Virus record (IMG/VR): IMGVR_UViG_3300008954_000001
From: a virus
Lineage: Duplodnaviria; Caudoviricetes
Length of the DNA stretch: 64,000 nucleotides
Reading direction: 5' to 3' (one strand)
Shown: positions 1-64,000 of the stretch, piece by piece
Layout of the letters: each line of letters starts with the position of its first letter
How positions within the stretch are numbered: position 1 is the first letter of the stretch
Translations under genes and position numbers: made by a program
Notes under the pieces: model-generated
What the model was told of the DNA's origin: nothing
The model's input: only the letters and a program-made list of their open reading frames with translations
Database searches by the model: none

Positions 1-338
1 CGTAAGTCCCGGCGCAATTTCTTCGGCTCAACATCGGGTAGCTCCATTAAGAAGCGAATCCGAGTGGTGGCCCGTTGCAAGCGGTAGCAAACGGTGGGTT
101 GTGAAACACCGAAGATATGGGCAATGTCTGTCTGCTTCTTGTGTCGAAAGAAGTAAAGCTCGACAAAATCCGCCTCCCGTGGGGGCAGCTTCCCAAGGAC
201 CGACCGAATATCTTCGATCTGCTCCAAATCCTCTTCAGTAGGTTCAGTGAAAATCGAATCCATATACGCCAAGGAATCCTCGGTCGAGAAACGACTCTCT
301 ATGTCAGTAGGGTCAATCATTCTCCAATGCCATGACAA
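1..338 (-). CDS. Sigma-70 region-4-like HTH protein (3' end runs off the window)
   Basis: Not in the ORF track because it is incomplete. Manual translation from TTG at 338 (AAGGAG upstream; alternative ATG at 320): MSWHWRMIDPTDIESRF...LGKLPPREADFVELYFFRHKKQTDIAHIFGVSQPTVCYRLQRA, matching the L..LP.RE....L......S..EIA..LG.S..TV..RL.RA pattern. Confidence 0.65.
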   Translation of the reverse strand, partial: MSWHWRMIDPTDIESRFSTEDSLAYMDSIFTEPTEEDLEQIEDIRSVLGKLPPREADFVELYFFRHKKQTDIAHIFGVSQPTVCYRLQRATTRIRFLMELPDVEPKKLRRDL

Positions 339-386
339 TATGTGTTCTCCTTTGATGATGGGGCTATGCCCTATCTATCGGTTCGA

Positions 387-920
387 TTAGTCCATAACTT
401 CCAAAAAAACTTGAGGAATCTTGGTCACGATAGCGAGAGACCGCATTTCTATCTTTAGAATTGCATAATCTTCTTCAATATCGAGAACTTCCCCATCCAT
501 TCCTTTGTATGTACCATCTGATATGTTGACCATCGAGCCAGGAGTTACATCCCCCATCACCATTGTCCGAAGTTTATCTCTCATCGCTTGGACTTCGAGA
601 TCGGACAGGGTGTGAGGAATCCTCATGCCTGAGGGAGAAGCACTGGACATAATACGCTTTATGTCCTGATGTCCTTCCAATTTGAAGTAAGTGGTTTCTA
701 ATAAACCACTTTCAACGAAGGCGTAGCCTTCCATTAAATGAAGTGTGACCGTGCGCCCCGCCTTTTTATAGGTGGCCGCAGGAATGAAAATACCGTGATC
801 GGGGTCGAGCTTCAGGGCTTTACGAAGGACACGTTCAAAATTACCATCAGCTATCTTCTGCTCACCCTGTCGAGTGAGTTCTAAGATAACCCAAGTTTTA
901 CGGTCCCTCTTGTCTGCCAT
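387..920 (-). CDS. nusG: NusG/RfaH-family transcription elongation/antitermination factor
   Basis: NGN-like EGYAFVE and C-terminal KOW motif PGSMVNISDGTYKGMDGEVLDI. Confidence 0.75.
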   Translation of the reverse strand: MADKRDRKTWVILELTRQGEQKIADGNFERVLRKALKLDPDHGIFIPAATYKKAGRTVTLHLMEGYAFVESGLLETTYFKLEGHQDIKRIMSSASPSGMRIPHTLSDLEVQAMRDKLRTMVMGDVTPGSMVNISDGTYKGMDGEVLDIEEDYAILKIEMRSLAIVTKIPQVFLEVMD

Positions 921-2265
921 TTTTTCTCCCTAACTCACTGAGGTAGCGAGAAAAAATGTCGGCAAACTCGTTCGCCGCCAACTCACCGTTAGTTTGTTTT
1001 TTGGGTGTTCGAGTTTTGTTTTCAACACGGCTGTCCCCAACATGGTTCGGATTCACTCCCCGTGGGTCCAAAAATGTCCCCCCCTCTACAGAGGGTGCTG
1101 ATTGAAACTTCATCGGGTTCACTACTTTACCCACGTCTAAAACTTGGGTCTCCGTATTCTTCATCTTCCCACAATTCAAAGGAGATACCGCAACTTGGGC
1201 AGGAACAAAAGGTACACACAAACTGGCAACCTCGCAGAGAAATGCCGAAGCGGGCACCCGCCCCGGCTTAGATGCGAAGGAAGAACCTATGTGAACCAAG
1301 GCTGGCCCAAGGTCTTTTAGGTTGGTCACTAATTCCAAAGGCCACCACGAAGGAGGTTTGCCGACCCCTAAACTTGCGGCATACAGCCGTAGAGCGTGGT
1401 CAGAAACCTTTTCATACAGCACAGAGGGGGAAGCCTGCGCCAACAACTCTTGGGCCAAGGACACAGCCGTTTTAGGGTCTTGAGTTCCCATGGCCCCAAT
1501 CAGAGTCAAAATGGACAAAGAAGTGGCCAGCCCTAAATAGGCATAAACCTTTTCGTCCGTGACCGCCCCCAACATAGTCACGCCCTCAATCGTTTTTAGA
1601 GCGTCCCGAATATGACATTCGCAATGTTCGGCAATCAATTCCAACGCAGAATAGTCGTAAGTAAAGCCCTCTTGTTCACAAACATAGTCCAACCGATCCG
1701 CAATTGCAGCCACGGACGCATGACGAATAATGAAGGGAGGGGCGCATCGAGATACGACCGTAGTTCGCATCTTTTCGGGTTCGGTGGTCGCAAAGATACA
1801 CACCAGCCGCTTATCTTCGGTGCCAGGTAAAGCATCCTCCATCGGCTTGAGTAGGGCATCTAAAGCATCCCTCGATAGCTGATGGGCTTCGTCAAACAAA
1901 TAGATCCGACGCTTCCCCGAAAAGGAAGAGTACTGAAGCTGCTCAACGATCTTCCGAATATTGTCCTTACCAGAATTGGTGGCGGCATCTACCTCCACAA
2001 AATCCGCAGAACTCCCGTTCTCCAAAATCTCGACACAAGAGGGACACGTCCCACAAGACTCCCCATTTACCGGGGCATCACACAGTAAAGACCGAGCAAG
2101 AATACGCCCAAGCGTTGTCTTGCCCGACCCGAAAGGACCAGCAAACAAATACGATTGCCTAAGCCCTGACGCAGAACGAATAAATTCACGGAGGATACTT
2201 ACAGTAGTGTCCTGACCTATGACTTCATCGAACCTCGTTGGGCGATATTTGGTATCAAGAGCCAT
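898..2265 (-). CDS. dnaX: DNA polymerase III gamma/tau clamp-loader ATPase
   Basis: KYRPTRFDEVIGQ, Walker A GPFGSGKTT, Zn Cys cluster, DAATNSGKDNIR, Walker B DEAH, ALLKPMED, SRC motif. Confidence 0.9.
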   Translation of the reverse strand: MALDTKYRPTRFDEVIGQDTTVSILREFIRSASGLRQSYLFAGPFGSGKTTLGRILARSLLCDAPVNGESCGTCPSCVEILENGSSADFVEVDAATNSGKDNIRKIVEQLQYSSFSGKRRIYLFDEAHQLSRDALDALLKPMEDALPGTEDKRLVCIFATTEPEKMRTTVVSRCAPPFIIRHASVAAIADRLDYVCEQEGFTYDYSALELIAEHCECHIRDALKTIEGVTMLGAVTDEKVYAYLGLATSLSILTLIGAMGTQDPKTAVSLAQELLAQASPSVLYEKVSDHALRLYAASLGVGKPPSWWPLELVTNLKDLGPALVHIGSSFASKPGRVPASAFLCEVASLCVPFVPAQVAVSPLNCGKMKNTETQVLDVGKVVNPMKFQSAPSVEGGTFLDPRGVNPNHVGDSRVENKTRTPKKQTNGELAANEFADIFSRYLSELGRKNGRQEGP

Positions 2266-2311
2266 CCCTTCTCCCCTGCTCTTTTTACTAAAGAGACTCG
2301 AAAAAGGTCAC

Positions 2312-2788
2312 TCAAGCATCCCCGGAAGGCGAAAAGATTTCCGTAAACTGTTTGATTTCAGTGTCCGCCGCATCTGAAGGCCGAGGCCGCCAATCGCCGT
2401 GTCGATCCAACTCGTCCCAAAAGAAGCTCACATCAGGGGGAGCGATGAAGCAACGGAAGTCCCCGGTGTTGGGATTCTCTTCAACCCGACAAGCACAAAG
2501 AAGGTGGTCCAACAACGCTGACCGCTGCTTGTTGTCCAACCCATCCCACTCATCGAACGCCAATTCCAAAATGAACTTATAGTCCGTGTCGCCAAGCACC
2601 CCAACCAATGCTGGAGCCTTTTTAGCCTTGCCCAAAACTACCGTTCCGCCTCGTTTGCTCGATTTCTCACGGAAAATCACGGCGATCTCATCTTCCACCA
2701 AGATCAAATCAGGGTGGTGAGCTTTCAAGTTCCCCATGATCTCAGGAACTCCCGTGTCTTTTCCCGCAAGCCAATACTCTGTAGCCAT
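2312..2788 (-). CDS. Putative phage metallopeptidase-like protein (degenerate metal motif)
   Basis: Start reassigned to ATG 2788 (AAGGAG RBS). Pattern ..LGKAKK...YKFILELAFDEWDGL...QRSALLDHLLCAC resembles phage metallopeptidase-like proteins, but the HExxH is degenerate. Confidence 0.5.
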   Translation of the reverse strand: MATEYWLAGKDTGVPEIMGNLKAHHPDLILVEDEIAVIFREKSSKRGGTVVLGKAKKAPALVGVLGDTDYKFILELAFDEWDGLDNKQRSALLDHLLCACRVEENPNTGDFRCFIAPPDVSFFWDELDRHGDWRPRPSDAADTEIKQFTEIFSPSGDA

Positions 2789-2804
2789 CGTTCTTCTCCT
2801 TCGA

Positions 2805-3515
2805 TTAATAGTGACTGAAATTAGTCTGTAATCCTTGTTCGCCTTGTGTGAGCCAGATATCGCCAGGATCTTTCCCCATGTAGCGGCACTGGACAACATG
2901 CGGAACACCCGCACGAGTCAAAGCGTCAACGGCACCATAATACCGCCGACCCGTATCGGGGTCGGTCCATCCTAAAGCACCTTTTCTTCCCGTTTCATCA
3001 TTGTCATAAGCGATCATGCAGCCCCCCGAACAAAGTCGAGAAAGGAACCTTACCTGACTCCTTGTTAGGGCGGCTCGTTGGGTGGCAAAAACAGCGTCCC
3101 CGTATGGGATCACTCGCTCAATGGCAGCAAGGTCGAACAGTCCTTCCACAACCCACGCCCTGCCGCCTTTCCATAAACGCTCGGCGGCGTTCTTGCTTTG
3201 CACCCATACTGGCACCCACTTGGATTTAGGGAGCCGATAGCCTGTGATCTTCTTGGTTGCGACTTCACGGGTATCCAAACCTACCAGGCGACCTCTGGGA
3301 CACCGTAATGGGATAGCCAAATGGCCCTTTAAGGCTTGCCCTGACTTACCGTAGCGAAAACGAAAGGATTCCTCTGGTGCGGGTTCTGATGGAGGCACCC
3401 AAAGGCCAAGCCCCAAATCTTCGATCAAAGAATCCGACACCCCACGCTTCTCCAAGTATTGCTGAAGCTGAGAGTCCAATGGACGAATCCCTGATTGTAA
3501 CCACCTTTCCATCAA
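2805..3515 (-). CDS. dnaG: DNA primase catalytic core (TOPRIM), no N-terminal Zn-binding domain
   Basis: YLEKRG, LAIPL, VVEGLFD, AYDNDETGRKG, KDPGD. Confidence 0.85.
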   Translation of the reverse strand: MMERWLQSGIRPLDSQLQQYLEKRGVSDSLIEDLGLGLWVPPSEPAPEESFRFRYGKSGQALKGHLAIPLRCPRGRLVGLDTREVATKKITGYRLPKSKWVPVWVQSKNAAERLWKGGRAWVVEGLFDLAAIERVIPYGDAVFATQRAALTRSQVRFLSRLCSGGCMIAYDNDETGRKGALGWTDPDTGRRYYGAVDALTRAGVPHVVQCRYMGKDPGDIWLTQGEQGLQTNFSHY

Positions 3516-4036
3516 GGCTCCCCTAAAACCGCAACTCCTCGACTCGGATTGTGGACCATAGCCAAAAAGCCTTTACCCACATCTGCAAAAACACCAACGC
3601 AATCCCTGTCTTTTGGAACAACGACCGCACAGCCTTTATGCAACCACGCACAAACCTTTACCGGGGAATCCACAATGAAGGGCAGACCGGAATCGCTTGC
3701 CAGCACTTCAATGTCTTCCACCCCGTAATACTTCAAGTGCTCTACCGCCTTCTCAAAGCCATCGGAGGTGAGCGGGTGAACATTTCCCCACTTACTCGTC
3801 TCCCCCACCAAAGCGATCTCTCGGATGATGTCTAAATTCATGGCGACCCTCTCGCCCGAATCTTGTTTACGAACACCTACCCGAACCCGACCTTTGGATG
3901 AGGGAATCCAGATAAACTTGGACTTCCCTGCTGCGGTAACCAGAAATGGGGCTAATTCAGGGTTTACTGGGAACTCCATCATCAATGGAGTTCTACCACC
4001 CGTTTTCAACACAACTTTCTTCAAGAGATCAGACAC
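3512..4036 (-). CDS. Hypothetical protein
   Basis: Fills the operon with overlapping start/stop codons; no recognisable motif. Confidence 0.6.
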   Translation of the reverse strand: MSDLLKKVVLKTGGRTPLMMEFPVNPELAPFLVTAAGKSKFIWIPSSKGRVRVGVRKQDSGERVAMNLDIIREIALVGETSKWGNVHPLTSDGFEKAVEHLKYYGVEDIEVLASDSGLPFIVDSPVKVCAWLHKGCAVVVPKDRDCVGVFADVGKGFLAMVHNPSRGVAVLGEP

Positions 4037-4568
4037 GGAACCTCCTCAATAATTCGAGATACCAAGGAGAACGGCTATCGTCAGCCTGAAGATCCTCCAC
4101 AGGTGGGAACACCTGAGTCTTCAGGGGCATGATTTCCTCAACGTCCTCCGAAAGCCCTTCATTATCGGGATCGTGGGTTTCATCGTTAGGGTGTTCGCTC
4201 AATACCCACAGTAGGGCGGCCATGTCTGGAAAGTGGTAGGCGATTTCCCCAAAATCCGCTTGGCTCAAAAAGGTGTCGAATTCCTCTCGGATACTATCCG
4301 CATCTTGATTGGCTTGAAAGACGGGACAGCTTGCGGCCCTTGCTCGGCCCCCAAACTTCTCATCGCAAACACCATCGTACTCTTGGCCCTTAGCCACCTT
4401 ATAGGCGCAAACCCCCACATTAGGTTCCGAAGGGGTGTTCCCTGGTCCAAGCGAAACATTGTGGGCGCAATTACACGGCCTACGAGAGAGACCTGTCCGA
4501 ACCATTTTCTTCAAGTGCCGAAAACGCACCTGAGACAGTTTCTTTTGGATCTCTTTTCGATTCCGCAT
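4029..4568 (-). CDS. Hypothetical Cys-containing protein
   Basis: In-operon ORF with CNC, C..C and CPVF residues and an acidic tail. Confidence 0.6.
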   Translation of the reverse strand: MRNRKEIQKKLSQVRFRHLKKMVRTGLSRRPCNCAHNVSLGPGNTPSEPNVGVCAYKVAKGQEYDGVCDEKFGGRARAASCPVFQANQDADSIREEFDTFLSQADFGEIAYHFPDMAALLWVLSEHPNDETHDPDNEGLSEDVEEIMPLKTQVFPPVEDLQADDSRSPWYLELLRRFRV

Positions 4569-4582
4569 GGTTCACTATACCT

Positions 4583-5059
4583 TCAAGGAGCTTGTTGTAA
4601 GCGAGTCCCACAACAGGGGCACTTGATCTCATCTCCGCTTTGAAGACGCTCAACCATGCGCTCTTGAACTGCTCGTAACGTAATATCAACGCCCTCTGGC
4701 ACTAAAGGGATCTTCGGTGCTTTAACGGGCTTCTTTCGATTTGCCTTAGCTTTTTCGGCAAGCTCAACCGCATTGTCTGAATTGATAGCCACCCATAGAA
4801 CGGCCCGACGACCGCTTCGAGTTAGCCCCTTCTTACCAGAATTAGCAACCAAACCTTGTTTCACAAGCTCACCCCGGCGAGCCGTATAGGTCGTGTGCTT
4901 CATCTCTAAGGTTTCTTCAGCGGCATCGTCTGTGGTGCCTTCGGAGCCACGAGAAATTATGTGCTCATATACTCGACGACGGAGTGCTCCCGTAACATCT
5001 GCGATAGCTTCAGCGGCTTCTTTAGAAGTGTCTGATCCCGGTGTGTGTGGAGCAATCAT
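4583..5059 (-). CDS. Winged-HTH-like phage protein with C-terminal CxxC
   Basis: TSKEAAEAI...TTDDAAEETLEMKHTTYTARRGELVKQGLV..SG; C-terminal CPCC. Confidence 0.6.
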   Translation of the reverse strand: MIAPHTPGSDTSKEAAEAIADVTGALRRRVYEHIISRGSEGTTDDAAEETLEMKHTTYTARRGELVKQGLVANSGKKGLTRSGRRAVLWVAINSDNAVELAEKAKANRKKPVKAPKIPLVPEGVDITLRAVQERMVERLQSGDEIKCPCCGTRLQQAP

Positions 5060-6261
5060 TACTTAACTCCAAACAAATCAAGAATGGTTACTTCGGGAAC
5101 CTCTTGTTTTGAGGTTGTGGTTTCACGGCCCTCAATCCTACAACAAGCAATATCAAGGTAGTCCTCGTTCAAATCGATACCAACATAGTTTCTACCCAAC
5201 TGAAGAGCGACAGCCCCAGTGGTTGCTGATCCAGAAAAAGGATCAAGAACCACACAAGGTTCGGGCCACGGATTATCTTCAACACAAGAACAACCTGTCT
5301 CCCAACCTAAAGTTCGGGAGTACCCATCGACCCGCCCTGACCCAGATTTCCCCACCGTACCTACAGGATTGCCAGCCCCACCTCTTGCATCGTGGGCCGC
5401 CTGTGTTTTAGGGCAGGATGTGCTGTGACCCACAAATCGTTCGGAGACTCGCTTAAAAGGCTCTCCACACGCCGCACAGCGGCCATAGGCACTGGTCCCC
5501 GCCTTGATCATAGGCATAACGAGCTTCGGGGGCCACACGGCGAAATGCGCCCCCTTAAAGGAAGCTGGTGGCACATCCCACAAGGTTCTTTTATTGCCCC
5601 CTCTTATGAGGGCATCTTCGCTAATCGGAGCACCCCTATTGGAACCCTCTCTCTTTTCATTGGGATCGTGAGTCCTTTGATGGCTGTTCCAACGATACTG
5701 GTTCCGTTGAAAGGTTGCTCCTTTCAACGGCTCTCGAATTGCATCTGCATCGTAGTAGTAATGACCACCACTGTCTGGATGAGCAAACAGGAAAACGTAC
5801 TCATGTGCTTTGGTGGGGCGGTCTTTGACCGACTCTGGCATTGGATTAGGTTTCGACCAGATGATATCTGAACGCAAATACCAGCCGTCTTTTTGAAGGG
5901 CGAAAGCCACCCGCCACGGGATGCCTATAAGGTCTTTCGACTTTAATCCTCCCTCATAGCTCCCAGCATAACTATCCCCAAGATTTAGCCAAAGGGTGCC
6001 ATCTTTCCGCAACACTCGTTTGATTTCTCGAAACACCTCAACCAAGGCTTCGGCATATTTTTCGGGGGAGTCTTCCAACCCAAGCTGGTTATCCCCGGCC
6101 CCATAATCTCGTAAGCCGTAATAAGGGGGGCTTGTACAAACTGTGTGGACCGAAGCGTCTTCGAGCAGCTTCAAGCCTTCAACAGCACCAACGCCATACA
6201 GAAGTCTTGCCTTGGGTGGGTTATCCCCGACCGAGTGGAAGAGAGTTCGGTCAACCATCAT
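5059..6261 (-). CDS. N4-C/N6-A DNA methyltransferase (beta-type, intact)
   Basis: Motif IV TSPPY, RVLRKDGTLWLNLGD, IIWSKPNPMPES, HFAVWP, motif I VLDPFSGSATTG. Confidence 0.9.
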   Translation of the reverse strand: MMVDRTLFHSVGDNPPKARLLYGVGAVEGLKLLEDASVHTVCTSPPYYGLRDYGAGDNQLGLEDSPEKYAEALVEVFREIKRVLRKDGTLWLNLGDSYAGSYEGGLKSKDLIGIPWRVAFALQKDGWYLRSDIIWSKPNPMPESVKDRPTKAHEYVFLFAHPDSGGHYYYDADAIREPLKGATFQRNQYRWNSHQRTHDPNEKREGSNRGAPISEDALIRGGNKRTLWDVPPASFKGAHFAVWPPKLVMPMIKAGTSAYGRCAACGEPFKRVSERFVGHSTSCPKTQAAHDARGGAGNPVGTVGKSGSGRVDGYSRTLGWETGCSCVEDNPWPEPCVVLDPFSGSATTGAVALQLGRNYVGIDLNEDYLDIACCRIEGRETTTSKQEVPEVTILDLFGVK

Positions 6262-6905
6262 CCCCCACCCACCAAATCAAACTTCGCCCCTTTCGGGGTT
6301 CGACGGATTCGGTAGGCTCGGTGGGAGGCTTCAACTAAAGCTGGATTGTGTGTCACGAGCAAAATGTCTACCCCCATCCTCTCACATAGAAGACGGAGAA
6401 ACTTGCCCATTGCGTCCACATAATTCGCATCAAAAGCGGGTAAGGATTCATCTAAAAACAAGACGGGTCGAAGACCTCGCCGCATCACTACGATCAATCG
6501 AAGCAGAACAGATTGAACCGTTGTAACAGCACCACCAAAGGCATCGATACAATCCCCTTCTGAAATGGTGCCATCCGGCTGCTTCTGCGTTGTGATCAGG
6601 TCTACCGAAACCTTGTTGTACTTCACCCCTACTTCCGACCGAACCGAGATCTGCTGATCTGAAAAGACCGCACTCAAACCTTCCGTCAGTAGCCCCTCAA
6701 CTGCTTGAACACCAGCGTTCACTTCTGCGTCAATCAATTGACGAAATAACTCGGAAACCAACTGACATAGGTGGCCCTCGCTATCTAATTTACGAATATT
6801 GGTTTTCGTGTCGCCTATACGCCGAGATACTTCATCCCGACGACCAACGACACGATCCACCCTGCTCCGTAATGACGCAACATCGCTGGTGATCTGTTCA
6901 TTCAT
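6258..6905 (-). CDS. Rad50/SbcC C-terminal ATPase half (stand-alone gene)
   Basis: Short coiled coil, signature-like DAFGGA, Walker B LFLDE, D-loop AFD, H-loop LVTH; no Walker A. Confidence 0.85.
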   Translation of the reverse strand: MNEQITSDVASLRSRVDRVVGRRDEVSRRIGDTKTNIRKLDSEGHLCQLVSELFRQLIDAEVNAGVQAVEGLLTEGLSAVFSDQQISVRSEVGVKYNKVSVDLITTQKQPDGTISEGDCIDAFGGAVTTVQSVLLRLIVVMRRGLRPVLFLDESLPAFDANYVDAMGKFLRLLCERMGVDILLVTHNPALVEASHRAYRIRRTPKGAKFDLVGGG

Positions 6906-8104
6906 GCAGATGTCTCTACTGTGGAAGTGTCTGTATCAGGCACCCCTGCGGTCACATTCGTATTGACCGATGTAGTCTTCTGCCGACTGAACATCCAAGT
7001 GATCGCCGTACTGAATCGGAAACCCTCTTCAGGCTCTTCCGTAATGATCACCCAACCACCCTTTTCGTGGCGGCGGCATCGCATCTGAACGGAATCTTCC
7101 GTACACAAGGAAAGCAAACGGGTGATGTGCAGACGACTAATGTTGAAGCCGAAAGACTCCTCCCCACACTCCACCTCAATACCAGCCTTCACGGTCTGGT
7201 ACAGGCTTTCACCTGAAGTAGACTTCATACTCAAAGTAACAACAGCATCCTTACGGGTGATGTTGAGGGTGTTGTCATCCCAACTCGCACCAGAGGCCAA
7301 GAAGTTGATGGCTGAAATCAATTCCGCACGGTCGAGATCCCAAAGCTCTGTGTAGTTGTCCTCCACCTGAACCTTGGGGAAAGCGGCCAGCGGTCGTGCT
7401 TCTCCGAAGACGGCACCTTTACCACCAAGAGCACCAAAGAACTGTGCTCGGTCGGTTTCGTAAATGGTTACTTCGCCATCGCTCTGAAGGGCCAAGAAGC
7501 TGTTCAGTGCGCCCAAGTCCTTACCATGGAGCCGAACCTTGCAGTTCTCAATTCCTGGCACGGAGGACTGACTCATGGCCGTCAAATCAGTACATCGAAG
7601 GGTGCCTTCAATACACTCAACCACACACAGCTTCGGCTGCTTTGTTTCGTCATCGGAAACGAATGGTTTACTGTGGCTCAAAGCCGACCGAAGCTGATCA
7701 GCCCGAACCTTCCCCGTCGCTTCAGCGGAGTTCCAAAGCTCATCCCACCAAGGGAAAGATGCTGGATCGAGAGATTGGAAAAGGTTGTGTCCACGGGGAG
7801 CCGTGGCCTTTACCACCCCTTCCTCCAACTCAAACTCAACCGTAGCGGTATCCGCAAGGGTGTTGAGCCACAGATCGAGCCGCTTGGCCTCAATAGTAAA
7901 GGCTTCCACCCCTTCGTAGGTAGTTCCTGAAATAGGGCAGAAGGCAAAGGTCTTACCTGTCCACCCATACACAGCAACACCATCGCTTTCGTGCGGCCTA
8001 AAAACATAGTGGGAGGTAATATCCCCCGCCGAATTCGCCACACAAGAACGAACGCAAGCGAGTGCCGCTTGCAGGTCAGTAAAAGAAACTTTCATCGTAG
8101 TCAT
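6902..8104 (-). CDS. dnaN: Beta sliding clamp-like protein
   Basis: About 400 aa; LRSALSHSKPFVSDDETKQPKLCVV...LRCTD parallels the DnaN FA.S.DE.RP.L.GV...ATD region; FGFNISRL parallels I.FN..YL. Confidence 0.7.
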   Translation of the reverse strand: MTTMKVSFTDLQAALACVRSCVANSAGDITSHYVFRPHESDGVAVYGWTGKTFAFCPISGTTYEGVEAFTIEAKRLDLWLNTLADTATVEFELEEGVVKATAPRGHNLFQSLDPASFPWWDELWNSAEATGKVRADQLRSALSHSKPFVSDDETKQPKLCVVECIEGTLRCTDLTAMSQSSVPGIENCKVRLHGKDLGALNSFLALQSDGEVTIYETDRAQFFGALGGKGAVFGEARPLAAFPKVQVEDNYTELWDLDRAELISAINFLASGASWDDNTLNITRKDAVVTLSMKSTSGESLYQTVKAGIEVECGEESFGFNISRLHITRLLSLCTEDSVQMRCRRHEKGGWVIITEEPEEGFRFSTAITWMFSRQKTTSVNTNVTAGVPDTDTSTVETSA

Positions 8105-8105
8105 A

Positions 8106-8399
8106 TCAGTTCACTCCGTTTTCATAAGGTTGGAGAGCAGATTCAGCGGTATCCATCGCTTTCTGCAAGGTGTTCATTTCTTTATCGAAACGCTGTTCCA
8201 ATTTAGCGATAGCCTCATCGATCTGCTCTGGCTCGATCTTCTTCGCTCGGCATTCCGCCTCTACAGCCTGCTTGTTAGCCTCGGCTTCCTGAAGACGACC
8301 CTTAAGCCGCTCAACCTGTGCCACCAACTCGGCCCGTCGTTTTGTGGCGTTCTGAAGAACCGCCGTATGATCACTATTCATTTGAACCTCCTGACTCAC
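8106..8399 (-). CDS. Small coiled-coil protein
   Basis: 97 aa with heptad pattern throughout; tightly packed in the operon. Confidence 0.75.
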   Translation of the reverse strand: MSQEVQMNSDHTAVLQNATKRRAELVAQVERLKGRLQEAEANKQAVEAECRAKKIEPEQIDEAIAKLEQRFDKEMNTLQKAMDTAESALQPYENGVN

Positions 8400-9384
8400 T
8401 CTTTTTTACCGAGAGTGTGGGCGAAAGGGCACCCTCGAAACCAATCAAGCCCTCTTCAAAGGGTTCCTCTTTCTTTCTACGGGTCTTCCGTCGAGCCTGT
8501 AGCTGGCCCTGACGCTCAGAACACACCTTTTCATACTCACAGAATTTACAGTTGGAAGGGGAGGGGTTCGCCTCCCATTTCCCTTTCCACATTCCCTTAC
8601 TGGCTTGCCTTGCACGATGCGCCAAACCCTTCAAGTCGTCCATCGTAAAAGGAACCTCCACGATCCCCGACCAATCCTCTTGGTTGTCGGGTTGGTTGTC
8701 GGGAGGACTGCCTATCGGGTATCTGAAATAGATGAAAGCTAATCGATCTGGCATCTGATTATAGGCCAGCTTGAAACATAGGGCGTACCAACGAAGTTGA
8801 TCTGGATCTGTATAAACACCCACCGACTTCGAGTTCTTGCCATCGTAGATGGTGATCCCAGTGTCCTTGCGCCGAACAATCAAATCCGCTCGACCCCCAA
8901 TCGGGTTGTATTTGTCGAGCCAAGTCCTCAAATCCACCTCCGCTCTGGCGTAGGGGCCGAGAATCTTGTTGGCTTTCATGGTTGCCAAATAGTTCAAAGA
9001 CCCATCCAAGCAGGTCTGTAGAAGCTCATCTCGGCTTGGAGTCCACGGCCTATGCCATTCGATGTACTTCTTTTCGACAAGTTTGTTGAAAGTCTTTTCA
9101 ACCAACTGAACCAGTTCGTCCCGCAAAGTATCGGGATACCGCCACATTTCGTTGTTGTAGAGGTGTTCCATTACATCAGCGATCACGATCCCCATAAGCG
9201 CATGGTGCTCTGATTTCTTCTCAGCACCCGGCTTACGCTTGCCTTCACCAGCACCTAAATCAATGCCGGGATAGCCACGAGACCATAAGGTTCGCTGTGG
9301 GCATTCCTCGTACATTGAAAGTGTTGACCAATAGAGTGGTTTCTTCACCCGTTTCTCCCGTCTAATGGGAGAAACTTTACCCAC
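8374..9384 (-). CDS. PD-(D/E)XK nuclease (RecB/AddB/Cas4-like)
   Basis: STLSMYEECP, GRADLI, IYDGKN, QLRWYA, CKFCEYEKVC; alternative GTG start at 9348. Confidence 0.85.
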   Translation of the reverse strand: MGKVSPIRREKRVKKPLYWSTLSMYEECPQRTLWSRGYPGIDLGAGEGKRKPGAEKKSEHHALMGIVIADVMEHLYNNEMWRYPDTLRDELVQLVEKTFNKLVEKKYIEWHRPWTPSRDELLQTCLDGSLNYLATMKANKILGPYARAEVDLRTWLDKYNPIGGRADLIVRRKDTGITIYDGKNSKSVGVYTDPDQLRWYALCFKLAYNQMPDRLAFIYFRYPIGSPPDNQPDNQEDWSGIVEVPFTMDDLKGLAHRARQASKGMWKGKWEANPSPSNCKFCEYEKVCSERQGQLQARRKTRRKKEEPFEEGLIGFEGALSPTLSVKKSESGGSNE

Positions 9385-9387
9385 GAA

Positions 9388-10362
9388 TCAGGCAAGCTCT
9401 AAATATTGGAGTGCTCTTTCTCGCACTTCGTCAGAGATATCCGCCACGGCCACCACAGCTTCGAGGGAGTTCTCGCCCTCGCCTTTTACTAAGCTGTTCT
9501 TCAAGTTGGAGACGAAGTCCTCCATGACCGACTCCCGCATTTCGGCTCGTTCACGACCTCGCACATCAAAAACCTCAACGGAATCGGGGATCTTCAAGTC
9601 ATGTCGAACAATCGTAATCCCCGACTGCTCAAACTGAAGCTCCACCGCACAAGGCTTTCGGTCCATATCATCCTGAATCAAGGCCCCACGAGAAAGGCTC
9701 CCTGTGTTCACGACATACTTGCCCTTGGCGATCTCCTTGATCCCTTGGTCTTTATGCCAATGACCGAACAACCACACATCGGGGTCGAGACCCTTTAGAT
9801 CGGCGTACTTGATGATGTCCTCATTCTCGAACATTGTGCCACCCTTAGGGCTGGCAAGGACATGAGCCATCACCACCAGATAGTCCTCATCCCCCTTTTT
9901 GATGTTCGTAAACCGTTCCATATCGTACTTGGTGCCGTGATACGGAATGCCTACCACCCGAACCCTTGGTCGAATCTTCGTCCCAGGAGAGCCAAATTCC
10001 GCCTCATGTTCATCGTATAGTCGGCGGAATACCCCCGTGGAGAACAACACCCCCAAAGGCTGTTGGGGTAGGTAGGTGTAGTCCCCGTACACACAATCAT
10101 GGTTCCCCACATTGGCATATACGGGGCAAGGGTACTCTTGATGTAGTTCCGCAACCTCTCGAATCAAACTATGGCTGTTACGAGAAGGGGCTTTGATATC
10201 GAAGAAGTCCCCACCGTCAAGAACCGCATCGGCTTGAATCTCGGTAGCAAGCTCTCCTACCTGACGAAGTTTGCCCACAATGGCTTCACGCCAATTGTCG
10301 TTTCGTGAACGGGGAGTTCGTTCAGACAAATGCACATCTGTACGCCACAACAACTTGATCAT
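9388..10362 (-). CDS. sbcD: Mre11/SbcD metallophosphoesterase nuclease
   Basis: TDVH, GGDFFD, GNHD, MAH, GHWH, NTGS motifs. Confidence 0.9.
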   Translation of the reverse strand: MIKLLWRTDVHLSERTPRSRNDNWREAIVGKLRQVGELATEIQADAVLDGGDFFDIKAPSRNSHSLIREVAELHQEYPCPVYANVGNHDCVYGDYTYLPQQPLGVLFSTGVFRRLYDEHEAEFGSPGTKIRPRVRVVGIPYHGTKYDMERFTNIKKGDEDYLVVMAHVLASPKGGTMFENEDIIKYADLKGLDPDVWLFGHWHKDQGIKEIAKGKYVVNTGSLSRGALIQDDMDRKPCAVELQFEQSGITIVRHDLKIPDSVEVFDVRGRERAEMRESVMEDFVSNLKNSLVKGEGENSLEAVVAVADISDEVRERALQYLELA

Positions 10363-11480
10363 AGGACACCCCCCATTTCAACAGAGCAGGTATTCGTATG
10401 GGTGTCGGTCCCGCAAACAGGACATTCCCCCAACTCCCCAAGAGTCTCTTTGATCTCGAAGTTCAACGAATCCAAATCCGATTGAGCTACCTGTAACTGC
10501 TCTCGCAAGTTCCCGATTGTTTCATCAGCATCCGACAACCTTTCAGCAATGCCTTGGAAAAGGCTGATCGTCTTGGCCGCTTTTTCCGCTTTGGCCGTAT
10601 CTGGAAAAGAGAGTTCTTGGGCGGCGGTGAAAGCATCGGCAACGGCCTGATGTTCTCTTCCGGCTGAATCAACTCGGCCCTGAAGGATCTTGAGATCCTT
10701 GATCTCAAGAAGTAGGGCTTTCAAGTCACGGGCCGTATCCTCGGTGTCTTCCAAGGCAACGAAGTCCGTCCGAACCCCTGAAAGCTGTTTCACCGTATCC
10801 GTAGCCGCTACCAAACGATCTCGCATAACACTCAAGCCTGTGACGGCCCGACCAATCTTTGTGGTCTTTTCAAGACAGGCTTCCACAGAGGCCACAGTTT
10901 CTTGGGCTTGCTCCACACCCTCGAACAAGAGCAACTCTTCCTCGAAGGCTTTCAAGTCTTTCTTTCGTACTTTCAACTCACTGTTCGCTGAACGAAGGTC
11001 TGACTCAGCCCCTTTCAAGGCCCTATTGAGTTTCCCAACCCGTTCTACATCGGCCACCGCTTCGGCCAACGCACTTCCAGTTTGGTCAACCAAAAACACT
11101 TGGCCCGTAAACTGGTTGGCAATTTGAGGCCAAATCTTTTCACTACCAGCGTCAATAGAGCAAACGCCCAAGTCTGCAACCTCTTGAGGAACGGTGCTCT
11201 TACCCGGATTTACTACCTTTGATCCAAACTCATAGGCGGCTTTACCCGTTGCTTTCTTTTCCCAAGCGAAGCCTTCTTCGGGTCCAAGCTCAACCTCCAC
11301 TCGACACGACTTTTCTCCGTGACGGACAAAGCCTGTACCTGAAGTGTTCTGGAAAGCACCTCGGATGGCACGGATCAAAGCGGTCTTACCGCTGTTGTTG
11401 GGGCCAGTGATTACCGTAAAGCCCTCAACCTCAACCTCGGCATCCTTGATCGACTGGAAGTTTTTGACTCTGACCTTCAT
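10359..11480 (-). CDS. sbcC: Rad50/SbcC N-terminal half ending at the Zn hook
   Basis: VKNFQSI, Walker A GPNNSGKT, Q-loop, long coiled coil, terminal CPVCG; no Walker B. Confidence 0.88.
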   Translation of the reverse strand: MKVRVKNFQSIKDAEVEVEGFTVITGPNNSGKTALIRAIRGAFQNTSGTGFVRHGEKSCRVEVELGPEEGFAWEKKATGKAAYEFGSKVVNPGKSTVPQEVADLGVCSIDAGSEKIWPQIANQFTGQVFLVDQTGSALAEAVADVERVGKLNRALKGAESDLRSANSELKVRKKDLKAFEEELLLFEGVEQAQETVASVEACLEKTTKIGRAVTGLSVMRDRLVAATDTVKQLSGVRTDFVALEDTEDTARDLKALLLEIKDLKILQGRVDSAGREHQAVADAFTAAQELSFPDTAKAEKAAKTISLFQGIAERLSDADETIGNLREQLQVAQSDLDSLNFEIKETLGELGECPVCGTDTHTNTCSVEMGGVL

Positions 11481-12677
11481 TTACACATCCAAAACTGTTT
11501 CCACAAACACATCTTCATCCTCATCTTCACCGCTCTCGGCAGCGATTTGAGTCTCATCAACTGTCTTACTCAAGATCGGGCTAATTTGGCCCCACAGTTC
11601 ATTGAAAGAACCTTCACGGGCATCAAGCAAAGTGCGAAACTTGCCCATACCTTGACCCCGAATTTCGTTCCCGTCAGGGGCGATCCACGAATACCAAGCT
11701 CCCGCACGAGTAATCAGGTTGTTCGCCAAAGCGATCTCGATCAGGGTTGCGTCATCGTCGATCCCGTATCCAGATCGAAGGATGAACACCGCTGACCTGT
11801 TCATCGCATCAGATACCTTGCACTTGTCCAAGCGAGCCTTCACCTTTTGGCCTACGACAACCTCATCGATCTTCCCTGACAGGGGGTCGTGAACCTTCTC
11901 TTTCAGCCCTTGGATACGAGACAGCATCATTCGGGTGGCCGAATAGAACTTCCATGCCTTACCACCTTGGGCCGCATCTTTAGGCCCGCCGTAGCCCGTA
12001 ATATTGAGGTTGGTACGAAGCTGACTGATACCGATGATTGCCGTATTAGTCTTCGATGCGATGCTCTTGAGCTTCGGTAGCTCTTGGCTCCAAATGCTTG
12101 CAACCAAACCGATCCGACCCTTACCCGGAGTCTCGTCAGCCTCAAACCATGCTTGAGGCACACCAGCCCCAACAGAATCGAGGACAACCAGATCCACACC
12201 CTCACGGCACATGATGGCGGCATACCTGATCCCATCTTCAAGGGTAGTGGGTTGGATCAACACGAACTTCTCAGGATCGGTAATGGGAACCCCAAGGATT
12301 TCCGCATAGCGTGGCTCTACTTCATTCTCCCAATCGATATAAGCGACCGTTCCCCCAAGCTCACAGACAGAAGCCGCTGCGGTCAAAGCAAGAGTGGTCT
12401 TACCAGCACCGGGGTTTCCATACAGATTCATGATCCGTCCACGGGGGATGCCGGGACAGGGGGGTACACCAAACTTGTTGGGCTTCCCACCAATCAGGTA
12501 GTCGATGACAACAGAACCGCTTGGGAAGTGGGGTGCCGACTCTCGCAAGTTCGCTGTATCAAGCTGAACCTCATCGTCTCGACCCTTCATTGATTTATTG
12601 ATCGCCGCCCTTGCCCTCGCCAAAGCTGAGTCACCTGCGGTCTTCTTTGCGGTTTCCTTCTTTTTCCTTGCCATCAT
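11481..12677 (-). CDS. recA: RecA recombinase
   Basis: GIPRGRIMNLYGNPGAGKTT, YIDWENE, VVLDSV, ISQLR, GGKAWKFYSATR, AGAWYS. Confidence 0.95.
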   Translation of the reverse strand: MMARKKKETAKKTAGDSALARARAAINKSMKGRDDEVQLDTANLRESAPHFPSGSVVIDYLIGGKPNKFGVPPCPGIPRGRIMNLYGNPGAGKTTLALTAAASVCELGGTVAYIDWENEVEPRYAEILGVPITDPEKFVLIQPTTLEDGIRYAAIMCREGVDLVVLDSVGAGVPQAWFEADETPGKGRIGLVASIWSQELPKLKSIASKTNTAIIGISQLRTNLNITGYGGPKDAAQGGKAWKFYSATRMMLSRIQGLKEKVHDPLSGKIDEVVVGQKVKARLDKCKVSDAMNRSAVFILRSGYGIDDDATLIEIALANNLITRAGAWYSWIAPDGNEIRGQGMGKFRTLLDAREGSFNELWGQISPILSKTVDETQIAAESGEDEDEDVFVETVLDV

Positions 12678-13318
12678 TACCTCTCGGACCAGCGAAAAAA
12701 GCGTTCGGCTTCACGGTGAAGTATCCCTGACTTGACCGTGCGACCTTTCTTTTTCCCTCGCTGGAAAGTGTGAATTCGATTGAACTGTTGTAACTCTTTT
12801 TCGGTGAGATCGGTCAGGGTTAGATCCCCACCAAAGACACGCCAGAAACGAGCGGCGTGTTTAGCACACAGGTAAGCATCGGCTTCGTTGTGGTTCCAAC
12901 GACCCTTGCCCCCCGTGTCGATTTTCGCTGCCTCAACCATATCGGCCTTACCCATCTTCCACCCTTTCGGGCGATCTAAAAGAAGGGCTGAAACAGATTT
13001 GATTTGAGTAGGAGCGAAGAACACCACATCTTGTTTGGTTTCCTTCAAGGCTTCACAGGAGTACAGGAACAACCCATACATCCCCTCGGACCAAAGATCG
13101 CCAAAGACGGGGTACTCGATGCCTACGGCATCAGGATTTGTTTCGATAACGAGGCTGGCAAGACGGTCCCGTAGATCGACATATCGATCTACGAAAAGGG
13201 TCTTAGAAGACGTTTTGAAACGCCCTCGCCCCTCACAGCGGGCGGAGCCGTCCACGGAATCATCGTGGACGGCCCACCCGAAGTTTGTGAGGGATGGATC
13301 AAGCCCCAACACCCTCAC
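12677..13318 (-). CDS. ruvC: RuvC-like Holliday junction resolvase
   Basis: MRVLGLDPSLTNFGWAV, VGIEYP, HNEADA. Confidence 0.8.
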   Translation of the reverse strand: MRVLGLDPSLTNFGWAVHDDSVDGSARCEGRGRFKTSSKTLFVDRYVDLRDRLASLVIETNPDAVGIEYPVFGDLWSEGMYGLFLYSCEALKETKQDVVFFAPTQIKSVSALLLDRPKGWKMGKADMVEAAKIDTGGKGRWNHNEADAYLCAKHAARFWRVFGGDLTLTDLTEKELQQFNRIHTFQRGKKKGRTVKSGILHREAERFFRWSER

Positions 13319-13320
13319 GA

Positions 13321-14022
13321 CTACAACTCATCGAGCGCATCGTCGAGGACATCATCAAGGTCACCCACCACCGCACTATCCACCACAGGGGATGAAGTAG
13401 GCATGTCGAGCTTTTCCTTGACCTGATCCACAGTCAACTCACGACCAATAGCATCGTAGATACCATCAGCGAGAGCCTTCGTCTTTTCCACAATGTCCTT
13501 ACCAGCAGACTTGTCGCCTTCAAGCAAAGTGCGGAAAAGGTTCCCCTTCTTGGCCGAAAAGGACATCTTTTGGAAGTTAGCGTCCTTACAGTTGACCAAC
13601 ACATCATGCTCACCGAAATGGAATTCGGTGTGCTGATCCTTGAGGTCAGCGTACTTGTCCTTGGAAAAGATCCAAGTAAGCACTTCGTAGTCGCCGTTCT
13701 TCAACGCAGCCTTGTCAAGATTACCCTGACGATCCACAGGCCACTTACAAACCACGGTAGCAATGGCGGGGCGAGGACGCTGACCAGCGAGGTCGTTGAA
13801 CTCGTTGCCCTTGGGGATGATGTAACCAGCCCCCTTGATATACACACGGTTCTTCGCAACCATGATCGGGCTGTCGCCACTAAAATCAGGTGCGTCATCA
13901 TCGTAGCCTTGCCACCAGACAAAGCTAAGACGATACTTCTTTCCAGTTTCACCCTTGAACTGTGAGTTCTTGCGGGTGATAACCGCATCGTTCTGGCCGA
14001 AGCCAATCATTCCGTCAATCAT
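13321..14022 (-). CDS. Possible single-stranded DNA-binding protein
   Basis: Position beside recA/ruvC, aromatic-rich beta-like body and acidic tail GDLDDVLDDALDEL; inference only. Confidence 0.45.
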   Translation of the reverse strand: MIDGMIGFGQNDAVITRKNSQFKGETGKKYRLSFVWWQGYDDDAPDFSGDSPIMVAKNRVYIKGAGYIIPKGNEFNDLAGQRPRPAIATVVCKWPVDRQGNLDKAALKNGDYEVLTWIFSKDKYADLKDQHTEFHFGEHDVLVNCKDANFQKMSFSAKKGNLFRTLLEGDKSAGKDIVEKTKALADGIYDAIGRELTVDQVKEKLDMPTSSPVVDSAVVGDLDDVLDDALDEL

Positions 14023-14113
14023 GTCTATTCTCCTGTTGTGGGCGGGTTTTAGTTTTTGGAAAAGTTACAATGCCCACGGGTCTATTACCGAAGGGTGTCT
14101 GAAAGGGACACCC

Positions 14114-15040
14114 CTACCAATCTTCGCTCAAAAGTCCTTCTAAATCATCATCGTTGAGGCCAACGACACTCACCTTCTTACTCCCTCCGTTTGAGGGGGC
14201 TTCCTTGATGGCATCCAAAGCGGAATCCGCCTTCTCGTCTGTCGCTGCGCCGACCAACATAGTACCCAACTCATCCTCGTCCTCATCTGCATCCTCGTCA
14301 TCGCACAGACCGTAGTCGGGGCCGTCAATTTCGGGTTCAAGAGAGTTAGGATCTTTTTCGTCGGAATCGGACTCTGTGGTGGGGTCGAACTTCTCTTCGT
14401 CGTCCAAGATCCCCGCCAGTTCGTCAACATCACCAACCACAGACTCAACGAGACTTCCCGATGAGCTTGAGGAAGGGCCTTGCCAACTTTGAACAGGCTT
14501 TACTGTTTGGTCGGGTGGTGGAGAACTCCCCCACATGGCTCCCAAGGAAACCTCTTCTCCGATCAAACGGATTTGATCTCGGAGTCGCCCTTGAGTGTCT
14601 TTAAGGTCGCCCTTCTTACACCGCACAACCGTAATAGCACTCTTAACTTCTTCTACGGCTTGTTCGATCTTTCGCACCAACCCCGTTTCAGATCGAAGTT
14701 TGGTGTTGGCAATCGCTTCTCGATCTTTCACGCTCCGTCCCGCACGAACTTCAGGATCTGAAGTAAGCAAGTCTTGAACACTCAAATCCAAACGGGCTTG
14801 TGCCGCTCGGAGCTTTCTATTGAGGTTGGTCAAATCACGGGACAGACTGATCTCGATCTCAGTGCATCGAGACACAAGCCTTTTGCAGTAAGCGACCTTA
14901 CCGTTCACCCTCTTGGGACCGAACCGGATCGGGTCATCGTCCAAATCGACCCCCATTTCGGAGATTTCCCCATACATAACGTCAATGTAGGAGGGGTCGA
15001 AAGCAAAGGCTTCCGTATCCTGATTAGGTGGTTGAGTCAT
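14114..15040 (-). CDS. Hypothetical coiled-coil protein with acidic C-terminus
   Basis: Long ORF with coiled-coil N-half and D/E-rich C-half. Confidence 0.7.
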   Translation of the reverse strand: MTQPPNQDTEAFAFDPSYIDVMYGEISEMGVDLDDDPIRFGPKRVNGKVAYCKRLVSRCTEIEISLSRDLTNLNRKLRAAQARLDLSVQDLLTSDPEVRAGRSVKDREAIANTKLRSETGLVRKIEQAVEEVKSAITVVRCKKGDLKDTQGRLRDQIRLIGEEVSLGAMWGSSPPPDQTVKPVQSWQGPSSSSSGSLVESVVGDVDELAGILDDEEKFDPTTESDSDEKDPNSLEPEIDGPDYGLCDDEDADEDEDELGTMLVGAATDEKADSALDAIKEAPSNGGSKKVSVVGLNDDDLEGLLSEDW

Positions 15041-15527
15041 GTGCCATCTCCTTCAGCTTCGAGCCATAACGAGATCGCAACTGTCGAATCTCGTGATCTC
15101 GATCCGTTTCAGAAATATCCCCAGCCAAAAAAGCCCCGTCAATCGCCGCCGTATCCGCCTTAAATTGGAGGATCGCCAAAGCAAGAGAGGCTTCTTTCAA
15201 ACTCATGCCCGAAACACTACCTTCGACCACATCGATCTCGGAGTCGTCTCGAACTGAATCCCACTCTGAACTGAAAGCCACGAAATGATCTCCCCGCTTC
15301 GTTTTCACACAGCGAGTAGCCGTTACCTTCGTGATCTTCATCTTATTTTTCACAGATAGAAGAAGATCCCGCACCTTATTCGACTCGGAAACCCCGTTAT
15401 CAGGGGTTTCCACAACAACTTCACCCTCTACAGGGGTTGCTTGAACAGGGGGCTTCTTCTTTGTAGCCGCCTTCTTACGGCTTTTCGGCTTCTTTGTTAC
15501 CGCTTTTGTAGTTTTTGATTGGTCCAT
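15024..15527 (-). CDS. Hypothetical protein with Lys-rich N-terminus
   Basis: ATG 15527 preceded by GGAGG. Confidence 0.6.
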   Translation of the reverse strand: MDQSKTTKAVTKKPKSRKKAATKKKPPVQATPVEGEVVVETPDNGVSESNKVRDLLLSVKNKMKITKVTATRCVKTKRGDHFVAFSSEWDSVRDDSEIDVVEGSVSGMSLKEASLALAILQFKADTAAIDGAFLAGDISETDRDHEIRQLRSRYGSKLKEMAHDSTT

Positions 15528-15580
15528 TTGTCTTGTCCTCCGCAATCGGGGTTTCTCAGGTTTTATTACCGCACAGGGGG

Positions 15581-17896
15581 TTATTGGGGCACCCCGTCCA
15601 GAATACGGACACCCAAAGCTGAATTTCGTAGGCTTTCTTTATTGGAGAGCACCGCACGGTGTAGGGCAGAGGCCACACCTACCAAGATGACCTTCTTCCT
15701 CGCACGGGTCACAGCCGTATAAATCAGGTTCCTTTGTAGCTGTCTCCCAAAGGACTCCAAGATAGGCATAACGATAATGTCGTATTCTTGGCCTTGGCTC
15801 TTATGAATCGTTTGAGCATAAGCGAGCCGAAGCAAGCGGTTTGCTGTTTTAGTATCCATAGAGACATAGGAAGCCACTGGCCCGTGGATCTTGACTCGAA
15901 CAAACTTATTCTTCAAATCGATCTCGGAAACCTTGCCCACATCCCCGTTATAGATACCAAGAGTGTAGTCATTGGCCGTAATCATCACTCGGTCGCCTTC
16001 TCGAATATGCCCCGACGCAACTCGAAGTTGACGACAACCCTGACCAGCGGGGTTCAACATTGCCCGTAATTCAGAGTTCAGGTTTGTGACACCAGCGATC
16101 CCCTTATGCCGTGGAGATAACACCTGAAAGTTGGACTCCCTCTCATAGAGCTTGTTGACGGCCTTCAAGATGATGTCCAAAGCGGCATCTTCGCTATTAG
16201 CGGTAATTAAAGAGAAGTCTTTCCCAATCTCAGGCATTTCCCCCGCATGGATAGCGTGGGCCGCTTGTACAATGTCAGACGTTTCGGCCTGTCTGAAAAT
16301 CTCCGTAAGACGCACCTTGGGAACACAATCCGCCCCGATTAGATCACGGAGAACATTTCCTGGCCCCACACTCGGAAGCTGTGCGTGATCCCCCATCAAA
16401 ACCAGATGGGCATCCTCTCGAAGTGCTCCGACGATCCGTGAAAAGGCTTCGATATCAAGCATCGAGGACTCGTCTACCACCACAAATTGTGCTGGATGGC
16501 GGCTATTCACACCGTAAGACCACGACCCCCACGACCCCTTCGCTGACTCCGAACTTCCGACAGCTTCCCCCACAATACCTTCGTAAGAGCTATCCCTGTT
16601 CTTGGTGTCTTTAGGTTTGCCCCCCAAAGCTCGGTGAACCGTACAGGCTGAAGTCACTCCAGTAATGTTCGCTACCCGCTTGGCTGCGATCCCCGTAGGG
16701 GCCAGCAACAACACGTCAAGGTTTTCACTCTTGTCCGATGCCGTCTGGAAACCCAAACTATGAAGAACCTGAACCAACACCTTTAAGGAAGTGGTTTTCC
16801 CTGTTCCTGGGAGGCCACTGAATACAGAAATCGGGGAAGTTAGGGCGTTCTCGACCCCAAGACATTGATCCTCAGTCAACTCAAAGCTCATGTCTTTAGC
16901 TGTTTGCTGAACCATCTTCCGAACCTTGTTTCGGAAGGACTTCTCATTCCACCGTTTAGGCAGCATCCCAAGAACGCTCATCGCAGAAGGAACCGTAAGC
17001 TCCTTCTTTGGAGCACTCAACATCTCCTTCACACGAACAGCAGCGTCTCGTTCAAAGCGGTGCATATCTGGAGCGTACAGCAACTTCCCCATAGGCAAAT
17101 CCCGCTCAATTACTACACTCCCCTTCTTGTGAGCAGCCGCTAAACTTGGGGCTATCTCTTCGTTAGTTAGTCGTGGACAACGGGATTGAATCTCCCCAAG
17201 CACCTGACCCAACGTCAAATAGGTGTGGCCTGTGCTACACGCTTCTCGCACAGATGCCGCACAGACACCCTGCACCCTATAAGGAGAGTCCAAAGGAACC
17301 TCCAACTTTTGAGCCAAGGTATCCCCACGGGCTAAAGAGAAGCCCGCTTCCGTGATCGCCCATGGGTTTTCCGTAACAACCTCAATGCAATCCGTACCAA
17401 AAATCCTGTACAACTTACTGACTTCAGATCCACTAAAGCCCAAATCCATTAGGACAGGGATGGTGTCGTAAAACAGGCGGGTCTTTGTCCAAGTTCGAGC
17501 CAAATGGAGGGCTTCAAACTGTGTAAGATCCCCTTTCTCTTGGAGAAGGTCTTCATCAGAAAGGGAGTCGAATAGGTTTTCTCCGAAAACCTTGTCCAGC
17601 CGTTCCATCGTTAGGGAGCTACAACCGTTCGCTACCAAGGCCCGCTTGATCTTTTCGTTCGACCAACCACCTTCAACAGCGGGGGCTTGGTGAATCTTGA
17701 CCTGATCGCCATGCGTCTGGTCATTAACCCACTCCCCTTTAATCCCTAACCATGTACCCGAAGAAGGAGGAGAGCCGATTACAGGCCCCTTAAAGGTGGC
17801 CGAACCACCCTGATCTAAGGCCAGCTTAAAGATGTAGAAAGGTTGAGACTCGTCAGCGAAAATAACCCTGTCTACAACACCGCTAAAATACATCAT
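15581..17896 (-). CDS. recD2: RecD2-like SF1B helicase
   Basis: N-terminal OB and HhH (NPW) regions, GLPGTGKTT, APTGIAAKR, VDESSM, GDHAQLPSVGPG, IFRQ, AQTIHKSQGQE, YTAVTRAR. Confidence 0.92.
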   Translation of the reverse strand: MMYFSGVVDRVIFADESQPFYIFKLALDQGGSATFKGPVIGSPPSSGTWLGIKGEWVNDQTHGDQVKIHQAPAVEGGWSNEKIKRALVANGCSSLTMERLDKVFGENLFDSLSDEDLLQEKGDLTQFEALHLARTWTKTRLFYDTIPVLMDLGFSGSEVSKLYRIFGTDCIEVVTENPWAITEAGFSLARGDTLAQKLEVPLDSPYRVQGVCAASVREACSTGHTYLTLGQVLGEIQSRCPRLTNEEIAPSLAAAHKKGSVVIERDLPMGKLLYAPDMHRFERDAAVRVKEMLSAPKKELTVPSAMSVLGMLPKRWNEKSFRNKVRKMVQQTAKDMSFELTEDQCLGVENALTSPISVFSGLPGTGKTTSLKVLVQVLHSLGFQTASDKSENLDVLLLAPTGIAAKRVANITGVTSACTVHRALGGKPKDTKNRDSSYEGIVGEAVGSSESAKGSWGSWSYGVNSRHPAQFVVVDESSMLDIEAFSRIVGALREDAHLVLMGDHAQLPSVGPGNVLRDLIGADCVPKVRLTEIFRQAETSDIVQAAHAIHAGEMPEIGKDFSLITANSEDAALDIILKAVNKLYERESNFQVLSPRHKGIAGVTNLNSELRAMLNPAGQGCRQLRVASGHIREGDRVMITANDYTLGIYNGDVGKVSEIDLKNKFVRVKIHGPVASYVSMDTKTANRLLRLAYAQTIHKSQGQEYDIIVMPILESFGRQLQRNLIYTAVTRARKKVILVGVASALHRAVLSNKESLRNSALGVRILDGVPQ

Positions 17897-18390
17897 TTCT
17901 TCGTCCCGTCGAACAAGCCATTCAATGCTTCAGACAATTTACCCATTGCCTGATGCGCCCGTTCTTCGGCAGAACGAATCGCTTCCACATCCTTTGCGGT
18001 GCGATCTAACTTCCCCAAGTTCAAGTCAGAGATGAGGTCATCCAACTTGTCCACATCATCCACAATCTTGAAGTCGAGGTTCACGATGGCCAGCGTACAA
18101 CGCTCACCTTCTAAAGCATTAAGTTCAAAGACTTGGTTCCCAAGACGGTAAAGGCCCCCCACACCAGTATCTTCGGGGCCATTCAAAACACCGTCCCCCT
18201 TCACCATAAAAAGCATACTGGTTTCGGGTAGGGCCGCATTTGCGGGGTGGTGCGAAAGAAGTAGTCGTACCTCATACCCAAAATAAGTGGCTAAAAGGGC
18301 TTCAATGTTAGTGCCATCAATGTGCAGAGCACCATCGACCCTCTCGGCCATGCCCGTCAGATTATCTACTATTGGTTGGTTTTCCACCAT
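17893..18390 (-). CDS. Hypothetical protein
   Basis: ATG 18390 (MVENQP) preferred start; coiled-coil C-terminus. Confidence 0.6.
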   Translation of the reverse strand: MVENQPIVDNLTGMAERVDGALHIDGTNIEALLATYFGYEVRLLLSHHPANAALPETSMLFMVKGDGVLNGPEDTGVGGLYRLGNQVFELNALEGERCTLAIVNLDFKIVDDVDKLDDLISDLNLGKLDRTAKDVEAIRSAEERAHQAMGKLSEALNGLFDGTKK

Positions 18391-19156
18391 AAGTTGCCCT
18401 CTCAAGTACACCTTCTATTACCGAATCCCCCGTAAAACAGACACAGGTATAGTCGTGAATTCCGTCCCATACAGGTACGTCATAGAAGTCGCCTAACCCA
18501 TACTGTTCAAAAACAGTATCCATAGACTTTCTCCAAAAAGGCATGGCCAAGCAGGTTTTCAAGCCTTTCTCTTCGTCCCACTCATTCACGTAATCCTGCC
18601 CAAAGGTGTGTGATCCCGTACAGCCGCCAGGAGACTCCCCGACAAGGATTAGTGGGATCTGCTTCTCCTTGCACAAAAGCATCAACTCTTGGTCAAGGGT
18701 TGACTCATATGGAATCCAAGAAGCAAACACCACATCGGGGTTTCTACCCCTTACCGCTTCCAAGGCTTCTTGTTGGATTATTTCAGGATGCCCACCCACG
18801 GGGATGTGGGTTTCTGTTGCTTCCCAAGCAACACCACGCTTTCGCATGAGGTCGATTAAGACCCCTCGACCAGCACAAACCTCCAGAACCTTGTTGTTCT
18901 TGAGAAGTCGAGCCATCGAATCAAGCCACTCTACGGTAAAAACGGCCCACGACACTTGGGCCGTGTAATACTCTCTGGCCCTATAAGCCGAAGCAAAGTC
19001 GATGCTTCGTAGGAGCTTATACGCATGGTAATACTCGTCGTGCGTAAGCAAGCCCCCACGACCCCGTTCCACCAAAGAACGTAGAACGGGCCATGCCTTT
19101 GACGGAACACGGAACTCCACTTCCGACAAATCCCTATCGTGGTATGCGTTCTCCAT
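18362..19156 (-). CDS. Class I SAM-dependent methyltransferase-fold protein
   Basis: VLEVCAGRG motif I-like, VVFASWIPY, ILVGE..GGCTG. Confidence 0.6.
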   Translation of the reverse strand: MENAYHDRDLSEVEFRVPSKAWPVLRSLVERGRGGLLTHDEYYHAYKLLRSIDFASAYRAREYYTAQVSWAVFTVEWLDSMARLLKNNKVLEVCAGRGVLIDLMRKRGVAWEATETHIPVGGHPEIIQQEALEAVRGRNPDVVFASWIPYESTLDQELMLLCKEKQIPLILVGESPGGCTGSHTFGQDYVNEWDEEKGLKTCLAMPFWRKSMDTVFEQYGLGDFYDVPVWDGIHDYTCVCFTGDSVIEGVLERATYGGKPTNSR

Positions 19157-19194
19157 ATCTCGGAATACCGATAATATGGAGAATTAGCCCCCTG

Positions 19195-19308
19195 CTACTC
19201 ATCGGGTCCGTCGAAATGGACCTTACCCTTTTTGAGAATGTACCAAAGGGTAAGACAAGTTGCCCCCACCATCACCGCCACAGAGCCGATAAACAGTGCG
19301 ATTTCCAT
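19195..19308 (-). CDS. 37-aa single-pass membrane microprotein
   Basis: Below the track cutoff; MEIALFIGSVAVMVGATCLTLWYILKKGKVHFDGPDE starts 4 nt after the nrdJ stop. Confidence 0.45.
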   Translation of the reverse strand: MEIALFIGSVAVMVGATCLTLWYILKKGKVHFDGPDE

Positions 19309-19311
19309 CGG

Positions 19312-21432
19312 TTAGGCAGACCCGAAGCTGACCGTACAAGTTTCACCGTCGCAGAACTTATCGTCTGCTTCGTGTTGCGCCATAGTCAAATCCAACGGCT
19401 TAATCTTCGCCATTAGTTTCTCGTATTTAGCTTTGGTGATCTCAATGTAAGGTGCTTGCACATAACCATGCTCATCAATCGGAAGTAGCGAGATCGACTT
19501 CAACTGATCCTCGTACACCGACAAACAAGTGGCGATATCTTTCGCTTCTTCAGGCTTGAAAGTAACCGTAATACTAACTTGGTTGTCGGCCCAGTATTTC
19601 TGCATGTCAGCCGCATTAGCAAACTGCTCCCACATGGTCACATCACTCTTCGACTTAATGAAATGCTTCTCATGGACAGGGAAGCTCACAACCCACGAGT
19701 TAGGCTGATAGGCGCACTTCTCCATTGGATACCCCGCCTTCTTGACCACAGCCACCAGTGGAGAGGACGCAATCAGTCGAATATTACGGATGTAGTATTC
19801 GGCATGGGGGTAGTGAATCCCTGGCGTAGCCCCACAGAGTAGGCTTACCGTGCCTGACGGTTTTACGCTGGTCATCTTCCTACTGGAAGGCACACAAAGC
19901 CAATCCGAGTAGATCGTATCGAGATTGCGGATATAGTTGTACCCCTCATCACACCAACGTAGGAACTCTCGGCGGCCCAACTTGACCATCGCCTGAATGA
20001 TTCCCGACTGAGAGCACCCAATACGGCGATTTCTCAACATAACGGCGTTTGTTCGAGCGTCATGTGTGGGGATCAAGGTCACAGTTTTTGCATACAAATA
20101 CGCAAACTTGAGGGTTCTTTGGTAATCCTCAAAAGAATCGTGATGGGCAGGGAAAGTCTCAACCAAGCAGCAAAGCTCGAAGCTCTCCAAGCTCTGCTCA
20201 GAGCAGGGATTTGATCCCATCACCCGACGATCTTTGTCGTTTCGGGCATCTTTGAGCCGACCGTAACCACGAATAGCATCTAACCAAATGACCCCTGGCT
20301 CGCCGTTAGTGGCGATGGCCTCGGAGATTTCCTCGTAATCCATCCCAATCGTGCCAAAAATACTATTGTTCGAGGCCCATCGGTGGGTACGAAGAGGGTG
20401 CTTTTCGATCTTCCGCTCCAAGGAGAGGGCTTGTTTGCTGTCTCCCTTACCTTTGGACTTCAAGTTTCCAAGTTCCTCCACCCAACGATTGAGTTTGGTG
20501 GGATCTTTCAAGGCCCTGAATTCTTTGTCGTCGGGATCACCAAACATGATCTCAGCAGTACGGCGGACTCCGCCCGCAACAACGCACTTTCCAACCATGT
20601 TGAAGATATCAACGATCTGAGAAGATCCGATCCGATAAGGCTTTTCATCTTTCGGCATCAAAAGCGTAGTTAGCTCGGATACCAACGTCTTTAAGGGTTC
20701 GGGACCAGAGGCCACGCCACCAAACCCGTTGATTGGGGTTCCTTCAAGACGCACTTCGGAAAAGTCGATGTTGAGCGGGTAGTACCCCTTGCCCACAAAG
20801 CTGTTCAAGATTGTGCGAGCCAACTCAACCCAACCTTCTCTGGAATCCTCTACAACGTAAGGCTCCGTCCGGGATCGGGGGTTCTGAATCTTAACTTTGC
20901 CCGCACCCCGGCAGTCGCCACCTACGCCTACGCCAAGCATCGACATATCCATCAAGAAGCAAAACGGGGCCGCAAAATCGGTTTCAATGTCCTTTGTGGA
21001 CACGAACGCACAGTTGTTCAGGGCCGCCGAACCCTTCTCATAAATAACATCGGTCCCCATCGTCCACAGCCCACGGCCAGGAGGGGTCCATTTGAATGAC
21101 CACATTCGCTCGTACATCTCTTGGGCTGATTTCTGTGCCTTGGGTTCATTCCAAGGCAGACTGAGCTTCCGACAATGAATCTTCTGAACATTGAAGGTGC
21201 CTTCAATCACCCGCCGACACGTCTCCCACCACTCTTCGGTCATTCCATCTTCTTTCACCCGTGCGTAAGTACGCTTGTAGGTGAAATGGCCTGTTGGCCC
21301 CCACTGTGGTTGTCGTGTCTTGTAATCTTCCATAAAGGACTCGCTGAGAGAAAAGACTCGCACTTTTCTTCCATCAGCCCCTTCGGGGAAGAACTCATAA
21401 TTTAATCCCATTTGTTTTATCCTCCGCATCAA
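19312..21432 (-). CDS. nrdJ: Class II (B12-dependent, monomeric RTPR-type) ribonucleotide reductase
   Basis: PPGRGLW, LNNCAF, GSNPCSEQSLESFELCCL, RRIG, TSVKPSGTVSLL, C-terminal CDGETC. Confidence 0.93.
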   Translation of the reverse strand: MMRRIKQMGLNYEFFPEGADGRKVRVFSLSESFMEDYKTRQPQWGPTGHFTYKRTYARVKEDGMTEEWWETCRRVIEGTFNVQKIHCRKLSLPWNEPKAQKSAQEMYERMWSFKWTPPGRGLWTMGTDVIYEKGSAALNNCAFVSTKDIETDFAAPFCFLMDMSMLGVGVGGDCRGAGKVKIQNPRSRTEPYVVEDSREGWVELARTILNSFVGKGYYPLNIDFSEVRLEGTPINGFGGVASGPEPLKTLVSELTTLLMPKDEKPYRIGSSQIVDIFNMVGKCVVAGGVRRTAEIMFGDPDDKEFRALKDPTKLNRWVEELGNLKSKGKGDSKQALSLERKIEKHPLRTHRWASNNSIFGTIGMDYEEISEAIATNGEPGVIWLDAIRGYGRLKDARNDKDRRVMGSNPCSEQSLESFELCCLVETFPAHHDSFEDYQRTLKFAYLYAKTVTLIPTHDARTNAVMLRNRRIGCSQSGIIQAMVKLGRREFLRWCDEGYNYIRNLDTIYSDWLCVPSSRKMTSVKPSGTVSLLCGATPGIHYPHAEYYIRNIRLIASSPLVAVVKKAGYPMEKCAYQPNSWVVSFPVHEKHFIKSKSDVTMWEQFANAADMQKYWADNQVSITVTFKPEEAKDIATCLSVYEDQLKSISLLPIDEHGYVQAPYIEITKAKYEKLMAKIKPLDLTMAQHEADDKFCDGETCTVSFGSA

Positions 21433-21453
21433 GGTCGAAAGTAGCTTCCGTTA

Positions 21454-22443
21454 TCAGGGGTCAATCAAGCGTCTACCGACACCCCTGCGTTCGTGGATGG
21501 CCCTTACGACCTGACACACTAAGCTATTGAAAGGGGCGACGGCTCCCGCCTTGACGGAATTTTCCGCCTCTGCCAAAGCACTTAGGAGTGAAGCGCACCC
21601 CTTCGACCCCCATTTCCGTGCGGGAGGAAGAACTTGGTTTTTCAAGTACCAAGAATTTTTTCCCAAGCGTTGAGCTACTAAATCTAAAGAAATCTTATTT
21701 TCGTGGGCGTGAGAAACCGCTAACCAAAGTAGAACCCTTTTCGACAAAAGCGCACAGGTCCACATGGTTGGGTCTTTGCCCGCATATTGTTGAACTCGGA
21801 GGGCGGCGGCCAAGAACTTCTTAGCGGATAGTGCCTCTAATGGGGCTATCAACGCTTCTGGCCCAACCTCCGAGATCGGGGCCATTACTCGCTTGACGTG
21901 GGTGGCTTCAATCGTTGGGGAGCCTTCCAGCCCTGCCAGCATGGAGGCTTTTTTGATCTCCCACCAAAGCGTTGCCAAGTCGGTCCCAACTCGACCCACC
22001 AAGGATGTTGAAAGAGCCTTGGTAATCGGTGTTCCCATCGCTTTTGCGATGCTTACTCCGAAATCTGCTGCGTAAGGTGTTTGTTCCCACGGCTTTGTTG
22101 GTGTGATGTACGCATACGCACGAGAAGTCTTTTCAACTACTTTCTTGAATAGTTTAGAAGACTTGGGGATCGTGCTGTCTTGAATCAGAACCAACCGTAA
22201 AGTCTCGTCAGATCGCCCGACCGCATCGATCACCCCTTCAAGGTCTTTCAACGGCTGCTTTACGATGATGGCTAATGGTTCGGAAAAGAACACGGAGCCT
22301 GACAAGGCATCTAAGACGGACCCTTTGTTGTTCCCGTCTACGGACTCTATTCGGAAGCCTTGTGTGTAAAGCTCGTTCTGAAGGCTCTGCGAATGACGGG
22401 AAATCCGAAAACTACAATTCCCATGGATTACGTCCACATTCAT
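21454..22443 (-). CDS. holA: DNA polymerase III delta subunit
   Basis: VGTDLATLWWEIKKA parallels G.DL..L..EL.KL; length and position fit. Confidence 0.72.
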   Translation of the reverse strand: MNVDVIHGNCSFRISRHSQSLQNELYTQGFRIESVDGNNKGSVLDALSGSVFFSEPLAIIVKQPLKDLEGVIDAVGRSDETLRLVLIQDSTIPKSSKLFKKVVEKTSRAYAYITPTKPWEQTPYAADFGVSIAKAMGTPITKALSTSLVGRVGTDLATLWWEIKKASMLAGLEGSPTIEATHVKRVMAPISEVGPEALIAPLEALSAKKFLAAALRVQQYAGKDPTMWTCALLSKRVLLWLAVSHAHENKISLDLVAQRLGKNSWYLKNQVLPPARKWGSKGCASLLSALAEAENSVKAGAVAPFNSLVCQVVRAIHERRGVGRRLIDP

Positions 22444-23054
22444 TTTTCAATACCTGCGTTGGCCAATGCCGCAGATACTGATGCGATACTTTCACGCCCA
22501 AGGACATTCTTCATGAGCAACCACATGCGAGGCTCGAACTCTCGTTTTGAGAGATGGTCCAAGGCGGCATCCAAGACGGTTTTGGGGTCGTGCTTTAGCA
22601 TCAACTCCCCAATGGTGGTCCCGTTTCCCGCCAAGGCTTCTTCGATTAGCTTTGGGTCGATTTCTTCTGAGGTGGAGGACTCGCCATAAGACCAAACGGC
22701 TTGGCATCGAGATCGGATCGTTTTCGGAACTTCGCCTAAATCAAAAGCCCACAAAAACGGTCGGGTGTAGTGGCTGGGTTCTTCGATTATCTTGAGAAGG
22801 GCATCCGCAGCCTCAAAGGTAGCCAAGTCCATCGGTCCAAGAACCACGGAACCAAAAGCATCCGAAGCTGGTGGCATGTTGTGGAGACGAAGCATCTCTC
22901 TGGAGTCATCCTTACGAAGCCCTTTTTCTCCCCCTAAAACAGCGAGGATTCGCCCGTATTGCCCTGCGGCTTCCATAGCCGCATCCTGAGCACCTTGACC
23001 GTGAAACAGGCTTACGGAGGCTCCTACAAGCGATGTCTCGATCCGCTGCTCCAT
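22440..23054 (-). CDS. holB: DNA polymerase III delta-prime subunit (shortened)
   Basis: EAADALLKIIEEP and VPKTIRSRCQ; no Walker A or Zn module. Confidence 0.75.
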   Translation of the reverse strand: MEQRIETSLVGASVSLFHGQGAQDAAMEAAGQYGRILAVLGGEKGLRKDDSREMLRLHNMPPASDAFGSVVLGPMDLATFEAADALLKIIEEPSHYTRPFLWAFDLGEVPKTIRSRCQAVWSYGESSTSEEIDPKLIEEALAGNGTTIGELMLKHDPKTVLDAALDHLSKREFEPRMWLLMKNVLGRESIASVSAALANAGIEK

Positions 23055-23107
23055 GTCTCTCCCTTATCTAATTTCCATACCGAAAATTTGGCGGAAACGG
23101 ACACATC

Positions 23108-23296
23108 TCACAAAGAGATATGCCACGCCTTATTACAGGTGAGGCACGTGTAGCGATAAGCATGGCCGCCACTTGCGAGCTTCTTCTTGAAATCAAGCCG
23201 TGCCTGATTGCCCTCACAGCGTTGTGAGGCTTGGCAACGGATAAAGTGCAGTGGTTTTTTTGATGGTGGCGGCTGTTTTTGCTCTTGGTCTGTCAT
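23108..23296 (-). CDS. Small Zn-ribbon protein
   Basis: CQASQRC and YTCLTC pairs. Confidence 0.55.
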   Translation of the reverse strand: MTDQEQKQPPPSKKPLHFIRCQASQRCEGNQARLDFKKKLASGGHAYRYTCLTCNKAWHISL

Positions 23297-23327
23297 GCGA
23301 TCCCCTCAATATCTTTGAGAGGGGATA

Positions 23328-23762
23328 CTACCCGCCAGCTTTAGCGTCCCAACCAGGAATACGAATCCCCGAAGGGTTTTGGGTCTGCTCTACATATTCA
23401 GGAGCGACCGCAGCCAAGGCTTCATACAAAATATCTTCGGCAATCTTCAGCAACGAACCAACATCTCGTTGTTGGAACATCACACTGATCGACGGACGGG
23501 ACAGGCTTAAAGAAGCGACTTTATCCTTGATGGCAAACCACAAGTCCCCACGGATGGCCGTAGGGGGAAAGGTCAAGCCCATAGGAGCAATCCCCGAAAC
23601 CTTTTGAGACAGCACAACAAACTTAGAAGGACCAGCAGCACCCGAAAGTGGGTAGTCAACTCTGGCCAATCCTAAACCATAAAACAGGATCGCTACGGTA
23701 TCTGGATGTACTTTCCTCACAGGAATCCCTCCACAGGAAAGATCCCGAAATAGGAACGTCAT
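23328..23762 (-). CDS. Hypothetical protein
   Basis: First ORF of the leftward block. Confidence 0.55.
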   Translation of the reverse strand: MTFLFRDLSCGGIPVRKVHPDTVAILFYGLGLARVDYPLSGAAGPSKFVVLSQKVSGIAPMGLTFPPTAIRGDLWFAIKDKVASLSLSRPSISVMFQQRDVGSLLKIAEDILYEALAAVAPEYVEQTQNPSGIRIPGWDAKAGG

Positions 23763-24445
23763 TGGATATCGAGCCTAAAGGTCTGGTTTAAGCGTAGAAG
23801 TAGAACTTTGAGCGTAAAAGTTTGGGCGTAGCATTAGTTAGAGTAAGAGTAGTGATAGTAGGTATTGGTTTAGTAGTAAGTTCGGTTTTGGTTTTGGTTC
23901 AAAGTCTTTGGTTTCTGGTGTTGATGATTGCAGATCCTATGTCTCTTCCTGAATACTTAATTAGAGTCTTCAGTTTAATCGCAACAGGGAGCCTCCTTTC
24001 GGAATGCCACCTCCCTCGGAACAACATAGGATAGAGGGTTTCTATACTCTCCCTCCGAGATCCCTCAATCCGAAGATGCTGTAGGGAACCCTGAGCCGTC
24101 ACTGTTCGGTGGTTTAGCCAATCCCACGAGGGTTTCCCCCCCAAAGTGCTTCGAGAAATGTCCGATGGCTGGCTATTTCTCTCAATCCCGATGGTTGATG
24201 CTCTCTTTTTTGAGATTTCTTGCAACGGGCGTGACCTCTGCTGGCCTGTCAATGACAGGACTGAACAATGAGGATGCTTCTACCCGCCTTCATCAGATTT
24301 CGCAAGAAGGTTGATGGTGAACTTTTTGAGAAAGTAGGTTCAACCAATCTTATCGGGTAGTTATGGAACCACACCCCTAAACGCCCTATGTGGGCTGGTT
24401 CGGTGGGTATCCTATGAGACTCCCCAATTGTGTAGAGGTGACGAC
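23763..24445. other. Long apparently non-coding region at a strand switch
   Basis: No convincing ORF; C-poor AGTA/GGTTTT low-complexity tract at about 23820-23910; 15-bp palindrome CCTGTCA-A-TGACAGG at 24245-24259. Confidence 0.4.
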
Positions 24446-24616
24446 ATGCCACAGCCAGAAGAAACTGAAACAAAAAAGACCGACACCAAGAATAACGCCC
24501 CGGAGGATTTCGGCGGGCAGCAACTTGTTCTTCCCTTTATGAAGGACCACCTGCCCCGTAAGCCTGTGGATAAGAAATCAGGGCAAAGTGAAGAAACTGA
24601 TGGGCGAGCTTATTGA
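24446..24616 (+). CDS. Small hypothetical protein
   Basis: ATG 24446 with GAGG RBS. Confidence 0.45.
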   Translation: MPQPEETETKKTDTKNNAPEDFGGQQLVLPFMKDHLPRKPVDKKSGQSEETDGRAY

Positions 24617-24830
24617 TCTCAGAGAAGAACTCTATTTACGCCTACTTGCACGGCGTTTGGTAGAGGACTTGTGCGTTCCCCCCGAAACAGTCGAGGAGAT
24701 GGGTGGGGTCGTTGATTTCGCTGTCGCATTAATGCGGCGAGTGGATGACCTTCCTGAAGGGAACGGCGAAAGCATCTGCGATGATCACCCTGAGTTGTTT
24801 GAACTGCTTCGGAAAAGGGCCGCAGGATAA
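24588..24830 (+). CDS. Small hypothetical protein
   Basis: Stop is coupled to the next start (TAATG). Confidence 0.55.
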   Translation: MKKLMGELIDLREELYLRLLARRLVEDLCVPPETVEEMGGVVDFAVALMRRVDDLPEGNGESICDDHPELFELLRKRAAG

Positions 24831-25033
24831 TGAAAACAATACTACTCTTGATCCCTACCCTCTTGATCCTCTCTTGTGTTGAGATGGCACCAACCCCCGA
24901 TGTTTCGGATGCTGGCGATATTAGAGAGGAAGAAACCCATTGGAGCGTTCTCTATATCCGAGATCACTGCTCCCGTTGCCCTGATTGCTGTGTGGTCATC
25001 GATGAAGATGATGACGGCTTGGTAGATCGGTAG
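24830..25033 (+). CDS. Putative small lipoprotein
   Basis: Signal peptide MKTILLLIPTLLILSC with lipobox-like ILSC. Confidence 0.55.
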   Translation: MKTILLLIPTLLILSCVEMAPTPDVSDAGDIREEETHWSVLYIRDHCSRCPDCCVVIDEDDDGLVDR

Positions 25034-25144
25034 GCAACTTCGACCTCCCGCCCGTTGACCTTCACGGTACGGGAATGCTTGATAGGTTTTGAAACCTTGA
25101 CGTTAGGGGAAGGTTTGACAAGGCTCGGCTTGTCAAGGCACGGC

Positions 25145-25396
25145 TCATCCATCTTTAGCCTTGCCCTTCTTCTTACCCTTCTTTTCAGCCTTGGCCTTCT
25201 TTTCAGGCTTTTCAGCCTTGGCCTTCGGCTTGGCATCCGCAATCCGCTTGGCGAGCTTGGCCCGTTCCTTAACGGCCCCCTTACCCTCACCGAACATTTG
25301 ATCCAAACGAGCAATCTGCTGTTCGGGGGTGCGCTTGGCCCGTTCTTCGGCCAGAGCTTCAGCCCGCTTCCGCCGTTCGTCTCGTGCTACTGACAT
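25145..25396 (-). CDS. Small highly basic (K/A-rich) protein
   Basis: RTPEQQIARLD..G.G.GA.KER motif and KAKAEK repeats. Confidence 0.65.
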   Translation of the reverse strand: MSVARDERRKRAEALAEERAKRTPEQQIARLDQMFGEGKGAVKERAKLAKRIADAKPKAKAEKPEKKAKAEKKGKKKGKAKDG

Positions 25397-25397
25397 A

Positions 25398-25613
25398 TTA
25401 TGCCGCCTTGAGTTCTAAATGGTTGCCGTTTTCATCAAGCAAGTGGGCGGGTTCATGCCCAACTTCTTTTAGAATGTCCAAAACTTCTTCAAGAGTGTAC
25501 CCCTCAGGGATCGGAACTCGGCTACCGTCTTTTAGAACTACAGTCATCGGGATTGAGTATCCTTTGGAAGCCAAAGGCTTTCGGGTGGTGTAGGGGCATG
25601 GTTTTCTTCGCAA
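25398..25613 (-). CDS. Small hypothetical protein
   Basis: Stop lies 2 nt before the next start. Confidence 0.45.
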   Translation of the reverse strand: MRRKPCPYTTRKPLASKGYSIPMTVVLKDGSRVPIPEGYTLEEVLDILKEVGHEPAHLLDENGNHLELKAA

Positions 25614-25707
25614 CCCGCTGCGTCAAAAGCCCACATCATAGAGAGGACTATGCCGAAGACCACAAGGATCTCCAGCATAGCCCCACTAAACAGGTACTTG
25701 ATTACGT

Positions 25708-27171
25708 TCAATCGAGCCAACTTGGAAGATCCTCTTCCACTAAGATCATGGCGACCTTCGCCCCAACCTTTGTACAGCCCTGATAGAAAGCATCCGAGTA
25801 ATGGGAGTCCCCATACTTGTGAGCGAACTCATGGATGCAAATGTCGAGGTACTGCTGAAAACCTGCACGGGTTTCAACAGCGGCATCGATCCACCGCTTC
25901 CCTAAAGAACGCTTGTTGAAAGCGAGGCCGCTTCCGTAAACGGCTTGATGCCCACGAGGGTCATTATGCCATTTCACTGTGATGGGGCTTCCGTGGACCT
26001 TCTCATGGAGCCACGAAGCGTACTGCGCCAGCGTAGCCATGTTGGGAGTCCACTTCTCTTTCGGGATGTTCACATTAGGCCCATCGCCATACTTGACGGT
26101 TGCCTCTGGAAACAAATCCGTAGCGGTTGGGACATTGACCGACGCATCGATATTTCCCCACGCAGCCTTGGTGTGGTTACCCCCGTAAACCACTTTCATT
26201 CCAGCGGCGGTTGCGGCTGCGGATGACTCAGGTTCACTTGGGTTATGCTTCACAGCATCCTTGCCGTGCTTCGCAACGAAAAGCGTCTGTGTGGCTGTAG
26301 GGTTCGTTGTCTCCATAGCCTTGTTGACCCACGACTCCTTCACTTCTTCGGGAGTCAGGTCTGAAGCTGACAGGTTGCCTACGATGGTCAGAATCTTACG
26401 GAGGTAAGCAGGGGTCACTGAATCTCGCTTGTAGTTCAGCGGCACCTTCTGATGCACATTGACATGATACGGGGTCGGGTTCTCTACGATGGGGATACCC
26501 ATTTCGTAGATCATCGAGGTATCCCCGCTCTCCGCCCTGTGTAGCTCTACAAGGGCCTTTCGAGCCGAGTGGGTAAGTTCCCCCTCATCGTTCGCAATCA
26601 CCGTAGGAAGCGACTCTGTGACCTTTGCATAGGGCTTCTGAACCGTAAGCTCAGTACCATTGACGAAAGTCGGGAAGTCATGTGGCGGGAGGAACCCGTC
26701 AATGCTTTCAACCATGCCAGTGATGACTTGCTTTGAGGCTCGGAAAGTACAAGTGATCTGTGACCCCTTGTTCGTAGTCCGACGCAACTTGGTTCGACCC
26801 TTCGCCTTAGAGAAGTGGTAGCCCCCACTGGTGGTGAGGATTTCGACCTCTCCACCTGTTTCCACACAATAGGCGATGACTTGTTTCTCGCCCATATTGA
26901 ATCGACCTCGCAAGGTCGGGTCCACCTTCTTGCCGCTTTCGGCAAAGAGGGTGAAGCTATGCGACAGGTCTGCAAACCCGTCAGGATCGTCATCTGTGAT
27001 GACGATCTTACCTCGGCCATGTCCCACCGACTCGATGGTCATGCGAACCTCGGTTACGTTTTGGTCCCATGCGTTTTGTAAAAGCTCACGGGGAATCCAA
27101 TCGATTCCATTTTCGGACAGGAGTTTACTAAACCCCTTTGTGTCCACCTTCAAAATTTCTGTTGTACTCAT
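25708..27171 (-). CDS. GHKL (Hsp90/MORC-like) ATPase with C-terminal HExxH zincin-like domain
   Basis: RELLQNAWD (N box), DDDPDG, RGRFNMGEK, KGSQI; C-terminal CIHEFAH. Confidence 0.8.
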   Translation of the reverse strand: MSTTEILKVDTKGFSKLLSENGIDWIPRELLQNAWDQNVTEVRMTIESVGHGRGKIVITDDDPDGFADLSHSFTLFAESGKKVDPTLRGRFNMGEKQVIAYCVETGGEVEILTTSGGYHFSKAKGRTKLRRTTNKGSQITCTFRASKQVITGMVESIDGFLPPHDFPTFVNGTELTVQKPYAKVTESLPTVIANDEGELTHSARKALVELHRAESGDTSMIYEMGIPIVENPTPYHVNVHQKVPLNYKRDSVTPAYLRKILTIVGNLSASDLTPEEVKESWVNKAMETTNPTATQTLFVAKHGKDAVKHNPSEPESSAAATAAGMKVVYGGNHTKAAWGNIDASVNVPTATDLFPEATVKYGDGPNVNIPKEKWTPNMATLAQYASWLHEKVHGSPITVKWHNDPRGHQAVYGSGLAFNKRSLGKRWIDAAVETRAGFQQYLDICIHEFAHKYGDSHYSDAFYQGCTKVGAKVAMILVEEDLPSWLD

Positions 27172-27200
27172 TCTATTCTTGTTTCCTTTTTCCTTTGGGC

Positions 27201-27389
27201 CTACGGCCTCTTTGTTAGTGGAGGCGGTATTGCCTCCTTTGCACTATCGGGGGGGTTTGGAATCGGCCCCCCCTTCATTTCAACCTTATGGGTGGAAAGG
27301 ACTGTTCCTTCACGGATCATGTCCTTCGCCTTGCGGTTACGCTTCTTGCGTTGCTTCGACTTGATGGACTTCTTCTTCGACTTGGCCAT
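27201..27389 (-). CDS. Small basic protein
   Basis: K/R-rich N-terminus; RBS-like sequence upstream. Confidence 0.5.
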   Translation of the reverse strand: MAKSKKKSIKSKQRKKRNRKAKDMIREGTVLSTHKVEMKGGPIPNPPDSAKEAIPPPLTKRP

Positions 27390-27390
27390 C

Positions 27391-27651
27391 TTAGAGGTCT
27401 CTCCCTTGGTAATGGTGAGCTACGATCTCAGTGCAGTCAGCCCAACATTGTTCGGCTGGCAAGTTACGGGAGGAGGGAACGCCAAGTTCGGCCTCACAAC
27501 CACTGCTGATGTAGCACTCGTGGATGGCCCATAACTTTGCGTCACGCTCTGGCAAAGCAAACCCGACGTACCAAATGCCAGCGACCGCTATAGTGGCCAG
27601 CAAAACAACTCCGCAAACTCGATCAACTAATGTGTCTGATTCATCAAACAT
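27391..27651 (-). CDS. Small membrane protein
   Basis: One TM helix, three extracytoplasmic Cys; GAGGG RBS. Confidence 0.55.
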   Translation of the reverse strand: MFDESDTLVDRVCGVVLLATIAVAGIWYVGFALPERDAKLWAIHECYISSGCEAELGVPSSRNLPAEQCWADCTEIVAHHYQGRDL

Positions 27652-27726
27652 GGTTCCCTCTTTTCGTAATACTAACGATACCCCTTTGAGGGCACCTTAT
27701 GGCCGTTTTATCGGCCAGCCAACAAA

Positions 27727-28041
27727 TCAGCCCCCCTTGCTCTGAGGGCTGTGTGGAACATCGTGTTCTTCGACCTCGAAACTCGTGTAGCCTTTTAGGA
27801 CTGAACGAGCGTGGAAGCCTTCTCGACTCTTGAGCGACCACGAATGGGCGTAGTCGCAAGCCTCTTTCTCGGACTTGAAGAAGGCCACCAGATCCCGATG
27901 GTAGATGGTCTCGAAACCTCGGTCCCAACCCAATCGAAGGTGCTCCGTTCTCAACCCGTATAGGCCAAACATATTTACCTGCTTTGTCGTGGGACATATT
28001 ATTGAAGCCTGAAAGCGTAGTTGTCTTTCGTGCCGTAGCAC
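27727..28041 (-). CDS. Hypothetical protein
   Basis: In-strand ORF; true start probably the internal ATG (MFGLYG). Confidence 0.5.
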   Translation of the reverse strand: MLRHERQLRFQASIICPTTKQVNMFGLYGLRTEHLRLGWDRGFETIYHRDLVAFFKSEKEACDYAHSWSLKSREGFHARSVLKGYTSFEVEEHDVPHSPQSKGG

Positions 28042-28415
28042 CCGTGAGCGTCATTTGGCTCGTCGCAATGTGGGTCGTTGTCATCGGTCAAAACCGAGAA
28101 GGAGAAGTGCTGTGCAAGAAAAGCGTCCACCTGTGCCATCGCTTCTTCTTTAGTGTTTTCGATCCCGCTGGTGGAGTGACCCTGACCTTGAGGACAACTT
28201 CGGTAGCCCCATCCATCAGTTCCCCCGTGTGAGTCACCGAAGCCACCCAACCATGAGGACACAAGTGCAACCTGTGTTCCCAAACCGTTAACTCGAATAA
28301 ATCGAGGGGGGTGGGAGGAGTCTGGCGACCATGGAAGGATCACTTTGTTCAAGACCTCTTGGGCTTCACGAATGGAAGCGGCATCTTCAGTATCGATTGT
28401 CAGATTCGGTTTCAT
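27999..28415 (-). CDS. Hypothetical protein
   Basis: Start lies 4 nt after the upstream stop. Confidence 0.55.
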   Translation of the reverse strand: MKPNLTIDTEDAASIREAQEVLNKVILPWSPDSSHPPRFIRVNGLGTQVALVSSWLGGFGDSHGGTDGWGYRSCPQGQGHSTSGIENTKEEAMAQVDAFLAQHFSFSVLTDDNDPHCDEPNDAHGCYGTKDNYAFRLQ

Positions 28416-28418
28416 TTT

Positions 28419-28598
28419 CTACCTCATTCCGTAGCGGCGTAATTTGCCATTTGCACTTTGGTTGTCTTGTTCCATGTTTTGGAGGATTCGGAAGAGTCGC
28501 TCTTTCGCCTCTGGCGATAGCTTCTCCAAAAGCTCCATGACCAAGGGGCCGTTCTGCCCCCGCTGTCTCAACAGTATCGCTTGTAGGTGTCTGTCCAT
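28419..28598 (-). CDS. 59-aa hypothetical protein
   Basis: Below the track cutoff; MDRHLQAILLRQRGQNGPLVMELLEKLSPEAKERLFRILQNMEQDNQSANGKLRRYGMR; stop abuts the next start. Confidence 0.5.
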   Translation of the reverse strand: MDRHLQAILLRQRGQNGPLVMELLEKLSPEAKERLFRILQNMEQDNQSANGKLRRYGMR

Positions 28599-28688
28599 GT
28601 TCAGTTTACCGATTAGTAAGCTAAACAGCCCCCTCTAATTAAAAGGTAGTAAGGGGGGCCGATTCGACAGCCGAACGGTAGCCTCCAT

Positions 28689-28940
28689 ATGAGCGATACT
28701 AACGACATTCGATTTGACTGCCCCAACTGTGGAAAGGGCTTCGGCATCCCCGGCATCAGCGACATTGCTGAATGTGAGGGTGCCACCTGTGATTGCCCCA
28801 ACTGTGGCGATCTGCTCCTTTTCGCAGACGGCAAGATCGTGGACTTCCACGCCCACCTCAATGCCAGCGACCCCCGTTGGCCCGCTGATGGTGCTGGCAC
28901 TGGAGTCATCAACATTTCATGTGAAGGGGGGGCTAATTGA
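28689..28940 (+). CDS. Double Zn-ribbon protein
   Basis: CPNCG occurs twice. Confidence 0.6.
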   Translation: MSDTNDIRFDCPNCGKGFGIPGISDIAECEGATCDCPNCGDLLLFADGKIVDFHAHLNASDPRWPADGAGTGVINISCEGGAN

Positions 28941-29018
28941 TAGCCCTGTCGGTAGTACGAACAGGAGCACAAAGCTCCGCTTAAACCGTGACTAATGATA
29001 GTCCAAAGGAAAACTAAG

Positions 29019-29846
29019 ATGTATGGAACAAACGCAAGCCCAGTAGCCGCTGCACTACACTTGAACAATGCGGATCACGCAGGGAAGTTGGAAAACCGCT
29101 TCCTTTCAGTTGCCGTCCAGAAGGCGGGACAACTTCGTGGCCCTAAAGGTGCCAAATACCGTGTTGGAGACGACAAGGTAGCTGCGGTCATTTTGGGTGG
29201 GGTCAACTACCTCAATCTCAAAACACGGGACAGAGCTATTCTGGTCGAGGCTTTGGCTAACGACCCTGATCTGTTCACGACTCTCGAAACGAAAGCCGCC
29301 GATGCTGGTTTGCTGGCTTGGAGTGGTCGAGGCAAGAACGCTACACAGGATGTGGCGATCACGGCCCAAGACTTCAAGGACGCTTACGAAGCCATCATGG
29401 AGTCTATCGACAAGACTCTGGCTGGCACCAACACTTCTACTTCGGCCCATGTGTATGAGCCTCTTGAAGTGGACGGTCGCAAGGTCAAGGGCTGTAAGGT
29501 CTATATCGGCAACGGTGGTGTAGATGCGGCTGAAGATAGCCGTACTCCCGAAGCAGGTTCGATCCATATCGCAGGGTTGCATATCGCAAGCCGAGTGGTT
29601 GAAGAAGCGGAACACCCGAAGCCCGCCACCAAAAGCGGTGGTAAGGCGATTGCCAAGAAGCGCATCGAATCGTGGTTCAAGCTCCCTTCCCGCCGCTATG
29701 TCCAATACCGTATCCCTGCGGGGGAACAGTGGCGGCTCAAGGTCGGTGGTCAGGCCGCACTTGCCATGACCGAACACGGTCTTGAGATCACGGCCAAGGA
29801 CGCTAACGAAGTTTTGGGCCTCACGGCTCTGGAAGATGCCGCATAA
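29019..29846 (+). CDS. Hypothetical protein
   Basis: ATG 29019 with AAGGA RBS; biased codon usage suggests high expression. Confidence 0.7.
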   Translation: MYGTNASPVAAALHLNNADHAGKLENRFLSVAVQKAGQLRGPKGAKYRVGDDKVAAVILGGVNYLNLKTRDRAILVEALANDPDLFTTLETKAADAGLLAWSGRGKNATQDVAITAQDFKDAYEAIMESIDKTLAGTNTSTSAHVYEPLEVDGRKVKGCKVYIGNGGVDAAEDSRTPEAGSIHIAGLHIASRVVEEAEHPKPATKSGGKAIAKKRIESWFKLPSRRYVQYRIPAGEQWRLKVGGQAALAMTEHGLEITAKDANEVLGLTALEDAA

Positions 29847-29858
29847 GGTCAACTAAAC

Positions 29859-29880
29859 GGGGGGCGGGAAACTGCCCCCC
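29859..29880 (+). terminator. GC-rich hairpin with GAAA tetraloop (terminator or RNA stabiliser)
   Basis: GGGGGGCGG-GAAA-CTGCCCCCC, 9-bp stem with one G:U; no U-tract on the + strand. Confidence 0.4.
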
Positions 29881-29919
29881 ACAGCCCCCAAACGGGGGGA
29901 ACGAGGATTATGGATTAAT

Positions 29920-30600
29920 ATGGGAACCGATATTCACTTGGGCGTTGAACGCCGTAATGGAAATGGAAAATGGGAAGAACTGTCAGAGGTCTTTCCAACA
30001 TGGGAACAGGTCAGGCTGGCTTATGAGAACCACGAAGCCCCTGAATCAATTACTCTCCTAAACGAGTACCCCCTTCATCGAAACTACGACTTGTTTGCGA
30101 TGCTGGCGGATGTTCGGAATGGGGTCGGATTTGGCGGGTCTGTTCGGTGTGACCCTGTGCGACCTTGCTTTCCCAATCGTGGGGTTCCCGAAGACACCTG
30201 CTTCCCTGTAAAGGACGAACACTGGCTCAACGGATACCACAGCTTTACTTGGTGTACCTACGACGAAGCCTTGAACGCTCCGTGGACACGAGAAGTGATT
30301 ACGGACGGGGTTCTCGCCTTCGATGAATGGGTCGATTGGAAAAAGTCTTCCAACACCGTACCGAGTTTTTGGAGTGGTGGTGTCGGGGGTGGCGGAACCC
30401 GCATGGTAACCGAAAAGGAAGCCGTGGAAATCCACAAGAGCGGAGAACCTACGGGGTTGATCTATGTCAAAGCCCGTTGGCGTTGGAAGCCCTTGGCCGA
30501 CTCATCTTTTCGACGGTGGTTGCTGTCCACCAAGTTTCAAGAAGCTGCCAACAAGTATGGCGGGGAGAACATTCGCATCTGTATCAGTTTTGATTCATAG
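29920..30600 (+). CDS. Conserved phage-type hypothetical protein
   Basis: MGTDIHL.VE...RNYDLFAMLADVRNG pattern recalled from phage hypothetical proteins. Confidence 0.7.
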   Translation: MGTDIHLGVERRNGNGKWEELSEVFPTWEQVRLAYENHEAPESITLLNEYPLHRNYDLFAMLADVRNGVGFGGSVRCDPVRPCFPNRGVPEDTCFPVKDEHWLNGYHSFTWCTYDEALNAPWTREVITDGVLAFDEWVDWKKSSNTVPSFWSGGVGGGGTRMVTEKEAVEIHKSGEPTGLIYVKARWRWKPLADSSFRRWLLSTKFQEAANKYGGENIRICISFDS

Positions 30601-30609
30601 GAGACTTCA

Positions 30610-31038
30610 ATGAACGACATCAAGAAAGCCATTGTCCTGAACTCAGAGGAACACTTTGAGCTTTTGAAGGAAATGGACGGGGAACGAGTTCGTGTCCATG
30701 TTTCCTTTATGAAGGATTACCAACACGAGTTTGGGCCACAGATCGCCGTTCATGGAAACTTGGACGGTCGAGTTTATGATGACCAACCCCTCTTTCGAGT
30801 CTTGTCTACAAACCCAAGCGACCGTGGCACCGACTACGCCTACTTTGGGCTTGAGGATATTCATGTCATCGCTGATCGCCGTCAAACCGAAAAAGGAACC
30901 TTTGACGGAGGGGCGATCCTTGCAATCTACTTGAAGGGTACGGCTACCCACCCCTATGCCGATAAGGTGATCGAAACCGTTAACACCGCCGCAAACCTAC
31001 GAGGGGGAGGGAAAAGCCGTTGGCCGATGAAGACGTAA
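30610..31038 (+). CDS. Hypothetical protein
   Basis: AGGAG RBS. Confidence 0.65.
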   Translation: MNDIKKAIVLNSEEHFELLKEMDGERVRVHVSFMKDYQHEFGPQIAVHGNLDGRVYDDQPLFRVLSTNPSDRGTDYAYFGLEDIHVIADRRQTEKGTFDGGAILAIYLKGTATHPYADKVIETVNTAANLRGGGKSRWPMKT

Positions 31039-31511
31039 AACCAGCCAAAACCCCTCTCTTGATCCCTCGAATGAATGATCAAGAGCGAAAGGACTTCGTT
31101 CGGGATTGGCTTAAGAACCATATCTTTTCATCGTGCCATCTTCGGCCCCACGATGAAGGTATGTTGGGGCATGTTTTCTACCCCGTCCTATTCGGGGGAG
31201 TGCTTCCAGAGATTAGGGAGCCAGAGTTTCCCGAAGAGATACCTGAGGATATGGCCGTAGAAGATTTTGATCGTCTTCACGACAACCGAGAAACGATTTT
31301 AGAGAACTGGCGAAAGGCAAACGATCATCTTGAGCAACAATACAAACAACAGCTTGGACTAATTTGGGAGTATTGGGATAAGTCCCTACCACGATCCATC
31401 AACGGGTATCCTATCTTCATGTCGTGCAGAGTTATGCACATTGACGATTGGAACAGGATTTGGCCTGTAATCGAGAAAGAAGAAAAACGGATAGCTGATT
31501 TAGAGGTGTGA
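31020..31511 (+). CDS. Hypothetical protein
   Basis: TTG start with GGAGG RBS. Confidence 0.6.
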   Translation: MADEDVKPAKTPLLIPRMNDQERKDFVRDWLKNHIFSSCHLRPHDEGMLGHVFYPVLFGGVLPEIREPEFPEEIPEDMAVEDFDRLHDNRETILENWRKANDHLEQQYKQQLGLIWEYWDKSLPRSINGYPIFMSCRVMHIDDWNRIWPVIEKEEKRIADLEV

Positions 31512-31524
31512 GGGGTGGCGAGGG

Positions 31525-32217
31525 ATGTATTTAGATCGACAAACAGCCCGTGAGCAAGCGTGGGCTATCCATGCCCTCGTTGAAAAGGGGCGGAAGTTCT
31601 TTAGAAATCTGCTTGGCAGAACTCCGCAAACCAAAACCGTTTTTCTTGATACCGAAACTACGGGCCTCAAGCCGGGGCCAGACAAAGCCGAGATTATTGA
31701 GATCGCCATGATCACCGAAACCACTGAGGGTTCGGTGGAGTATTGGTGCGTCAAGGTTGCCCCTCAACATATACATACGGCCCATCCCAAGGCCCTCGAA
31801 ATCAATGGCTATACGCCTAAAGCGTGGGAAGATGCTTGGTGTCCTACTACCGTGGCCCCACTCGTAGCTGAAAGGTTGGAGGGGGCCATTGTTGTTGGCC
31901 ATAATATCAAATTCGACCTTCGTTTTATTCAAGAGCTTTTTACCAGCACCAGCTACGAATCTGACCTTGATCATGTGGCCGAAATTGATACCCAAGACCT
32001 TGCCCGAACCCACCTCAAACCCACAGGGCTGAACAGCGTGTCCCTCGTAAACTGTCGAAAATGGCTCGGCTGGTCTACGGAGGGTGCTCATACGGCCATG
32101 CAAGACACCGAAGATTGTAGGCGGCTGTACCACACCCTGACCCGTTCTGGCCCTATGCAGACCCGCCTATGGAAATGGCTTGGCCCAAAGCGCATGAGAC
32201 GGGCAAATAAGCAATAG
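31525..32217 (+). CDS. DEDDh 3'-5' exonuclease (DnaQ-like)
   Basis: FLDTETTG, HNIKFD, IDT, HTAMQD. Confidence 0.88.
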   Translation: MYLDRQTAREQAWAIHALVEKGRKFFRNLLGRTPQTKTVFLDTETTGLKPGPDKAEIIEIAMITETTEGSVEYWCVKVAPQHIHTAHPKALEINGYTPKAWEDAWCPTTVAPLVAERLEGAIVVGHNIKFDLRFIQELFTSTSYESDLDHVAEIDTQDLARTHLKPTGLNSVSLVNCRKWLGWSTEGAHTAMQDTEDCRRLYHTLTRSGPMQTRLWKWLGPKRMRRANKQ

Positions 32218-32281
32218 ACCTTCTATCATCCTCTTTTGATTGAAGCGGGGGAACGTGTCCCGCCCCTTACCGGAGGATGAA

Positions 32282-32644
32282 ATGAACAAGAACCTTTTTG
32301 AGCGCACGGTACGATTGGCCCACGCCAAGCCCGAACTGCGCCCCCATCTGCTACCCCTAATCCAGAAATACGCCTTGCTTCCATCAATGATGGAAGCCGA
32401 GGAGGATATGGAAGCGGAGGATATGGAAGCCTGCTACCACTCACATGACGATTATGAGGGGCAAGGCAAACCTGGGAAGGGCAATTACTGCAACGATATC
32501 TACAACGAGTACGGCTCTGGCGTTTCTAAGCCCAAGAGCAAGTACAACAAGAATTATCCCGGCTATGTGGAAAAAGGGAACAAGGGTCGTAAAACCTGTC
32601 CTAAGGGACAAGGCGAGTCTGGTCCTTGCGGGAAACCACAGTAG
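32282..32644 (+). CDS. Putative virion/internal head protein
   Basis: ATG 32282 with GGAGG RBS; RLAHAKPELRPHLLPL and MEAEEDMEAEDMEA repeats; function inferred. Confidence 0.5.
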   Translation: MNKNLFERTVRLAHAKPELRPHLLPLIQKYALLPSMMEAEEDMEAEDMEACYHSHDDYEGQGKPGKGNYCNDIYNEYGSGVSKPKSKYNKNYPGYVEKGNKGRKTCPKGQGESGPCGKPQ

Positions 32645-32655
32645 GGGTTTCAAGA

Positions 32656-33150
32656 ATGTCGAAAGCTGCCACCACGCCTAAAGATGTCCACAATTTAGCG
32701 GATAAGCTGAATGTCAGTTGGGATAACGATCCCGGCTTTATGGCATGGACTAAGCAGGTGGTGGGTAAAGAACACTTGGATGATATGTCAGAGAAAGAAC
32801 TTCGTGCCGTGGTGAGTGCTATGAAATCAAATCCTCCGAAATCAGATAAAGTAGCGGTCAACATCCCGAAGAAGGTCGAGGAGTACGCCAAAAGCGTCCA
32901 AGATAAGAATCCTGACTATGATGACGCAAAGGTTTGGGCGACAGCTTGGAGTATCTACTGCAAGTATAAGGAGCCGGGATCAGAGCATTGTAAGAAGGAC
33001 ACGGGCGAATACTTCCCTGGCAAAGGCTCCAAAGAAGCCGAATCTGACCTGAGCAAATCTTGGGGGGGCTATTCTACCTTTCGACCACATCGGCACGGCT
33101 ATGACAAAGATCAGTTTGGGCTGATTTCTGTTTGGAAGGAGCTACAATGA
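32656..33150 (+). CDS. Putative virion/internal head protein
   Basis: MSKAAT start, DKVAVN, AKVWATAWSIY. Confidence 0.5.
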   Translation: MSKAATTPKDVHNLADKLNVSWDNDPGFMAWTKQVVGKEHLDDMSEKELRAVVSAMKSNPPKSDKVAVNIPKKVEEYAKSVQDKNPDYDDAKVWATAWSIYCKYKEPGSEHCKKDTGEYFPGKGSKEAESDLSKSWGGYSTFRPHRHGYDKDQFGLISVWKELQ

Positions 33151-34079
33151 TCTTTCAAGACCTCATTGATCTCGGAGTAAACCCACGGATTGCCGTGGCC
33201 TTGAACCGAATGGTGGTTGCCAACCATAGCAAACTCCCAAAAAGTGCCACCGAAGAAGGCTTGGCTTCAGCAATCAAAGCTGCCCGTGGCTCCCTTTGTG
33301 ACTCTATTGCGAACCGTTGGGCGAAAGTCGCCAAAGGTAAAAGCAAAAGCGACAGTGGCGGTGGCGGTAGTAGCTACGCCCCCAGTGGCGGCTTCGGTGG
33401 CGGAGGTAGCTGTTTCGTTGAAGGTTCAGAAATCTCCACTAAGACAGGAACTATGCCCATTGAGGCTTTGTCTTATGGGAGCAAGGTTCTCGGATTTAAC
33501 GAAAACACGGGCACTGTCTGCTCGGTAACCGTAGAAAAGATCCTTAGCTCCCCCGTGGAGCAATACCTTCAAATCAGTGTTGGGGATACGAAGGTGCGGG
33601 TAACTGAATCCCACCCTCTTCTAACTCGCACAGGATGGGTAGAGGCAGGGAATATTCGGGCTGGAGACTCCTTGTTAGAGATCCTTGGGGGCATGAAAGT
33701 CTCTTCCGAAGTCCGTTCCATTGAAATTATTGAGCACCCTGCCAATGTTTATGTGATGGAAATGAAGGAAGCCCCTCACACATACATCGTAGATGGGCTG
33801 GTTGCCCACAACGCTAAGATTGACGAAGATGAACACGAAGCGGTAAAAGCGGAAGGTCCAGAACCCTCGGAAGAGGAAGAAATCCGTAAAGATGAGCGGA
33901 AAATAGCCGAATGGACAGTAAAGCTCGGCTACGCCCTCGCAAAACACCTTGGAGCCGATGAAATCACGGCTCTGACGGCCAGCATGTACGCATTCACAAA
34001 CATCCCCGACTCCCGTGAGGTGTCGAGTCAAGTTTTGAAAGCGGAGTGGTGGCCTAATGGTAGACCCCAAAGACAGTGA
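33147..34079 (+). CDS. Hint-domain (BIL-like) autoprocessing protein
   Basis: Gly-rich linker then CFVEG (33411), VTESHP, VYVMEM..HTYIVDG, VAHN (ends 33812) followed by Ala. Confidence 0.85.
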   Translation: MIFQDLIDLGVNPRIAVALNRMVVANHSKLPKSATEEGLASAIKAARGSLCDSIANRWAKVAKGKSKSDSGGGGSSYAPSGGFGGGGSCFVEGSEISTKTGTMPIEALSYGSKVLGFNENTGTVCSVTVEKILSSPVEQYLQISVGDTKVRVTESHPLLTRTGWVEAGNIRAGDSLLEILGGMKVSSEVRSIEIIEHPANVYVMEMKEAPHTYIVDGLVAHNAKIDEDEHEAVKAEGPEPSEEEEIRKDERKIAEWTVKLGYALAKHLGADEITALTASMYAFTNIPDSREVSSQVLKAEWWPNGRPQRQ

Positions 34080-34410
34080 AACACTTGGAGAGATCCTACA
34101 AAAGGAACGAGAAACCCTTCTCCTTGTGAAGTTTGGGGCCGCATGGTGTACGCCATGTGTAGCCATACAACCAACTCTTGAAAAAATAGCTGACGAATGG
34201 GAAGGAGACGTTGAGGTTTATGACCTCGATGTTGAAGCCGACCCCGTAACCGCCGACAAATGGGCTGTCCGATCTGTCCCCACTCTCGTTTTAATTGACG
34301 AAAAGGGGGGAGAATTGGGAAGGTTGATTGGGTTCTCCACATACGAACAAATCCACTCCCTGCTTTCCGAACAGTTTGACGACTCGTTTTTGGCTAAAGG
34401 CGGAAAGTAG
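34057..34410 (+). CDS. trxA: Thioredoxin
   Basis: FGAAWCTPC, VRSVPTL. Confidence 0.88.
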   Translation: MVDPKDSETLGEILQKERETLLLVKFGAAWCTPCVAIQPTLEKIADEWEGDVEVYDLDVEADPVTADKWAVRSVPTLVLIDEKGGELGRLIGFSTYEQIHSLLSEQFDDSFLAKGGK

Positions 34411-34411
34411 C

Positions 34412-34711
34412 ATGGTCCATCCCGCTTACCAGATGATCCTAAAGAATGGGATTGGGGCAGAGTTCCTTCAATTAGACCCCGTTCTGTTGGCCGATAAGAT
34501 CATTCAAGGCATCAACGAAGCCGACACGGGAGTTGTTGCGTATTGTGATTGGAGCACTATTCGAGTGTTCTTCGATACAGTGCATGTCTGTAATGCCCAC
34601 ATAGATGACAAGGGCATCACTTTTGAGTACCGAAACAACGGGCCGATGCACTCCGACCTTAGAGCCAATCGAGTCATTTACACGATTATTTTGGTGTTGT
34701 CTGCACAGTAG
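34412..34711 (+). CDS. Hypothetical protein
   Basis: ATG 2 nt after the thioredoxin stop. Confidence 0.55.
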   Translation: MVHPAYQMILKNGIGAEFLQLDPVLLADKIIQGINEADTGVVAYCDWSTIRVFFDTVHVCNAHIDDKGITFEYRNNGPMHSDLRANRVIYTIILVLSAQ

Positions 34712-34880
34712 GGGAGGCCGGGATCAAGGCCCCCGAAAGAAAACCACCAATTCCTGGTTTCTGACAGTTAGAAGATTTCTTGAAAAGAATATCGAGTTAT
34801 TACGGGTACTTACGTCGGATGTCCAAAAAAAATCCGAGCTAACTGTCCGATTTCCTCTCTCTCAGTCGTCTATAGTAATT

Positions 34881-35318
34881 TCACCTGAGTAATTCAGGGG
34901 CGAGTTTTTTCAGGATCGCCTCGGCACCTTCATGGAGCTTGAGGTTCTTGATTTCTTCTTTTCCGTACCAACGCCATAGGGAGTGTTCCCTACGATCCAG
35001 CTTTGAGGGTCGGAACTGAATCGGGCTTTCGGCAAGCCAAGCCACAAAGCGGGTGCCTCTGAAAATATTGTGCGCCCACTTCTTTTTGAGGTTGAGGTTC
35101 CGTGGAACTCTCCCAAGCTCTTCCTCGGCTTCTCGGATTGCACATTGAAGGGGAGTCTCCCCTTCCTCTCGGTAACCGCCAGGAAGCCCCCACGTTAGCG
35201 CACGTTCGCCCTTACGGAGTAAGAGTAGCACCTTGTCCTTCTGACGAATGACAAGCCCCGCTGCGTCGGCCCATTCAGGCCCTTGATAGCGTCCACCTAT
35301 GGGAAAAGAGGTTGGCAC
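34881..35318 (-). CDS. Nudix hydrolase
   Basis: Nudix box GGYREEGETPLQCAIREAEEELG. Confidence 0.9.
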   Translation of the reverse strand: MPTSFPIGGRYQGPEWADAAGLVIRQKDKVLLLLRKGERALTWGLPGGYREEGETPLQCAIREAEEELGRVPRNLNLKKKWAHNIFRGTRFVAWLAESPIQFRPSKLDRREHSLWRWYGKEEIKNLKLHEGAEAILKKLAPELLR

Positions 35319-35327
35319 CGATTCCCC

Positions 35328-36461
35328 CTATTGGAACTTAGATAGGAACCTACGCTGACGAAGCTCTTGGCGGTAGGTAGCCCTGGCAAGAACATTGGCC
35401 CACCGTTGGTTGTCTGGATCTCTACCTGTTTGATCTTCAAGATAACCACGACCAGCCTGACCTGTCTGAATCAAGTATTGATCTTGTAGCCCGCCGAACA
35501 GGTCATCGTAAGAACTGTCTTGAAGACCTGTTTCAACAGCACGGGGGAACTTGGCCTTGACCTTTTCCCACGCCTTCTTGACCCCTTTTTCGGAAATAGG
35601 CTCTCGCCCATCTCGCTCTCGCTTTTGGTTGATGAACTCAACCGCCGCTCGATAGCCACCTTGGATACCACCCTTTTCGGTCGCCCCTAAGGTTTGATAC
35701 GCTTCCAAGACATCCAGTTGCCCTTCAGTCATACGGCCTCGACCGTTTCCGACCACATGCTCGTTGAACCATTCTTTCGCTCGGTTGTAATAGCGGTGGG
35801 AAGGGTTGGAAATAGCATCGAACAAGAGGACCACAAGACTGTCGGTCCCAACTTCGGGAGCCTCAAACCCTTGACCCGCAATATCAGCATCCCCTTCATT
35901 TTGAACCTGCCCCGCCGCCTGTGCGATTTTGAGAGCATGTTGAAGGAGAGCTTTATTGGTCGCTCCATTCAACCACTTCAAAGTGGTTGAACCGCTCTTG
36001 ATACCGCTGGCGGCCTTACGGCCCAACGCATACCAATAATCAGGCTGGCTGATCCCCATGCCGTCACCACTGAAACTCGGCATCATGGCGGAACTCCACA
36101 TACCAGCCAGAATCATGTCCACGGACATACCACGGCCACCAGACTTCTTGATGATGGAGTCAGCTTTAGAAAGGGCATACTTGGTAACTGGACCCTGCAT
36201 GATCCCCGAACGTGAGAAATCCAACAGTAGTGGGTCAACGGAAGGGGCGACTTCCATCTTTGCCAAAGCTGAAGCGACTTGTTCAGGGCGGGTGCCTCTA
36301 CGAAGAAGGCTGTCTTTTTTCCATCCGTGTGCGCCTTCGAGAATATTCGCTCTCGCAATCGGATTGTAATCTTTAAGGTTGTCCGAGAACCCGGCGGTCT
36401 TACCCGTTCTGGCAGCCCGTAGCGTAAGCTGGATCGCTATGCGTAATTGATGTGCTTCCAT
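35328..36461 (-). CDS. Hypothetical protein, possible C-terminal HTH
   Basis: N-terminal RAARTGKTAG; MTEGQLDVL...ISEKGVKKAWEKVKAKF is weakly HTH-like. Confidence 0.6.
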   Translation of the reverse strand: MEAHQLRIAIQLTLRAARTGKTAGFSDNLKDYNPIARANILEGAHGWKKDSLLRRGTRPEQVASALAKMEVAPSVDPLLLDFSRSGIMQGPVTKYALSKADSIIKKSGGRGMSVDMILAGMWSSAMMPSFSGDGMGISQPDYWYALGRKAASGIKSGSTTLKWLNGATNKALLQHALKIAQAAGQVQNEGDADIAGQGFEAPEVGTDSLVVLLFDAISNPSHRYYNRAKEWFNEHVVGNGRGRMTEGQLDVLEAYQTLGATEKGGIQGGYRAAVEFINQKRERDGREPISEKGVKKAWEKVKAKFPRAVETGLQDSSYDDLFGGLQDQYLIQTGQAGRGYLEDQTGRDPDNQRWANVLARATYRQELRQRRFLSKFQ

Positions 36462-36576
36462 TTTATCCTCTCCAACGCCCTGAGGGTTTCGTTGCTGTCT
36501 TCAGCGGATCTATAGCGGTTTTACCGTCTGCCCGAAATCTTCTCGAACCCCTTAAATTCCCTACTGAAAAAAATCC

Positions 36577-36605
36577 TTGACCCACCTTGCAATCCCCCGT
36601 TCAAT
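36577..36605 (+). promoter_or_regulatory. Possible sigma70-type promoter
   Basis: TTGACC-N17-TTCAAT with an upstream A-tract, in the divergent intergenic region before 36758. Confidence 0.35.
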
Positions 36606-36757
36606 GGCATAAGGTTGGAAAAGATACTTCAGGGGGGGCTAAATTTTAGTCCTATCAGTAGTATCGTTAGTAGGCATAGACCTCGTTCTCCGAACACTGT
36701 CGCCGCCTCGAAACTGAAACGCTTAACCAAGGCCAAAAGGCCAAAGGACATTATCAG

Positions 36758-37921
36758 ATGGGCAACGCCACAGCCACCACAACACGTCCCCTACTTACTG
36801 AATGGATGACCGAGAACTATCAGTCATTCTTCAAATACTCCCTCAAACACCTCCCGAAGTATCTGGGGAACGACGAAGATCGTGAGGATGCGGTAAGCAA
36901 CCTTATCTTCAAGATGATCCGTACCGAGAGCTTCGAGAAGCGATTGGCACAAGGCAAAGACCTGTCTTTCAGCGTCTTGCTGAATTTCGTGTGTCAGATG
37001 CACGGCCAAAGCCTCGACCATGACGGTCGAGATATGCTCGGTCGCTCCAAAGGGTGCAAGACCCGTGCGGAATTGAAAAGCGGTGAAGACTTCCCCGTCC
37101 TCGTTCCTGATTGGGGCGGTGAGGCTGTCCGACTCCCGAAGGATCAGGAAGCCGACTCGAAACAGGCTTCGGATCAGGTGGATTTCGTAGACCCTTCTCC
37201 AAGCCCTGACGACATGCTGGTTGTTGGCGAGCTTTGGGAGATCATTGAAGCTGGAATGGAGCGAGAATGGTCGGGAGAAGCCTTGGCTCGACGGATGCGA
37301 GTTTTGAAGCTCCAAGCCGAAGGGGGAACCCAAGGCGACATTGAACGAGAGTTTGGTGTAGGACCAACTCGTGCCAAGACCTTCAAAAAGGAGATCCGAG
37401 AGGTAGTCACCCACGCTCTCCGACCCCGCAAGACAGTGATCAAGCGGAGCCGACCCGTAAAGAAAACCGACTCTTTCGTGATGGAAGTCTCGAAACCCGT
37501 GGAGCAGGTGAACGGATCAAATGTTCCTCAATTCGATAACTTAGAGATTCTTCAAGAAGCCCTCCAAAATTGGGGAACTCTCCCGTCCTTATCAGACCGT
37601 CAGGTCGGGTATCTCACCCACGCTCTCCGAGCTATGGACCTAACCGACGAGAATGGCTCCCTGACGAAAGTTGGGAAGGCTTTGAACATTACCCCTCCCG
37701 CCTACTTCAAAAGGGCTATGAGGCTCGTTTTTGAGGCTTCTGTGGTGGGTCAAACTTGGTTGAAGTGGTCAGACTCGTTCGGTGTGAACGGCCTTGATCC
37801 AGATTCAGCGTTCGACTTCCTTCAAAGTCGATCTACTCTTTCCGAGAGTACCGCAAAGCGTAGAGCACGAACCCTGCGGTATTGGGCGACATTTCTTCAG
37901 ACCCCCTCCCTATCAAATTGA
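36758..37921 (+). CDS. ECF-sigma-like protein fused to a C-terminal winged-helix-like domain
   Basis: Region-2-like DEDREDAVSNLIFK; region-4-like RRMRVLKLQAEGGTQGDIEREFGVGPTRAK; extra C-domain RQVGYL...LT..G...LSESTAKRRARTLRYW. Confidence 0.6.
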   Translation: MGNATATTTRPLLTEWMTENYQSFFKYSLKHLPKYLGNDEDREDAVSNLIFKMIRTESFEKRLAQGKDLSFSVLLNFVCQMHGQSLDHDGRDMLGRSKGCKTRAELKSGEDFPVLVPDWGGEAVRLPKDQEADSKQASDQVDFVDPSPSPDDMLVVGELWEIIEAGMEREWSGEALARRMRVLKLQAEGGTQGDIEREFGVGPTRAKTFKKEIREVVTHALRPRKTVIKRSRPVKKTDSFVMEVSKPVEQVNGSNVPQFDNLEILQEALQNWGTLPSLSDRQVGYLTHALRAMDLTDENGSLTKVGKALNITPPAYFKRAMRLVFEASVVGQTWLKWSDSFGVNGLDPDSAFDFLQSRSTLSESTAKRRARTLRYWATFLQTPSLSN

Positions 37922-37940
37922 GAGGGTGCCCGTTTTCCTC

Positions 37941-37962
37941 CCTATCTCAGTACGTAGATAGG
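37941..37962. promoter_or_regulatory. Intergenic inverted repeat
   Basis: CCTATCT-N8-AGATAGG between two + strand genes. Confidence 0.35.
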
Positions 37963-38001
37963 TGAGGGCGTGACCCTCCGAACCCCCCTTGGGAGGACAA
38001 C

Positions 38002-38286
38002 ATGGAAGAAGTAGAGCTTAAAACCATTACCAAAGACCGCCAACCCGCCCTGATCGTGGACTTTTCACAAGTCCAATCGGAGAGACCAACTCGCTATGTG
38101 TTGGGCTTTTACAAAGGCTGGACAGGCTCTACCAAAGAGTTTGGTGGGCAAGAGTACAATGACGGCTTCGATGCTGGTGTAGCGGTTCGAGAGGGCCGTC
38201 AAGAGATGCCCTCATGGGCGTTTCGACCAGAGGACCAGTTTGGAGACACGATCTTCGAGCATATCGAAGATCAGTCAGTCTCGTAA
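38002..38286 (+). CDS. Hypothetical protein
   Basis: GGAGG RBS. Confidence 0.65.
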   Translation: MEEVELKTITKDRQPALIVDFSQVQSERPTRYVLGFYKGWTGSTKEFGGQEYNDGFDAGVAVREGRQEMPSWAFRPEDQFGDTIFEHIEDQSVS

Positions 38287-38651
38287 CCGTACTCCGCTTC
38301 AAGTAGGAATGATTCTAAATCGTCTTGCATGGGTGCCACCCAAGACTCGGCCAACGCCTCGGCTTCTTCTTCATCCATCTGCGGCCCAAGTGACGCAAGC
38401 TCATCCAATGCGGCCAGCCTACTCAAATCCCACATTCCGTTCTTAGGTAAGTAGGTTCCAGTGGCTTTGCACTGTCGAACAAAACATAGAACGACCTGTT
38501 TAGCGAACTTCACATCAGCCCCCTCTTCTCGAAGGACTTCAATGAAGTGTTGGGAGTTCACATCGGCGGTTTGAGATCGGAGATCCTTACCAGCTAAGTC
38601 AGCTACGTAGGCTTCCCAATCTTCGATATTGTTTGGCCGTTCTTTACTCAT
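38271..38651 (-). CDS. Hypothetical acidic protein
   Basis: ATG 38651 overlaps the helicase stop. Confidence 0.6.
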   Translation of the reverse strand: MSKERPNNIEDWEAYVADLAGKDLRSQTADVNSQHFIEVLREEGADVKFAKQVVLCFVRQCKATGTYLPKNGMWDLSRLAALDELASLGPQMDEEEAEALAESWVAPMQDDLESFLLEAEYGYETD

Positions 38652-41600
38652 CCTCATCCTCCACTCCGGGGGGGCGGGATCGACCAGCGTAAGGGCTTGC
38701 TTGTAGGTCAAGCACCTTCTTATCGAGCCGCCACTTACTTGCATCCCGTTTTGAGACTGACCCCCATTCTTCGGTCAGGTCCATTTCTTGAGAGGCTTTG
38801 ATGATGTCATCAAAGATGTCGGAATCCATCTTCTGGTAGAGAGCACGAATCGTATCAAGGGTTACGTCTTCGTAACCTCGCTCACCCACATTACTTGCCG
38901 ACCCCGAATAACAAGAGTCAATCGTGATCTCCTGTACCTTTTGCTCTTGCCCTTGTCGCCAAGCACGAGCGGTGCGCTGCTTCATCGCTTCGCTGTTCCA
39001 GTGGTTACGGTCAAGGTGAACAACGGTATCGAAAGTCTGAAGGTTGTGTCCGTGAGAGTATTCCTTCCCCAACATGGTTGCGGTCTTGATCTCAGGGTTC
39101 TTCTTAACGATTTCTTTGAGCACAAACTGTTGCCATTGGGCCGCTGGATAGTTCTTATTCAAACCCTCGGCTCGAACCAGCTTCGTTTTAGGTGGAAGGT
39201 TCGGGTACTTGCGATACTTGCGCTTGCGGAACGGTAGTTGAAAAATGGCTCGACCACCCGCTTCAGCTACCCACCGATCAGCTTGATCTGCAAACAACAG
39301 TTCCATATCACCACGCTCAAACGGCACGGTGTAGGAATCGATGGGGGAACCCCCTTCGTATAGTTGAATCGAATCTTTGAGGGCCAAAACATGAAGCCCC
39401 CCAATCCGAGAGGACATTCGCATCACGGAGTCGATACAGAGCTTCGGGTCATCGCTAAAGATCAAGGCTCGTGAGCCAGTAAAACCCCCGCTCTCTTCCG
39501 TAGAGATGATCTTATCCGCAAGAGTTTGCTCGCAAGTGTCCAGTTTGGGGTTCGGCATCGTTTCAGCCAACCGCTCGATTTCTTCTGGCGACCCCAATTG
39601 GTCCAAGAGAGTTTGTCCAACCTTCTTGATCCCACGAGGATATTCGCCCCAGTTTTTCCGAAACCGCTTTGAATACTTGTACTTCTCTGGCGGGTTTCCA
39701 GAAGCGATCTCCGACAAGTCTCGCATAGCGTCAGCGGGCCTGTTCGAGAGGGTGTTCAATAGATTGACCCAAGGCCGCAATCGTAGTCCGAAAATATCTT
39801 CGGCTTTCTTGTCTCGATAAGAGTCTTGTTTGCGCCGTTCCTTGAACTTGACCGCAGCCGCTTGAAGAACGGTAGTCATTTGAGCGGTGACTGCTCGGTA
39901 GGCGGTTTCGACTTCGGGAGCCATCTCCGCTACTCGTGTTTCCACTAAGGGATCAGGGAGGTCATATTCATCGACCTTGGTTTTATCAGCATAAAAAACA
40001 TTACGCTTTACCCAAGTTTTCATATCTCGTGCTGAGTTTTCATCACGAGTTACGCCAACAATGCGGCCACCAACGATATTGCAGAAGCGGTTTTTGAACC
40101 GCTGCATGGTCTTTCGGTTCTCTCGTGGTTCAACATCCCGCCCAAATAGAGGGGTGTTGTTCGAGATGGCCGCCAACACATAGGCTTCCATGGGGTTCTT
40201 TTCCATAGGGGAAGCTGTCAGACAGACTTTACGGGGGTGCCACAGTTTGAGGGCTGCTTGGGATCGCTGTGTCTTAGGGTTCTTGAGTGCGTGAGCTTCA
40301 TCGAAGTAAATCTGAACGTACTCTTCGGGGTTCCACGCTTTCGGGGGCTTCTTGCTCTTAGCAGCTTGCTTCCCCACGCCCCCATATTGTTGATCCCACT
40401 CTTCTTGCTTCTGTTTCCAGTAATCATGCTGCTTCTTCAAAGGAGCGGGAATCTTCCCCGAACGAGAGGAACCTGAAAAGTTGGAGTAGGGGAGACAGTC
40501 AACTCGGTCGATCAACCCCCCGCCTTTACCTTTGATAAAGGCTTCAATCTCTTTAGGCATGTTGCCTACCAGAGACTTTGGACACACATAGAGGAACCGC
40601 CCATTGGTCTTTACTTCACGACCATCTGGCCGGGTGTAGCTGGCATCTTCTTCGAGCCAACCATCACGGACAGCTTTAACCATGCCACCAATCGCCGTGA
40701 GAGTCTTTCCTACGCCTGTTTCCAGAGCGCAAACCCCTGCCCCACCATTGGCATCAATCCACGCCAGAGCTTCCCGCTGCTTGCCCAACAACTCGAACTC
40801 TTTAGGCTCCCCATCCTTTTTGTAGGATGGGATAAAGGTGAAGTCCTCTACGATTTCTCCATTTTCATCCCGAATAGCCGTACTCAAGTTCGCCGCCTTG
40901 TATGCGGTGGTGTCCTTGGTCGCTTCTTCGGCGTTCGCCAGATCCTTGTAATACTGTTTGATCTTCTTATTTGCGGCTTCGGATAAGGCCAACCCTTCGG
41001 TTTTCTTCATCACCGTGCCGTAATCTTTGGGATCAAAGTACACGGAGATGGCACGAGACCCTTTTACTGGGAACCATTCCATACTCGGAATACATCGCCT
41101 TGCGGGGGAAAAGGACTTGGTGCCACCAGCGCAGCAGAGTTCTTTTAGGTCGTTTCGGATATCTTTAAGAGGACCATCTCCTGGAATGGTGATCATCATC
41201 TTTTGGGTTTTGACCTTCTTCCGCTTCCCCATCACCGTGCGTGTTTTCGTTACATCCGCAACGGTGACATACGGCTCCCTTTCAGCAGGGTCGATCCGTT
41301 CGGGAACAGGGTGCGAAGCCCCACTTCGAGGATTGTAGGTATAAGCGGTGCCTTCAATCATACGCCCATTGGCGTTGATCATGTCATCAAGGAAAATCCC
41401 CTTGTAGCGACCCCCCGTAATCACCTTCATTTCGGTGTAGGTGACGTTACCTTCGCCGTCTGTCACGGGAACGCTGATCATTTTTGTGGGGTACAGGCGG
41501 GTGAGCTTGCCTCGTTTGGCCTTATCATCCGTCAGGGAAGAGTATTCGGTTTCTCCACCAAGCTCTTCAATGGCTTCATCGTCTACTTTGCGTAGCCGCT

Positions 41601-42438
41601 TGAGGGGGACATTGACCTTTGTGGGTAGCTTGGACAGCTTCTTTTGCTGTTCCTCGTAGGTCTTTCGCTTCTCGATGTATTCTGGGATCGTGAGCTTTTT
41701 CCCGTCTCGGTCATAAATCAGCTCTTCCCCAGTTTCCTCGTTAGTCGCAACTAATGGGATTCTTCCCATTAGTTTAATTCGACGAACGCTGTGACCATCG
41801 GCCCGCATAGCCTTTTCTGTGTTCAGGTCAATCTCTCGAAGGGTCTTCTTTTCTTCAAGCATCAACGCATAGGTTTCAGGATCTTCGTCTTTGATCCTTT
41901 CGAGTTCAGCGGTGCCTTTCGCAGCAGGCTTGAGGCGCAACCACCATTCGGTTGGTGGCACTCCACCAATCCTCATGGACTTCATGTAAACACCCTTATC
42001 TCTGGCGACCTCAATTAACAAAGGCACGAGGATTCGATTGAGCCGACCCCATAGGATCGAGCTTTCGGGGCGGGCAACGACTTTACGAATACATTGAAGG
42101 ACTTCTGTTCGCTGGTCTGCGAGCATGTTGACAATAGTTGGACTCAGCCCTCGCTTGTCCACGGGGGATGTAATGCGAGTCAGCCGTAAGGCTTCTTTGC
42201 GGTACAGGATGACAAGGTCTTCCTGTAAAGGCATCCCATGTCGGAATTCCCACAGCTTGCGGTAGATTTGGAAGAACTCTAAGCCCTTCACAGTGAAAGC
42301 CCTACGGAGCTTCACTTCAATGGCGGGCTGAATTAGCGTCCGACCAGCTTCAATCAGCTTGATCTGCGCCTTGCTTAATCCAAGCTCCTCCAAATTGACT
42401 TTAGCTGTCTTGGAGGGAAGGGCATTCCCAACTTCCAT
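38644..42438 (-). CDS. Large SNF2-family (SF2) helicase/ATPase with ~550-aa N-terminal extension
   Basis: KQREAL, ETGVGKT, VCPKSL, FDEAH, LTASP, GHNLQ, QRTARAWRQGQ. Confidence 0.88.
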   Translation of the reverse strand: MEVGNALPSKTAKVNLEELGLSKAQIKLIEAGRTLIQPAIEVKLRRAFTVKGLEFFQIYRKLWEFRHGMPLQEDLVILYRKEALRLTRITSPVDKRGLSPTIVNMLADQRTEVLQCIRKVVARPESSILWGRLNRILVPLLIEVARDKGVYMKSMRIGGVPPTEWWLRLKPAAKGTAELERIKDEDPETYALMLEEKKTLREIDLNTEKAMRADGHSVRRIKLMGRIPLVATNEETGEELIYDRDGKKLTIPEYIEKRKTYEEQQKKLSKLPTKVNVPLKRLRKVDDEAIEELGGETEYSSLTDDKAKRGKLTRLYPTKMISVPVTDGEGNVTYTEMKVITGGRYKGIFLDDMINANGRMIEGTAYTYNPRSGASHPVPERIDPAEREPYVTVADVTKTRTVMGKRKKVKTQKMMITIPGDGPLKDIRNDLKELCCAGGTKSFSPARRCIPSMEWFPVKGSRAISVYFDPKDYGTVMKKTEGLALSEAANKKIKQYYKDLANAEEATKDTTAYKAANLSTAIRDENGEIVEDFTFIPSYKKDGEPKEFELLGKQREALAWIDANGGAGVCALETGVGKTLTAIGGMVKAVRDGWLEEDASYTRPDGREVKTNGRFLYVCPKSLVGNMPKEIEAFIKGKGGGLIDRVDCLPYSNFSGSSRSGKIPAPLKKQHDYWKQKQEEWDQQYGGVGKQAAKSKKPPKAWNPEEYVQIYFDEAHALKNPKTQRSQAALKLWHPRKVCLTASPMEKNPMEAYVLAAISNNTPLFGRDVEPRENRKTMQRFKNRFCNIVGGRIVGVTRDENSARDMKTWVKRNVFYADKTKVDEYDLPDPLVETRVAEMAPEVETAYRAVTAQMTTVLQAAAVKFKERRKQDSYRDKKAEDIFGLRLRPWVNLLNTLSNRPADAMRDLSEIASGNPPEKYKYSKRFRKNWGEYPRGIKKVGQTLLDQLGSPEEIERLAETMPNPKLDTCEQTLADKIISTEESGGFTGSRALIFSDDPKLCIDSVMRMSSRIGGLHVLALKDSIQLYEGGSPIDSYTVPFERGDMELLFADQADRWVAEAGGRAIFQLPFRKRKYRKYPNLPPKTKLVRAEGLNKNYPAAQWQQFVLKEIVKKNPEIKTATMLGKEYSHGHNLQTFDTVVHLDRNHWNSEAMKQRTARAWRQGQEQKVQEITIDSCYSGSASNVGERGYEDVTLDTIRALYQKMDSDIFDDIIKASQEMDLTEEWGSVSKRDASKWRLDKKVLDLQASPYAGRSRPPGVEDEDE

Positions 42439-42439
42439 T

Positions 42440-44857
42440 TCAGTCTACCCAAATGATCTGTGCCCCGTCAGGCAAGTCCGTAACGCTGGTGTAAGTGACA
42501 TACTCGTTGCCAACCTTCACGGCATGACCAGCTTCGTAACCGTGCTGGCCCATATCGGGCTGTACCTTGTTGCTATCCTCATCATTGGGGAGAGTGCTGT
42601 GGCCTTCGGCCTTCTCTTTGAGTTCAGAGTCTTCAGCAGCCTGTTTAGGCGGCGTGGTGGTTCCGTTGAACTCGGTTGCCCCTGGATTGTAGCCAGAGTT
42701 GCCTTCGAGCTTAGGCTGCGCTTCGTTGCTCTCATCTTCACCGGGAAGTTGTGAGCGGCCCATGCCTTCGCCTTCTTTGTCCTCGTCCTCGTCATCCTCC
42801 GCACCAAACATGACACGGCCTCGTTGAAGTTCGCCGTTAGCGATACGGGTAGTCAGACGGACACGGGAGGCTTTCTTCGGGTTCAAACCATCTTTGATGG
42901 CTTTCACGACTGGAGTTCCAAGCAGCCCCGAATCTTTTTCGGCTACGATGGCGGGATCACCGGATTCTTCATCCTCGGTATCATCGTCCTTGGCGGCGGC
43001 CTTCTTGCCTTCGTCTTCGTCGTCCTCGCCTTCCTTGCCTTCGCTCTTTTTCTTTTCGCAGTTTTCCTTCAAGGCGGGAGGCAGTTTTTCGCAACCAGCG
43101 GTCTTACCGTCCTCATCCTCATCTTCACCTTCTTTGTCGCCATCTTTCTTCTTGGCTTCGCAAGCCTCTTGCATGGCTTCATTAGGAAGGTTCTCACAAC
43201 CAGCGGTCTTACCGTCTTCGTCGTCCTCGCCTTCCTTATCTCCATCCTTCTTTTTAGCTTCACAGGCTTCTTGCATCGCCTCATTGGGGAGGTTTTCGCA
43301 TCCAGCGGCTTTAAGGATAGCCTCGGCTTGGGCGATCAGTTTGTTCGCCCACATTGATTTCAGGTGGGGGTTGTTGTTATCCGACAACCACCGCTCCACA
43401 TCAGACCAAAGGGTCTCTGTGTCCTTGATGCGCTCCAAGGATGCCCGAACATTACGGGGGAGGTCGTCGTAGCTCATGGCGTTGCCACCACTCGCCAGAT
43501 ACTTCTCAAGCACCTTCTCTTGCCGCTTCATAAGGCGAGCAGCCTTGATGTGCTTCGAGGGATCTTTGGCATTGGCCGCAAGCTCTTCGGGCATCTTGCT
43601 CAAAGGAACCTTCTTACCCTTTTCGTGCTTGGCCTCTTTCTCATCGGCCTCTTTCTCATCCTCTTTATCGGAGGCGGTCACAAGAGAAGCGGCTTCGGGG
43701 TAGAAACGGAGAAGAATACGGGCAAACCGACACCGGCCACGCTTCGAGTGATCACGGAGGAACGAAGTGATCTTCTCATACTTGGCTGTGCGGCGTGTGT
43801 GCAGGTCGTAAGCAACTGATCCCGCTTCTTGGGAAATGTCTAAACAAGCCTGAAGTGCCAACTTCGCCGTCTTCACTCGGTAGCCATACATTCCGTGACC
43901 AGCAGCGATCTTGGTGGATGCCTTCTTGGTCGAAGTCAAACTAACTTTCCACTTCGAGGTGCCTCCGCCGAGCGACTCCGCTTTGGTCTTGACACCATCC
44001 TTCTCGATTTGCTTGGCGAACGCCTTGGCGTCTTTCTCTGCTTGGATACCGTTCGGCTCACTATAAAACGTGACTGAGCCATTCCCGTTAGCGGCGGCAA
44101 TAATGAGGCTGACATCACTCTTTGGGCGAGACTTCTTGATGGCTGCATCAATCGTAGCCCCAAGCTCATCGTTCTTTACCATTCGCTTGGTGGATGCCAC
44201 CTTGGGTCCGATGTCCTCCATCGCAGCACAAAGGATGCGAGCAGACAGGGAGTTGGAACGCTTGGCATGGAGGTCAAGGAACGCAAACGTGGCCCTGTCC
44301 TTCGCATAAATCGTTCGAGCGATCTTATTAGCGACCTTTTGAACCTTACGAACCGAAGCCAAAACATCCCTTTGGGTCTGTTTCGTGTAGCCGTACAGTC
44401 CCCCAGAAGGGCGTTTCTTTACTGTTTTCAGGGCGGTAGCCATCTTGGAGAGGGACAACTCGTCCTCTTTCTCCAAAGACTTCAATACGTCTTCTAAGTT
44501 CATCATTTGTCGTTCCTCATGGTAATCAACTTCCCCATAATCGGGCTGAGTCCTTAAAGGTGTGACCTGTAGAGGCTCACCTTCAAGTGTCTTATAGAAG
44601 GAGGATTGAAGTTCGGCGTTCGCAAGAGCCTCAAAATCAGCCCCACCATCCCGATCTTCATCCCATTTCTTCTTGTGTTTCGGTCTACGGCGACCCTTCG
44701 CCACATCCCTCACACGGCTGTCCTCTTTCATGGGGCCAGCGTTCGGTGTATTTTCAATGTGATCTCGCATGATCTCATTACGGGTCTTGGGCGTGTCTCG
44801 CCTGATCTTCATCTTGTCCTTTTGAGACAAGGGCTTCTTTTTCCTACGTCTACCCAT
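42440..44857 (-). CDS. Large repetitive charged protein, putative internal head protein
   Basis: ATG 44857 preferred; internal repeats and many K-x-A motifs. Confidence 0.65.
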   Translation of the reverse strand: MGRRRKKKPLSQKDKMKIRRDTPKTRNEIMRDHIENTPNAGPMKEDSRVRDVAKGRRRPKHKKKWDEDRDGGADFEALANAELQSSFYKTLEGEPLQVTPLRTQPDYGEVDYHEERQMMNLEDVLKSLEKEDELSLSKMATALKTVKKRPSGGLYGYTKQTQRDVLASVRKVQKVANKIARTIYAKDRATFAFLDLHAKRSNSLSARILCAAMEDIGPKVASTKRMVKNDELGATIDAAIKKSRPKSDVSLIIAAANGNGSVTFYSEPNGIQAEKDAKAFAKQIEKDGVKTKAESLGGGTSKWKVSLTSTKKASTKIAAGHGMYGYRVKTAKLALQACLDISQEAGSVAYDLHTRRTAKYEKITSFLRDHSKRGRCRFARILLRFYPEAASLVTASDKEDEKEADEKEAKHEKGKKVPLSKMPEELAANAKDPSKHIKAARLMKRQEKVLEKYLASGGNAMSYDDLPRNVRASLERIKDTETLWSDVERWLSDNNNPHLKSMWANKLIAQAEAILKAAGCENLPNEAMQEACEAKKKDGDKEGEDDEDGKTAGCENLPNEAMQEACEAKKKDGDKEGEDEDEDGKTAGCEKLPPALKENCEKKKSEGKEGEDDEDEGKKAAAKDDDTEDEESGDPAIVAEKDSGLLGTPVVKAIKDGLNPKKASRVRLTTRIANGELQRGRVMFGAEDDEDEDKEGEGMGRSQLPGEDESNEAQPKLEGNSGYNPGATEFNGTTTPPKQAAEDSELKEKAEGHSTLPNDEDSNKVQPDMGQHGYEAGHAVKVGNEYVTYTSVTDLPDGAQIIWVD
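43000..43310 (-). repeat. Intragenic tandem repeat, about 3 x 35 codons
   Basis: AGCENLPNEAMQEACEAKKKDGDKEGED(E)DEDGKT twice, plus degenerate AGCEKLPPALKENCEKKK; also visible at DNA level. Confidence 0.9.
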
Positions 44858-45446
44858 GATGCCCCCCAAACCAAATGGCTTGTAATTCCTCACCTGCGGT
44901 GCGGGTCGGTGTTTTCATAGAAGCCATGACTTGCCTTCCTTCAACTGAAACCTCCAAAGAGACAACTAAAGCGGGCCGCCGAACAATAAAGTCGCCCCAA
45001 TCTTCACCCCATTTGGAGTAAAAATCGTCCTCATGCACTATACGCACGGTTTTACTTGGGTTCGGGATGTTGGGGTCGGCAACATGGACATACAGGCCAT
45101 CTTTCCGTTGTTCCACATCAAAGACCAAACTGGCGTGTGACCAAGGCCGATTTTCGGGGTTCCAAGCAATCAACACAGGAAGCCCCCGATCTGTACACCT
45201 CTTTAATTGAGCGACAGTGGAGGGGGCCGTAAGGGTGCCTCTGCACCCAAAATACTGGATAGTTGCCAAGGCTTCTTCCCAACGAGCACCTTTTTTCGGT
45301 TCTGCGCCAAGGATTTTGTTTACATGGTCCTCGGTCAGTTCTGTTTTCCCAAGAGCCTTCAAAGCCATCAAAACAGACGTAGCTACGCAAGTGTACTGCG
45401 TTCTCTGGCGTACAGGGTCTACATTTGCTTTGGCTTTTTTGTGCAT
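44850..45446 (-). CDS. Papain-like peptidase (C39-like)
   Basis: Oxyanion Gln and Cys in RQRTQYTCVATS, His in WSHASLV, Asp in VADPN. Confidence 0.8.
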   Translation of the reverse strand: MHKKAKANVDPVRQRTQYTCVATSVLMALKALGKTELTEDHVNKILGAEPKKGARWEEALATIQYFGCRGTLTAPSTVAQLKRCTDRGLPVLIAWNPENRPWSHASLVFDVEQRKDGLYVHVADPNIPNPSKTVRIVHEDDFYSKWGEDWGDFIVRRPALVVSLEVSVEGRQVMASMKTPTRTAGEELQAIWFGGHHG

Positions 45447-45556
45447 CTTTCGTCACCTACCGTTGAAGCGGTTTCTATCTATGAGTCGGTATTGGCCCGA
45501 TACCGTCCCATAGACAGATAGCCTTTTGTTTGAGGCATCGACTGAGGATGTTCTAA

Positions 45557-45817
45557 ATGAAGTATGACCAACTCGTAAGAGCAATATCGCAGCGAACAGG
45601 GCTGGCGAGCGAGATCGTCAAGAAAATCTTGTCCGAACTGCCGGAAGCTCTGTCCCATTTAGAGGACAACGAGAAAGTGCGTACTCCGCTTGGCACCTTT
45701 GTAGCGTGGCCCAAAGAAGAGAAGAAAATCAAACTCCCTACGGGGGAGGATGCTTTCAGGAAAGCGGAAACGGTTATTCGGCTCCGACCGGGCAAAGCAC
45801 TGAAGCGGAAAAAGTGA
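45557..45817 (+). CDS. HU/IHF-family DNA-binding protein
   Basis: ISQRTGL..EIV, VRTPLGTF, IKLPTGE, IRLRPGKALK. Confidence 0.85.
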   Translation: MKYDQLVRAISQRTGLASEIVKKILSELPEALSHLEDNEKVRTPLGTFVAWPKEEKKIKLPTGEDAFRKAETVIRLRPGKALKRKK

Positions 45818-45818
45818 G

Positions 45819-45977
45819 ATGTGGGATCTGAAAGTAATCGTTGCCTTAAACAAAGTAGCCCATGAGCTTGCTAAAGCGGGAAAAAACCCATCTGGCGCAC
45901 TTTCAGAGTTGTATCGCCGCTCCCAAGAGAAGAAGCCTACCCCAACCACACCAACGAGCAATACTGACAGGGGGTAG
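45819..45977 (+). CDS. 52-aa hypothetical protein
   Basis: Below the track cutoff; exactly fills the gap between HU and patatin. Confidence 0.45.
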   Translation: MWDLKVIVALNKVAHELAKAGKNPSGALSELYRRSQEKKPTPTTPTSNTDRG

Positions 45978-45979
45978 GA

Positions 45980-46915
45980 ATGGAAAATCTGCCAATGGTC
46001 AGGATCGTATATGGACCAACGGGCGGTAGATTTCCCATCATGTTTGGCGTAGCCAAAGCCCTTGAAGAAGCCCTTGCCCGCTTAGGTGTCGGGATCATTG
46101 ATCGAGTGGGGATATCAGGAGGGGCTATTGTAGCCGCCGTTCGGAGTGCGGGTCGAGACTTCCCTGATTGGATGCGAGAAAACGAGGGTTTAGGGAAGCA
46201 CTGTTCTATCGGAGGTTGGAACCTTCCGAACCAGCTTTGGACCTTGATTCGATATGGGGGGCTGCTGAACTCTAAGGCCGTTCTCCAAAAGACTTTCCAA
46301 TCCTTGATTGCAACAATACCAACTGAGCCTTGCTATGCTGTCAGTTGGTGTAGTTCGGCTAAAAAGCCCGTAGCGTTCTCTTTGATGAACAACCCTTTAG
46401 CCGCCACTTGCGTATTAGCCTCTACAGCGATCCCGATTGCTTTCTCTCCCGTTGAGATTGCCAACCACGATCTTTCCCCAGCGATCCGACAGCAGATAGG
46501 GGTTGGAGAAGAGGGGGTGTCTCGCTTTCAAGACGGGGGCTTATCAGATGCTTTCCCCGCTATGTTAATAGACAAGAAGATCGTTCCAACCATCATGGTC
46601 TTCATCGACCCTGTGCCAATGGGGGTAGAAGATCAACAAAAGCCCAAAGATGTTTGGGAGCGGGTGTTTGGTATCCAAAACAAAGCGATTCTATTGGCCG
46701 CCAGTGCTCGTAAAAAACAGAACACACAACTGTTTGTAGTTCCCACTGTCCCTGAAATGTTGGTCCACAGCATGAAGTTCGACTTACAGATGGAAGACGC
46801 TATGACGATGTACCGCCACGGCTTCGTTATGGCCCACTACACCTTTCGCCTCCAACTCGACATTCCCACAAAAGAAGTTGAGGAGAGGGGGGCCGATTTT
46901 CTCGAACAACGGTAA
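45980..46915 (+). CDS. Patatin-like phospholipase
   Basis: GPTGG (oxyanion-like), GISGGA (GxSxG), ASTAIP..F.PV, QDGG. Confidence 0.8.
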   Translation: MENLPMVRIVYGPTGGRFPIMFGVAKALEEALARLGVGIIDRVGISGGAIVAAVRSAGRDFPDWMRENEGLGKHCSIGGWNLPNQLWTLIRYGGLLNSKAVLQKTFQSLIATIPTEPCYAVSWCSSAKKPVAFSLMNNPLAATCVLASTAIPIAFSPVEIANHDLSPAIRQQIGVGEEGVSRFQDGGLSDAFPAMLIDKKIVPTIMVFIDPVPMGVEDQQKPKDVWERVFGIQNKAILLAASARKKQNTQLFVVPTVPEMLVHSMKFDLQMEDAMTMYRHGFVMAHYTFRLQLDIPTKEVEERGADFLEQR

Positions 46916-46935
46916 TACACCTGTTCGAGGAGTAT

Positions 46936-47601
46936 TTGATGAGCATAATGATCAGACGTGCCGAAATGACGGAGTGTGGGGATTTCCATTCCTACTTCTG
47001 TGTGGGCGTAAATGGTGAGAAGGTGGGGGACACTGAAGAGTGCGACCACTCTATGGGCTGTAATGGGGACACCCCCTACCTATCCATGGATGGCGACACC
47101 CACTGTATTTCTTGTGGGATAAAAGAAGCCCTTCTGTGTAAAGAGGCCATCCTTTTTAGTATTGATGAAACCACCGCCCGTAAGGATGACGATGTGATCG
47201 TTCTGTTTACGGAAATGGTGTGGGATCGAGTTTACCTCGATGGGATGAACGCCCACCAAGATAGCGAGGAATACAAAGCTGGCTACCAGCAATTCCGAGA
47301 CGGCTCTTGGGACGAAACAGCCAACGGAGCTTTTTGGCGTTGGTCAGATGAGCGGCTACACCCCTTCATTATGGCTTCCTACACGAGCTTCTTGGGGGAC
47401 TTGCGTCAGCTAATGTTGACGGCTGTCAACGACGAGACGGTAGGCACAGAGGCCCGTGACACCTACGATGCGGTCGCAAGCCTGTTAGAGCACCTACTCA
47501 AAGCGAGTGAAGATTCTGTTCATGTTTCCCGTGAGGAGGCGGCAATCGATTTGCTGAACGCTATGGCTGAAAAAGGTGAGCTTGAACCACTAAATGAATA
47601 G
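46936..47601 (+). CDS. Hypothetical protein with Cys-rich N-terminus
   Basis: GAGGAG RBS. Confidence 0.6.
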   Translation: MMSIMIRRAEMTECGDFHSYFCVGVNGEKVGDTEECDHSMGCNGDTPYLSMDGDTHCISCGIKEALLCKEAILFSIDETTARKDDDVIVLFTEMVWDRVYLDGMNAHQDSEEYKAGYQQFRDGSWDETANGAFWRWSDERLHPFIMASYTSFLGDLRQLMLTAVNDETVGTEARDTYDAVASLLEHLLKASEDSVHVSREEAAIDLLNAMAEKGELEPLNE

Positions 47602-48042
47602 TGGAATATCTTCCCATTCAGACGGTTGTTGAACATTCATCATAAAGGATGGGTCAGGTAGAATATCAAAGCGTTGGGCGGCGATTACTTCCCGCCCTTC
47701 CAAAATCGCTTTACATAGACGATGCACTCCGTCCACGATAACCCCCGCCTTGTCGAGAAGGATTGGGTAATCAAGGTCGGCTCCCACAATCCTTCTTGTG
47801 TGTCCTAAGACCCAATGCGGAGTGGCATCCTCATCCTCATCTGTCCAACAGGTGCCTTCTAATTGTGAAATGAGTGTTTCAATCGGGACATACTCCACAG
47901 GTAGAGTTTTAGCCAACTTCCATAGAAGCTCTACTTTCCAATACTGGCGAACCCCGTCAACGGTAGTTGAGTAAGTTTGGCCGTCCACGATGCTGCCCAT
48001 AGCCCAAGTCTCCTTATGTTGTCTAAGACAATACCCGTCCAA
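47590..48042 (-). CDS. ParB/Srx-like domain protein
   Basis: ADLDYPILLDKAGVIVDGVHRLCKA. Confidence 0.6.
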   Translation of the reverse strand: MDGYCLRQHKETWAMGSIVDGQTYSTTVDGVRQYWKVELLWKLAKTLPVEYVPIETLISQLEGTCWTDEDEDATPHWVLGHTRRIVGADLDYPILLDKAGVIVDGVHRLCKAILEGREVIAAQRFDILPDPSFMMNVQQPSEWEDIPLFI

Positions 48043-48068
48043 TCATTTGACTGTAGTAGGAGAGTTAG

Positions 48069-48815
48069 ATGATCAAGCCCCTTGTCTTGATAACCAATGA
48101 TGACGGGCACTTTGCCCCCGGCATCGCTGCGCTGATTGAATGTGCTCGCCCGCACTGGCGGGTAGTTATCGTAGCCCCAGATCAAAACCGTTCGGCGGTT
48201 GGGCGTGGGCTATCTCTCCAAACCCCAATCCGAGTTCGAGAAGTAAACGATTGGTATTTCACCACCAACGGAACCCCCGTGGATTGTGTTTGCTACGCTT
48301 TAAGTATGCTCCTCGATGAGAAGCCCGCTTTAGTTTTGAGCGGGGTCAACGATGGGGCCAACCTTGGTACAGACGTATTGAGTTCTGGCACGGTTGGGGC
48401 GGCAATAGAAGGTTATATGCGAGGCATCCCTTCCATCGCTGTGTCCCAACACGGCAAGGGAGACTATAAAGCGGCGGCGGACTTAGCCGTTCGTTTAGGT
48501 ATTCAAATCATTGAAAAGCAAGGAAGCCCCCTCCTTCTCAATATGAATGTTCCCGGCCAAGGGTATGATCATGTTCGGTGGACCAAATTAGGTACTCGTA
48601 TTTACGACTACTCCGTTGAGGCTTGCACAGATCCAAGAAATAAGGACTATTATTGGGTCGGAGGGAGAAGCATCGGCTTAGGAGAAGGGTACGGCACAGA
48701 CTGTCAAGCGATGTTGGATGGACACGCTTCAGTAAGCCCCCTCCAGTTAGATTTGACTGACTATAAGGTATTGGATTCCTTGGGGCATTATTGGCCCGTC
48801 TTGGATAAGGAGTAA
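48069..48815 (+). CDS. surE: 5'/3'-nucleotidase SurE
   Basis: LITNDDG, VAPDQNRSA, GTPVDCV, SGVNDGANLG, SGTVGAA, SVSPL. Confidence 0.93.
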   Translation: MIKPLVLITNDDGHFAPGIAALIECARPHWRVVIVAPDQNRSAVGRGLSLQTPIRVREVNDWYFTTNGTPVDCVCYALSMLLDEKPALVLSGVNDGANLGTDVLSSGTVGAAIEGYMRGIPSIAVSQHGKGDYKAAADLAVRLGIQIIEKQGSPLLLNMNVPGQGYDHVRWTKLGTRIYDYSVEACTDPRNKDYYWVGGRSIGLGEGYGTDCQAMLDGHASVSPLQLDLTDYKVLDSLGHYWPVLDKE

Positions 48816-48882
48816 CCTTCGCAGGGGTTTTTCATTTCCCCTCAACCGCCTTCATTCATCCCCCCAACTTTTCTCGCCTTCT

Positions 48883-48918
48883 ACCCCCGCAGCCATTGGT
48901 TGCGGGGGTTCTTTATTC
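48883..48918 (+). terminator. Intrinsic terminator after surE
   Basis: ACCCCCGCAGCC-ATT-GGTTGCGGGGGT followed by TCTTTATT. Confidence 0.65.
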
Positions 48919-49048
48919 TGGGATCAATGTTTCCCAAATTGATCGTGAGGCGTAAAATTTGGCCAGGACCGACATCGATTTATCTGACAGTTTATCGGCG
49001 TTTTTCTAAACTTTTTTCTCAAACCTAATGATAACAAAGGTTTGCGGC

Positions 49049-49085
49049 GGGTAATCGGTAGTGGAACGGTAATGGAACGGTAGGG
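49049..49085. repeat. Short 11-bp tandem repeat
   Basis: GGGTAAT CGGTAGTGGAA CGGTAATGGAA CGGTAGGG. Confidence 0.6.
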
Positions 49086-49086
49086 T

Positions 49087-49485
49087 TTACGACAAGGGTG
49101 AAACTGACTCGGCGGCCAATTTATCGAATTCAGCAATCTTAATGTTTCCCATTTTGGGATCAGCTACCCATGGGTGATCCGCTCCCACCCCTCTACACCA
49201 AGAAGAATCTTCCTTTGACCAACGAGTGCGGTTGACTCCTCGCTTACCTCGTTTCAAGGCTCGCTCGGCTTTCATCGCTTCGCTTTGGTTAGCGTAGGGG
49301 CCATACAAGGCTCGTGCAGCCCACGGTTGCCATTTAGAGGTGTACTTGCCCCCACCTTTGATTTCCCCACAATGCTGTCGGATACGGCGGGAAGGGCAGG
49401 TAGTGCAGCCTACGTAGTAAGGCCCCGGTCTACCCATCGAAGCGAATTTTCGATGCTTCGATTGGATGACATAGACCCACCACAT
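49087..49485 (-). CDS. GIY-YIG endonuclease (SLX1-like)
   Basis: WVYVIQS, YYVGCT..PSRRIRQHCGEIKGGGKYT...PW, EAMKAE. Confidence 0.85.
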   Translation of the reverse strand: MWWVYVIQSKHRKFASMGRPGPYYVGCTTCPSRRIRQHCGEIKGGGKYTSKWQPWAARALYGPYANQSEAMKAERALKRGKRGVNRTRWSKEDSSWCRGVGADHPWVADPKMGNIKIAEFDKLAAESVSPLS

Positions 49486-49489
49486 AAGG

Positions 49490-51907
49490 TTAACAGCCCC
49501 AGCGTTTGATTTCAGCTTTGAGGGTTGCTTGAAGTTTCTTGTTCAGGTTGTCCCCGAAGACCAACAGTAAGACTTCTTCCATGCGGTTCGCAAAATGAAA
49601 AGTCATCTCATCTTTGATCTCCTGTGGGATCTCTTCCGTGTCCTTTTCATTCCATGCGGGCATAACGATTTCCTGAATCCCCGCCCTGTGTGCCGCCAAG
49701 ACCTTTTCTTTGATTCCACCTACGGGAAGTACAGCACCACGGAGCGTTGCCTCTCCCGTCATGGCAATGTCATGTCGCACAGGAATGTCTAAAAGCAAAG
49801 ATAGAATGGCCGTCATCATGGTCACACCAGCACTCGGACCATCTTTCGGCACCGCCCCACTGGGAACATGAACATGAAAATCTGTGTCGTTGAAGGATTC
49901 TTTTGTAACCTCAAGTTTCGGAGCTATGCTCCAAACCCAACTGGTCGCCACCCCTACGGACTCTTTCATCACATCGCCTAAAGAACCAGATAGCTTCATG
50001 TTCCCCTTGCCGTGATGCTTGGTCGCTTCAATGAACAGGATGTCCCCACCCGCTGCGGTCCACGCCAATCCACAAACAACACCGGGAACAGCCGTGCGCT
50101 GTTTGATTTCGTTGTGGTACTTCTCAGGCCCTCGGATCTCCCGCACCTTTTCGGGGGTGATAACCCAAGGTTCTCGATCTTCGGGTTCGAGGTCACCGTC
50201 CTTTCGACGCTCGGCTACGCCTCTGGCGATGCGGCGGCAAATGGCAGCGATTTCTCGTTTTAGGGATCGAACACCCGCTTCTCGTGTGTAGTCCTCGATG
50301 ATCTTTCGGATGGCATCGTCTCCGAACACAACAACTTCATCATCAAGACCGTGCTCTTCAATATTCTGCGGGAGAGAAAAACCTCTGGCGATTTTGAGCT
50401 TGTCTTCGGGGGTGTAGCCCGGAATGTGGATTACCTCCATACGGTCATGCAAAGGACTGGGAATAGTATCCGCCCGATTTGCGGTAGCGATGAAAAGGAT
50501 CTTGCTCAAATCGTATTCAACATCGAGATAATGATCGAGAAATTCGTTGTTCTGTTCAGGGTCGAGAACCTCAAGTAACGCCGAAGCGGGGTCGCCTCGA
50601 TGATCGCTGACTAACTTATCGATCTCATCAAGAACGAGTACGGGGTTGATTGTTCCCGCTTTCTTCATCCCCTTGATGATCCGACCGGGCATCGACCCAA
50701 TGTATGTCTTGCGGTGACCTCGAATTTCAGCTTCGTCTCTCACCCCGCCAAGGGAAATGCGAGCCAACTCCCTACCTGTTGCACGAGCCACAGATTTCGC
50801 AAGAGAGGTTTTACCTACTCCTGGGGGGCCTACCAAACAAAGGATTGGTCCCTTCATGTCTTTTTTGAGCATCCGAACAGACAAGTATTCGAGGATGCGA
50901 TCTTTGACCTTCTTTAGGCCGTAGTGGTCTTCGTCAAAAATCTTCTGCGATTCTTCAATGTCGATTTCTTCCCCGGTTTCTTTTGCCCACGGGATCGACA
51001 CCATCCAATCTAAATAGGTCTGTGAGACGGTGTACTCGGAACTCTGCGGATTCATCTTAACCATGCGACGGAACTCTTTGAGACAGAGTTTCCTCACATC
51101 GTCGGGCATGTCCATCTCGGTCAGCTTCCGCTTCAACTCATCGAATTCGTCCTCATCGTCTCCTTCAACACCAAGCGTATCCAGTTCTTTTCGGATTGCC
51201 TTTAGTTGCTCTCGGAGCATGTATTCTTTTTGTGTCTTGTCGATGCCTTCCCGAACAGTCTTTTCAATGCGGTTCATCATTTCGGCCCCCTCCAACTCTC
51301 GCTGGAGGGCTTCAATGACGTAATCCATTCGGGCTTCTTGATTTAGGATCTCCAACACAACCTGCTTATCTTCCAGCTTGGTCAGCAGATTGTGAGCCAA
51401 GAGGTCAGATAGGGTTCCTGGGGAAACCACGCTTTCGATAACGAAAAAGGCATCTTTCGGAATATCGGGTGTTCGAGAGATATACTGTTTTGCTAAGTGG
51501 TGGAGTGTGTTCACTTTAGGCATCACTGACTCTTTGTCAGCGAGTTCTTCTTGTACTACCGTACATTCGGCCCGAAGGATTCCATCAGTATCCAACCATT
51601 CCGTAACTCGGCAGCGGGCGATCCCTTGTAGGACAACGGCGATCTTATTCTTTTGAACGACACGAGTTACACGAACTATGGTGCCTACTTCATACAGGTC
51701 TTTGGGGGCAGGATCGTCTAAATCGGGATCACGTTGGGCAATAACGGCCAGTAAGCCATTTCGTTTTGCTTCCTTGATCGCAGCGATAGACTTTTGCCTC
51801 CCCACATTGATCGGTGTGGAAAGGTTCGGATAAAGAACCGTATTTCGCACCGCCACGATGGGTAGCTCTAACACGTCTGGGAGCTTTACTTCGGAACCGT
51901 CACTCAT
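49490..51907 (-). CDS. lon: Full-length Lon (La) protease
   Basis: LON N-domain, [22 protein letters not shown], catalytic PKDGPSAG and GGIKEK. Confidence 0.96.
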
Positions 51908-52035
51908 TGTTACCTCTCAAATTGGGGGCAGTACCCACCTACACTCTTGGCTTCTATAGATAGATTACTCATCCCCATTGGGGGCCAATATGACGGTGAG
52001 TACGGGGACTCCCCGTTGATTCGTCAATTCTACCC

Positions 52036-52356
52036 TCAAAAAAAGTCTTTGGCCGTGAGAGGGTGTTTAGAAGAGTCCAAAAAAACTTGCCCATTACGGG
52101 TCACGGAGAGAAAAGACCCATTGGAAAGTTCAAATTTCGTTTCAGTTGTAGAAATAAGTAACCATGCGTTAGCCAAATCCCGTTCCCGACACTTCGGGTC
52201 AATCTCCCCAACAAGCAACAAATCAAGATAACGAACCGCCGTGGCTATAGCAGAAATGCCCTCGGCAGTTGCTTTGTCTCCCTTACGGGTAGCACAAAGG
52301 CTGTCGAGGGCATCTTCTATGAGGGCTAAGGCTTCCTTCGGTCCTTGGTTATCCAT
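52036..52356 (-). CDS. Hypothetical protein
   Basis: In-strand ORF. Confidence 0.6.
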   Translation of the reverse strand: MDNQGPKEALALIEDALDSLCATRKGDKATAEGISAIATAVRYLDLLLVGEIDPKCRERDLANAWLLISTTETKFELSNGSFLSVTRNGQVFLDSSKHPLTAKDFF

Positions 52357-52359
52357 GTC

Positions 52360-52644
52360 TTACCGATGCTCGTATCGAGGTGCGAGATCGACATCAATAA
52401 CATCACCTTGCTCGTAGTTCAGGTTGCGAGGCGGCTGTTGTGGGTAACGGGGATACTGTGGGGGCTGAACATAAACAACATGCCGTTGTTCTTGTTGGGT
52501 CGCACGACCAAAAAGGCCCCGCAAAATAAGCGTAACTACAAAAGCTGCTTTCGCCCCTGCCCAAGCGCCACCGAGGATCACACAGAAACCGCCAATCCAA
52601 ATCCATAAGGGTTCCATTCCTGCTATCATTTCTCTCTCCTTCAA
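52360..52644 (-). CDS. Small membrane protein
   Basis: Hydrophobic N-half and Q/P-rich tail; start codon uncertain. Confidence 0.55.
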   Translation of the reverse strand: MKEREMIAGMEPLWIWIGGFCVILGGAWAGAKAAFVVTLILRGLFGRATQQEQRHVVYVQPPQYPRYPQQPPRNLNYEQGDVIDVDLAPRYEHR

Positions 52645-52710
52645 AGATCCTGTAAGGGGCGTATCCCCTTACAATTAGACTACCGATAAGGAGACAGATC
52701 AGCCCCCCTT

Positions 52711-54297
52711 CTAAGTAGTCTGAATGATGGCGGTCTCGGCAGTAATAAGGGTGGAAGCAACTGAAATAGCTGCGGAAATGACGCATCGTGCCATCTTTGC
52801 GGAGTCCACAATGGGGGAGCCTTCCAGCAAGTTTCGCACTTCGCAGGTAACGGGATCGAAGCCTTCAAAGGACGGTATATCCGCATCCTTCGTATGGAGT
52901 TTAGCCACCTCTCCGTGGGTTCCTCCCGATTCGGCTAATTTCATAAAGGGCTGTCTTAGGGCATTGGCTACGATTTTCCAGCCGTGCCGCCCATTTGCTT
53001 CCGCCTCAAGGATATCTCCAAGAAGCAACAGGCCGTTGCCCGCTCCTGGAACAACCCCTTCTTCTAAAGCACCTCGGATAGCTCCAAGGGAGTCCTCAAT
53101 CCGAGCACGGCGTTCTTTCATTACCGCTTCTGTAATCCCACCCACTCGAAGGATGATCAAACCACCAGACAAGCCAGCGGCTTGTTCGTTTAGGCGGTCG
53201 GCATCGTAGTCAGAGGTGGAGGAAGATGCTTGCGCTTTGATCTCACGGACCCGCTGAGAAATCGTCTCGGCGGCTTCGGGGAAAGACTCAAGCGTTGTAA
53301 CCTTTTGAGTGACGAGTGCCTTATGAACACTCCCGAACCATTCGGCATCAAAGCTACCCCGATGATCGAAACCTTGCTTGGGATCAATGAGCGTGGCTCC
53401 CGAAACCGCCGCTAAATTCTGGAGCCACTCCTCTTGCCAGCGGCCCGTGCCGGGAACTTTGACGGCACAAGAATGTACGATCCCTTTCTTATTGTTCACC
53501 ACCATCGTTTGAAGGGCTTCCCCTTCAATGAAAGGGGCGAACAGTAACAGATGATTATCGGGCCATTGACTGGCTTCCTCCAAGATCGCTTGAACATCAG
53601 CCACCGTTTGAAGCCCCGTGCTGACCACAGCCACCAAAGGAGCTTTAAGGTCTCGATCAACCCCATTGTTCGTGAAGTATTCGCTGGCCCAACCAGATGG
53701 CAGTTCCATGCCGTCCTTGGTTTCGATTTCAAGACCAAGGGTCACACCGTCTTCAACCGAAACTGTGCCTTCTGTGCCCGCCATCATGCAGGCTTTCGCC
53801 AACGCTTCCGCCACCTCTTGATCCCCGTTCGAGGCGATCAGGGCTACGCTTTCCACTAAATCTTGCGACTTGATTGGGATGGCTAACTCCGCAACCAAGG
53901 CTACAGCCATCTCGGAGGCTTCCTTCATCTCACGAGAAAGAGCCACGGGGTCGAAGCCCGCAATCGCAAGTTTCTGGCCTTCCCACAAGGCTTGGTAAGC
54001 CACAATCGCTGTCGTAGTTGTACCATCCCCCGCCATCTGCTCTACTTTCAGACAGGCTTCCTTAATCATAGCGGCACCAAGGCCCGTTAATCCTGGCCCT
54101 GGCTGGACTTCTCTGGATACAGTGACCCCATCGGAAGTCGCTTGAATATGGTTGAAGGCTTTATCCAAAAGGACGATTCCACCTTTAGGGCCAAAGGTAC
54201 ATCCGATGGCCTTAGCCGCAATTCCAGCACCGTTCAGGATACCCTTGCGAGCATTTGTCCCTGAAACGACTCGAATAGGCTTTTTGTCTTTGGCCAT
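52711..54297 (-). CDS. groEL: Divergent GroEL-like chaperonin
   Basis: TFGPKG, SDGVTV, AGDGTTT, IEGEAL..MVVN, GG..ILRVGG.TE..MKERRARIED, EEGVVPG; no GGM tail. Confidence 0.93.
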   Translation of the reverse strand: MAKDKKPIRVVSGTNARKGILNGAGIAAKAIGCTFGPKGGIVLLDKAFNHIQATSDGVTVSREVQPGPGLTGLGAAMIKEACLKVEQMAGDGTTTTAIVAYQALWEGQKLAIAGFDPVALSREMKEASEMAVALVAELAIPIKSQDLVESVALIASNGDQEVAEALAKACMMAGTEGTVSVEDGVTLGLEIETKDGMELPSGWASEYFTNNGVDRDLKAPLVAVVSTGLQTVADVQAILEEASQWPDNHLLLFAPFIEGEALQTMVVNNKKGIVHSCAVKVPGTGRWQEEWLQNLAAVSGATLIDPKQGFDHRGSFDAEWFGSVHKALVTQKVTTLESFPEAAETISQRVREIKAQASSSTSDYDADRLNEQAAGLSGGLIILRVGGITEAVMKERRARIEDSLGAIRGALEEGVVPGAGNGLLLLGDILEAEANGRHGWKIVANALRQPFMKLAESGGTHGEVAKLHTKDADIPSFEGFDPVTCEVRNLLEGSPIVDSAKMARCVISAAISVASTLITAETAIIQTT

Positions 54298-54370
54298 CTA
54301 CCTCTCCTTTGTAGGATGAACACAGCGGTAAAGTGTCAGTGCATACTTTACCCATAAAGCAAGAGAGACC

Positions 54371-54919
54371 ATGTCCCGCAACAAAACAAAAGCTCGAAAA
54401 GCCCAAGAAACCAAACGCCGAAAGGCCGAGAAGCGGGCCAAAAAGAAAAAGGCCATGGCGAAAACACAAAACAGATCCGCCATATCCGCTCAAAAAAGGA
54501 TGCAGCTTCTTATCAAAGGCTTCAAGGAATCCCCTGAGTACATCTTTTGGGTTGCCCATGGCTTGAACATGCTGGCTTCCAACTACACTGAAGGGACTTG
54601 GACTCCCGTGTTTCCAGATATCTATTCTGGAAGGGCTGTTAGCGAAGAAGAAGTTGGGGCATATCTAAAGAAGCACTTCAATGAAAAAGATAAGACTTGG
54701 ACAACGGAAGGCCGTCAAGCGGTTGGTTGGGCTTGTTCTCCCGCAGCCAACATTTATGCTATTCAGCAAAAAGCTGTTGCCGAAGCGGAAAAGAACGACG
54801 TTGACCCCAAATCTTCCGCTTGCGGCCCCGTGTGGCGAATCTTCCAAATTATGTCGGAGGAGATTGAAAAAAGGATGGGAAATCAACACCTGACCCCACA
54901 AACGGCGGTCCAACCGTAG
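54371..54919 (+). CDS. Hypothetical protein with basic N-terminus
   Basis: Divergent from groEL. Confidence 0.7.
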   Translation: MSRNKTKARKAQETKRRKAEKRAKKKKAMAKTQNRSAISAQKRMQLLIKGFKESPEYIFWVAHGLNMLASNYTEGTWTPVFPDIYSGRAVSEEEVGAYLKKHFNEKDKTWTTEGRQAVGWACSPAANIYAIQQKAVAEAEKNDVDPKSSACGPVWRIFQIMSEEIEKRMGNQHLTPQTAVQP

Positions 54920-54988
54920 CCGACCCCACCAAAGTCGAGACCTTCCCTATCCCAGCACCTAATTAATGCTGATGGAGGGTTCGACTGA

Positions 54989-55204
54989 ATGAGTAGATTA
55001 CCTGCTCACATTATTGATGCAATCAGGAAGCGGCGTGAGCAGCAGGAAGAGCAGCGCCCCTTTTTAGAAATCCCTGCACCCGACGCTGAACCCATTGATC
55101 CCGAACCAAAAGAAGAAAACCCCAAGAAAGACGACAAAGGGGTAGTCATTATTGATCTCAGCATCGACCTCTACGAGGACTTCACTTTCAAGGTGGTGTC
55201 ATAA
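54989..55204 (+). CDS. Small conserved-type hypothetical protein
   Basis: HIIDAIRKRREQQEEQRPFLEIP...GVVIIDL. Confidence 0.65.
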   Translation: MSRLPAHIIDAIRKRREQQEEQRPFLEIPAPDAEPIDPEPKEENPKKDDKGVVIIDLSIDLYEDFTFKVVS

Positions 55205-55214
55205 TGAGGTTTGC

Positions 55215-55754
55215 ATGAAGATTGTGGTAAGTGGGGATCTGTTCAGCTTTTTCCTTGAACAACTTAAAGCCCCCGCCGACACGCATAAGCTAAATTCAGA
55301 TCAAGCCCTTTATCTCGCAAAGCTCCTCGCTGATCGCTCCAAACCCCAAAACGGCCCGACCACCCTATTTGAACTGTACAAACAAGCAGTTGAACAGGGA
55401 GGTATGAAGGCCGTTTCTTGCTACAGGGAGATGGGAGACAGATCCCTTTTCTTGGTTGGAGCCTTCCCCCAACACCTCAACCGACGAAGAGGGATGGGCG
55501 AAGTGTACTACTGCAATATGGGCATGGCGGCCTACGCCAACCTCGCCAACCTTTTGAAAGAGCAGCGATTCGCTCAACTCTCCCAACGCTTCGGGGATTG
55601 CGTCAAAGCAATCCGAGACACGATGGGGAATGTGCGTTGGGCCGAAGAAGATGATGCTAACGCCCTATACGAGGCGTGGCTCATTGGGGGAAGCCCCATG
55701 GCCGAACAGCGTATTCAGCAACTTGGACTCCCTCTCAAACAGTATTTCTCATAA
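55215..55754 (+). CDS. Conserved bacterial-type hypothetical protein
   Basis: YLAKLL, REMGDRSLFLVGAF, YYCNMGMAAY, F.QLS.RF; recalled from a proteobacterial/myxobacterial family of unknown function. Confidence 0.65.
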   Translation: MKIVVSGDLFSFFLEQLKAPADTHKLNSDQALYLAKLLADRSKPQNGPTTLFELYKQAVEQGGMKAVSCYREMGDRSLFLVGAFPQHLNRRRGMGEVYYCNMGMAAYANLANLLKEQRFAQLSQRFGDCVKAIRDTMGNVRWAEEDDANALYEAWLIGGSPMAEQRIQQLGLPLKQYFS

Positions 55755-55775
55755 CCACGAAGGAAAACGACACGA

Positions 55776-56180
55776 ATGAACCTTGAAGCCACCTCAACCC
55801 TTTACCGCCTAAATCCAATATTCTATACCAGAGACCGAATAAAGCCTGTGGTTGCCCTTAAAGAAGCACCACCACAGAAGCGACCTCGGCATGTTGAGCG
55901 GTTGAGTAAGTTCCTTCAAGACAGAGCTTTGGGTCACGACCCTGTTCGAGATCGGCTTGAGAAAGAAGCAAATAAAAGAGCCGACGCATGGCTCGCAAAA
56001 AACCGACCAGGAAAAGTCGTCACTCCCGCAATACGGGAATTGTGTAAATCAATTAATGGCCCCGACCTCGACCTGCTTGCTTGGTACGAATGCACCGAGA
56101 GTTTCGACCAAAAAGCAGGTGAAGAGGAAGAGGAAGATGATGACCCCGATCCCGTTGGGGGTATCATCAAACAGATGTAG
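55776..56180 (+). CDS. Hypothetical protein
   Basis: AGGA RBS; acidic tail. Confidence 0.6.
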   Translation: MNLEATSTLYRLNPIFYTRDRIKPVVALKEAPPQKRPRHVERLSKFLQDRALGHDPVRDRLEKEANKRADAWLAKNRPGKVVTPAIRELCKSINGPDLDLLAWYECTESFDQKAGEEEEEDDDPDPVGGIIKQM

Positions 56181-56188
56181 GATATAAA

Positions 56189-56584
56189 ATGGAATACAAC
56201 GAATCAGCATTACCAATAAGTATTCTTAGTGAAGAAGATGTGGAAACCGCCGAACAGTGGGTTGGGAAAAACATAGAAGACCCCAACCTTCGAGAGATTT
56301 TCGGCAAACTAATCCTTCACGGACGGAACCATCTATTTCACTCCCAAATCCCAATGGAGCAATCCGATTGTGGCCTCATATTTCGCCACTGGGGGAACGA
56401 AATCTATCTAACCGAGATAGAGGGTGGGATCGCTGACGAGAACCGCCTACGGCTCGCTGTGGCGGTGAGAGCGATTGCCTCCGAACAAGAAGACCCTTCC
56501 CTTTGGACATACCTAAAGGACTTCAAGGATATCCTTGAAGAGTCTCAAACCGACCTACAGGTGATCTGCGGCGGAAAACGGTAG
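56189..56584 (+). CDS. Hypothetical protein
   Basis: In-operon ORF. Confidence 0.6.
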   Translation: MEYNESALPISILSEEDVETAEQWVGKNIEDPNLREIFGKLILHGRNHLFHSQIPMEQSDCGLIFRHWGNEIYLTEIEGGIADENRLRLAVAVRAIASEQEDPSLWTYLKDFKDILEESQTDLQVICGGKR

Positions 56585-56624
56585 TCTCCCTATCCTCACC
56601 TCAGGTGAGACAGGAGTTTCCGAT

Positions 56625-56927
56625 ATGGCTCGCAGAGCATCTACCCACGCTGTACTACAACGGCACATGAAGCGACGGGCGGACAATAGTCCCGGCCAGC
56701 ATAGTTGGGGTCCGTTCGCTGAAGGCGACCGTGAAGCGGATAAAGACGGGAACTACATGAGCGTCCAAAACATGAAGGACATTCATGCGATTTCTGGTCA
56801 ACTTGTAGGGCGTATCCAACCCGGCACAGAGATGGAAGATTGGGTTGAGGATAAGATCAGCGCAGCCCGACAGATCATGTCCGACCTCGAACGCTTTTAC
56901 AACAAAGGCCGTGCGAGCAAGTCTTGA
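56625..56927 (+). CDS. Small phage protein, putative virion-associated
   Basis: AGGAG RBS; MS..N...I......L......EMEDWVEDKIS.A...MS.L..FY pattern recalled from uncultured-phage proteins. Confidence 0.6.
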   Translation: MARRASTHAVLQRHMKRRADNSPGQHSWGPFAEGDREADKDGNYMSVQNMKDIHAISGQLVGRIQPGTEMEDWVEDKISAARQIMSDLERFYNKGRASKS

Positions 56928-57223
56928 CCTACAAACCTCTCCCCCCATGCCTCACTATTAGGCCATCGGGAATTGAGGGCCTTGGACTATTTGCCGTAGA
57001 AGATATCCCCGTAGGGACAAACCTCGGCATCTCCCATATCGCTGATCCCCGTTACGAGGACGGACATATCCGAACACCGCTTGGTGGGTTCTATAACCAT
57101 TCTGAAAACCCGAACTGTGCAACCTTGAAGCAAGACAATGAGACTGTCAGCCTCGTTACATTAAGGGACATCAAAGCTGGAGAGGAACTTACTTCTCGCT
57201 ATTGGTTGTACGAGATAGGTTAG
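56924..57223 (+). CDS. SET-domain protein-lysine methyltransferase
   Basis: IEGLGLFA, FYNHSENPNC, RDIKAGEELTSRY; TTG start overlaps the upstream TGA. Confidence 0.88.
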   Translation: MTYKPLPPCLTIRPSGIEGLGLFAVEDIPVGTNLGISHIADPRYEDGHIRTPLGGFYNHSENPNCATLKQDNETVSLVTLRDIKAGEELTSRYWLYEIG

Positions 57224-57984
57224 AGCAGGGAAGCCCACTGACGCTTCCACTTTTTCAAGCGGTGGTAGTGGTTAGGGAACTCATTACAACGTCCCTCAGG
57301 TTTAGGTGCTCGAATACCTGTTACCCACGCCACTCGCCAAATGCGAGATACATGGTGTTTCGATATGCGACACTTCTTGCGAACCTTGTTCCGTTGCTTG
57401 TCGATATGGGTCAACCAAGACCTTGCGTTCACAAGAGGCTCCCGACGATTGATTCCGTAACCACCCTTTTCTACGGGGGCGGTCCACCACGGCCACAGTT
57501 GTAGAAGACCGATAGCCTTGGGCTTCCCTCGCTTCGAGAACTTATGATCCCCTTCAGCGTTTGGGTTATACCCCGACTCGGTACAAGCGGAGGCTAACAA
57601 CATGCCTCGCATATCTTTAGGGATGTTGAACTCACGCTCCATAAGGATGAGCTTGGTCAACAGAACGGGGTCTCGGTACTTCTTTTTGGCCCGCTTACAA
57701 GTGAGGGCCACTTCGAGAATCCGTTGCTCTAACTCCGTCAAAACCGGAGGAGACAAGGGAACTTCTTCTTTAGTCTGATGCTGTGCGGGGATAAAGATAT
57801 GGGCGGGCTGAAATTCAAGGTTGGTATCAACAAGAGGTTCAGGAGCCTCTTTTTCTACCGTAGCCACTTTTGGCGGGGGACCATTCGCTTGTTCATGACA
57901 CCCCATAAATAAGATGAGTGGTATTAGATGAACTTGTCTTTTCAAAATTTGATTCTCCTCATACAAAAAAGGACCGTTCCCCAT
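57220..57984 (-). CDS. Lytic transglycosylase (SLT-like), possibly lipid-anchored
   Basis: LASACTESGYNPNA (catalytic Glu), AIGLLQL; hydrophobic LIPLILFMGC. Confidence 0.7.
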   Translation of the reverse strand: MGNGPFLYEENQILKRQVHLIPLILFMGCHEQANGPPPKVATVEKEAPEPLVDTNLEFQPAHIFIPAQHQTKEEVPLSPPVLTELEQRILEVALTCKRAKKKYRDPVLLTKLILMEREFNIPKDMRGMLLASACTESGYNPNAEGDHKFSKRGKPKAIGLLQLWPWWTAPVEKGGYGINRREPLVNARSWLTHIDKQRNKVRKKCRISKHHVSRIWRVAWVTGIRAPKPEGRCNEFPNHYHRLKKWKRQWASLL

Positions 57985-58020
57985 GAACGGCCCCCATAAG
58001 AAAGCAGTCCTGATTAAGAG

Positions 58021-58221
58021 TTATTCAGTTTCGGTTGGAGAGGGGCACCACAGTTCCAAAGCATCTTTCAAACGAATCTGACGATACTTTTTCTCCCCTT
58101 CTTCTGATCCGAAGCTCAGGTGCATGAACGATTGTACCCAATCATTGATGGCACGAAGCTCCCGAATGTTACCCGAAAACACAAGTTGGCCGTTTTTATT
58201 AGTTCCTCGAACAAGCGACAT
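58021..58221 (-). CDS. Small hypothetical protein
   Basis: AGGAGG RBS. Confidence 0.6.
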   Translation of the reverse strand: MSLVRGTNKNGQLVFSGNIRELRAINDWVQSFMHLSFGSEEGEKKYRQIRLKDALELWCPSPTETE

Positions 58222-58288
58222 CTTCTTTCCTCCTGTTGTTACAGCATATTACTGCCATTTCCATTAGAAGGGACATAGAAGATGCTGT

Positions 58289-58621
58289 CTAATTTTTAGA
58301 CTCGCTTTTTAGGATCTTACGAGCCTCACCCGCTTCTGGGAGGCGATCTTTGACGTAGGCTTCGAGATCGAAATCGGTAATCGAAGATTTGAACTCGTTG
58401 AAGGCCCTTTTCCAATCGGGGTCAAATTCAAGCTCAGTCTTACCTTCGTGTCCGTGAATGGCTCGAACTTCACCAATCGAATCATAGATCGTGGTTGAGG
58501 GATGTTCAGATAACCATGTGACAGCGACCTTGCCGTTATCAAACACGAAACCTTGAGCCACACGTCCCGTGCCGCTAACGCCGCTTTCGTCTTCTTTCCG
58601 TACTAAATAGAACATTCTCAC
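58289..58621 (-). CDS. Conserved phage hypothetical protein
   Basis: F.L.R.ED.SGVSGTG.VA.G..F..G.V...W...HGH.GKT pattern. Confidence 0.75.
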   Translation of the reverse strand: MRMFYLVRKEDESGVSGTGRVAQGFVFDNGKVAVTWLSEHPSTTIYDSIGEVRAIHGHEGKTELEFDPDWKRAFNEFKSSITDFDLEAYVKDRLPEAGEARKILKSESKN

Positions 58622-58720
58622 TGGTTCCCCCAGCCCGTTAGCCGCACCTACACAGCAACCGCTGGTTGTCTTGAGTTACAGTAGGCGTACTACCTTCACG
58701 ATAGATAAACAGGATATCGC

Positions 58721-59412
58721 TTACGTTGCAGGTTTGCACCCTACGACCACAGGTTCCCATGCTGGCTTTAGAGCAGTCCCCACACCACGATAAGGTAACG
58801 CTGTTTCACAAAGTTCCGTATCTTGCTCATCCGCTTCGATTTCTGAACTGAACATGCGGCCCTTCCGATAGTCTACTTGGCCCGTAGGGGCGTAAGATTC
58901 CCCCATACGAGCCATGCGAAGGTTCTTGGGGGCCGTACCCCCTGTCAACACCAGTGCGTTGATTGCACGGGCCACGTTGTGCGATTTTGGAAAGCCGCTT
59001 CCATAGAGCCACCCTTCAAGGCGGATATCCGTGAAGCCCGCTTCGGACATGGCGGCAGCCAGACGATGATACGTTCGAGTACCAGAGAACGCCTTGATGA
59101 TCCCAGATGGGCGTAGGACTCGGTAAGACTCCTGCAACCAAAGAAGGTGCCACTCTTGCTGTCGCTGAAGAACATCTTCGGACTTCCCGTAAGAAGCGGT
59201 GCCTCCGTATCGAACTTTAGATCGACCGTATGGGTTATCTATGTCGGAGAACTTTCCGTCCCCCGGTTGGTCAGGGACGCATTTGTCCCAATCTTTCCCC
59301 ATAAACTCCAAACCTAACCGTAGGGAGGATCACAAATGATGCTCCCTACGCTTCCCTCCTTCATTTCGGACATTCGAGCGATACAATCGCCGTGTAAAAG
59401 ACGAAGGATCAT
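58721..59412 (-). CDS. DNA MTase catalytic half C, interrupted after DPPYG (proposed +5 nt ribosomal hop)
   Basis: ATG 59412 overlaps the upstream TGA; 32 aa to DPPYG then TAG (59316-59314); LEFMGKDWD resumes in another frame at 59311; ends ALKPAWEP..GCK. Confidence 0.8.
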
Positions 59413-60266
59413 TTAACCCCTACACAAACTGGTTCCCAACTTGGCTTGAGGGCCGTACCCCACCCGTCCCATGTTTCGGACTCTGGTGTAGCGGGAGCAG
59501 TAACAGGGATTTCTGATGGTCCTTCAGAAGTGAAGGCCACCCCTGGAACGGCTTTGCGGTATCCGACGATCTCACGCTCGGCTTCAGCGAAGAACTCGTC
59601 CAACTCTCCATCCATTTCAGTTTCGCTCTCGCAACCCAACACCCGCTTCATGGTTTCCCACTTCTCAGGTGAGGGAAGGACGTTGAACCAAGGGTCGGGC
59701 TGCTTGCCGTCCTCTGGAACAGACAAGTAGTTGCAAGCCCGAAAGCCACACTCCTTATCGATCTGAGAGCGGGTCTTGCCCGAAGCGTCGAACAACTTAC
59801 GAAGTTCCTCTTTCAAAACCGTGACGGACGAATTCATACGACCGTGCTGCTTATCGATGGCCTTGCCAATGTTCATAGACTTTGGAAACCCAGAACCGTA
59901 AGTCCACGCCTCTACCCGAATGTCCTTCAAGCCAGCGTGTTCCATAGCCTCGGCCATTCGGTGAAACGTCCTTGTCCCTCCAAAGGCTTTGACGACTCCA
60001 CCGGGTTTGAGGACACGGAAAACCTGACCCCAAAACTCTTGGCTAAAGGCGATCCCAGTTCCGTCCCATTCTTTACCCATGAAGCCTTTGGATTTGCTTG
60101 GCCCACTCCGTCCATAGGGAGTTTCCAAGTCCCCCGGTTGAGGGCTTCCATTACGAGAGTTCCCAACAAGGTCGTAAGGAGGGTCACACACGAAGGCGGC
60201 GACCGAGTTGTCTTCCATTTCACTGAGGCGAATAATGCAATCGCCATGCTTCAAGTTTAAGTTCAT
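59409..60266 (-). CDS. DNA MTase catalytic half B (uninterrupted), with HTH-like insert
   Basis: True start ATG 60266 (ATGA overlap); HGDC, CDPPYD, RVLKPGG, YGSGFPKS, ALKPSWEP; no SAM-binding motif I. Confidence 0.85.
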   Translation of the reverse strand: MNLNLKHGDCIIRLSEMEDNSVAAFVCDPPYDLVGNSRNGSPQPGDLETPYGRSGPSKSKGFMGKEWDGTGIAFSQEFWGQVFRVLKPGGVVKAFGGTRTFHRMAEAMEHAGLKDIRVEAWTYGSGFPKSMNIGKAIDKQHGRMNSSVTVLKEELRKLFDASGKTRSQIDKECGFRACNYLSVPEDGKQPDPWFNVLPSPEKWETMKRVLGCESETEMDGELDEFFAEAEREIVGYRKAVPGVAFTSEGPSEIPVTAPATPESETWDGWGTALKPSWEPVCVGVK

Positions 60267-60867
60267 AGCTTTACTCCTACGATTATGGGTTCCCAAGCTG
60301 GCTTCAAGGCTGTCCCCCAACCTTCCCAAGGCTTCGCTTCGGTGGTTGTTACAGACCATTTTCCACCGGGCTTGTTTCGATATTGTCCCGCCTTCGTGCC
60401 TTGCCACTCTTCACGGTCGAACTCATGGCGGATCATTTCGGTAGTGGGATCTTCTTGGCCGCTCATGGCACGGGCATCGGCAATCTGTTTGGGGGACGAC
60501 CCTCCGAACAGGACCGTGGCTTCAATGTTCTTTCCAATGTTATAGGACTTTGGAAAGCCAGAACCGTACATCCATGCCTCTATGCGTATATGTGCATATC
60601 CAGCTTGCTCCATAGCGGCTGCGAGCCTGTGGTAAGTGCGAGTACCGCTAAAGGCTTTGATATTTCCGCCAGAACGAAGAACTCGGTGGGCCTCTTGTAG
60701 CCAGCGCACATGCCAAAGTTGTTGTGAATCTAACTTGTCCCAACCTTTACCCATAAATTCGAGGCCATTCAGCCGTAGGGAGGATCACAAATAATCCCCC
60801 CTACGCAGCCCTCCTTCATCTCGGACATGCGCTGTACGCAATCCCCAAGCCTAATGGTTAGATTCAT
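60263..60867 (-). CDS. DNA MTase catalytic half A, interrupted after DPPYG (proposed +8 nt ribosomal hop)
   Basis: ATG 60867 overlaps the upstream TGA; 32 aa to DPPYG then TGA (60771-60769); LEFMGKGWD resumes in another frame at 60763; ends ALKPAWEP..GVKL. Confidence 0.8.
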
Positions 60868-61073
60868 CCTGAATACCCGTCCTTGGCCCAACCGCCACCT
60901 TTCAATGAAAAGGAGGTCTTGGAAATGAGCTTCTTTAACTTGCCTTTGCCCTTGTCCTTCTTCTTACCTTTGCAAAGGTCTTTAGAACAGGTCTTCAAAG
61001 GGTCTTCAGACATACGCTGCATCACTTCAAAGCAATGCCCGCACCTTTCACACTCGTACTCATAGATCGCCAT
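60864..61073 (-). CDS. FmdB-family Zn-ribbon protein
   Basis: MAIYEYECERCGHCFEVMQRMSEDPLKTC...KLKKLIS...F.LKGGGW..DGY. Confidence 0.88.
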   Translation of the reverse strand: MAIYEYECERCGHCFEVMQRMSEDPLKTCSKDLCKGKKKDKGKGKLKKLISKTSFSLKGGGWAKDGYSG

Positions 61074-62230
61074 TAACTGCCCATACCGAACAGATCGGAC
61101 AATCCAACTGCTTCCTCTTCTTTGGTTTCCGTTGGGGCTTCCGAGTCAATCTTTGCCATACGGCCACGCCATTCAGAGGAATCCCAATACCGAACACGGG
61201 CATCGGCAATCCGAATGTAGTCTTCCTCTTTTTCGATGCCGATAAAGTCATGTCCTGTATGAAGGGCGGCGATCCCAGTTGACCCTGACCCCATAAAAGG
61301 ATCAACCACAGGGCCGTTGCCCTTAGGGACAGTGTTGAGTAGGGCTTCCATGATGGCGTAGGGCTTTACGGTCGGGTGGTCATTACCAAGCCGCTTTCCA
61401 TCCTTACGAAGTTTCGCACAACCCGCTTCTCGTTCCGAACGAGAAGCCTTGGGGACATACCAAAAGCCTTCGGCATCAGTAACGAACAAGATGCTGTCCC
61501 GAATCTCGAACCCACCATCCTCTAAACGGCAAGCACCAACATGACCTGTGGGCATATCGTCGGGAGCGACCAAGAGAATGTGTCCTCCCGGTTTGAGGAC
61601 TCGATCCATCTCTTTCGTTTGATCTTCGGTAGGTGTCCCTTCCGCAATCAAACCGTGAATGGATTGATCCTCCACCTCGGACAAGTCGTAAGCATTTACG
61701 TCCTTCATATAAAGGACACCCCCATCCCCCGTGATGTGGGACGGGTCAATCAAGTCCGTCAAATACGACAGCAATTCGCTTGGGATAGCGTCATTATTTT
61801 CCATGTTATCCACCTCTTTGAAATATCTTGATGCCCCACCAGTATCTTCATACCCTCGAACAGTCGTGTCCCTGACATCATTTGAGTTCCATTCCACCGA
61901 AGATCCTTCAGTAGAATAAATAGGTTCCCCGGTAGGTTGCCGTAAACCCGTCGATGAAATCCCACTTTGTTCGTCTAAGGCTCCCGAACTGGTTTCGGTA
62001 AGGACCACATTTGCGGGCCACCGTCCTTCAGGATGTTGGCCTTGGGCTTCAAGGTCGTCCTTCATTCCGAAGTTGATTGACGAAGCCTCTCGGTTGTTTG
62101 ACCCAATGGACAAGGTATCGGTTGTACCGATACGCACATTGTCGATGTTCAGCCCACCACACCCATGTTTCAAGGTGTTGGCGGCGACCGTCCCTATGAG
62201 GGGCTTTCTGGCTACTGTGATTCCTTTCAA
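61073..62230 (-). CDS. DNA MTase SAM-binding half with an inserted degenerate catalytic-like domain
   Basis: TTG 62230 with GGAGG RBS overlaps the MT-A70 stop; begins ITVARKPLIG; GRWPAN, GGASRYF, PKASRSERE, HPTVKP, motif I VVDPFMGSGSTG; no DPPY. Confidence 0.85.
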   Translation of the reverse strand: MKGITVARKPLIGTVAANTLKHGCGGLNIDNVRIGTTDTLSIGSNNREASSINFGMKDDLEAQGQHPEGRWPANVVLTETSSGALDEQSGISSTGLRQPTGEPIYSTEGSSVEWNSNDVRDTTVRGYEDTGGASRYFKEVDNMENNDAIPSELLSYLTDLIDPSHITGDGGVLYMKDVNAYDLSEVEDQSIHGLIAEGTPTEDQTKEMDRVLKPGGHILLVAPDDMPTGHVGACRLEDGGFEIRDSILFVTDAEGFWYVPKASRSEREAGCAKLRKDGKRLGNDHPTVKPYAIMEALLNTVPKGNGPVVDPFMGSGSTGIAALHTGHDFIGIEKEEDYIRIADARVRYWDSSEWRGRMAKIDSEAPTETKEEEAVGLSDLFGMGS

Positions 62231-62820
62231 GGAGACACCTCCGCAATTTGGTTGCCCCAAGAGTGCCAACCGGGGCGGTCTCTCCGTGCGAACACTTCTA
62301 AGTAAGGGCCATCTGAAACCGTCTCCACCAATTCATAGAACGCATCGGGTTTCCGTGAATGGGCGGTTCGGTCAGCATGGACCACAGTCGGGGGCCTTCT
62401 ATCTGTGGAAGGGACCATTGCTTTCCCTTTGACCCCAAACAAAAGAAGTTCATGCTGACCCCGCATATATTGGCCTAAACCTTTTCGTTGTTTGACCCAC
62501 ACGGCGTTGGTTACATAACGGAACCCAAGTTCTTCCATGAGCCACAAGCCGTCCGTTAGGTAGTTGTTTGTTGCCCATAACCACAGGTGGCAATCGTCGG
62601 CGGGTCGCCAAAGATCCCCTGATTGGATTACCGCTGGCATGTCCTTGGTCTTTACCAAGGGATAGTGTCGATCCGCACCTCGCTTAATGGTTCCCCCTCC
62701 CACTTCGGTCCATGGAGGGTCCATCATAATTGCTCGGTATCCCGCTTGAGGTACTTCCCCAAGCGACATGATGTGCGGGGGCTTTTGAACCCCCATGGCG
62801 AACAGATCAGACAGTTCCAT
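62227..62820 (-). CDS. MT-A70-family adenine methyltransferase
   Basis: MDPPW, HLWLWATN, GLGQYMRGQHELLLFG, HSRKP, YLEVFAR, GW.SWGNQ. Confidence 0.92.
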   Translation of the reverse strand: MELSDLFAMGVQKPPHIMSLGEVPQAGYRAIMMDPPWTEVGGGTIKRGADRHYPLVKTKDMPAVIQSGDLWRPADDCHLWLWATNNYLTDGLWLMEELGFRYVTNAVWVKQRKGLGQYMRGQHELLLFGVKGKAMVPSTDRRPPTVVHADRTAHSRKPDAFYELVETVSDGPYLEVFARRDRPGWHSWGNQIAEVSP

Positions 62821-63988
62821 CGCTGTTTCTCCGCACGATTTCTTTAGCCCTCTCAGCCATTTCAGGCATGTTCAGGCAAGGGTGGGCGCAATCAATCTTT
62901 CGTTTCGTAAGGTTGTAGTGGTTGATGAAGCCGTTGAACACCGCAGCAACACTTTCACCGTGAAGCCCTGTTTCAGGGGTGCCATCATCTTTGGTCGGGA
63001 CATCAAGAGGAATCCCCAAACCTTGATGGATAGCTGCCCACAGTGCAGCAAGAGCTTCCAACTGTACGGGATAGAAGCCCATGAAAGGCTTCATTGAACG
63101 ACCATGGCAAGTACCATCCGTAATAATAGGTCGAGGGTCTAACCCCTTGTCCGTGTAGAACTTCTGATACTTTTCGTAATAGGGATTGCAGATTTCGACA
63201 CCAATCCCCGTGTGGTTCCACAATCGACCCCCGGCTTGCCATGCGGCATGTTGAGTGTCGAGAAGTTGGTAAATAGTCCCATCGTAGTCGATGCCAAAAT
63301 GGATGCTGATCCCACGCTTGGCAATCACAGCCGCCATAGACTTAGTGGTTTTACAGACATCCCAGTGGTTCACGAAATGATTGGGCGCACGGTCTGGCTT
63401 CCCCGCATACGAGGAATAGGTTCCCGACTCACACTTCAAGCCCCCAACATCTGACCAGAGAACCACACGGTCCCAGTCAATCTCAATGAAGTTGCCGTTG
63501 TGTACGATGTGCTGCTGTCGTTTGATAATGACAGGCTCGTGGGCATCAATATCCTCTTCTCGCTCCGTCCAAATGCGACGGAAAGTTGAAGGGCCACACA
63601 AGCCGTCTGCGGTCAAATCTCGATCCGTCTGCCACTTCGCAATCGCTTCAGTGAGATCGGTATCAAAAGCCGCAAGGCCCTCCCCAAACCAATCGGGGGT
63701 CCAGCCGAGCTTTTCAGCCGAGCTTTCGTTGTAGAACTCTTTGCCTGAAGTGCCGTTGCTTTCTTGTTCTTCGGCTTCCTTTTCAGTAGCGATTTTACGC
63801 TCTTGAATAAGAACCTTAAAGGTTCCAGGGCCGCACAGCCCATCTGCGGTGAGGTTGTGGGAGGATTGCCAAGCCGTAATCGCTTCGGTCAGATGTTCAT
63901 CGAACTCTTCAAACTTTCCAAACCATTCAGGTTTCCAACCTAATTTTTGGGCCGAGTTCTCGTTGTAGAATTCTTTATCGATTGCCAT
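62807..63988 (-). CDS. Endolysin: two peptidoglycan-binding repeats plus N-acetylmuramoyl-L-alanine amidase
   Basis: Duplicated KEFYNE.SA.KLGW.P.WFG...AI..WQ....LTADGLCGP.TF; amidase HFVNHWD, SIHFGID.DG.IYQ, GIGVEI. Confidence 0.88.
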   Translation of the reverse strand: MAIDKEFYNENSAQKLGWKPEWFGKFEEFDEHLTEAITAWQSSHNLTADGLCGPGTFKVLIQERKIATEKEAEEQESNGTSGKEFYNESSAEKLGWTPDWFGEGLAAFDTDLTEAIAKWQTDRDLTADGLCGPSTFRRIWTEREEDIDAHEPVIIKRQQHIVHNGNFIEIDWDRVVLWSDVGGLKCESGTYSSYAGKPDRAPNHFVNHWDVCKTTKSMAAVIAKRGISIHFGIDYDGTIYQLLDTQHAAWQAGGRLWNHTGIGVEICNPYYEKYQKFYTDKGLDPRPIITDGTCHGRSMKPFMGFYPVQLEALAALWAAIHQGLGIPLDVPTKDDGTPETGLHGESVAAVFNGFINHYNLTKRKIDCAHPCLNMPEMAERAKEIVRRNSDGTV

Positions 63989-64000
63989 ATTCTGCCTCTG

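What the first reader, a model, noticed from the sequence alone, without database searches (positions are those of the whole stretch)
59300..60870. Candidate programmed ribosomal bypassing (stop-hopping) at the catalytic DPPYG of two paralogous MTases
Seen directly on the minus strand. Paralog C reads GAT CCT CCC TAC GGT TA GGT TTG GAG TTT ATG: take-off GGT 59319-59317, stop TAG 59316-59314, matching landing GGT 59314-59312, a 5-nt slide. Paralog A reads GAT CCT CCC TAC GGC TGA AT GGC CTC GAA TTT ATG: take-off GGC 60774-60772, stop TGA 60771-60769, landing GGC 60766-60764, an 8-nt slide. Both genes translate exactly 32 codons from an ATGA-coupled start to the stop. In both, re-pairing peptidyl-tRNA-Gly at the matched codon yields DPPYG-LEFMGK.WD, the normal continuous sequence of this MTase family. 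The two sites use different Gly codons, stops and gap lengths, yet each take-off/landing pair is internally matched and the net frame change is the same, which is hard to explain as one decay event or as sequencing error. Established knowledge: T4 gene 60 bypassing uses matched GGA Gly codons with a UAG directly 3' of take-off. Inference: this is a very short-gap bypass controlling methyltransferase dosage or activity.
Basis: partly seen in the sequence, partly recalled or inferred. Interest (0 to 1): 0.95.

Follow-up and report, generated by a model that had tools for sequence, protein, structure and literature searches.

The report
Ribosome-hop gaps in phage methylase genes
Two DNA-methylase genes of a large marine phage are each broken just after their catalytic DPPYG motif by a stop codon and a 5- or 8-base gap; about 85 related phage genes carry the same kind of break, with a conserved RNA hairpin just upstream in about half of them, which suggests that ribosomes hop over the gap, something almost unknown in natural genes.

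Summary
Contigs from four samples of one study show no indel at either site, and a related phage (87-92% identical) from another project keeps both breaks.

It is not decay. In 86 distinct junctions from viral and metagenome contigs, a stop follows the DPPYG Gly codon directly. This holds for 70 of 70 frame-breaking inserts. Inserts of 4-24 nt occur in all three frame classes, even between near-identical proteins. Leaders remain under purifying selection (pN/pS 0.39; out-of-frame control 1.03). The Leu-Glu codons between the landing codon and the first ATG vary only synonymously, although no start codon precedes them.

Both window sites also carry a 30-nt hairpin whose 3' arm is the Asp-Pro-Pro-Tyr codons and ends on the base before the take-off codon. 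An AAGGAGG box lies 4 nt upstream of it. This module occurs in 43/83 interrupted and 3/65 uninterrupted genes, shows compensatory changes, and recurs with a different sequence in a second clade.

Exact take-off/landing matching is not general. Dosage control is untested and nothing is experimentally shown. I found no publication of it. Earlier reports of this scan found the same kind of site in other genomes.

The parts
60772..60867 (-). Paralog A leader: 32 codons, MNLTIRLGDCVQRMSEMKEGCVGGIICDPPYG. The ATG overlaps the stop of the Zn-ribbon gene (ATGA).
60809..60816 (-). Shine-Dalgarno-like AAGGAGGG, 4 nt 5' of the hairpin base (site A).
   Evidence: An SD-like 5-mer is present in 36/37 hairpin-bearing interrupted genes, 3/37 interrupted genes without the hairpin and 5/65 uninterrupted genes.
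60775..60804 (-). Site A hairpin GUAGGGGGGAUUA-UUUG-UGAUCCUCCCUAC. It has 13 bp; the 3' arm is the Asp-Pro-Pro-Tyr codons (plus the last base of the Cys codon) and ends on the base before the take-off codon.
   Evidence: (covariation)
60772..60774 (-). Take-off Gly codon GGC (site A).
60767..60771 (-). Bypassed bases TGAAT: the TGA stop 60771-60769 plus AT.
   Evidence: The same TGA-NT layout is seen in 26 junctions of the 8-nt class.
60764..60766 (-). Landing Gly codon GGC (site A).
60263..60763 (-). Paralog A body (LEFMGKGWD ... LKPAWEPIIVGVKL), N-terminal half of a beta-class N6/N4 DNA methyltransferase. Its stop overlaps the ATG of paralog B.
59409..60266 (-). Paralog B, an uninterrupted N-half methyltransferase (DPPYD...). 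It has no hairpin ending at the Tyr codon.
59317..59412 (-). Paralog C leader: 32 codons, MILRLLHGDCIARMSEMKEGSVGSIICDPPYG. The ATG overlaps the stop of paralog B.
59354..59361 (-). Shine-Dalgarno-like AAGGAGGG, 4 nt 5' of the hairpin base (site C).
59320..59349 (-). Site C hairpin GUAGGGAGCAUCA-UUUG-UGAUCCUCCCUAC, ending on the base before the take-off codon.
59317..59319 (-). Take-off Gly codon GGT (site C).
59314..59316 (-). Stop TAG. Its G (59314) is also the first base of the landing codon, so only TA (59316-59315) is skipped.
59312..59314 (-). Landing Gly codon GGT (site C).
58721..59311 (-). Paralog C body (LEFMGKDWD ... LKPAWEPVVVGCKPAT), an N-half methyltransferase.
61073..62269 (-). 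398-aa ORF carrying the C-terminal half of a beta-class methyltransferase (ARKPL..GGLNID, HPTVKP, DPFMGSGSTG). It is the presumed partner of the three N-halves.
   Evidence: PF01555 positions 144-219, E 1e-21. The same order is found in relatives.
60864..61073 (-). 69-aa Zn_ribbon_8 protein between the C-half and paralog A, conserved in the same position in relatives.

Best explanation
Both interruptions are programmed short-gap translational bypass sites ('stop-hops').

Proposed mechanism:
- The ribosome translates the 32-codon leader to the Gly of DPPYG and meets a stop codon in the A site.
- A fraction of ribosomes do not terminate. They keep peptidyl-tRNA-Gly, release it from the take-off codon (GGC or GGT), slide 8 nt (paralog A) or 5 nt (paralog C), and re-pair it with the next GGC/GGT.
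- Decoding resumes at Leu, giving the normal continuous ...CDPPYG-LEFMGK... methyltransferase N-half.

Inferred drive:
- The slide is probably driven or stabilised by a conserved exit-side module: a Shine-Dalgarno-like AAGGAGG followed 4 nt later by a 30-nt hairpin.
- The hairpin's 3' arm is the DPPY codons. With Gly in the P site that arm is still inside the ribosome, so each base the mRNA moves forward lets one more G-C-rich pair form behind the ribosome.

Shown here: the sequence layout, its conservation, purifying selection on both halves, irrelevance of frame, and covariation in the hairpin.

Inferred: the hop itself, the pulling role of the hairpin and SD-like box, the efficiency, and the biological purpose. 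The purpose could be low or regulated methylase output, or a tolerated scar that protects the conserved DPPYG-coding DNA from homing endonucleases. HNH genes sit directly upstream of some relatives but not in this window.
For: 1. The break is old and inherited.
- 33 of the 115 nearest homologues whose N-terminus could be classified start at or just before MGKxWD.
- Scans of viral and metagenome contigs gave 86 distinct junctions with a stop directly after the DPPYG Gly codon.
- 43 of 44 members of one well-supported clade are interrupted, with a median terminal branch of 0.37 substitutions per site across the tree.

2. Frame does not matter.
- Inserts of 4, 5, 6, 7, 8, 9, 10, 11, 12, 13, 14, 15, 18 and 24 nt occur. 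Length modulo 3 is 0 in 16 junctions, 1 in 18 and 2 in 52.
- Different lengths are intermixed within clades. L196 (8 nt) and L219 (10 nt) are sisters with branches of 0.005 and 0.07.

3. Simple frameshifting is impossible in four cases. In four distinct junction records (L183; L094, L153 and L181, which share the same 13-nt gap) the body frame contains a stop inside the gap.

4. All 70 frame-breaking inserts begin with a stop codon. TGA (56) and TAG (25) far outnumber TAA (5).

5. The codon just before Leu/Ile/Tyr-x-Phe-Met is GGN in 63 of 86 junctions. It is AGY in 20, and every AGY case has a GGY take-off codon.

6. The codons between landing codon and first ATG are translated. All six Leu codons and both Glu codons are used at those positions, with no start codon upstream of them.

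7. Interrupted leaders are under purifying selection. pN/pS is 0.39, against 0.23 for uninterrupted genes and 1.03 for the out-of-frame control.

8. There is a hairpin ending exactly at the Tyr codon.
- It is found in 43/83 interrupted and 3/65 uninterrupted genes, and one of those three is the Leu-hop variant L160.
- Under synonymous-codon resampling, 20 of the 22 unique 8-nt-class leaders give z of -2.4 or lower (down to -5.8), against a median of -0.7 for uninterrupted genes.
- 94% of cells are paired, against 42-58% in slid controls. One pair shows AU 14, GC 9, GU 2, CG 1 and UA 1.
- A second clade has a hairpin of different sequence at the same place, with an AU/GC compensatory closing pair.

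9. Uninterrupted relatives with the same amino acids lack the perfect stem. L231 gives -9.3 against -17.7 kcal/mol for L002. On contig L230 only the one interrupted copy among several paralogues has the stem.

10. An SD-like box lies 4-10 nt 5' of the hairpin in 36/37 hairpin-bearing genes. It uses AAG GAG even where those codons are rare (29% and 22%).

11. There is precedent.
- Synthetic stop-hops and T4 gene 60 are reviewed in PMC5009743.
- The phiHau3 terminase has 10-nt gaps with a Gly take-off. A junction peptide was seen by mass spectrometry in E. coli once the A-site codon was a stop, and a 5' stem-loop with a flanking SD was proposed as stimulator (PMC10732093).
- Pairing of exiting mRNA has been proposed as a forward driver (bioRxiv 10.1101/2024.12.09.627546).
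Against: - No protein, ribosome-profiling or reporter data exist for any member, so efficiency may be very low.
- In the two window sites the -1 frame is open across the gap. It would give DPPYG-LNG-LEF (A) and DPPYG-LG-LEF (C). In-frame insertions at this point are tolerated elsewhere in the family, so a -1 shift is not excluded for these two genes by themselves.
- Landing codons are not always cognate (AGY 20; CGC, GAC and GTG once each). Take-off/landing wobble-class matching is 46 of 63, against about 42 expected.
- About half of the interrupted genes lack the hairpin and SD-like box. These are the 4-5 nt AGY-landing group and the 11-24 nt 'TACCA' group. No conserved structure was found for them, so one mechanism may not cover all.
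- The junction set was ascertained with a pattern requiring PPYG and FMGKxWD. The hairpin alignment rows were chosen by their predicted fold, and the sequences are phylogenetically related, so the P-values are not independent-sample values.
- At least one copy (L107) has a body cut to 26 codons, so some members do decay.
Confidence: 0.65

Rival explanations
1. Programmed -1 (or, in relatives, +1) ribosomal frameshifting at the Gly-stop site, with the gap bases translated. This would give DPPYG-LNG-LEFMGK in A and DPPYG-LG-LEFMGK in C.
For: - Both window inserts put the body in the -1 frame, and that frame is open across the gap.
- A stop in the A site and an upstream SD-like box are classical frameshift stimulators (prfB and dnaX, as described in PMC5009743 and PMC10732093).
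- In-frame insertions after DPPYG exist in the family.
Against: - There is no slippery sequence. tRNA-Gly(GCC) shifted -1 would face CGG, only 1 of 3 pairs (read from the sequence).
- Relatives in the same hairpin-bearing clade have inserts of 5, 6, 7, 8 and 10 nt, that is all three frames.
- Close sisters would have to use opposite shift directions (4 against 5 nt, 8 against 10 nt).
- In four distinct junction records the needed frame is closed inside the gap.
Confidence: 0.08
2. A three-piece split enzyme. The 32-residue leader ending in DPPYG and the body are made as separate polypeptides, the body by re-initiation at the conserved ATG of FMGK or through a split ribosome-binding site formed by the SD-like box and hairpin. 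They then assemble non-covalently, as the N- and C-halves already must.
For: - The methylase is already split into separately encoded halves.
- A conserved SD-like box and hairpin lie just upstream, recalling the split ribosome-binding sites of T4 genes 25 and 38 (from memory).
- Gene callers start the body at MGK.
Against: - The Gly-Leu-Glu-Phe codons upstream of that ATG are conserved at the amino-acid level with free synonymous change, and no start codon precedes them.
- The ATG lies 17-20 nt beyond the hairpin, and the Met is equally conserved in uninterrupted genes.
- The NTG triplets in the 8-nt gaps are in the wrong frame (read from the sequence).
Confidence: 0.07
3. Inactive genes. The insert is a scar at a hot spot, from homing-endonuclease cleavage and repair or from hairpin-provoked replication error. 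The copies are silenced relics or reserve alleles, re-activated only by rare deletion between the short GGY repeats.
For: - HNH endonuclease genes sit directly upstream of the leader in some relatives (L089/L090, L196, L136).
- Interrupted and intact states are interleaved on the protein tree, with at least 21 changes.
- GGTTA-GGTT and GGC-N5-GGC are short direct repeats.
- One relative (L107) has a truncated body.
- The phage still has the intact paralogue B and an MT-A70 methylase.
Against: - Both halves stay open and under purifying selection across a deep clade.
- The first three bases are a stop in 70 of 70 cases, and GGN/AGY precedes the resume codon. A scar would not predict either.
- Codon choice maintains a hairpin and an SD-like box specifically in interrupted genes.
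- No length variants were found in four samples (contigs only).
Confidence: 0.12
4. Sequencing or assembly error, or removal of the bases at the RNA level.
For: None found. No RNA run holding this DNA was available.
Against: - The same breaks appear in independent assemblies, samples and projects, and in about 85 diverged relatives.
- Gaps of 4-5 nt have no known splicing or editing mechanism (established knowledge).
Confidence: 0.02

Closest known systems
Streptomyces phage phiHau3 large terminase, two 10-nt coding gaps (Smith et al. 2013 proposal; PMC10732093)
   Same: - A natural phage gene with a short gap (10 nt).
- Gly take-off (junction peptide GWG|NDPLL) and a slow-to-decode codon in the A site.
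- Bypass was shown by mass spectrometry in E. coli when that codon was made a stop.
- The proposed stimulators are a 5' stem-loop with a flanking Shine-Dalgarno sequence, the same two elements found here.
   Different: - In phiHau3 the A-site codon is the rare sense codon UUA, read as a host-state sensor; here it is a true stop.
- Only three terminase genes are known, against about 85 junctions here with gaps of 4-24 nt.
- The gene family is different.
- Here the hairpin abuts the take-off codon and is made of the catalytic-motif codons.
Phage T4 gene 60 bypass with the mobA HNH cassette (PMC5009743; bioRxiv 10.1101/2022.08.31.505936; 10.1101/2024.12.09.627546)
   Same: - Peptidyl-tRNA-Gly takes off from a GGN codon with a stop directly 3'.
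- It lands on a Gly codon.
- A 5' stem-loop forms on exiting mRNA.
- Homing-endonuclease association is seen in some relatives.
- The break persists in a functional gene.
   Different: - The T4 gap is 50 nt (20 nt in one clade) and contains an A-site stem-loop; here the gaps are 5 and 8 nt with no room for one.
- The T4 5' stem-loop lies 9 nt from take-off; here the distance is 0 nt.
- T4 needs a specific nascent peptide, which could not be tested here.
- There is no HNH gene next to the window copies.
- Landing-codon identity is looser in this family.
Synthetic 'stop-hops' in E. coli (Weiss, Dunn, Atkins and Gesteland 1987, as reviewed in PMC5009743)
   Same: Matched codons flank a stop. Hops of +5 and +6 nt were described, the scale of site C and of the 6-nt relatives (GGN-stop-GGN).
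   Different: These were low-level events in artificial constructs without stimulators. The review states that no natural in-frame stop-hop was known.
Mitochondrial 'byp' elements of Magnusiomyces capitatus (cited in PMC5009743 and PMC10732093)
   Same: Many short frame-disrupting inserts in functional genes, rendered harmless by bypassing. The inserts behave as mobile or recurrent elements.
   Different: The byp elements are 27-55 nt (from memory), occur in a mitochondrial translation system, and have no association with one catalytic motif.

Membership tests
Programmed translational bypassing (general definition: peptidyl-tRNA leaves one codon and re-pairs at a non-overlapping codon; the gap is untranslated) | Coding sequence on both sides of the gap is maintained by selection, and the joined product equals the uninterrupted family sequence | tested here: met
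   Leader pN/pS is 0.39 against a control of 1.03. Bodies stay open in a deep clade. The joined sequence DPPYG-LEFMGK equals the intact homologues.
Programmed translational bypassing (general definition) | Gap length is free to vary in any frame among relatives | tested here: met
   Gaps are 4-24 nt. Length modulo 3 is 0, 1 and 2 in 16, 18 and 52 junctions, intermixed within clades.
Programmed translational bypassing (general definition) | A single polypeptide spanning the gap is actually made | not testable with these tools
   No proteomic or RNA data are available. No RNA run was listed.
T4 gene 60-type bypass | Matched Gly take-off and landing codons with a stop directly 3' of take-off | tested here: met
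   GGC-TGA-AT-GGC and GGT-TAG/GGT in the window. Across the family, matching is only partial.
T4 gene 60-type bypass | A roughly 50-nt gap with an A-site/extended stem-loop starting at the stop | tested here: not met
   The gaps are 5 and 8 nt, and no structure is possible within them.
T4 gene 60-type bypass | A 5' stem-loop formed by exiting mRNA | tested here: met
   A 30-nt hairpin with covariation. It abuts the take-off codon, however, instead of lying 9 nt upstream (for T4).
T4 gene 60-type bypass | Nascent-peptide signal acting in the exit tunnel | not testable with these tools
   The leader is the conserved methyltransferase N-terminus, so conservation cannot be separated from enzyme function.
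T4 gene 60-type bypass | Carried by a mobA-like HNH homing-endonuclease cassette | tested here: not met
   No nuclease gene lies next to A or C. The neighbours are the Zn-ribbon gene, paralog B and an Acb5-like gene. HNH genes abut the leader in a second clade (L089/L090, L196, L136).
-1 programmed ribosomal frameshift | Slippery X XXY YYZ heptamer allowing tandem re-pairing | tested here: not met
   C TAC GGC TGA and C TAC GGT TAG are not slippery.
Beta-class N6/N4 DNA methyltransferase (PF01555) | Motif IV DPPY followed by the FMGKxWD..GSGFPKS..LKPxxEP core (N-half) and motif I FxGxG (C-half) | tested here: met
   The N-half motifs are in A, B and C. PF01555 matches them only partially (E 7e-4 to 1e-3, below the gathering score), because only half the domain is present. 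Motif I (DPFMGSGSTG) is on the separate 398-aa ORF, E 1e-21.

The most novel reading that the evidence does not exclude
Phage beta-class DNA methyltransferases carry an ancient, widespread class of programmed short-gap bypass sites with gaps of 4-24 nt. In its commonest form, the hop is powered by a compact exit-side module, an SD-like box followed by a hairpin built from the DPPY codons themselves, which refolds behind the ribosome and pulls the mRNA forward by a few bases. This would be the first large natural family of stop-hops. It would be a minimal, sequence-defined bypass signal of about 50 nt that works in any frame, and it would keep an enzyme functional while its most conserved DNA segment is disrupted, giving homing-endonuclease immunity and/or a translational throttle.
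Probability: 0.5. Interest if true: 0.9.

Novelty: new variant of a known kind. Interest (0 to 1): 0.85.

Why it matters
Natural translational bypassing is known from very few cases: T4 gene 60 and its homologues, one yeast mitochondrion, and the candidate phiHau3 terminase. The 2016 reference review states that no natural stop-hop was known.

If this reading holds, it gives about 85 naturally varied examples with gaps of 4-24 nt in one enzyme family. These form an evolutionary mutagenesis series that shows which features matter:
- a stop in the A site;
- a GGN or xGY landing codon;
- a hairpin abutting the take-off codon;
- an SD-like box.

It would also make the 'exiting-mRNA pairing as forward driver' idea directly testable with a cassette of about 50 nt.

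There is a practical consequence. Gene callers currently annotate about 29% of this methylase family (33 of the 115 nearest homologues that could be classified) as N-terminally truncated proteins that lack the catalytic motif. Phage methylomes and anti-restriction capacity would therefore be under-predicted.

Tried and rejected
- DNA search of GenBank phages with the 3.6-kb region found no match.
- Protein search of the same collection found only distant hits below 40% identity in the 60 records listed; those are annotated as ordinary DNA methylase genes, and I did not inspect their junctions.
- No whole genome is held for this window.
- No RNA holder is listed among public runs. The runs laid were contigs, so minority alleles cannot be seen.
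- Rfam gave no match in 58000-62500. ARAGORN found no tRNA in the window, so there is no phage tRNA-Gly or suppressor here.
- Exact or wobble-class matching of take-off and landing codons as a family rule was rejected: 46 of 63 matched against about 42 expected.
- A search for a conserved fold in the 4-5 nt AGY-landing group and the 11-24 nt 'TACCA' group found nothing convincing.
- A fixed spacing from the SD-like box through the hairpin to the landing codon does not hold: the values range from 9 to 23 nt (own arithmetic).
- Leader dN/dS over all pairs was saturated and uninformative, so it was replaced by close pairs.
- Alternative genetic codes were considered and dismissed. Reading TGA or TAG as sense leaves frame 0 with no methylase sequence and another stop within about 12 codons (read).
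- Literature searches for this feature in methyltransferases returned nothing relevant.
- The id PMC1073209, quoted in an earlier scan note, is truncated. The paper meant is PMC10732093.
- Complex prediction and structure prediction were not used, because the hop product is not an unaltered translation.


Full report
**1. What is in the window**

On the minus strand lies a tightly packed methylation module of a large marine phage. The window also encodes ribonucleotide reductase, GroEL, a clamp loader, a Dda-like helicase and an endolysin. The module runs in this order:
- an MT-A70 methylase (62820-62227);
- a 398-aa ORF carrying only the C-terminal half of a beta-class N6/N4 methyltransferase, including motif I DPFMGSGSTG (62269-61073);
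- a 69-aa Zn-ribbon protein (61073-60864);
- three paralogous N-terminal halves A, B and C, containing motif IV DPPY through LKPAWEP.

The genes are chained by ATGA stop-start overlaps: Zn-ribbon to A, A body to B, and B to C. B is intact.

A and C each run for exactly 32 codons to ...CDPPYG and then meet a stop:
- A reads GGC TGA AT GGC CTC GAA TTT ATG.
- C reads GGT TAG, where the G of TAG starts GGT TTG GAG TTT ATG.

Relative to intact homologues (DPPYGLEFMGK) the inserts are 8 and 5 nt.

**2. The break is real DNA**

Contigs from four samples of one study cover the sites (site C in all four samples, site A in three) without any indel. A co-occurring strain with four SNPs in leader C keeps the break; two of those SNPs are synonymous, and the other two change a single codon (Gly20 to Ala). 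Separate assemblies carry it as well. L170, an 87-92% identical phage from another project, also has both breaks. In its C-like copy the Leu and Glu codons after the landing site have changed synonymously.

**3. The break is a conserved family trait, not decay**

- Of the 120 best homologues of the C body, 115 could be classified by N-terminus. 33 of these start at, or a few residues before, MGKxWD and so lack DPPY.
- The syntenic marine relatives L001-L005 have a single N-half after the Zn-ribbon gene, with GGC TGA CT GGT TTA GAG TTC ATG.
- I scanned IMG/VR and JGI metagenome contigs for PPYG-(8-38 nt)-FMGKxWD, where the uninterrupted spacing is 7 nt. Together with intact controls, this gave 151 distinct junctions.
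- 86 of them have a stop codon directly after the Gly codon.
- Every one of the 70 frame-breaking inserts begins with a stop.
- Insert lengths are 4, 5, 6, 7, 8, 9, 10, 11, 12, 13, 14, 15, 18 and 24 nt.
- Bodies are either N-halves (about 150-260 aa) or full-length enzymes (up to 618 aa).

**4. Which mechanism the series points to**

*A fixed +/-1 frameshift is excluded as the general solution.*
- All three frame relations occur (16 junctions with length mod 3 = 0, 18 with 1, 52 with 2).
- They are intermixed inside one well-supported clade of 43 interrupted genes.
- Near-identical sisters differ in gap length: L196 has 8 nt and L219 has 10 nt, and L126 has 5 nt while L139 has 4 nt.
- In four distinct junction records (L183; L094, L153 and L181, which share the same 13-nt gap) the body frame is closed by a stop inside the gap.

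*A split gene with re-initiation at the ATG of FMGK does not fit.* The three codons before that ATG are kept as Gly-Leu-Glu. All six Leu codons and both Glu codons are used there, and no start codon precedes them.

*Pseudogenisation does not fit.* Leaders of interrupted genes show pN/pS of 0.39 among close pairs, against 0.23 for intact genes and 1.03 for an out-of-frame control. Both halves stay open over long branches.

*What remains is that the gap is skipped during translation.*
- The codon before the resume codon is GGN in 63 of 86 junctions.
- It is AGY in 20 junctions, and every AGY case has a GGY take-off.
- One relative, L160, has the same device one codon later on Leu (CTT TGA CTG).
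- Exact matching, as in the window, is common but not obligatory. GGA>GGC and GGT>GGA both occur, and wobble-class matching is not above expectation.
- TAA is rare among the stops (5 of 86).

**5. A conserved RNA module at the take-off site**

Folding the window sites shows a 30-nt hairpin in A, C and L002. Its 3' arm is the Asp-Pro-Pro-Tyr codons (preceded by the last base of the Cys codon), and it ends on the base before the take-off codon:
- A: GUAGGGGGGAUUA-UUUG-UGAUCCUCCCUAC, 60804-60775.
- C: 59349-59320.

Evidence that this hairpin is selected:
- A stem of at least 5 bp ending at the Tyr codon is predicted in 43/83 interrupted and 3/65 uninterrupted genes. One of those three is the Leu-hop variant L160.
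- With the amino-acid sequence held fixed and synonymous codons resampled, 20 of the 22 unique leaders of the 8-nt class give z of -2.4 or lower (down to -5.8). Uninterrupted genes have a median of -0.7.
- On 27 sequences, 94% of cells are paired, against 42-58% when partners are slid by 1-3 columns. The pair linking the third base of the first Pro codon to the codon after Gly shows AU 14, GC 9, GU 2, CG 1, UA 1 and no mismatch. Another pair shows AU 12, GC 10, GU 5. These rows were chosen for having the fold, which inflates the percentage paired but not the compensatory pattern.
- A second clade (leader ...DLLCTDPPYG) has a hairpin of different sequence at the same position. Its closing pair switches AU/GC together with TAT/TAC. 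It uses CCG for Pro, although CCG is 5% of Pro codons in those genes.
- Intact relatives with the same amino acids lack the perfect stem. L231 is syntenic with L002 and uses CCG CCT TAT (-9.3 against -17.7 kcal/mol). On contig L230, only the interrupted copy among several paralogues has the stem.

A Shine-Dalgarno-like box (AAGGAGG, GGAGGA, GAGGAG or AAGGAG) lies 4-10 nt 5' of the hairpin base.
- It is present in 36/37 hairpin-bearing genes, 3/37 interrupted genes without the hairpin, and 5/65 intact genes.
- In the AT-rich clade it is always AAG GAG, although those codons make up 29% and 22% of Lys and Glu codons.
- In the window it is AAGGAGGG at 60816-60809 and 59361-59354.
- Between A and C, the last 51 nt of the leader are 86% identical, against 56% for the first 45 nt and 59% for the bodies.

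**6. How it most likely works (inference)**

With Gly in the P site and a stop in the A site, the 13-nt 3' arm is still inside the mRNA channel, while the 5' arm and loop have emerged. Each base of forward slippage lets one more pair of the G-C-rich lower stem form. A displacement of 5-8 nt is about what the stem can pay for. The SD-like box may hold the mRNA on the platform while this happens.

Two published proposals describe the same logic:
- the 5' and extended stem-loops of T4 gene 60;
[quoted passage not shown] There, a Gly take-off junction peptide was found by mass spectrometry in E. coli once the A-site codon was a stop.

About half of the interrupted genes lack this module. These are the 4-5 nt gaps with AGY landing, and the 11-24 nt gaps sharing a TACCA motif. 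I found no conserved fold for them, so they may use other signals or hop inefficiently.

**7. Origin and purpose (open)**

On the tree of the 120 unbiased homologues, interrupted and intact states are interleaved. At least 21 changes are needed, 10 of them forced by strongly supported branches, although mosaicism may inflate this count.

In the second clade, an HNH endonuclease gene abuts the leader or runs in frame into it (L089/L090, L196, L136). This resembles the mobA cassette of gene 60. Earlier reports of this scan on other genomes reached the same conclusion.

No nuclease gene lies next to A or C. In this phage the gaps are therefore either orphaned immunity scars that the hop renders harmless, or throttles on methylase output. 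Translation of B and C is coupled by ATGA overlaps to what precedes them, so the hop at A could gate the whole array. None of this was tested.

**8. Comparison and novelty**

The device works like T4 gene 60, phiHau3 and the synthetic stop-hops. It is not a member of the gene 60 cassette family: it has no 50-nt gap, no A-site stem-loop and no adjacent mobA.

I found no paper describing it. The 2016 review states that natural stop-hops were unknown.

Within this scan the same kind of site has been reported before on other DNA. This window adds four things:
- two paralogous sites in one phage without a nuclease;
- the full gap-length series in all frames;
- selection statistics on both halves of the gene;
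- the SD-like box and hairpin module with covariation.

**9. Verdict**

- Programmed short-gap bypass is the best explanation (0.65).
- It is a new variant of a known kind, and of high interest to the recoding field.
- It is entirely computational until a junction peptide is seen.

Noticed in passing
window 58721-62269 (-); also L001-L005, L227-L231: The beta-class methyltransferase is encoded in pieces and out of order. One ORF carries the C-terminal half (ARKPL...GGLNID...HPTVKP...DPFMGSGSTG, plus a degenerate DPPY-less copy of the N-half core). Three separate N-halves follow in the window, and up to five in relatives such as L230. One SAM-binding half may therefore serve several catalytic/recognition halves.
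   Followed up: partly
window 60864-61073 (-); L001-L005 2688-2891; L231 1301-1504: A 67-69 aa Zn_ribbon_8 (FmdB-like) protein sits between the C-half and the first N-half and is translationally coupled (ATGA) to the interrupted leader. This position is conserved in relatives. Its role is unknown.
   Followed up: no
L160 (metagenome contig Ga0209042_1006309), junction TAC GGG CTT TGA CTG GAG TTC ATG: A variant has the stop one codon later, flanked by two Leu codons (CTT TGA CTG). It has the same kind of hairpin ending at the Tyr codon, and would be an in-frame Leu-to-Leu stop-hop candidate.
   Followed up: partly
L096, L102, L112, L124, L145, L147, L148, L151, L171, L185, L220 (gaps of 12-18 nt): The longer gaps share a TACCA(C/T/A) motif just before the landing codon but lack the upstream hairpin and SD-like box. 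Its function is unexplained. It might pair with the GG of the take-off codon.
   Followed up: partly
L089 7822-8532 (-), L090, L094, L196 924-1505, L136 1003-1575 (-): HNH endonuclease genes lie directly upstream of interrupted leaders in one clade. In L089/L090 the nuclease frame runs without a stop into the leader, giving 237 open codons.
   Followed up: partly
L170 (Ga0114932_10075983) against window 60263-60754: The A-like copy of a 90% identical phage carries an extra insert of about 90 aa, rich in Cys (NPTCAECGGRLRGAKKC...), right after FMGKDWD. It is absent from the window's A. This segment is a hot spot of modular variation in the family.
   Followed up: no
window 58289-58621 (-), 56924-57223 (+), 62227-62820 (-): The neighbours of the module are an Acb5-family protein (Pfam PF26761 in the relatives' annotation; phrog_7499), a SET-domain protein and an MT-A70 methylase.
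   Followed up: no
junction set: The base just 5' of the landing codon is T in 39 and A in 22 of the 71 gaps of 6 nt or more. In the 8-nt class the gap is always stop + (A/C/T)T. The reason is unknown.
   Followed up: no

What the first reader, a model, noticed from the sequence alone, without database searches (positions are those of the whole stretch)
59319..60805. A hairpin ending on the take-off codon is present only in the two interrupted paralogs
Paralog A: CGTAGGGGGGAT (60805-60794) pairs with ATCCTCCCTACG (60785-60774), 12 bp with one G:U and an 8-nt loop. Paralog C: CGTAGGGAG (59350-59342) pairs with CTCCCTACG (59327-59319), 9 bp perfect plus 2 bp after a C-C mismatch. Both stems end on the first G of the take-off codon and are preceded by ATGAAGGAGGG (SD-like) and a shared nascent peptide RMSEMKEG.VG.IICDPPYG. 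The uninterrupted paralog B (TCG GTC GCC GCC TTC GTG TGT GAC CCT CCT TAC GAC) has neither hairpin nor SD-like run. Inference: a cis stimulator like the 5' stem-loop of T4 gene 60. Alternatively, the hairpin could be a mutational hotspot that produced the micro-duplications.
Basis: partly seen in the sequence, partly recalled or inferred. Interest (0 to 1): 0.75.

Follow-up and report, generated by a model that had tools for sequence, protein, structure and literature searches.

The report
RNA hairpin that launches a ribosome hop
Two of three tandem DNA-methylase half-genes of an uncultured marine phage are cut by a 5- or 8-base gap that starts with a stop codon, and just upstream each has a ribosome-binding-like motif and a strong RNA hairpin that their uncut relatives lack, most likely a device that pushes ribosomes across the gap.

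Summary
Both hairpins lie at the stated coordinates (A: 13-14 bp, -21.8 kcal/mol; C: 9+4 bp, -18.0). Each ends on the first G of the Gly codon before the stop. Paralog B has none.

Across 207 distinct homologous DPPY junctions, a stem of 9 bp or more ending at this codon occurs in 21 of 27 interrupted genes and 3 of 180 uninterrupted ones. Uninterrupted close kin with the same peptide keep the 5' arm, but their Pro-Pro-Tyr codons have drifted synonymously and the hairpin is lost. Within the window's clade three base pairs co-vary. A second clade built a different hairpin at the same place. Both designs have AGGAG 4-6 nt before the stem.

The gaps are 5-15 nt, fall in all three frames, always start with a stop, and are followed by in-frame Gly-Leu-Glu-Phe codons that vary synonymously. 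This fits a short translational hop, not a frameshift, a pseudogene or a split gene.

The hairpin is not universal: 6 of 27 interrupted genes lack it. This scan noted the same device earlier on other DNA (e1-5401259). I found no published description.

The parts
60810..60816 (-). Paralog A: SD-like AAGGAGG, 4 nt 5' of the stem
   Evidence: Sequence. AGGAG lies in this position in 17/24 interrupted versus 9/180 uninterrupted homologs.
60794..60805 (-). Paralog A: 5' arm of the hairpin (codons Cys-Val-Gly-Gly-Ile)
60774..60785 (-). Paralog A: 3' arm (Asp-Pro-Pro-Tyr codons plus G1 of the take-off codon)
   Evidence: CCT CCC TAC is fixed in hairpin-bearing kin and drifts in uninterrupted kin.
60764..60774 (-). 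Paralog A: take-off GGC (60774-60772), stop TGA (60771-60769), 8-nt gap (60771-60764) ending in landing GGC (60766-60764)
60772..60867 (-). Paralog A ORF1, 32 codons from Met to the DPPYG Gly; its ATG overlaps the stop of the Zn-ribbon gene
60263..60763 (-). Paralog A ORF2 as resumed after landing: Leu-Glu-Phe, then MGKGWDK (ATG 60754-60752), to the stop
59355..59361 (-). Paralog C: SD-like AAGGAGG, 4 nt 5' of the stem
59342..59350 (-). Paralog C: 5' arm (outer 9 bp); the inner 4 bp are 59340-59337 with 59332-59329
59319..59327 (-). Paralog C: 3' arm, ending on G1 of the take-off codon
59312..59319 (-). Paralog C: take-off GGT (59319-59317), stop TAG (59316-59314), 5-nt gap (59316-59312) ending in landing GGT (59314-59312)
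   Evidence: The same 5-nt design occurs in L395.
59317..59412 (-). Paralog C ORF1, 32 codons; its ATG overlaps the stop of paralog B
58721..59311 (-). Paralog C ORF2 as resumed after landing: Leu-Glu-Phe, then MGKDWDK (ATG 59302-59300), to the stop
59409..60266 (-). Paralog B, the uninterrupted within-genome control (DPPYD plus a 25-aa insert plus MGKEWDG); no hairpin, no SD-like run

Best explanation
The hairpin is one part of a conserved three-part recoding module: AGGAG(G), then 4-6 nt, then a 9-16 bp stem-loop whose 3' arm is the Pro-Pro-Tyr-G(ly) codons, then a Gly codon followed by a stop. The module promotes a short programmed translational bypass.

Proposed sequence of events. The ribosome translates the 32-codon ORF1 and pauses with peptidyl-tRNA-Gly on GGN in the P site and a stop in the A site. 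At that moment the 5' arm and loop have left the ribosome, while the 3' arm still fills the E site and the exit channel. Zipping up of the stem pulls the 3' arm out. This slides the mRNA 5'-ward, so the ribosome moves 3'-ward, by 5-13 nt until the tRNA-Gly re-pairs with the next GGN. Decoding then resumes at Leu-Glu-Phe-Met-Gly-Lys and yields one continuous N-half methyltransferase with an intact DPPYG-LEFMGK catalytic loop. The SD-like motif at the foot of the stem probably pairs with the 16S anti-SD. It would either anchor the refolding helix at the exit or, once the stem has collapsed the 32-38 nt between them, fix the landing register.

Shown: the structure; its restriction to interrupted genes; co-variation; the hop-like anatomy of the gaps. 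Inferred: that hopping occurs at all, that refolding drives it, and what the SD does.
For: Both hairpins are present and stable.

Association. A stem of 9 bp or more ending within -4..+3 of take-off G1 occurs in 21/27 interrupted versus 3/180 uninterrupted junctions (Fisher 2e-20). With peptide context matched it is 14/18 versus 1/17 (p = 2e-5).

Closest controls. L386_8081 and L384_8081 encode the same AMKEESVGSVICDPPYG and the same 5' arm, but use CCG CCT TAT or CCA CCA TAC and have no hairpin. The ORF2 sister genes of WIN_A and WIN_C are uninterrupted and lack the hairpin (98* and 99*).

Co-variation. In the 14-sequence clade alignment 98.4% of cells pair, versus 36-53% when the partner is slid. 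Three pairs change on both sides: AU/CG/GC/GU; GC x8 / AU x4; AU x9 / GC x2. Further compensations appear in L396 (CGG with CCG) and L097 (CAG with CCG), each at the cost of an amino-acid change.

Independent design. L178 and L186/L164/L218 use a different register and different arms, include the whole take-off codon, and also have AAGGAG 4-6 nt upstream. Their uninterrupted sisters L210 and L211 have 5-bp stems.

Prospective test. Three newly fetched interrupted genes (L395, L396, L397) all had the stem.

Hop anatomy. Gaps of 5, 7, 8, 10, 12, 13, 14 and 15 nt fall in all three frames, including in-frame gaps with one or two stops. A stop always follows the Gly codon. GGN occupies the landing position in 23/27. 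Six Leu codons and two Glu codons are used between landing and ATG.

In every hairpin-bearing gene the stem is at least as long as the gap.

Literature. The gene 60 5' SL forms after leaving the ribosome and is proposed to propel the first pseudo-translocation steps (bioRxiv 10.1101/2022.08.31.505936). A 5' stem-loop with a flanking SD is proposed for the 10-nt bypass in phage Hau3 terminase (PMC10732093).
Against: There are no protein, RNA or ribosome data for any member.

Six of 27 interrupted genes (L006, L182, L202, L203, L235 and one more with a stem of only 8 bp) lack a 9-bp stem. Five of them also lack the SD, so hopping, if real, does not strictly need the module.

Take-off and landing codons are often non-identical Gly codons (GGT to GGA, GGA to GGC). 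In L186-type genes and L396 the landing position holds AGC.

The Val-Gly-Ser/Gly peptide is itself antisense-like to Pro-Pro-Tyr, so 5-12% of random synonymous versions already fold.

The phylogenetically independent-pairs test has only 5 well-supported pairs: about 4 go the same way and 0 the opposite way, p = 0.125, which is underpowered.

ORF1 appears to be a cassette with its own history, so many hairpin-bearing genes may share one origin of the module.
Confidence: 0.62

Rival explanations
1. The gene is truly split into two polypeptides: a 32-aa DPPYG peptide, and ORF2 started at its own ATG. The SD plus hairpin would act as a discontinuous ribosome-binding site or coupling element for re-initiation, as in T4 genes 25 and 38, where a hairpin brings a distant SD close to the AUG.
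For: Every ORF2 has an ATG 9 nt after the landing codon. Gene callers predict ORF2 as a protein in many metagenomes. The stop-to-ATG distance is short. In C, GGAG lies 4 nt before the ATG. The T4 gene 25/38 analogy rests on my own knowledge.
Against: The Met is conserved in uninterrupted genes too (FMGK), so it is not a dedicated start. The 9-12 nt before the ATG keep Gly-Leu-Glu/Ser/Ala-Phe in the ORF2 frame with synonymous turnover (six Leu codons, GAG/GAA), which implies that they are translated. After the stem, 17-20 nt remain before the ATG, too far for the upstream SD. Many members have no SD near the ATG.
Confidence: 0.12
2. The hairpin has no function of its own. It hitch-hikes on a 5' cassette (ORF1 plus gap) that spreads among paralogs by gene conversion or transfer, so its link with the interruption is shared ancestry.
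For: ORF1 of A and C are 72% identical while their ORF2s are 41% identical. ORF2 of A is 79% identical to the uninterrupted L385, whose ORF1-equivalent is only 50% identical. The independent-pairs test is underpowered.
Against: Within the cassette, loop codons and flanks vary at synonymous sites while arm positions are invariant or change in a compensatory way. A and C differ at 5 synonymous sites outside the arms and at none inside them. A second clade has a non-homologous stem at the same place. Uninterrupted kin that retain the 5' arm have let the 3' arm decay.
Confidence: 0.1
3. The element acts at the DNA level. The inverted repeat would be a mutational hotspot that created the micro-insertions, or a protein or nuclease recognition site, for example for a homing endonuclease as with mobA and gene 60.
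For: Some gaps look like short duplications: GGTTA-GGTT in C, ATGGT...ATGGT in L006, TATGG...TATGG in L186. GIY-YIG genes occur in related contigs.
Against: A hotspot would be at least as frequent in the still-uninterrupted state, but it is rare there (3/180). It gives no reason to preserve pairing after the event through compensatory changes, nor for the uniform design of stop first and GGN last. The arms differ in sequence between clades, which argues against a sequence-specific protein site.
Confidence: 0.08
4. The stem stimulates a conventional -1 or +1 programmed frameshift rather than a hop.
For: In A and C, ORF2 is in the -1 frame relative to ORF1. Upstream SD-like elements are known frameshift stimulators (dnaX, prfB; my own knowledge).
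Against: There is no slippery heptamer. In A the -1 frame has a TGA five codons before the ORF1 stop, leaving only non-slippery sequence. Homologs need +1 (L006, L097, L178) or no shift at all (L202 with two in-frame stops, L235). Known frameshift stimulatory structures lie 3' of the shift site, not 5'.
Confidence: 0.04

Closest known systems
Phage T4 gene 60 translational bypass and its homologs; specifically its 5' stem-loop
   Same: Gly take-off codon followed at once by a stop. Gly landing codon. Take-off early in the gene (codon 32 here, 46 in gene 60). A stem-loop made of coding sequence 5' of the take-off codon that can form only after it leaves the ribosome. The element may be cassette-like.
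   Different: The gap is 5-15 nt rather than 50. There is no take-off stem-loop in the gap and no forward-slippage barrier. The SD-like motif lies 5' of the 5' stem, not 6 nt before the landing site. Take-off and landing codons are often different GGN codons. The host gene is a DNA methyltransferase half, unrelated to topoisomerase. No nascent-peptide signal has been shown.
[quoted passage not shown]
   Same: A short gap of about 10 nt in a phage gene. Take-off on Gly (KGWG). The proposed 5' stimulators are a stem-loop with a flanking Shine-Dalgarno sequence, the same architecture as found here.
   Different: In Hau3 the slow A-site codon is the rare UUA and not a stop, and the proposed role is sensing of the host's bldA tRNA. 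Only a few sequences are known, so there is no comparative co-variation. The gene family and host group differ.
'Stop-hops' and hungry-codon hops in E. coli (Weiss et al. 1987; Gallant and Lindsley), reviewed in PMC5009743
   Same: Peptidyl-tRNA re-pairs at a nearby matching codon across a stop or slow codon. The event is independent of frame. In-frame versions are possible.
   Different: Those hops are unprogrammed, inefficient and seen in synthetic or stress contexts. They have no conserved stimulatory RNA module and no natural gene family that depends on them.
Byp elements of Magnusiomyces capitatus mitochondria
   Same: Many natural stop- or unassigned-codon-initiated gaps are bypassed to give functional proteins. 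The inserts appear mobile.
   Different: The inserts are 27-55 nt GC-cluster-like elements in mitochondria, the stimulatory structure lies within the insert, and the translation system is different.

Membership tests
T4 gene 60-type programmed bypass | Matched Gly take-off and landing codons | tested here: met
   A: GGC and GGC. C: GGT and GGT. Across homologs both are GGN in 23/27 but are identical in only about a third.
T4 gene 60-type programmed bypass | [quoted passage not shown] | tested here: met
   TGA in A and TAG in C. 27/27 interrupted homologs have a stop there.
T4 gene 60-type programmed bypass | Take-off stem-loop with the take-off codon in its 5' side (A-site SL) | tested here: not met
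   The gaps are 5-8 nt. Folding shows the take-off codon at the 3' end of the upstream stem, not at the start of a downstream one.
T4 gene 60-type programmed bypass | 5' stem-loop that refolds behind the ribosome | tested here: met
   A stem of 9-16 bp ends on the take-off codon, co-varies and is specific to interrupted genes. Its action by refolding is inferred.
T4 gene 60-type programmed bypass | SD-like GAG 5-7 nt 5' of the landing codon | tested here: not met
   There is no room in a 5-8 nt gap. The SD-like AAGGAGG lies 4-6 nt 5' of the stem.
T4 gene 60-type programmed bypass | Nascent-peptide signal acting in the exit tunnel | not testable with these tools
   ORF1 is 32 codons and conserved between A and C, but that conservation is confounded with the SD and the arm codons.
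T4 gene 60-type programmed bypass | Homology to the gene 60 / topoisomerase cassette | tested here: not met
   The host gene is a PF01555 methyltransferase half.
Hau3-type short bypass with 5' stem-loop and flanking SD | About 10-nt gap, 5' stem-loop, adjacent SD | tested here: met
   Gaps of 5-13 nt in the hairpin class, with AGGAG 4-6 nt 5' of the stem. The features of the family are taken from PMC10732093.
Hau3-type short bypass with 5' stem-loop and flanking SD | Rare UUA codon in the A site as trigger | tested here: not met
   The A-site codon is always a stop.
Programmed -1/+1 ribosomal frameshift | Slippery site and a constant frame change across homologs | tested here: not met
   There is no heptamer, and the homologs need -1, +1 or 0.
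Beta-class N6/N4 DNA methyltransferase (PF01555), split form | Motif IV DPPY in the N-half; HPTxKP and motif I FxGxG in a separate C-half | tested here: met
   A, B and C match the N-terminal part of PF01555 below its cut-off (19-20 bits). ORF 62269-61073 matches the C-terminal part at 78 bits. The fused homolog L001 shows that the halves are colinear.
Rfam RNA families | Match to any curated covariance model | tested here: not met
   No match at E <= 1 in 58000-63000.

The most novel reading that the evidence does not exclude
Marine and other phages carry a large natural family of programmed short-range translational bypass sites in methyltransferase genes. A portable 5' module (SD, then a refolding stem-loop, then Gly plus stop) acts as a molecular zipper that drags the mRNA through a paused ribosome by about the length of the stem. 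Stem length and SD position set the hop distance, and the module moves between paralogs as a cassette to tune which catalytic halves of a combinatorial split methylase are made.
Probability: 0.3. Interest if true: 0.9.

Novelty: new variant of a known kind. Interest (0 to 1): 0.78.

Why it matters
Natural programmed bypassing is known from very few systems: T4 gene 60 and its homologs, yeast mitochondrial byps, and one candidate in phage Hau3. The role of the 5' stem-loop rests on one sequence family. Here dozens of diverged natural variants carry a short gap with a 5' SD-plus-hairpin module, with compensatory changes, two independent designs, and matched uninterrupted controls in the same genomes. 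That provides an evolutionary experiment on what a 5' refolding helix contributes to ribosome sliding, and a compact cassette of about 70 nt that can be tested directly in reporters. For annotation, these methyltransferase halves are not pseudogenes and should be joined. For phage biology, hop efficiency may set the ratio of alternative catalytic halves that compete for one SAM-binding half.

Tried and rejected
A DNA search of the isolate-phage collection found no match, and protein searches found only distant relatives at 33-41% identity. There is therefore no cultured relative and no named host.

The second viral pattern scan added no new interrupted methylases.

No RNA holder is listed among public runs, so nothing can be said about expression or about removal of the gap at the RNA level. 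Only DNA contigs could be laid.

No whole genome is held for this window, and the window has no tRNA gene. The decoding tRNA-Gly set is therefore unknown.

The independent-pairs sign test has too few well-supported pairs to reach significance.

The hairpins are not terminator-like and match no Rfam family.

My first two junction detectors were too strict and were replaced by an HMM-anchored one. The 'extra' column is one too small.

A -1 frameshift was considered first, because A and C share the -1 frame, and was rejected once homologs with +1 and in-frame gaps were seen.

No structure or complex prediction was run, because it would not bear on the RNA element.
Full report
**Observation.** On the - strand the window carries a tightly coupled operon, with ATGA or TAATG overlaps throughout. 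In order it holds an MT-A70 methylase (62820-62227), the C-terminal SAM-binding half of a beta-class N6/N4 DNA methyltransferase (62269-61073), a 69-aa zinc ribbon, and three paralogous N-terminal catalytic halves A, B and C. A and C stop right after the catalytic DPPYG. In A the sequence reads GGC, TGA, AT, GGC, CTC GAA TTT ATG. In C it reads GGT, TA, GGT, TTG GAG TTT ATG. Removing 8 nt from A or 5 nt from C restores the family sequence DPPYG-LEFMGK, which the fused homolog L001 shows uninterrupted.

The arms of A are 60805-60794 and 60785-60774. The arms of C are 59350-59342 and 59327-59319. Each 3' arm ends on the first G of the Gly codon that precedes the stop. RNAfold gives 13-14 bp and -21.8 kcal/mol for A, and 9+4 bp and -18.0 kcal/mol for C. 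The 71-nt context scores z = -4.3 for A and -2.3 for C, against -0.6 for B. ATGAAGGAGGG precedes both stems and is absent from B. Contigs assembled from three other samples of the same study cover both gaps without any indel. Their four strain differences near C keep the stem intact, one C:G pair becoming U:G.

**Is it more than chance?** The peptide Val-Gly-Gly/Ser is roughly the antisense of Pro-Pro-Tyr. Random synonymous recoding of the same peptide therefore gives a stem at least as long as observed in 1.1% of draws for A and 5.3% for C. One gene alone is only suggestive, so the case rests on homologs.

**The interruption is widespread and looks like a hop.** Of the 120 best database relatives of A-ORF2, about 25 begin at MGKxWD with no DPPY. 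Four carry the read-through prefix LRLNGLEF, which is the -1-frame translation of an A-type gap. I collected DNA in several ways: by similarity from IMG/VR and JGI metagenomes, by a pattern for Pro-Pro-Tyr-Gly-stop...Phe-Met-Gly, and by exact look-up of database proteins. An HMM-anchored script then found 207 distinct DPPY junctions, 27 interrupted and 180 not.

The gaps are 5, 7, 8, 10, 12, 13, 14 or 15 nt long and so fall in all three frames. L202 has a 15-nt in-frame gap with two stops, and L235 a 12-nt in-frame gap with one stop. In all 27 a stop follows the Gly codon directly (17 TGA, 5 TAG and 2 TAA among the first 24). In 23 of 27 a GGN codon sits exactly three codons before the conserved Met. 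Those three codons read Leu/Ile-Glu/Ser/Ala-Phe, using six different Leu codons and both Glu codons. Synonymous turnover under amino-acid conservation means that this stretch is translated in the ORF2 frame upstream of the ATG. No frameshift of constant sign can produce that, and neither can independent initiation at the ATG or decay into a pseudogene. A peptidyl-tRNA-Gly hop from GGN across a stop to the next GGN explains every case.

**The hairpin goes with the interruption.** I measured the longest ungapped helix, G:U allowed, whose 3' end lies within -4 to +3 of the first G of the Gly codon.
- A helix of 9 bp or more occurs in 21 of 27 interrupted and 3 of 180 uninterrupted junctions (Fisher 2e-20).
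- Restricted to genes with the same [VI]-G-x peptide context, it occurs in 14 of 18 versus 1 of 17 (p = 2e-5).
- The sharpest controls are L386_8081 and L384_8081. They encode the same AMKEESVGSVICDPPYG and even keep the 5'-arm nucleotides, but their Pro-Pro-Tyr codons are CCG CCT TAT and CCA CCA TAC, so no stem forms.
- L384 has five N-half paralogs. Only the interrupted one has the stem. This repeats the A/C-versus-B contrast of the window.
- On an ORF2 tree, WIN_A groups (98*) with uninterrupted L385, L384_8081 and L378_8662. WIN_C groups (99*) with uninterrupted L240_6081 and L384_8683.
- Three interrupted genes fetched afterwards as a prediction test (L395, L396, L397) all carried the stem.

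The formal independent-pairs test has only five well-supported pairs. About four go the expected way and none the opposite way (p = 0.125), so it is underpowered.

**Co-variation.** In a 14-sequence alignment of the window's clade, the proposed 13-pair helix is paired in 98.4% of cells, against 36-53% when the partner column is slid by 1-3. Eight pairs never vary, although they include four third-codon positions. Three pairs change on both sides:
- Pair 25-42 shows A:U x11, C:G, G:C and G:U.
- Pair 28-39 shows G:C x8 and A:U x4. An Ile/Val change tracks a synonymous GAT/GAC.
- Pair 31-36 shows A:U x9 and G:C x2. An Ile/Val change tracks a synonymous TGT/TGC.

Loop and flanking synonymous sites vary freely. 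In L097 and L396, Pro CCG is matched by CAG (Gln) and CGG (Arg) in place of Ser, so the protein sequence yields to keep the pairing.

**A second, independent design.** L178 and the L186/L164/L218 group belong to a distant part of the tree. Their uninterrupted sisters L210 and L211 have 5-bp stems. These genes pair the Cys/His-Thr-Val codons with Pro-Pro-Tyr-Gly in a register shifted by 4 nt. The stems are 11-13 bp and include the whole take-off codon. A G:C to A:U compensation follows the TAC/TAT difference between the two.

Both designs have AAGGAG(G) 4-6 nt before the foot of the stem. AGGAG at that position is found in 17 of 24 interrupted versus 9 of 180 uninterrupted genes. The unit under selection is therefore SD-like motif, short spacer, stem-loop, then Gly plus stop.

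**Exceptions.** L006, L182, L202, L203 and L235, with gaps of 10-15 nt, have only 5-7 bp stems and no SD-like motif. Two of them have a weaker GC-rich 5-6 bp helix that ends a few nucleotides earlier. The module is thus characteristic of one class of sites and is not a universal requirement. In every hairpin-bearing gene the stem is at least as long as the gap (9 for 5; 8 for 7; 9-16 for 8; 11 for 10; 13 for 13).

**Mechanism (inferred).** When the Gly codon is in the P site, a ribosome covers about 12-15 nt upstream; this figure is established knowledge. The 3' arm is then inside the ribosome while the loop and the 5' arm are already outside. The helix therefore cannot pre-exist at take-off and can act only by refolding. 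Each pair that forms from the loop end outward extracts one nucleotide of the 3' arm and moves the mRNA 5'-ward through the paused ribosome. The A-site stop gives the time, and the zipper supplies direction and distance. The next GGN lets the tRNA-Gly re-pair. [quoted passage not shown] The SD-like motif at the foot of the stem could hold the refolding helix at the platform through the anti-SD. Once the stem has removed 32-38 nt of contour length, it could also place the P site at a fixed distance, as hairpin-bridged SD elements do at some T4 initiation sites (my own knowledge). [quoted passage not shown] I put about 0.8 on the stem being a selected cis element tied to the interruption, and about 0.6 on the full bypass-by-refolding model.

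**Rivals.** Four alternatives were weighed.
- A true split gene with re-initiation is contradicted by the translated Gly-Leu-Glu-Phe codons and by the 17-20 nt between stem and ATG.
- Pure hitch-hiking on a mobile 5' cassette has some basis. ORF1 of A and C are 72% identical while their ORF2s are 41% identical, and ORF2 of A is 79% identical to an uninterrupted gene with a 50%-identical N-terminus. It does not explain the compensatory changes, the decay of the 3' arm in uninterrupted kin, or the second design.
- A DNA-level hotspot or protein site predicts the repeat in uninterrupted alleles and no maintenance of pairing afterwards. Both predictions fail.
- Conventional frameshifting fails on the frames required.

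**Comparison with known systems, and novelty.** The device works like gene 60 in several respects: Gly take-off, an adjacent stop, Gly landing, early position in the gene, and a 5' stem-loop. It fails several defining features of that family: there is no take-off stem-loop, no SD in the gap, no 50-nt gap and no homology. It resembles the Hau3 proposal most closely in architecture but uses a stop instead of a rare UUA. It matches no Rfam family, and full-text searches found no paper linking bypassing with phage methyltransferases. Within this scan, an earlier follow-up on another genome (e1-5401259) reported the same kind of gap after DPPYG in about 90 phage genes, with a co-evolving upstream helix. 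My results were obtained independently and agree with it. I class the finding as a new variant of a known kind. The main caveat is that every functional statement is comparative inference.

Noticed in passing
window 58721-62820 (- strand); L240, L377, L378, L380, L384, L386: The methylase is split. One SAM-binding C-half sits upstream of a zinc ribbon and an array of 1-5 catalytic N-halves that differ in their variable regions. The syntenic block (amidase, MT-A70, C-half, Zn ribbon, N-halves, Acb5-like gene ... Cpn60) recurs in many marine contigs. This suggests a combinatorial multi-specificity enzyme.
   Followed up: partly
window 60867-60772 versus 59412-59317; L385, L384:8001-8606: The genes are mosaic. 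ORF1 of A and C are 72% identical while their ORF2s are 41% identical. ORF2 of A is 79% identical to an uninterrupted gene whose N-terminus is only 50% identical. The 5' module (SD, stem, gap) seems to move or be homogenised as a cassette.
   Followed up: partly
L186/L164/L218 (about 10-nt gap) and L396:271-330: At the canonical landing position these genes have AGC instead of GGN. The L186 group also has a GGA six nt further on, preceded by a copy of TAT. Either two-of-three re-pairing suffices, or the product is two residues shorter.
   Followed up: no
L202:7111-7160 and L235:2994-3036: These gaps are in frame (15 nt with TAG and TAA; 12 nt with TAG). They would be natural 'in-frame stop-hops', a category that the 2016 review (PMC5009743) says has no known natural case.
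   Followed up: no
window 59341, 59350, 59353, 59354: Strain variants in contigs of three other samples change Gly to Ala just after the SD and make two synonymous Ser changes. The one that touches the stem turns C:G into U:G, so pairing is kept.
   Followed up: yes
window 58289-58621 (- strand): This 110-aa ORF sits where relatives carry a gene with a precomputed Acb5 (PF26761) hit. My Pfam scan of the window's copy found nothing at E <= 0.01.
   Followed up: no
window 60171-60266 (paralog B) and P0005-P0008, P0091, P0096, P0112: A sub-family has DPPYD followed by a 20-35-aa insert (LVGNSRNGSPQPGD...) at the same spot where other genes carry the gap. The loop after DPPY therefore tolerates, or attracts, insertions at both protein and RNA level.
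   Followed up: no
P0041, P0046, P0113 (database proteins): Some relatives start MKKKWD instead of MGKKWD. This may mark another kind of junction, or an A-run, at the same site. Their DNA was not fetched.
   Followed up: no

Follow-up and report, generated by a model that had tools for sequence, protein, structure and literature searches.

The window analysed here, a 64-kb (64,000-nucleotide) stretch from IMG/VR record IMGVR_UViG_3300008954_000001, belongs to a marine giant phage with a genome of about 320 kb. Its minus strand carries a string of genes in the order MT-A70, S, FmdB Zn-ribbon, A, B and C. Neighbouring stop and start codons overlap at all five junctions (TTGA, TAATG, ATGA, ATGA and ATGA along the string), which bears out the first-pass annotation in that the pieces of a putative split methyltransferase are joined with MT-A70 and FmdB Zn-ribbon genes. 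The first gene (62227-62820) codes for an MT-A70 family methyltransferase of 197 aa with a DPPW motif, matching Pfam PF05063 at 72 bits over positions 1-172 of the 172-position profile; its TGA overlaps the TTG start of S. Between S and A lies a gene (60864-61073) for an FmdB-type Zn-ribbon protein of 69 aa (Pfam PF09723, TIGR02605) with the C-terminus ...SFSLKGGGWAKDGYSG. As the window covers 64 of about 320 kb, further partner genes could exist elsewhere in the genome. The stretch is found only in marine DNA metagenome contigs, with RNA runs absent among the listed matches, and contigs of four sequencing runs contain the same sequence.

A, B and C (60263-60867, 59409-60266 and 58721-59412 respectively, all on the minus strand) each code for DPPY (motif IV), RVL(K/R)(P/S)(G/S)G, YGSGFPKS and a distinct insert, and all stop just past TALKP(A/S)WEPxxVGxK. 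These are the three tandem genes with shared motifs, variable region and common end that the first-pass annotation described, and both reading frames and motifs lie where it placed them. B is an uninterrupted frame of 285 aa; the codons of A lie in 60867-60772 and then 60763-60263, those of C in 59412-59317 and then 59311-58721. Against PF01555 (N6_N4_Mtase) these catalytic (N) halves cover profile positions 3-111 (28-111 for the second part of A) and score 19-20 bits, so that each alone falls below the Pfam gathering cut-off of 26.7 bits, which is why DPPY halves often go unnamed; S, at 78.3 bits over positions 144-219, passes. All the methyltransferase pieces match PF01555, none matches another Pfam family at E<=0.01, and C5-cytosine motifs are absent from them. 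None of these pieces has both motif IV and motif I on one chain: DPPY occurs only in A, B and C, and motifs X and I only in S. The order IV ... X-I thus arises only from an N half and S jointly, or in a fused relative described below. DPPY is invariant in 37 of 37 aligned N halves, none of which carries any SAM-binding motif.

Protein S (385 aa; 61073-62230, minus strand) starts at a TTG at 62230, with a GGAGGT ribosome-binding site 6 nt upstream, and begins MKGITVARKPLIGTVAANTLKHG... (ITVARKPLIG). Its anatomy, read from alignments of 18 and of 42 relatives, comprises three parts. Residues 1-142 form a middle (T) module that contains the beta7-like strand ITVARKP as well as GGLNID, GRWPAN and GGASRYFK motifs; residues 143-262 (N') are an eroded copy of the catalytic half; and residues 263-385 form the C part, with motif X (HPTVKP, 61378-61361), motif I (DPFMGSGSTG, 61303-61274), FIGIE and an acidic tail ending LSDLFGMGS. 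The MT-A70 protein has a similar sequence at its N-terminus, MELSDLFAMG. The start, ribosome-binding site and both motifs are as first annotated, and the earlier description of S as one SAM-binding half is right in that the operon's only motifs X and I sit here, but it overlooks the T module and the eroded copy of a catalytic half.

At the motif IV position N' reads E-G-T-P (61631-61642, minus strand) where the catalytic halves have D-P-P-Y. Across the S family, with 42 relatives aligned, GTP hardly varies at this place, and DPPY is absent there from every relative checked residue by residue. These include the free-standing cores P0162, P0199 and P0060 (GTPT), P0193 (GVPT) and P0175 (TDPAPE), the last being without GTP as well. 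At the T/N' border a candidate internal start (GAGGTG, 6 nt, ATG; 61802-61816, minus strand) at Met143 is a possible second start, which would yield a free N'-C core. A methionine at this border is kept in the closest relatives of S, and free-standing N'-C cores of 221-265 aa in other phages begin there. In all, 28,060 library proteins match the S family at E<=0.001, and many of its representatives begin at MKxIxxxRKP or at the N' border. A PDB sequence search returned generic beta-class enzymes alone, with matches confined to the motif X/I region, the T module being absent from the solved structures searched; in NCBIfam, T, this MT-A70 and the N halves have no model above cut-off.

Comparison with intact enzymes locates the split. 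Mycobacterium phage Nerujay gp61 reads through the join as ...ALKPSFEPIVVARKPLVGTVAANVLEHG..., and since its sequence runs across the ends of the halves and the start of S, the break point is exact. The intact order is N (motifs IV-VIII and a variable hairpin), T (the middle module) and C (motifs X and I-III). Single-chain PF01555 phage enzymes with a large middle module (Nerujay gp61 and the metagenomic P0273, P0278 and P0280) have DPPY, FMGKxWD, RVLKPGG, YGSGFPKS, TALKPxxEP, ARKPLxGTVA, LNID, RWPAN, SRFF, HPTVKP and DPFxGSG in the same order as the window system, and some also bear the hairpin insert of B. They differ in being one polypeptide with no N', whereas in the window the chain is cut after beta7 and there is one C half for several N halves. 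The earlier claim of a precise cut in the family therefore holds against intact relatives, but relatives of the window system are also cut a second time, after SRFFK, between T and N'-C.

A DNA search of a phage collection with the 4.3-kb region gave no match, and an IMG/VR scan with S as the sole protein query turned up no close relative. An alignment-based scan did find relatives, and the kit recurs in both syntenic and distant ones, so the split first noticed in the window extends to related phages. Each relative locus combines a single N'-C core with 1-6 free DPPY halves and 0-6 free T modules, and N and T counts are not matched (3:1 in the window; 6:6, 5:4 and 2:4 elsewhere). Free N halves are present in 8 of 8 independent N'-bearing loci versus 2 of 77 loci with ordinary N-T-C enzymes (Fisher p = 9e-10), and all 21 free T modules fall in N'-bearing loci. 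One relative, L009 (IMG/VR, 289-kb contig), is a natural fusion that carries N-T-N'-C in one open frame. Both neighbours of S are kept in L003, L007 and L008, with MT-A70 upstream and the FmdB Zn-ribbon directly downstream, and in L006 a single T gene separates the N'-C core from the FmdB Zn-ribbon gene downstream of it. The Zn-ribbon gene belongs to the conserved part of the cluster.

Docking of an N half on S was modelled for B. The S+B complex gave an ipSAE of 0.88-0.89 in three runs (best control 0.00), a value that speaks for compatibility and not for binding, since the halves of split enzymes tend to pass through likeness to solved single chains. The ipSAE mark separates solved complexes (58 of 80 reach it) from mismatched pairs (2 of 110); at least 80% of contacts were common to the runs, and partner pLDDT was 73. 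In the model the seven-stranded fold, with beta4 by beta1, is rebuilt in trans, a result that may itself owe to likeness to single-chain structures: residues 308-310 of S (beta1) contact 24-27 of B (beta4), 329-333 of S (beta2) contact 3-7 of B, 226-234 of S (PTGHVGA of N') contact 97-106 of B (the TRTFHR helix), and 71-75 of S (RWPAN) contact 270-277 of B (TALKP). For this half, the partnership put forward in the first-pass annotation is thereby predicted in the canonical beta4/beta1 register. Residues of the predicted B interface are identical in A at 48 of 74 positions and in C at 45 of 74, compared with 37 and 52 respectively of 211 positions outside it. Conservation among A, B and C is highest at the predicted interface, and as its residues also belong to catalytic-core motifs they would be conserved anyway.

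Taken together, these observations lead us to favour, with a probability of roughly 0.6, a multi-subunit beta-class amino-methyltransferase that works by fragment complementation, in which alternative N halves on a shared S give several specificities and the amounts of A and C are set by a ribosomal hop (see below). An ancestral single chain, N-T-C, would have been broken after strand beta7, such that A, B and C each supply N alone, and S supplies T, the DPPY-less N' and the sole SAM-binding C half. N halves would dock singly on the C half of S, beta4 by beta1 and the N-terminal strand by beta2, so that DPPY reaches the SAM pocket. T and N' would flank as a non-catalytic pseudo-protomer, like the recognition subunit of dimeric beta-class enzymes. 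Methylation by such an enzyme would fall on N6-adenine, as DPPY suggests. With three N halves that differ in their inserts competing for one S, several methylation specificities would arise from one cofactor-binding scaffold, presumably shielding phage DNA against host restriction.

The enzyme could also assemble in this way without A, B and C being specificity variants, if T reads the DNA or specificity is low, and the N copies serve dosage, timing or robustness. The variation in free T modules, from 0 to 6 among relatives, does suggest that T is a swappable reader; the window, however, has only one T. Moreover, N halves differ chiefly in two insert regions, and the inserts are conserved between orthologues. 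That of B is a helical hairpin of ~125 aa (..ECGFRACNYL..PDPWFNVLP..), 60-67% conserved (B orthologues are 60-67% identical over their full length), and it recurs in intact single-chain enzymes. Inserts are also shuffled among paralogues, as in the third N half of L003, where a first insert like that of C is joined to a hairpin like that of A. We therefore regard copies without distinct specificities as unlikely, though worth keeping in mind.

Two of the three N halves are interrupted. In A, codons 1-32 end ...ICDPPYG and are followed by TGA; 8 nt (60771-60764) are out of frame, and reading resumes at CTC 60763 (LEFMGKGWDK...) and continues to the stop at 60263. In C, codons 1-32 again end ...ICDPPYG, a TAG overlaps the landing GGT, 5 nt (59316-59312) are out of frame, and reading resumes at TTG 59311 (LEFMGKDWDK...) and continues to the stop at 58721; in L003 the orthologue of C (9887-10558) is uninterrupted. 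Both breaks follow the pattern GGY-stop-GGY, with matched take-off and landing codons and a stop directly after take-off, from which we infer a short ribosomal hop. This would give the junction peptide ...CDPPYGLEFMGK..., and the protein made by hopping would match the consensus of uninterrupted genes, DPPYG-L(E/S)FMGK. The five sites read GGC TGA AT GGC, GGC TAA AT GGC, GGC TGA CT GGC and GGT TA GGT, with three spacer-and-stop variants among the four genes of the GGC type. A 13-bp hairpin (60775-60804, minus strand) ends on UAC, the codon before the take-off GGC of A, and its 62-nt stretch folds at -29.4 kcal/mol (z -3.7); another (59319-59350, minus strand) ends on the first base of the take-off GGT of C, with -24.2 kcal/mol (z -4.1) for its 62-nt stretch. 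For each, 0 of 200 shuffles fold as well. Because A and C would need the hop, translation would determine how much of each is made; as short hops tend to be inefficient, both could be minor products. A -1 frameshift is less likely than a hop, since it would insert LNG, LTG or LG after DPPYG, an insertion seen in 0 of 37 aligned halves, and a -1 slip from GGC has no cognate -1 codon.

If the breaks were instead inactivating indels, only B would work with S, and A and C would yield at most a 32-aa peptide and a truncated protein from the FMGK methionine. The in-frame stop directly after DPPYG in both genes, the general inefficiency of short hops and the fact that gene callers make two open reading frames of each are in keeping with this. 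However, GGC-stop-NT-GGC is kept in three other genomes with altered stop (TGA/TAA) and spacer (AT/CT), the product of the hop matches the uninterrupted consensus, and a strong hairpin at the take-off codon is found in 5 of 5 interrupted genes (z -3.7 to -4.7) versus 0 of 9 uninterrupted paralogues. Both parts of each gene are under purifying selection, and contigs of four runs span the A and C sites without indels. Inactivation of A and C is on this evidence decidedly unlikely. The proposed hop has a counterpart in the programmed translational bypassing of T4 gene 60 (PMC5462505; bioRxiv 10.1101/2024.12.09.627546), where the Gly codons for take-off and landing likewise match, a stop comes immediately after the first of them, and the mRNA is structured at the site. 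A and C differ in that their gap spans 5 or 8 nt, against 50 in gene 60, and in that the hairpin is placed 5' of take-off; the A and C cases are known from sequence.

A further alternative is that there is no complementation, S being self-contained and non-catalytic, with a SAM-binding or regulatory role such as that of a cofactor sink or an MT-A70 partner, and the DPPY halves acting alone as DNA-binding or anti-restriction proteins. S does have all the secondary-structure elements of a permuted fold bar a working motif IV. However, in the AF2 monomer model of S (pLDDT 81.5, pTM 0.70), N' and C depart from the canonical arrangement (Foldseek rmsd about 20 A, TMt 0.22-0.33) and superpose only as separate sub-domains, which suggests that N' sits in a non-canonical position, off the place beside beta1. 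The control, a model of an intact relative, does adopt the canonical arrangement (TMt mostly 0.6-0.77). N halves, for their part, keep DPPY invariant with no SAM-binding motif of their own, are nearly confined to loci with an N'-C core, and in one locus are fused to it. We consider independent roles for S and the halves very unlikely.

Between the window and L003, pN is 0.19 for A, 0.33 for C, 0.25 for S and 0.285 for the Zn-ribbon gene; these values are comparable to that of the neighbouring lysin (0.20) and far below pS, which is saturated at 0.75-0.85. The pieces, conserved in relatives, are thus not decaying under relaxed selection; such decay is what the first-pass annotation had seen as fatal to its proposal. 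Although another giant phage (LR756508) has tandem intact paralogues, one with eroded motifs, the notion that tandem methyltransferase genes are decaying into these fragments, or that the pieces are assembly artefacts, can be set aside as exceedingly improbable, given the low pN, a split point identical across dozens of divergent proteins, coupled stop/start overlaps at the junctions and the same sequence in contigs of four runs. By these sequence comparisons, selection maintains the kit in many uncultured phages, the probable benefit being that a single enzyme core can mark several DNA motifs.

Enzymes made of separate polypeptides are known: M.AquI and M.EcoHK31I each consist of two polypeptides that must associate (PMC3404938), where the window case is argued from co-occurrence, fusion and a model. 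These are C5-cytosine enzymes with other split points and a single copy of each part, and they are without alternative catalytic halves, an eroded copy or free middle modules; the window system has both alternative halves and an eroded copy. Closer in class are the dimeric beta-class enzymes M.EcoP15I Mod2, CcrM, METTL3-METTL14 and MTA1-MTA9, in which one protomer reads and the other catalyses. As in the METTL3-METTL14 kind, the window system has a partner copy with an eroded motif IV (EGTP in N'), and in our model N' packs on the catalytic half. Partners in these dimers are, however, complete folds on separate or identical chains, whereas N' comes without its own SAM half and is fused to the one that would serve the catalytic protomer. 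Multispecific phage C5 methyltransferases of the SPR, phi3T and rho11s type combine one core with several recognition modules (cited in PMC7544214, refs 86-87), a layout resembled by relatives P0011 and P0122, which have 2-3 tandem T modules; the C5 enzymes differ in chemistry and family, carry all modules on one chain and do not multiply the catalytic half. An open-access literature search for split beta-class or adenine methyltransferases in phages returned nothing on this layout.

A more elaborate version of the favoured reading can be offered only tentatively. In it, the system would be a combinatorial, translationally tuned and tethered pseudo-dimer, with T and N' as a permanent recognition pseudo-protomer and the SAM half open to several DPPY halves. 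A single cofactor site would then be shared by three active sites here and by as many as six in relatives, each having its own target, and two of the halves would be dosed by a new class of very short programmed hop, driven by a hairpin that re-forms behind the ribosome. On the evidence of sequence, the breaks in A and C would make a second family of programmed translational bypassing, one that is comparatively well supported and has very short gaps. Should the halves assemble, we know of no earlier natural amino-methyltransferase that forms by fragment complementation with a SAM scaffold common to several catalytic halves, and the system would provide a ready natural template for split, targetable adenine methyltransferases. 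It would also explain the large unannotated families of 'half' methyltransferases in giant-phage metagenomes, and would give phages a compact route to multiplying their methylation specificities against host restriction.

On the minus strand, a tight string of genes begins with a lysin-like gene (63988-62807) and continues with an MT-A70 gene (62820-62227), a 385-residue SAM-binding partner, S (62230-61073), an FmdB-type Zn-ribbon gene (61073-60864) and three DPPY-bearing catalytic (N) halves, A (60867-60263), B (60266-59409) and C (59412-58721). The MT-A70 and Zn-ribbon genes have clear Pfam matches; S aligns to positions 144-219 of PF01555 (78 bits), and A, B and C each fall within positions 3-111 of the same model at 19-20 bits, under its 26.7 cut-off. 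The junctions along the string read TTGA, TAATG, ATGA, ATGA and ATGA, overlapping stops and starts being the usual marks of translational coupling, and the TTG start codon of S overlaps the stop of MT-A70 and is preceded, at 6 nt, by GGAGGT. Given this gene string and the complementary Pfam spans, the first-pass annotation was correct in recognising a split gene. Its proposal of one precise cut point also holds: A, B and C end in TALKP(A/S)WEPxxVGxK and S begins MKGITVARKPLIGTVAANTLKHGCGGLNID, and these ends meet where an intact relative, Mycobacterium phage Nerujay gp61, runs on (...ALKPSFEPIVVARKPLVGTVAANVLEHGTGALNID...). Aligned in this way, the cut is placed within or just after strand beta7, a copy of which is kept on both sides. 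The 125-residue hairpin insert of B is present even in the intact metagenomic relatives P0273, P0278 and P0280, and by sequence split and unsplit forms are close kin.

Alignment with relatives divides S into three parts. Residues 1-142 (T) correspond to the middle module of intact enzymes, with a beta7-like strand, GGLNID, GRWPAN and GGASRYFK. Residues 143-262 (N') are a degenerate copy of the catalytic half, in which LSEVEDQSIHGLIAEGTP parallels LSEMEDNSVAAFVCDPPY of B and is followed by RVLKPGGHILLVAP and GFEIRDSILFV. Residues 263-385 (the C part) carry FWYVPKAS, HPTVKP, DPFMGSGSTG, FIGIE and an acidic tail ending LSDLFGMGS. The earlier description of S as the SAM-binding half is thus borne out by motif I and HPTVKP, and is incomplete in that S also holds T and N'. 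Motif IV of N' is EGTP in the window; its GTP is nearly invariant across the aligned S family, and no family member inspected at residue level has DPPY at this place. An exhaustive search matched 28,060 library proteins to the family at E<=0.001, the best matches including free-standing N'-C cores of 221-265 residues (P0162, P0175, P0199, P0060, P0193), proteins with two or three tandem T modules (P0011, P0014, P0122) and intein-bearing forms (P0131, P0154). In the window, GAGGTG-N6-ATG lies exactly on the T|N' border of the S gene, so a free N'-C core could also be made there from a putative second start at Met143. Four tandem intact paralogues of the family occupy positions 3167-8494 of LR756508.1, a 484-kb uncultured phage; the third (6335-7333) lacks DPPY and HPTVKP, and may represent an intermediate towards an eroded copy like N'. 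Inteins in P0131, P0154, P0266 and LR756508.1 (at 3167-5020) sit at two fixed points, within HPTVKP of the SAM half (after H-P) and within YG|SGFPKS of the catalytic half.

The same split recurs in related phages, as the first-pass annotation had suggested might be sought, namely in loci L003, L006, L007, L008 and L010. L003 (TARA/ENA), whose S is 61% identical, is syntenic with the window: its order is lysin, MT-A70, a free T (200 residues), T-N'-C, Zn-ribbon, a second free T (153 residues) and four N halves, and the small gene that follows the cluster in the window is present here too. In L008, T-N'-C is accompanied by five N halves and three free T modules, and in L007 by two N halves; L010 has six N, six T and one core. 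On the distant, low-GC phage contig L006, a free N'-C core occurs with the Zn-ribbon, four T-like genes and two N halves. The N'-C core is always present once per cluster, while N and T numbers vary. With an HMM for each of the parts N, T, N' and C, we searched all 87 fetched loci, 80 of them from IMG/VR. Free N halves occur in all eight independent N'-bearing loci (Fisher p = 9e-10 against loci without N'), and every one of the 21 free T modules lies in such a locus; in the 77 loci without N', the same search gave 66 ordinary N-T-C genes, just two free N ORFs and no free T. On a 289-kb contig (L009), N-T-N'-C forms one open frame in which N still has its beta7 (EPIIVCRK) and T its beta7-like strand (LIYIGRKP), a natural fusion that ties the parts together functionally.

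When the window is compared with L003, synonymous sites prove saturated (pS 0.75-0.85), whereas pN amounts to 0.10 in MT-A70, 0.19 in A, 0.25 in S, 0.285 in the Zn-ribbon gene and 0.33 in C; the lysin has 0.20. These values contradict the reading of the pieces as decaying fragments, and by this measure they are maintained. The N-half paralogues are mosaic: set against A and C, the third N half of L003 (9156-9890) has a C-like first insert (NPYGRSKVRYG) and an A-like hairpin (GGSSPKQ(I/V)ADARA), a pattern in which the two variable regions recombine independently. A 459-residue NCBI protein, P0259, has a near-identical version of the B hairpin insert within an N half that is unrelated (DPPS, with other motifs) and precedes a T module; it points to recent insert shuffling between methyltransferases or to chimeric assembly.

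A and C are interrupted: each reads ICDPPYG and then a stop, with the remainder (LEFMGK) in the -1 frame. The sites are TAC GGC TGA AT GGC CTC in A, TAC GGT TA GGT TTG in C, TAC GGC TGA AT GGC TTA in L003, TAC GGC TAA AT GGC CTG in L007 and TAC GGC TGA CT GGC TTA in L008. A shift of the Gly-tRNA from one GGY to the next would yield DPPYG-L(E/S)FMGK, exactly the sequence of uninterrupted paralogues (L003 7932 and 9237; L008 8872 and 9549); a -1 frameshift in A and C, which would add LNG or LG, is less likely. A hairpin ends at the take-off codon in all five interrupted genes (z -3.7 to -4.7; 0 of 200 shuffles fold as well), with 13 bp in A and two stems parted by a C/C mismatch in the other four, and is absent from all nine uninterrupted paralogues (z -2.6 to +1.1), one of which keeps the 5' arm while its 3' arm is altered by synonymous changes in the Pro-Pro codons. 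Both sites are spanned, with no indels, by contigs of four marine runs, two of which are possibly where the window came from. The matched GGY sites, take-off hairpins and indel-free coverage together support a programmed short hop in A and C, and current ideas on forward bypassing fit a hairpin re-forming behind the ribosome (bioRxiv 10.1101/2024.12.09.627546; PMC5462505). Contigs of three marine runs (X2-X4) share substitutions at 59341, 59350, 59353 and 59354, within or immediately before the 5' arm of the C hairpin, two synonymous and one Gly to Ala; since the interruption is unaltered, this variant looks like a co-existing strain. A second hairpin (GUCCUC...GAGGAC), which includes the GGAGG of Lys-Glu-Asp codons, precedes the take-off hairpin in interrupted genes of L003 (8570-8593), L007 (8642-8665) and L008 (11334-11357); A and C retain GGAGG, with a weaker upstream stem.

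The AF2 model of S (42 relatives; pLDDT 81.5, pTM 0.70) builds the N-terminal strand into the fold, at pLDDT 97. As a whole it fits the beta-class enzymes M1.HpyAVI, CcrM and M.BceJIV poorly (Foldseek; rmsd ~20 A, TMt 0.22-0.33), residues 257-366 alone superposing on the C parts of RsrI, CcrM and BceJIV (VIA-align; rmsd 1.7-3 A) and residues 141-259 separately on class I methyltransferase folds, whereas a control model of intact P0273 mostly reaches TMt 0.6-0.77 on the same enzymes. In the model, therefore, the place beside beta1 is not taken by N'. With each partner given as an alignment, S and B scored ipSAE 0.88-0.89 in three runs (best of three controls 0.00); 58 of 80 solved complexes attained the mark, as did 2 of 110 mismatched pairs. 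At least 80% of contacts are common to the runs, and the pLDDT of the partner is 73. In the tightest contacts, S 308-310 (beta1, just before motif I) meets B 24-27 (beta4, just before DPPY), and S 329-333 (beta2) meets B 3-7; N' PTGHVGA (226-234) also meets the TRTFHR helix of B (97-106), and T RWPAN (71-75) its TALKP loop (270-277). In this model the canonical sheet is rebuilt in trans. Halves of split enzymes can pass complex prediction through likeness to solved single-chain enzymes, and the score shows compatibility, short of binding. Predicted interface residues are 65% (A) and 61% (C) identical to B, compared with 18% and 25% elsewhere, and, being core motifs too, would be conserved anyway.

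The window also encodes a ribonucleotide reductase (19312-21432), an exonuclease V/Dda-like helicase (15581-17896) among its phage helicases, a GroEL-like chaperonin (52711-54297) and an 805-residue protein (49490-51907) that matches an uncharacterised family of phage proteins and, more weakly over one stretch, a clamp-loader-like AAA+ ATPase. Such a content is typical of giant phages. S proteins are found on contigs of up to 323 kb and the stretch occurs in marine metagenomes, so that the source is probably a marine giant phage. Directly downstream of C, a 110-residue gene (58289-58621, minus strand) matches phrog_7499; its orthologues in L003 (78% identical), L007 and L008 are tagged PF26761 (Acb5), and it is a possible counter-defence gene next to the methyltransferases. 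Three different methyltransferases bear a terminal acidic/hydrophobic peptide, GLSDLFGMGS at the C-terminus of S (61073-61102), MELSDLFAMG at the N-terminus of MT-A70 (62791-62820) and TILDLFGVK (5059-5090) at the C-terminus of a 400-residue enzyme (6261-5059). The peptide is kept in L003, L006, L007 and L008, presumably resembles sliding-clamp-binding tails (bacterial QL[SD]LF), and could anchor these enzymes at the replication fork or on a shared hub.

Two-chain C5 methyltransferases, heterodimers with a dead partner and multispecific single-chain phage enzymes are already known; the natural two-chain DNA methyltransferases M.AquI and M.EcoHK31I are C5 enzymes with single parts (PMC3404938). 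In the open-access literature we found no account of a beta-class enzyme divided among separate N, T and N'-C genes, in which each SAM half is matched by several N halves. We think that a single N half, docked on the C part of S, makes up the active enzyme, with T and N' beside the pair as a non-catalytic pseudo-protomer, an arrangement that would echo the division of labour in dimeric beta-class enzymes, as the erosion of motif IV in N' echoes that of METTL14 (PMC7544214). We infer a DNA substrate, an adenine target, different specificities, an anti-restriction use and a role for the Zn-ribbon. With a common docking surface and two differing inserts, A, B and C would then form alternative enzymes around a single SAM scaffold, with the hop setting the dose of A and C.
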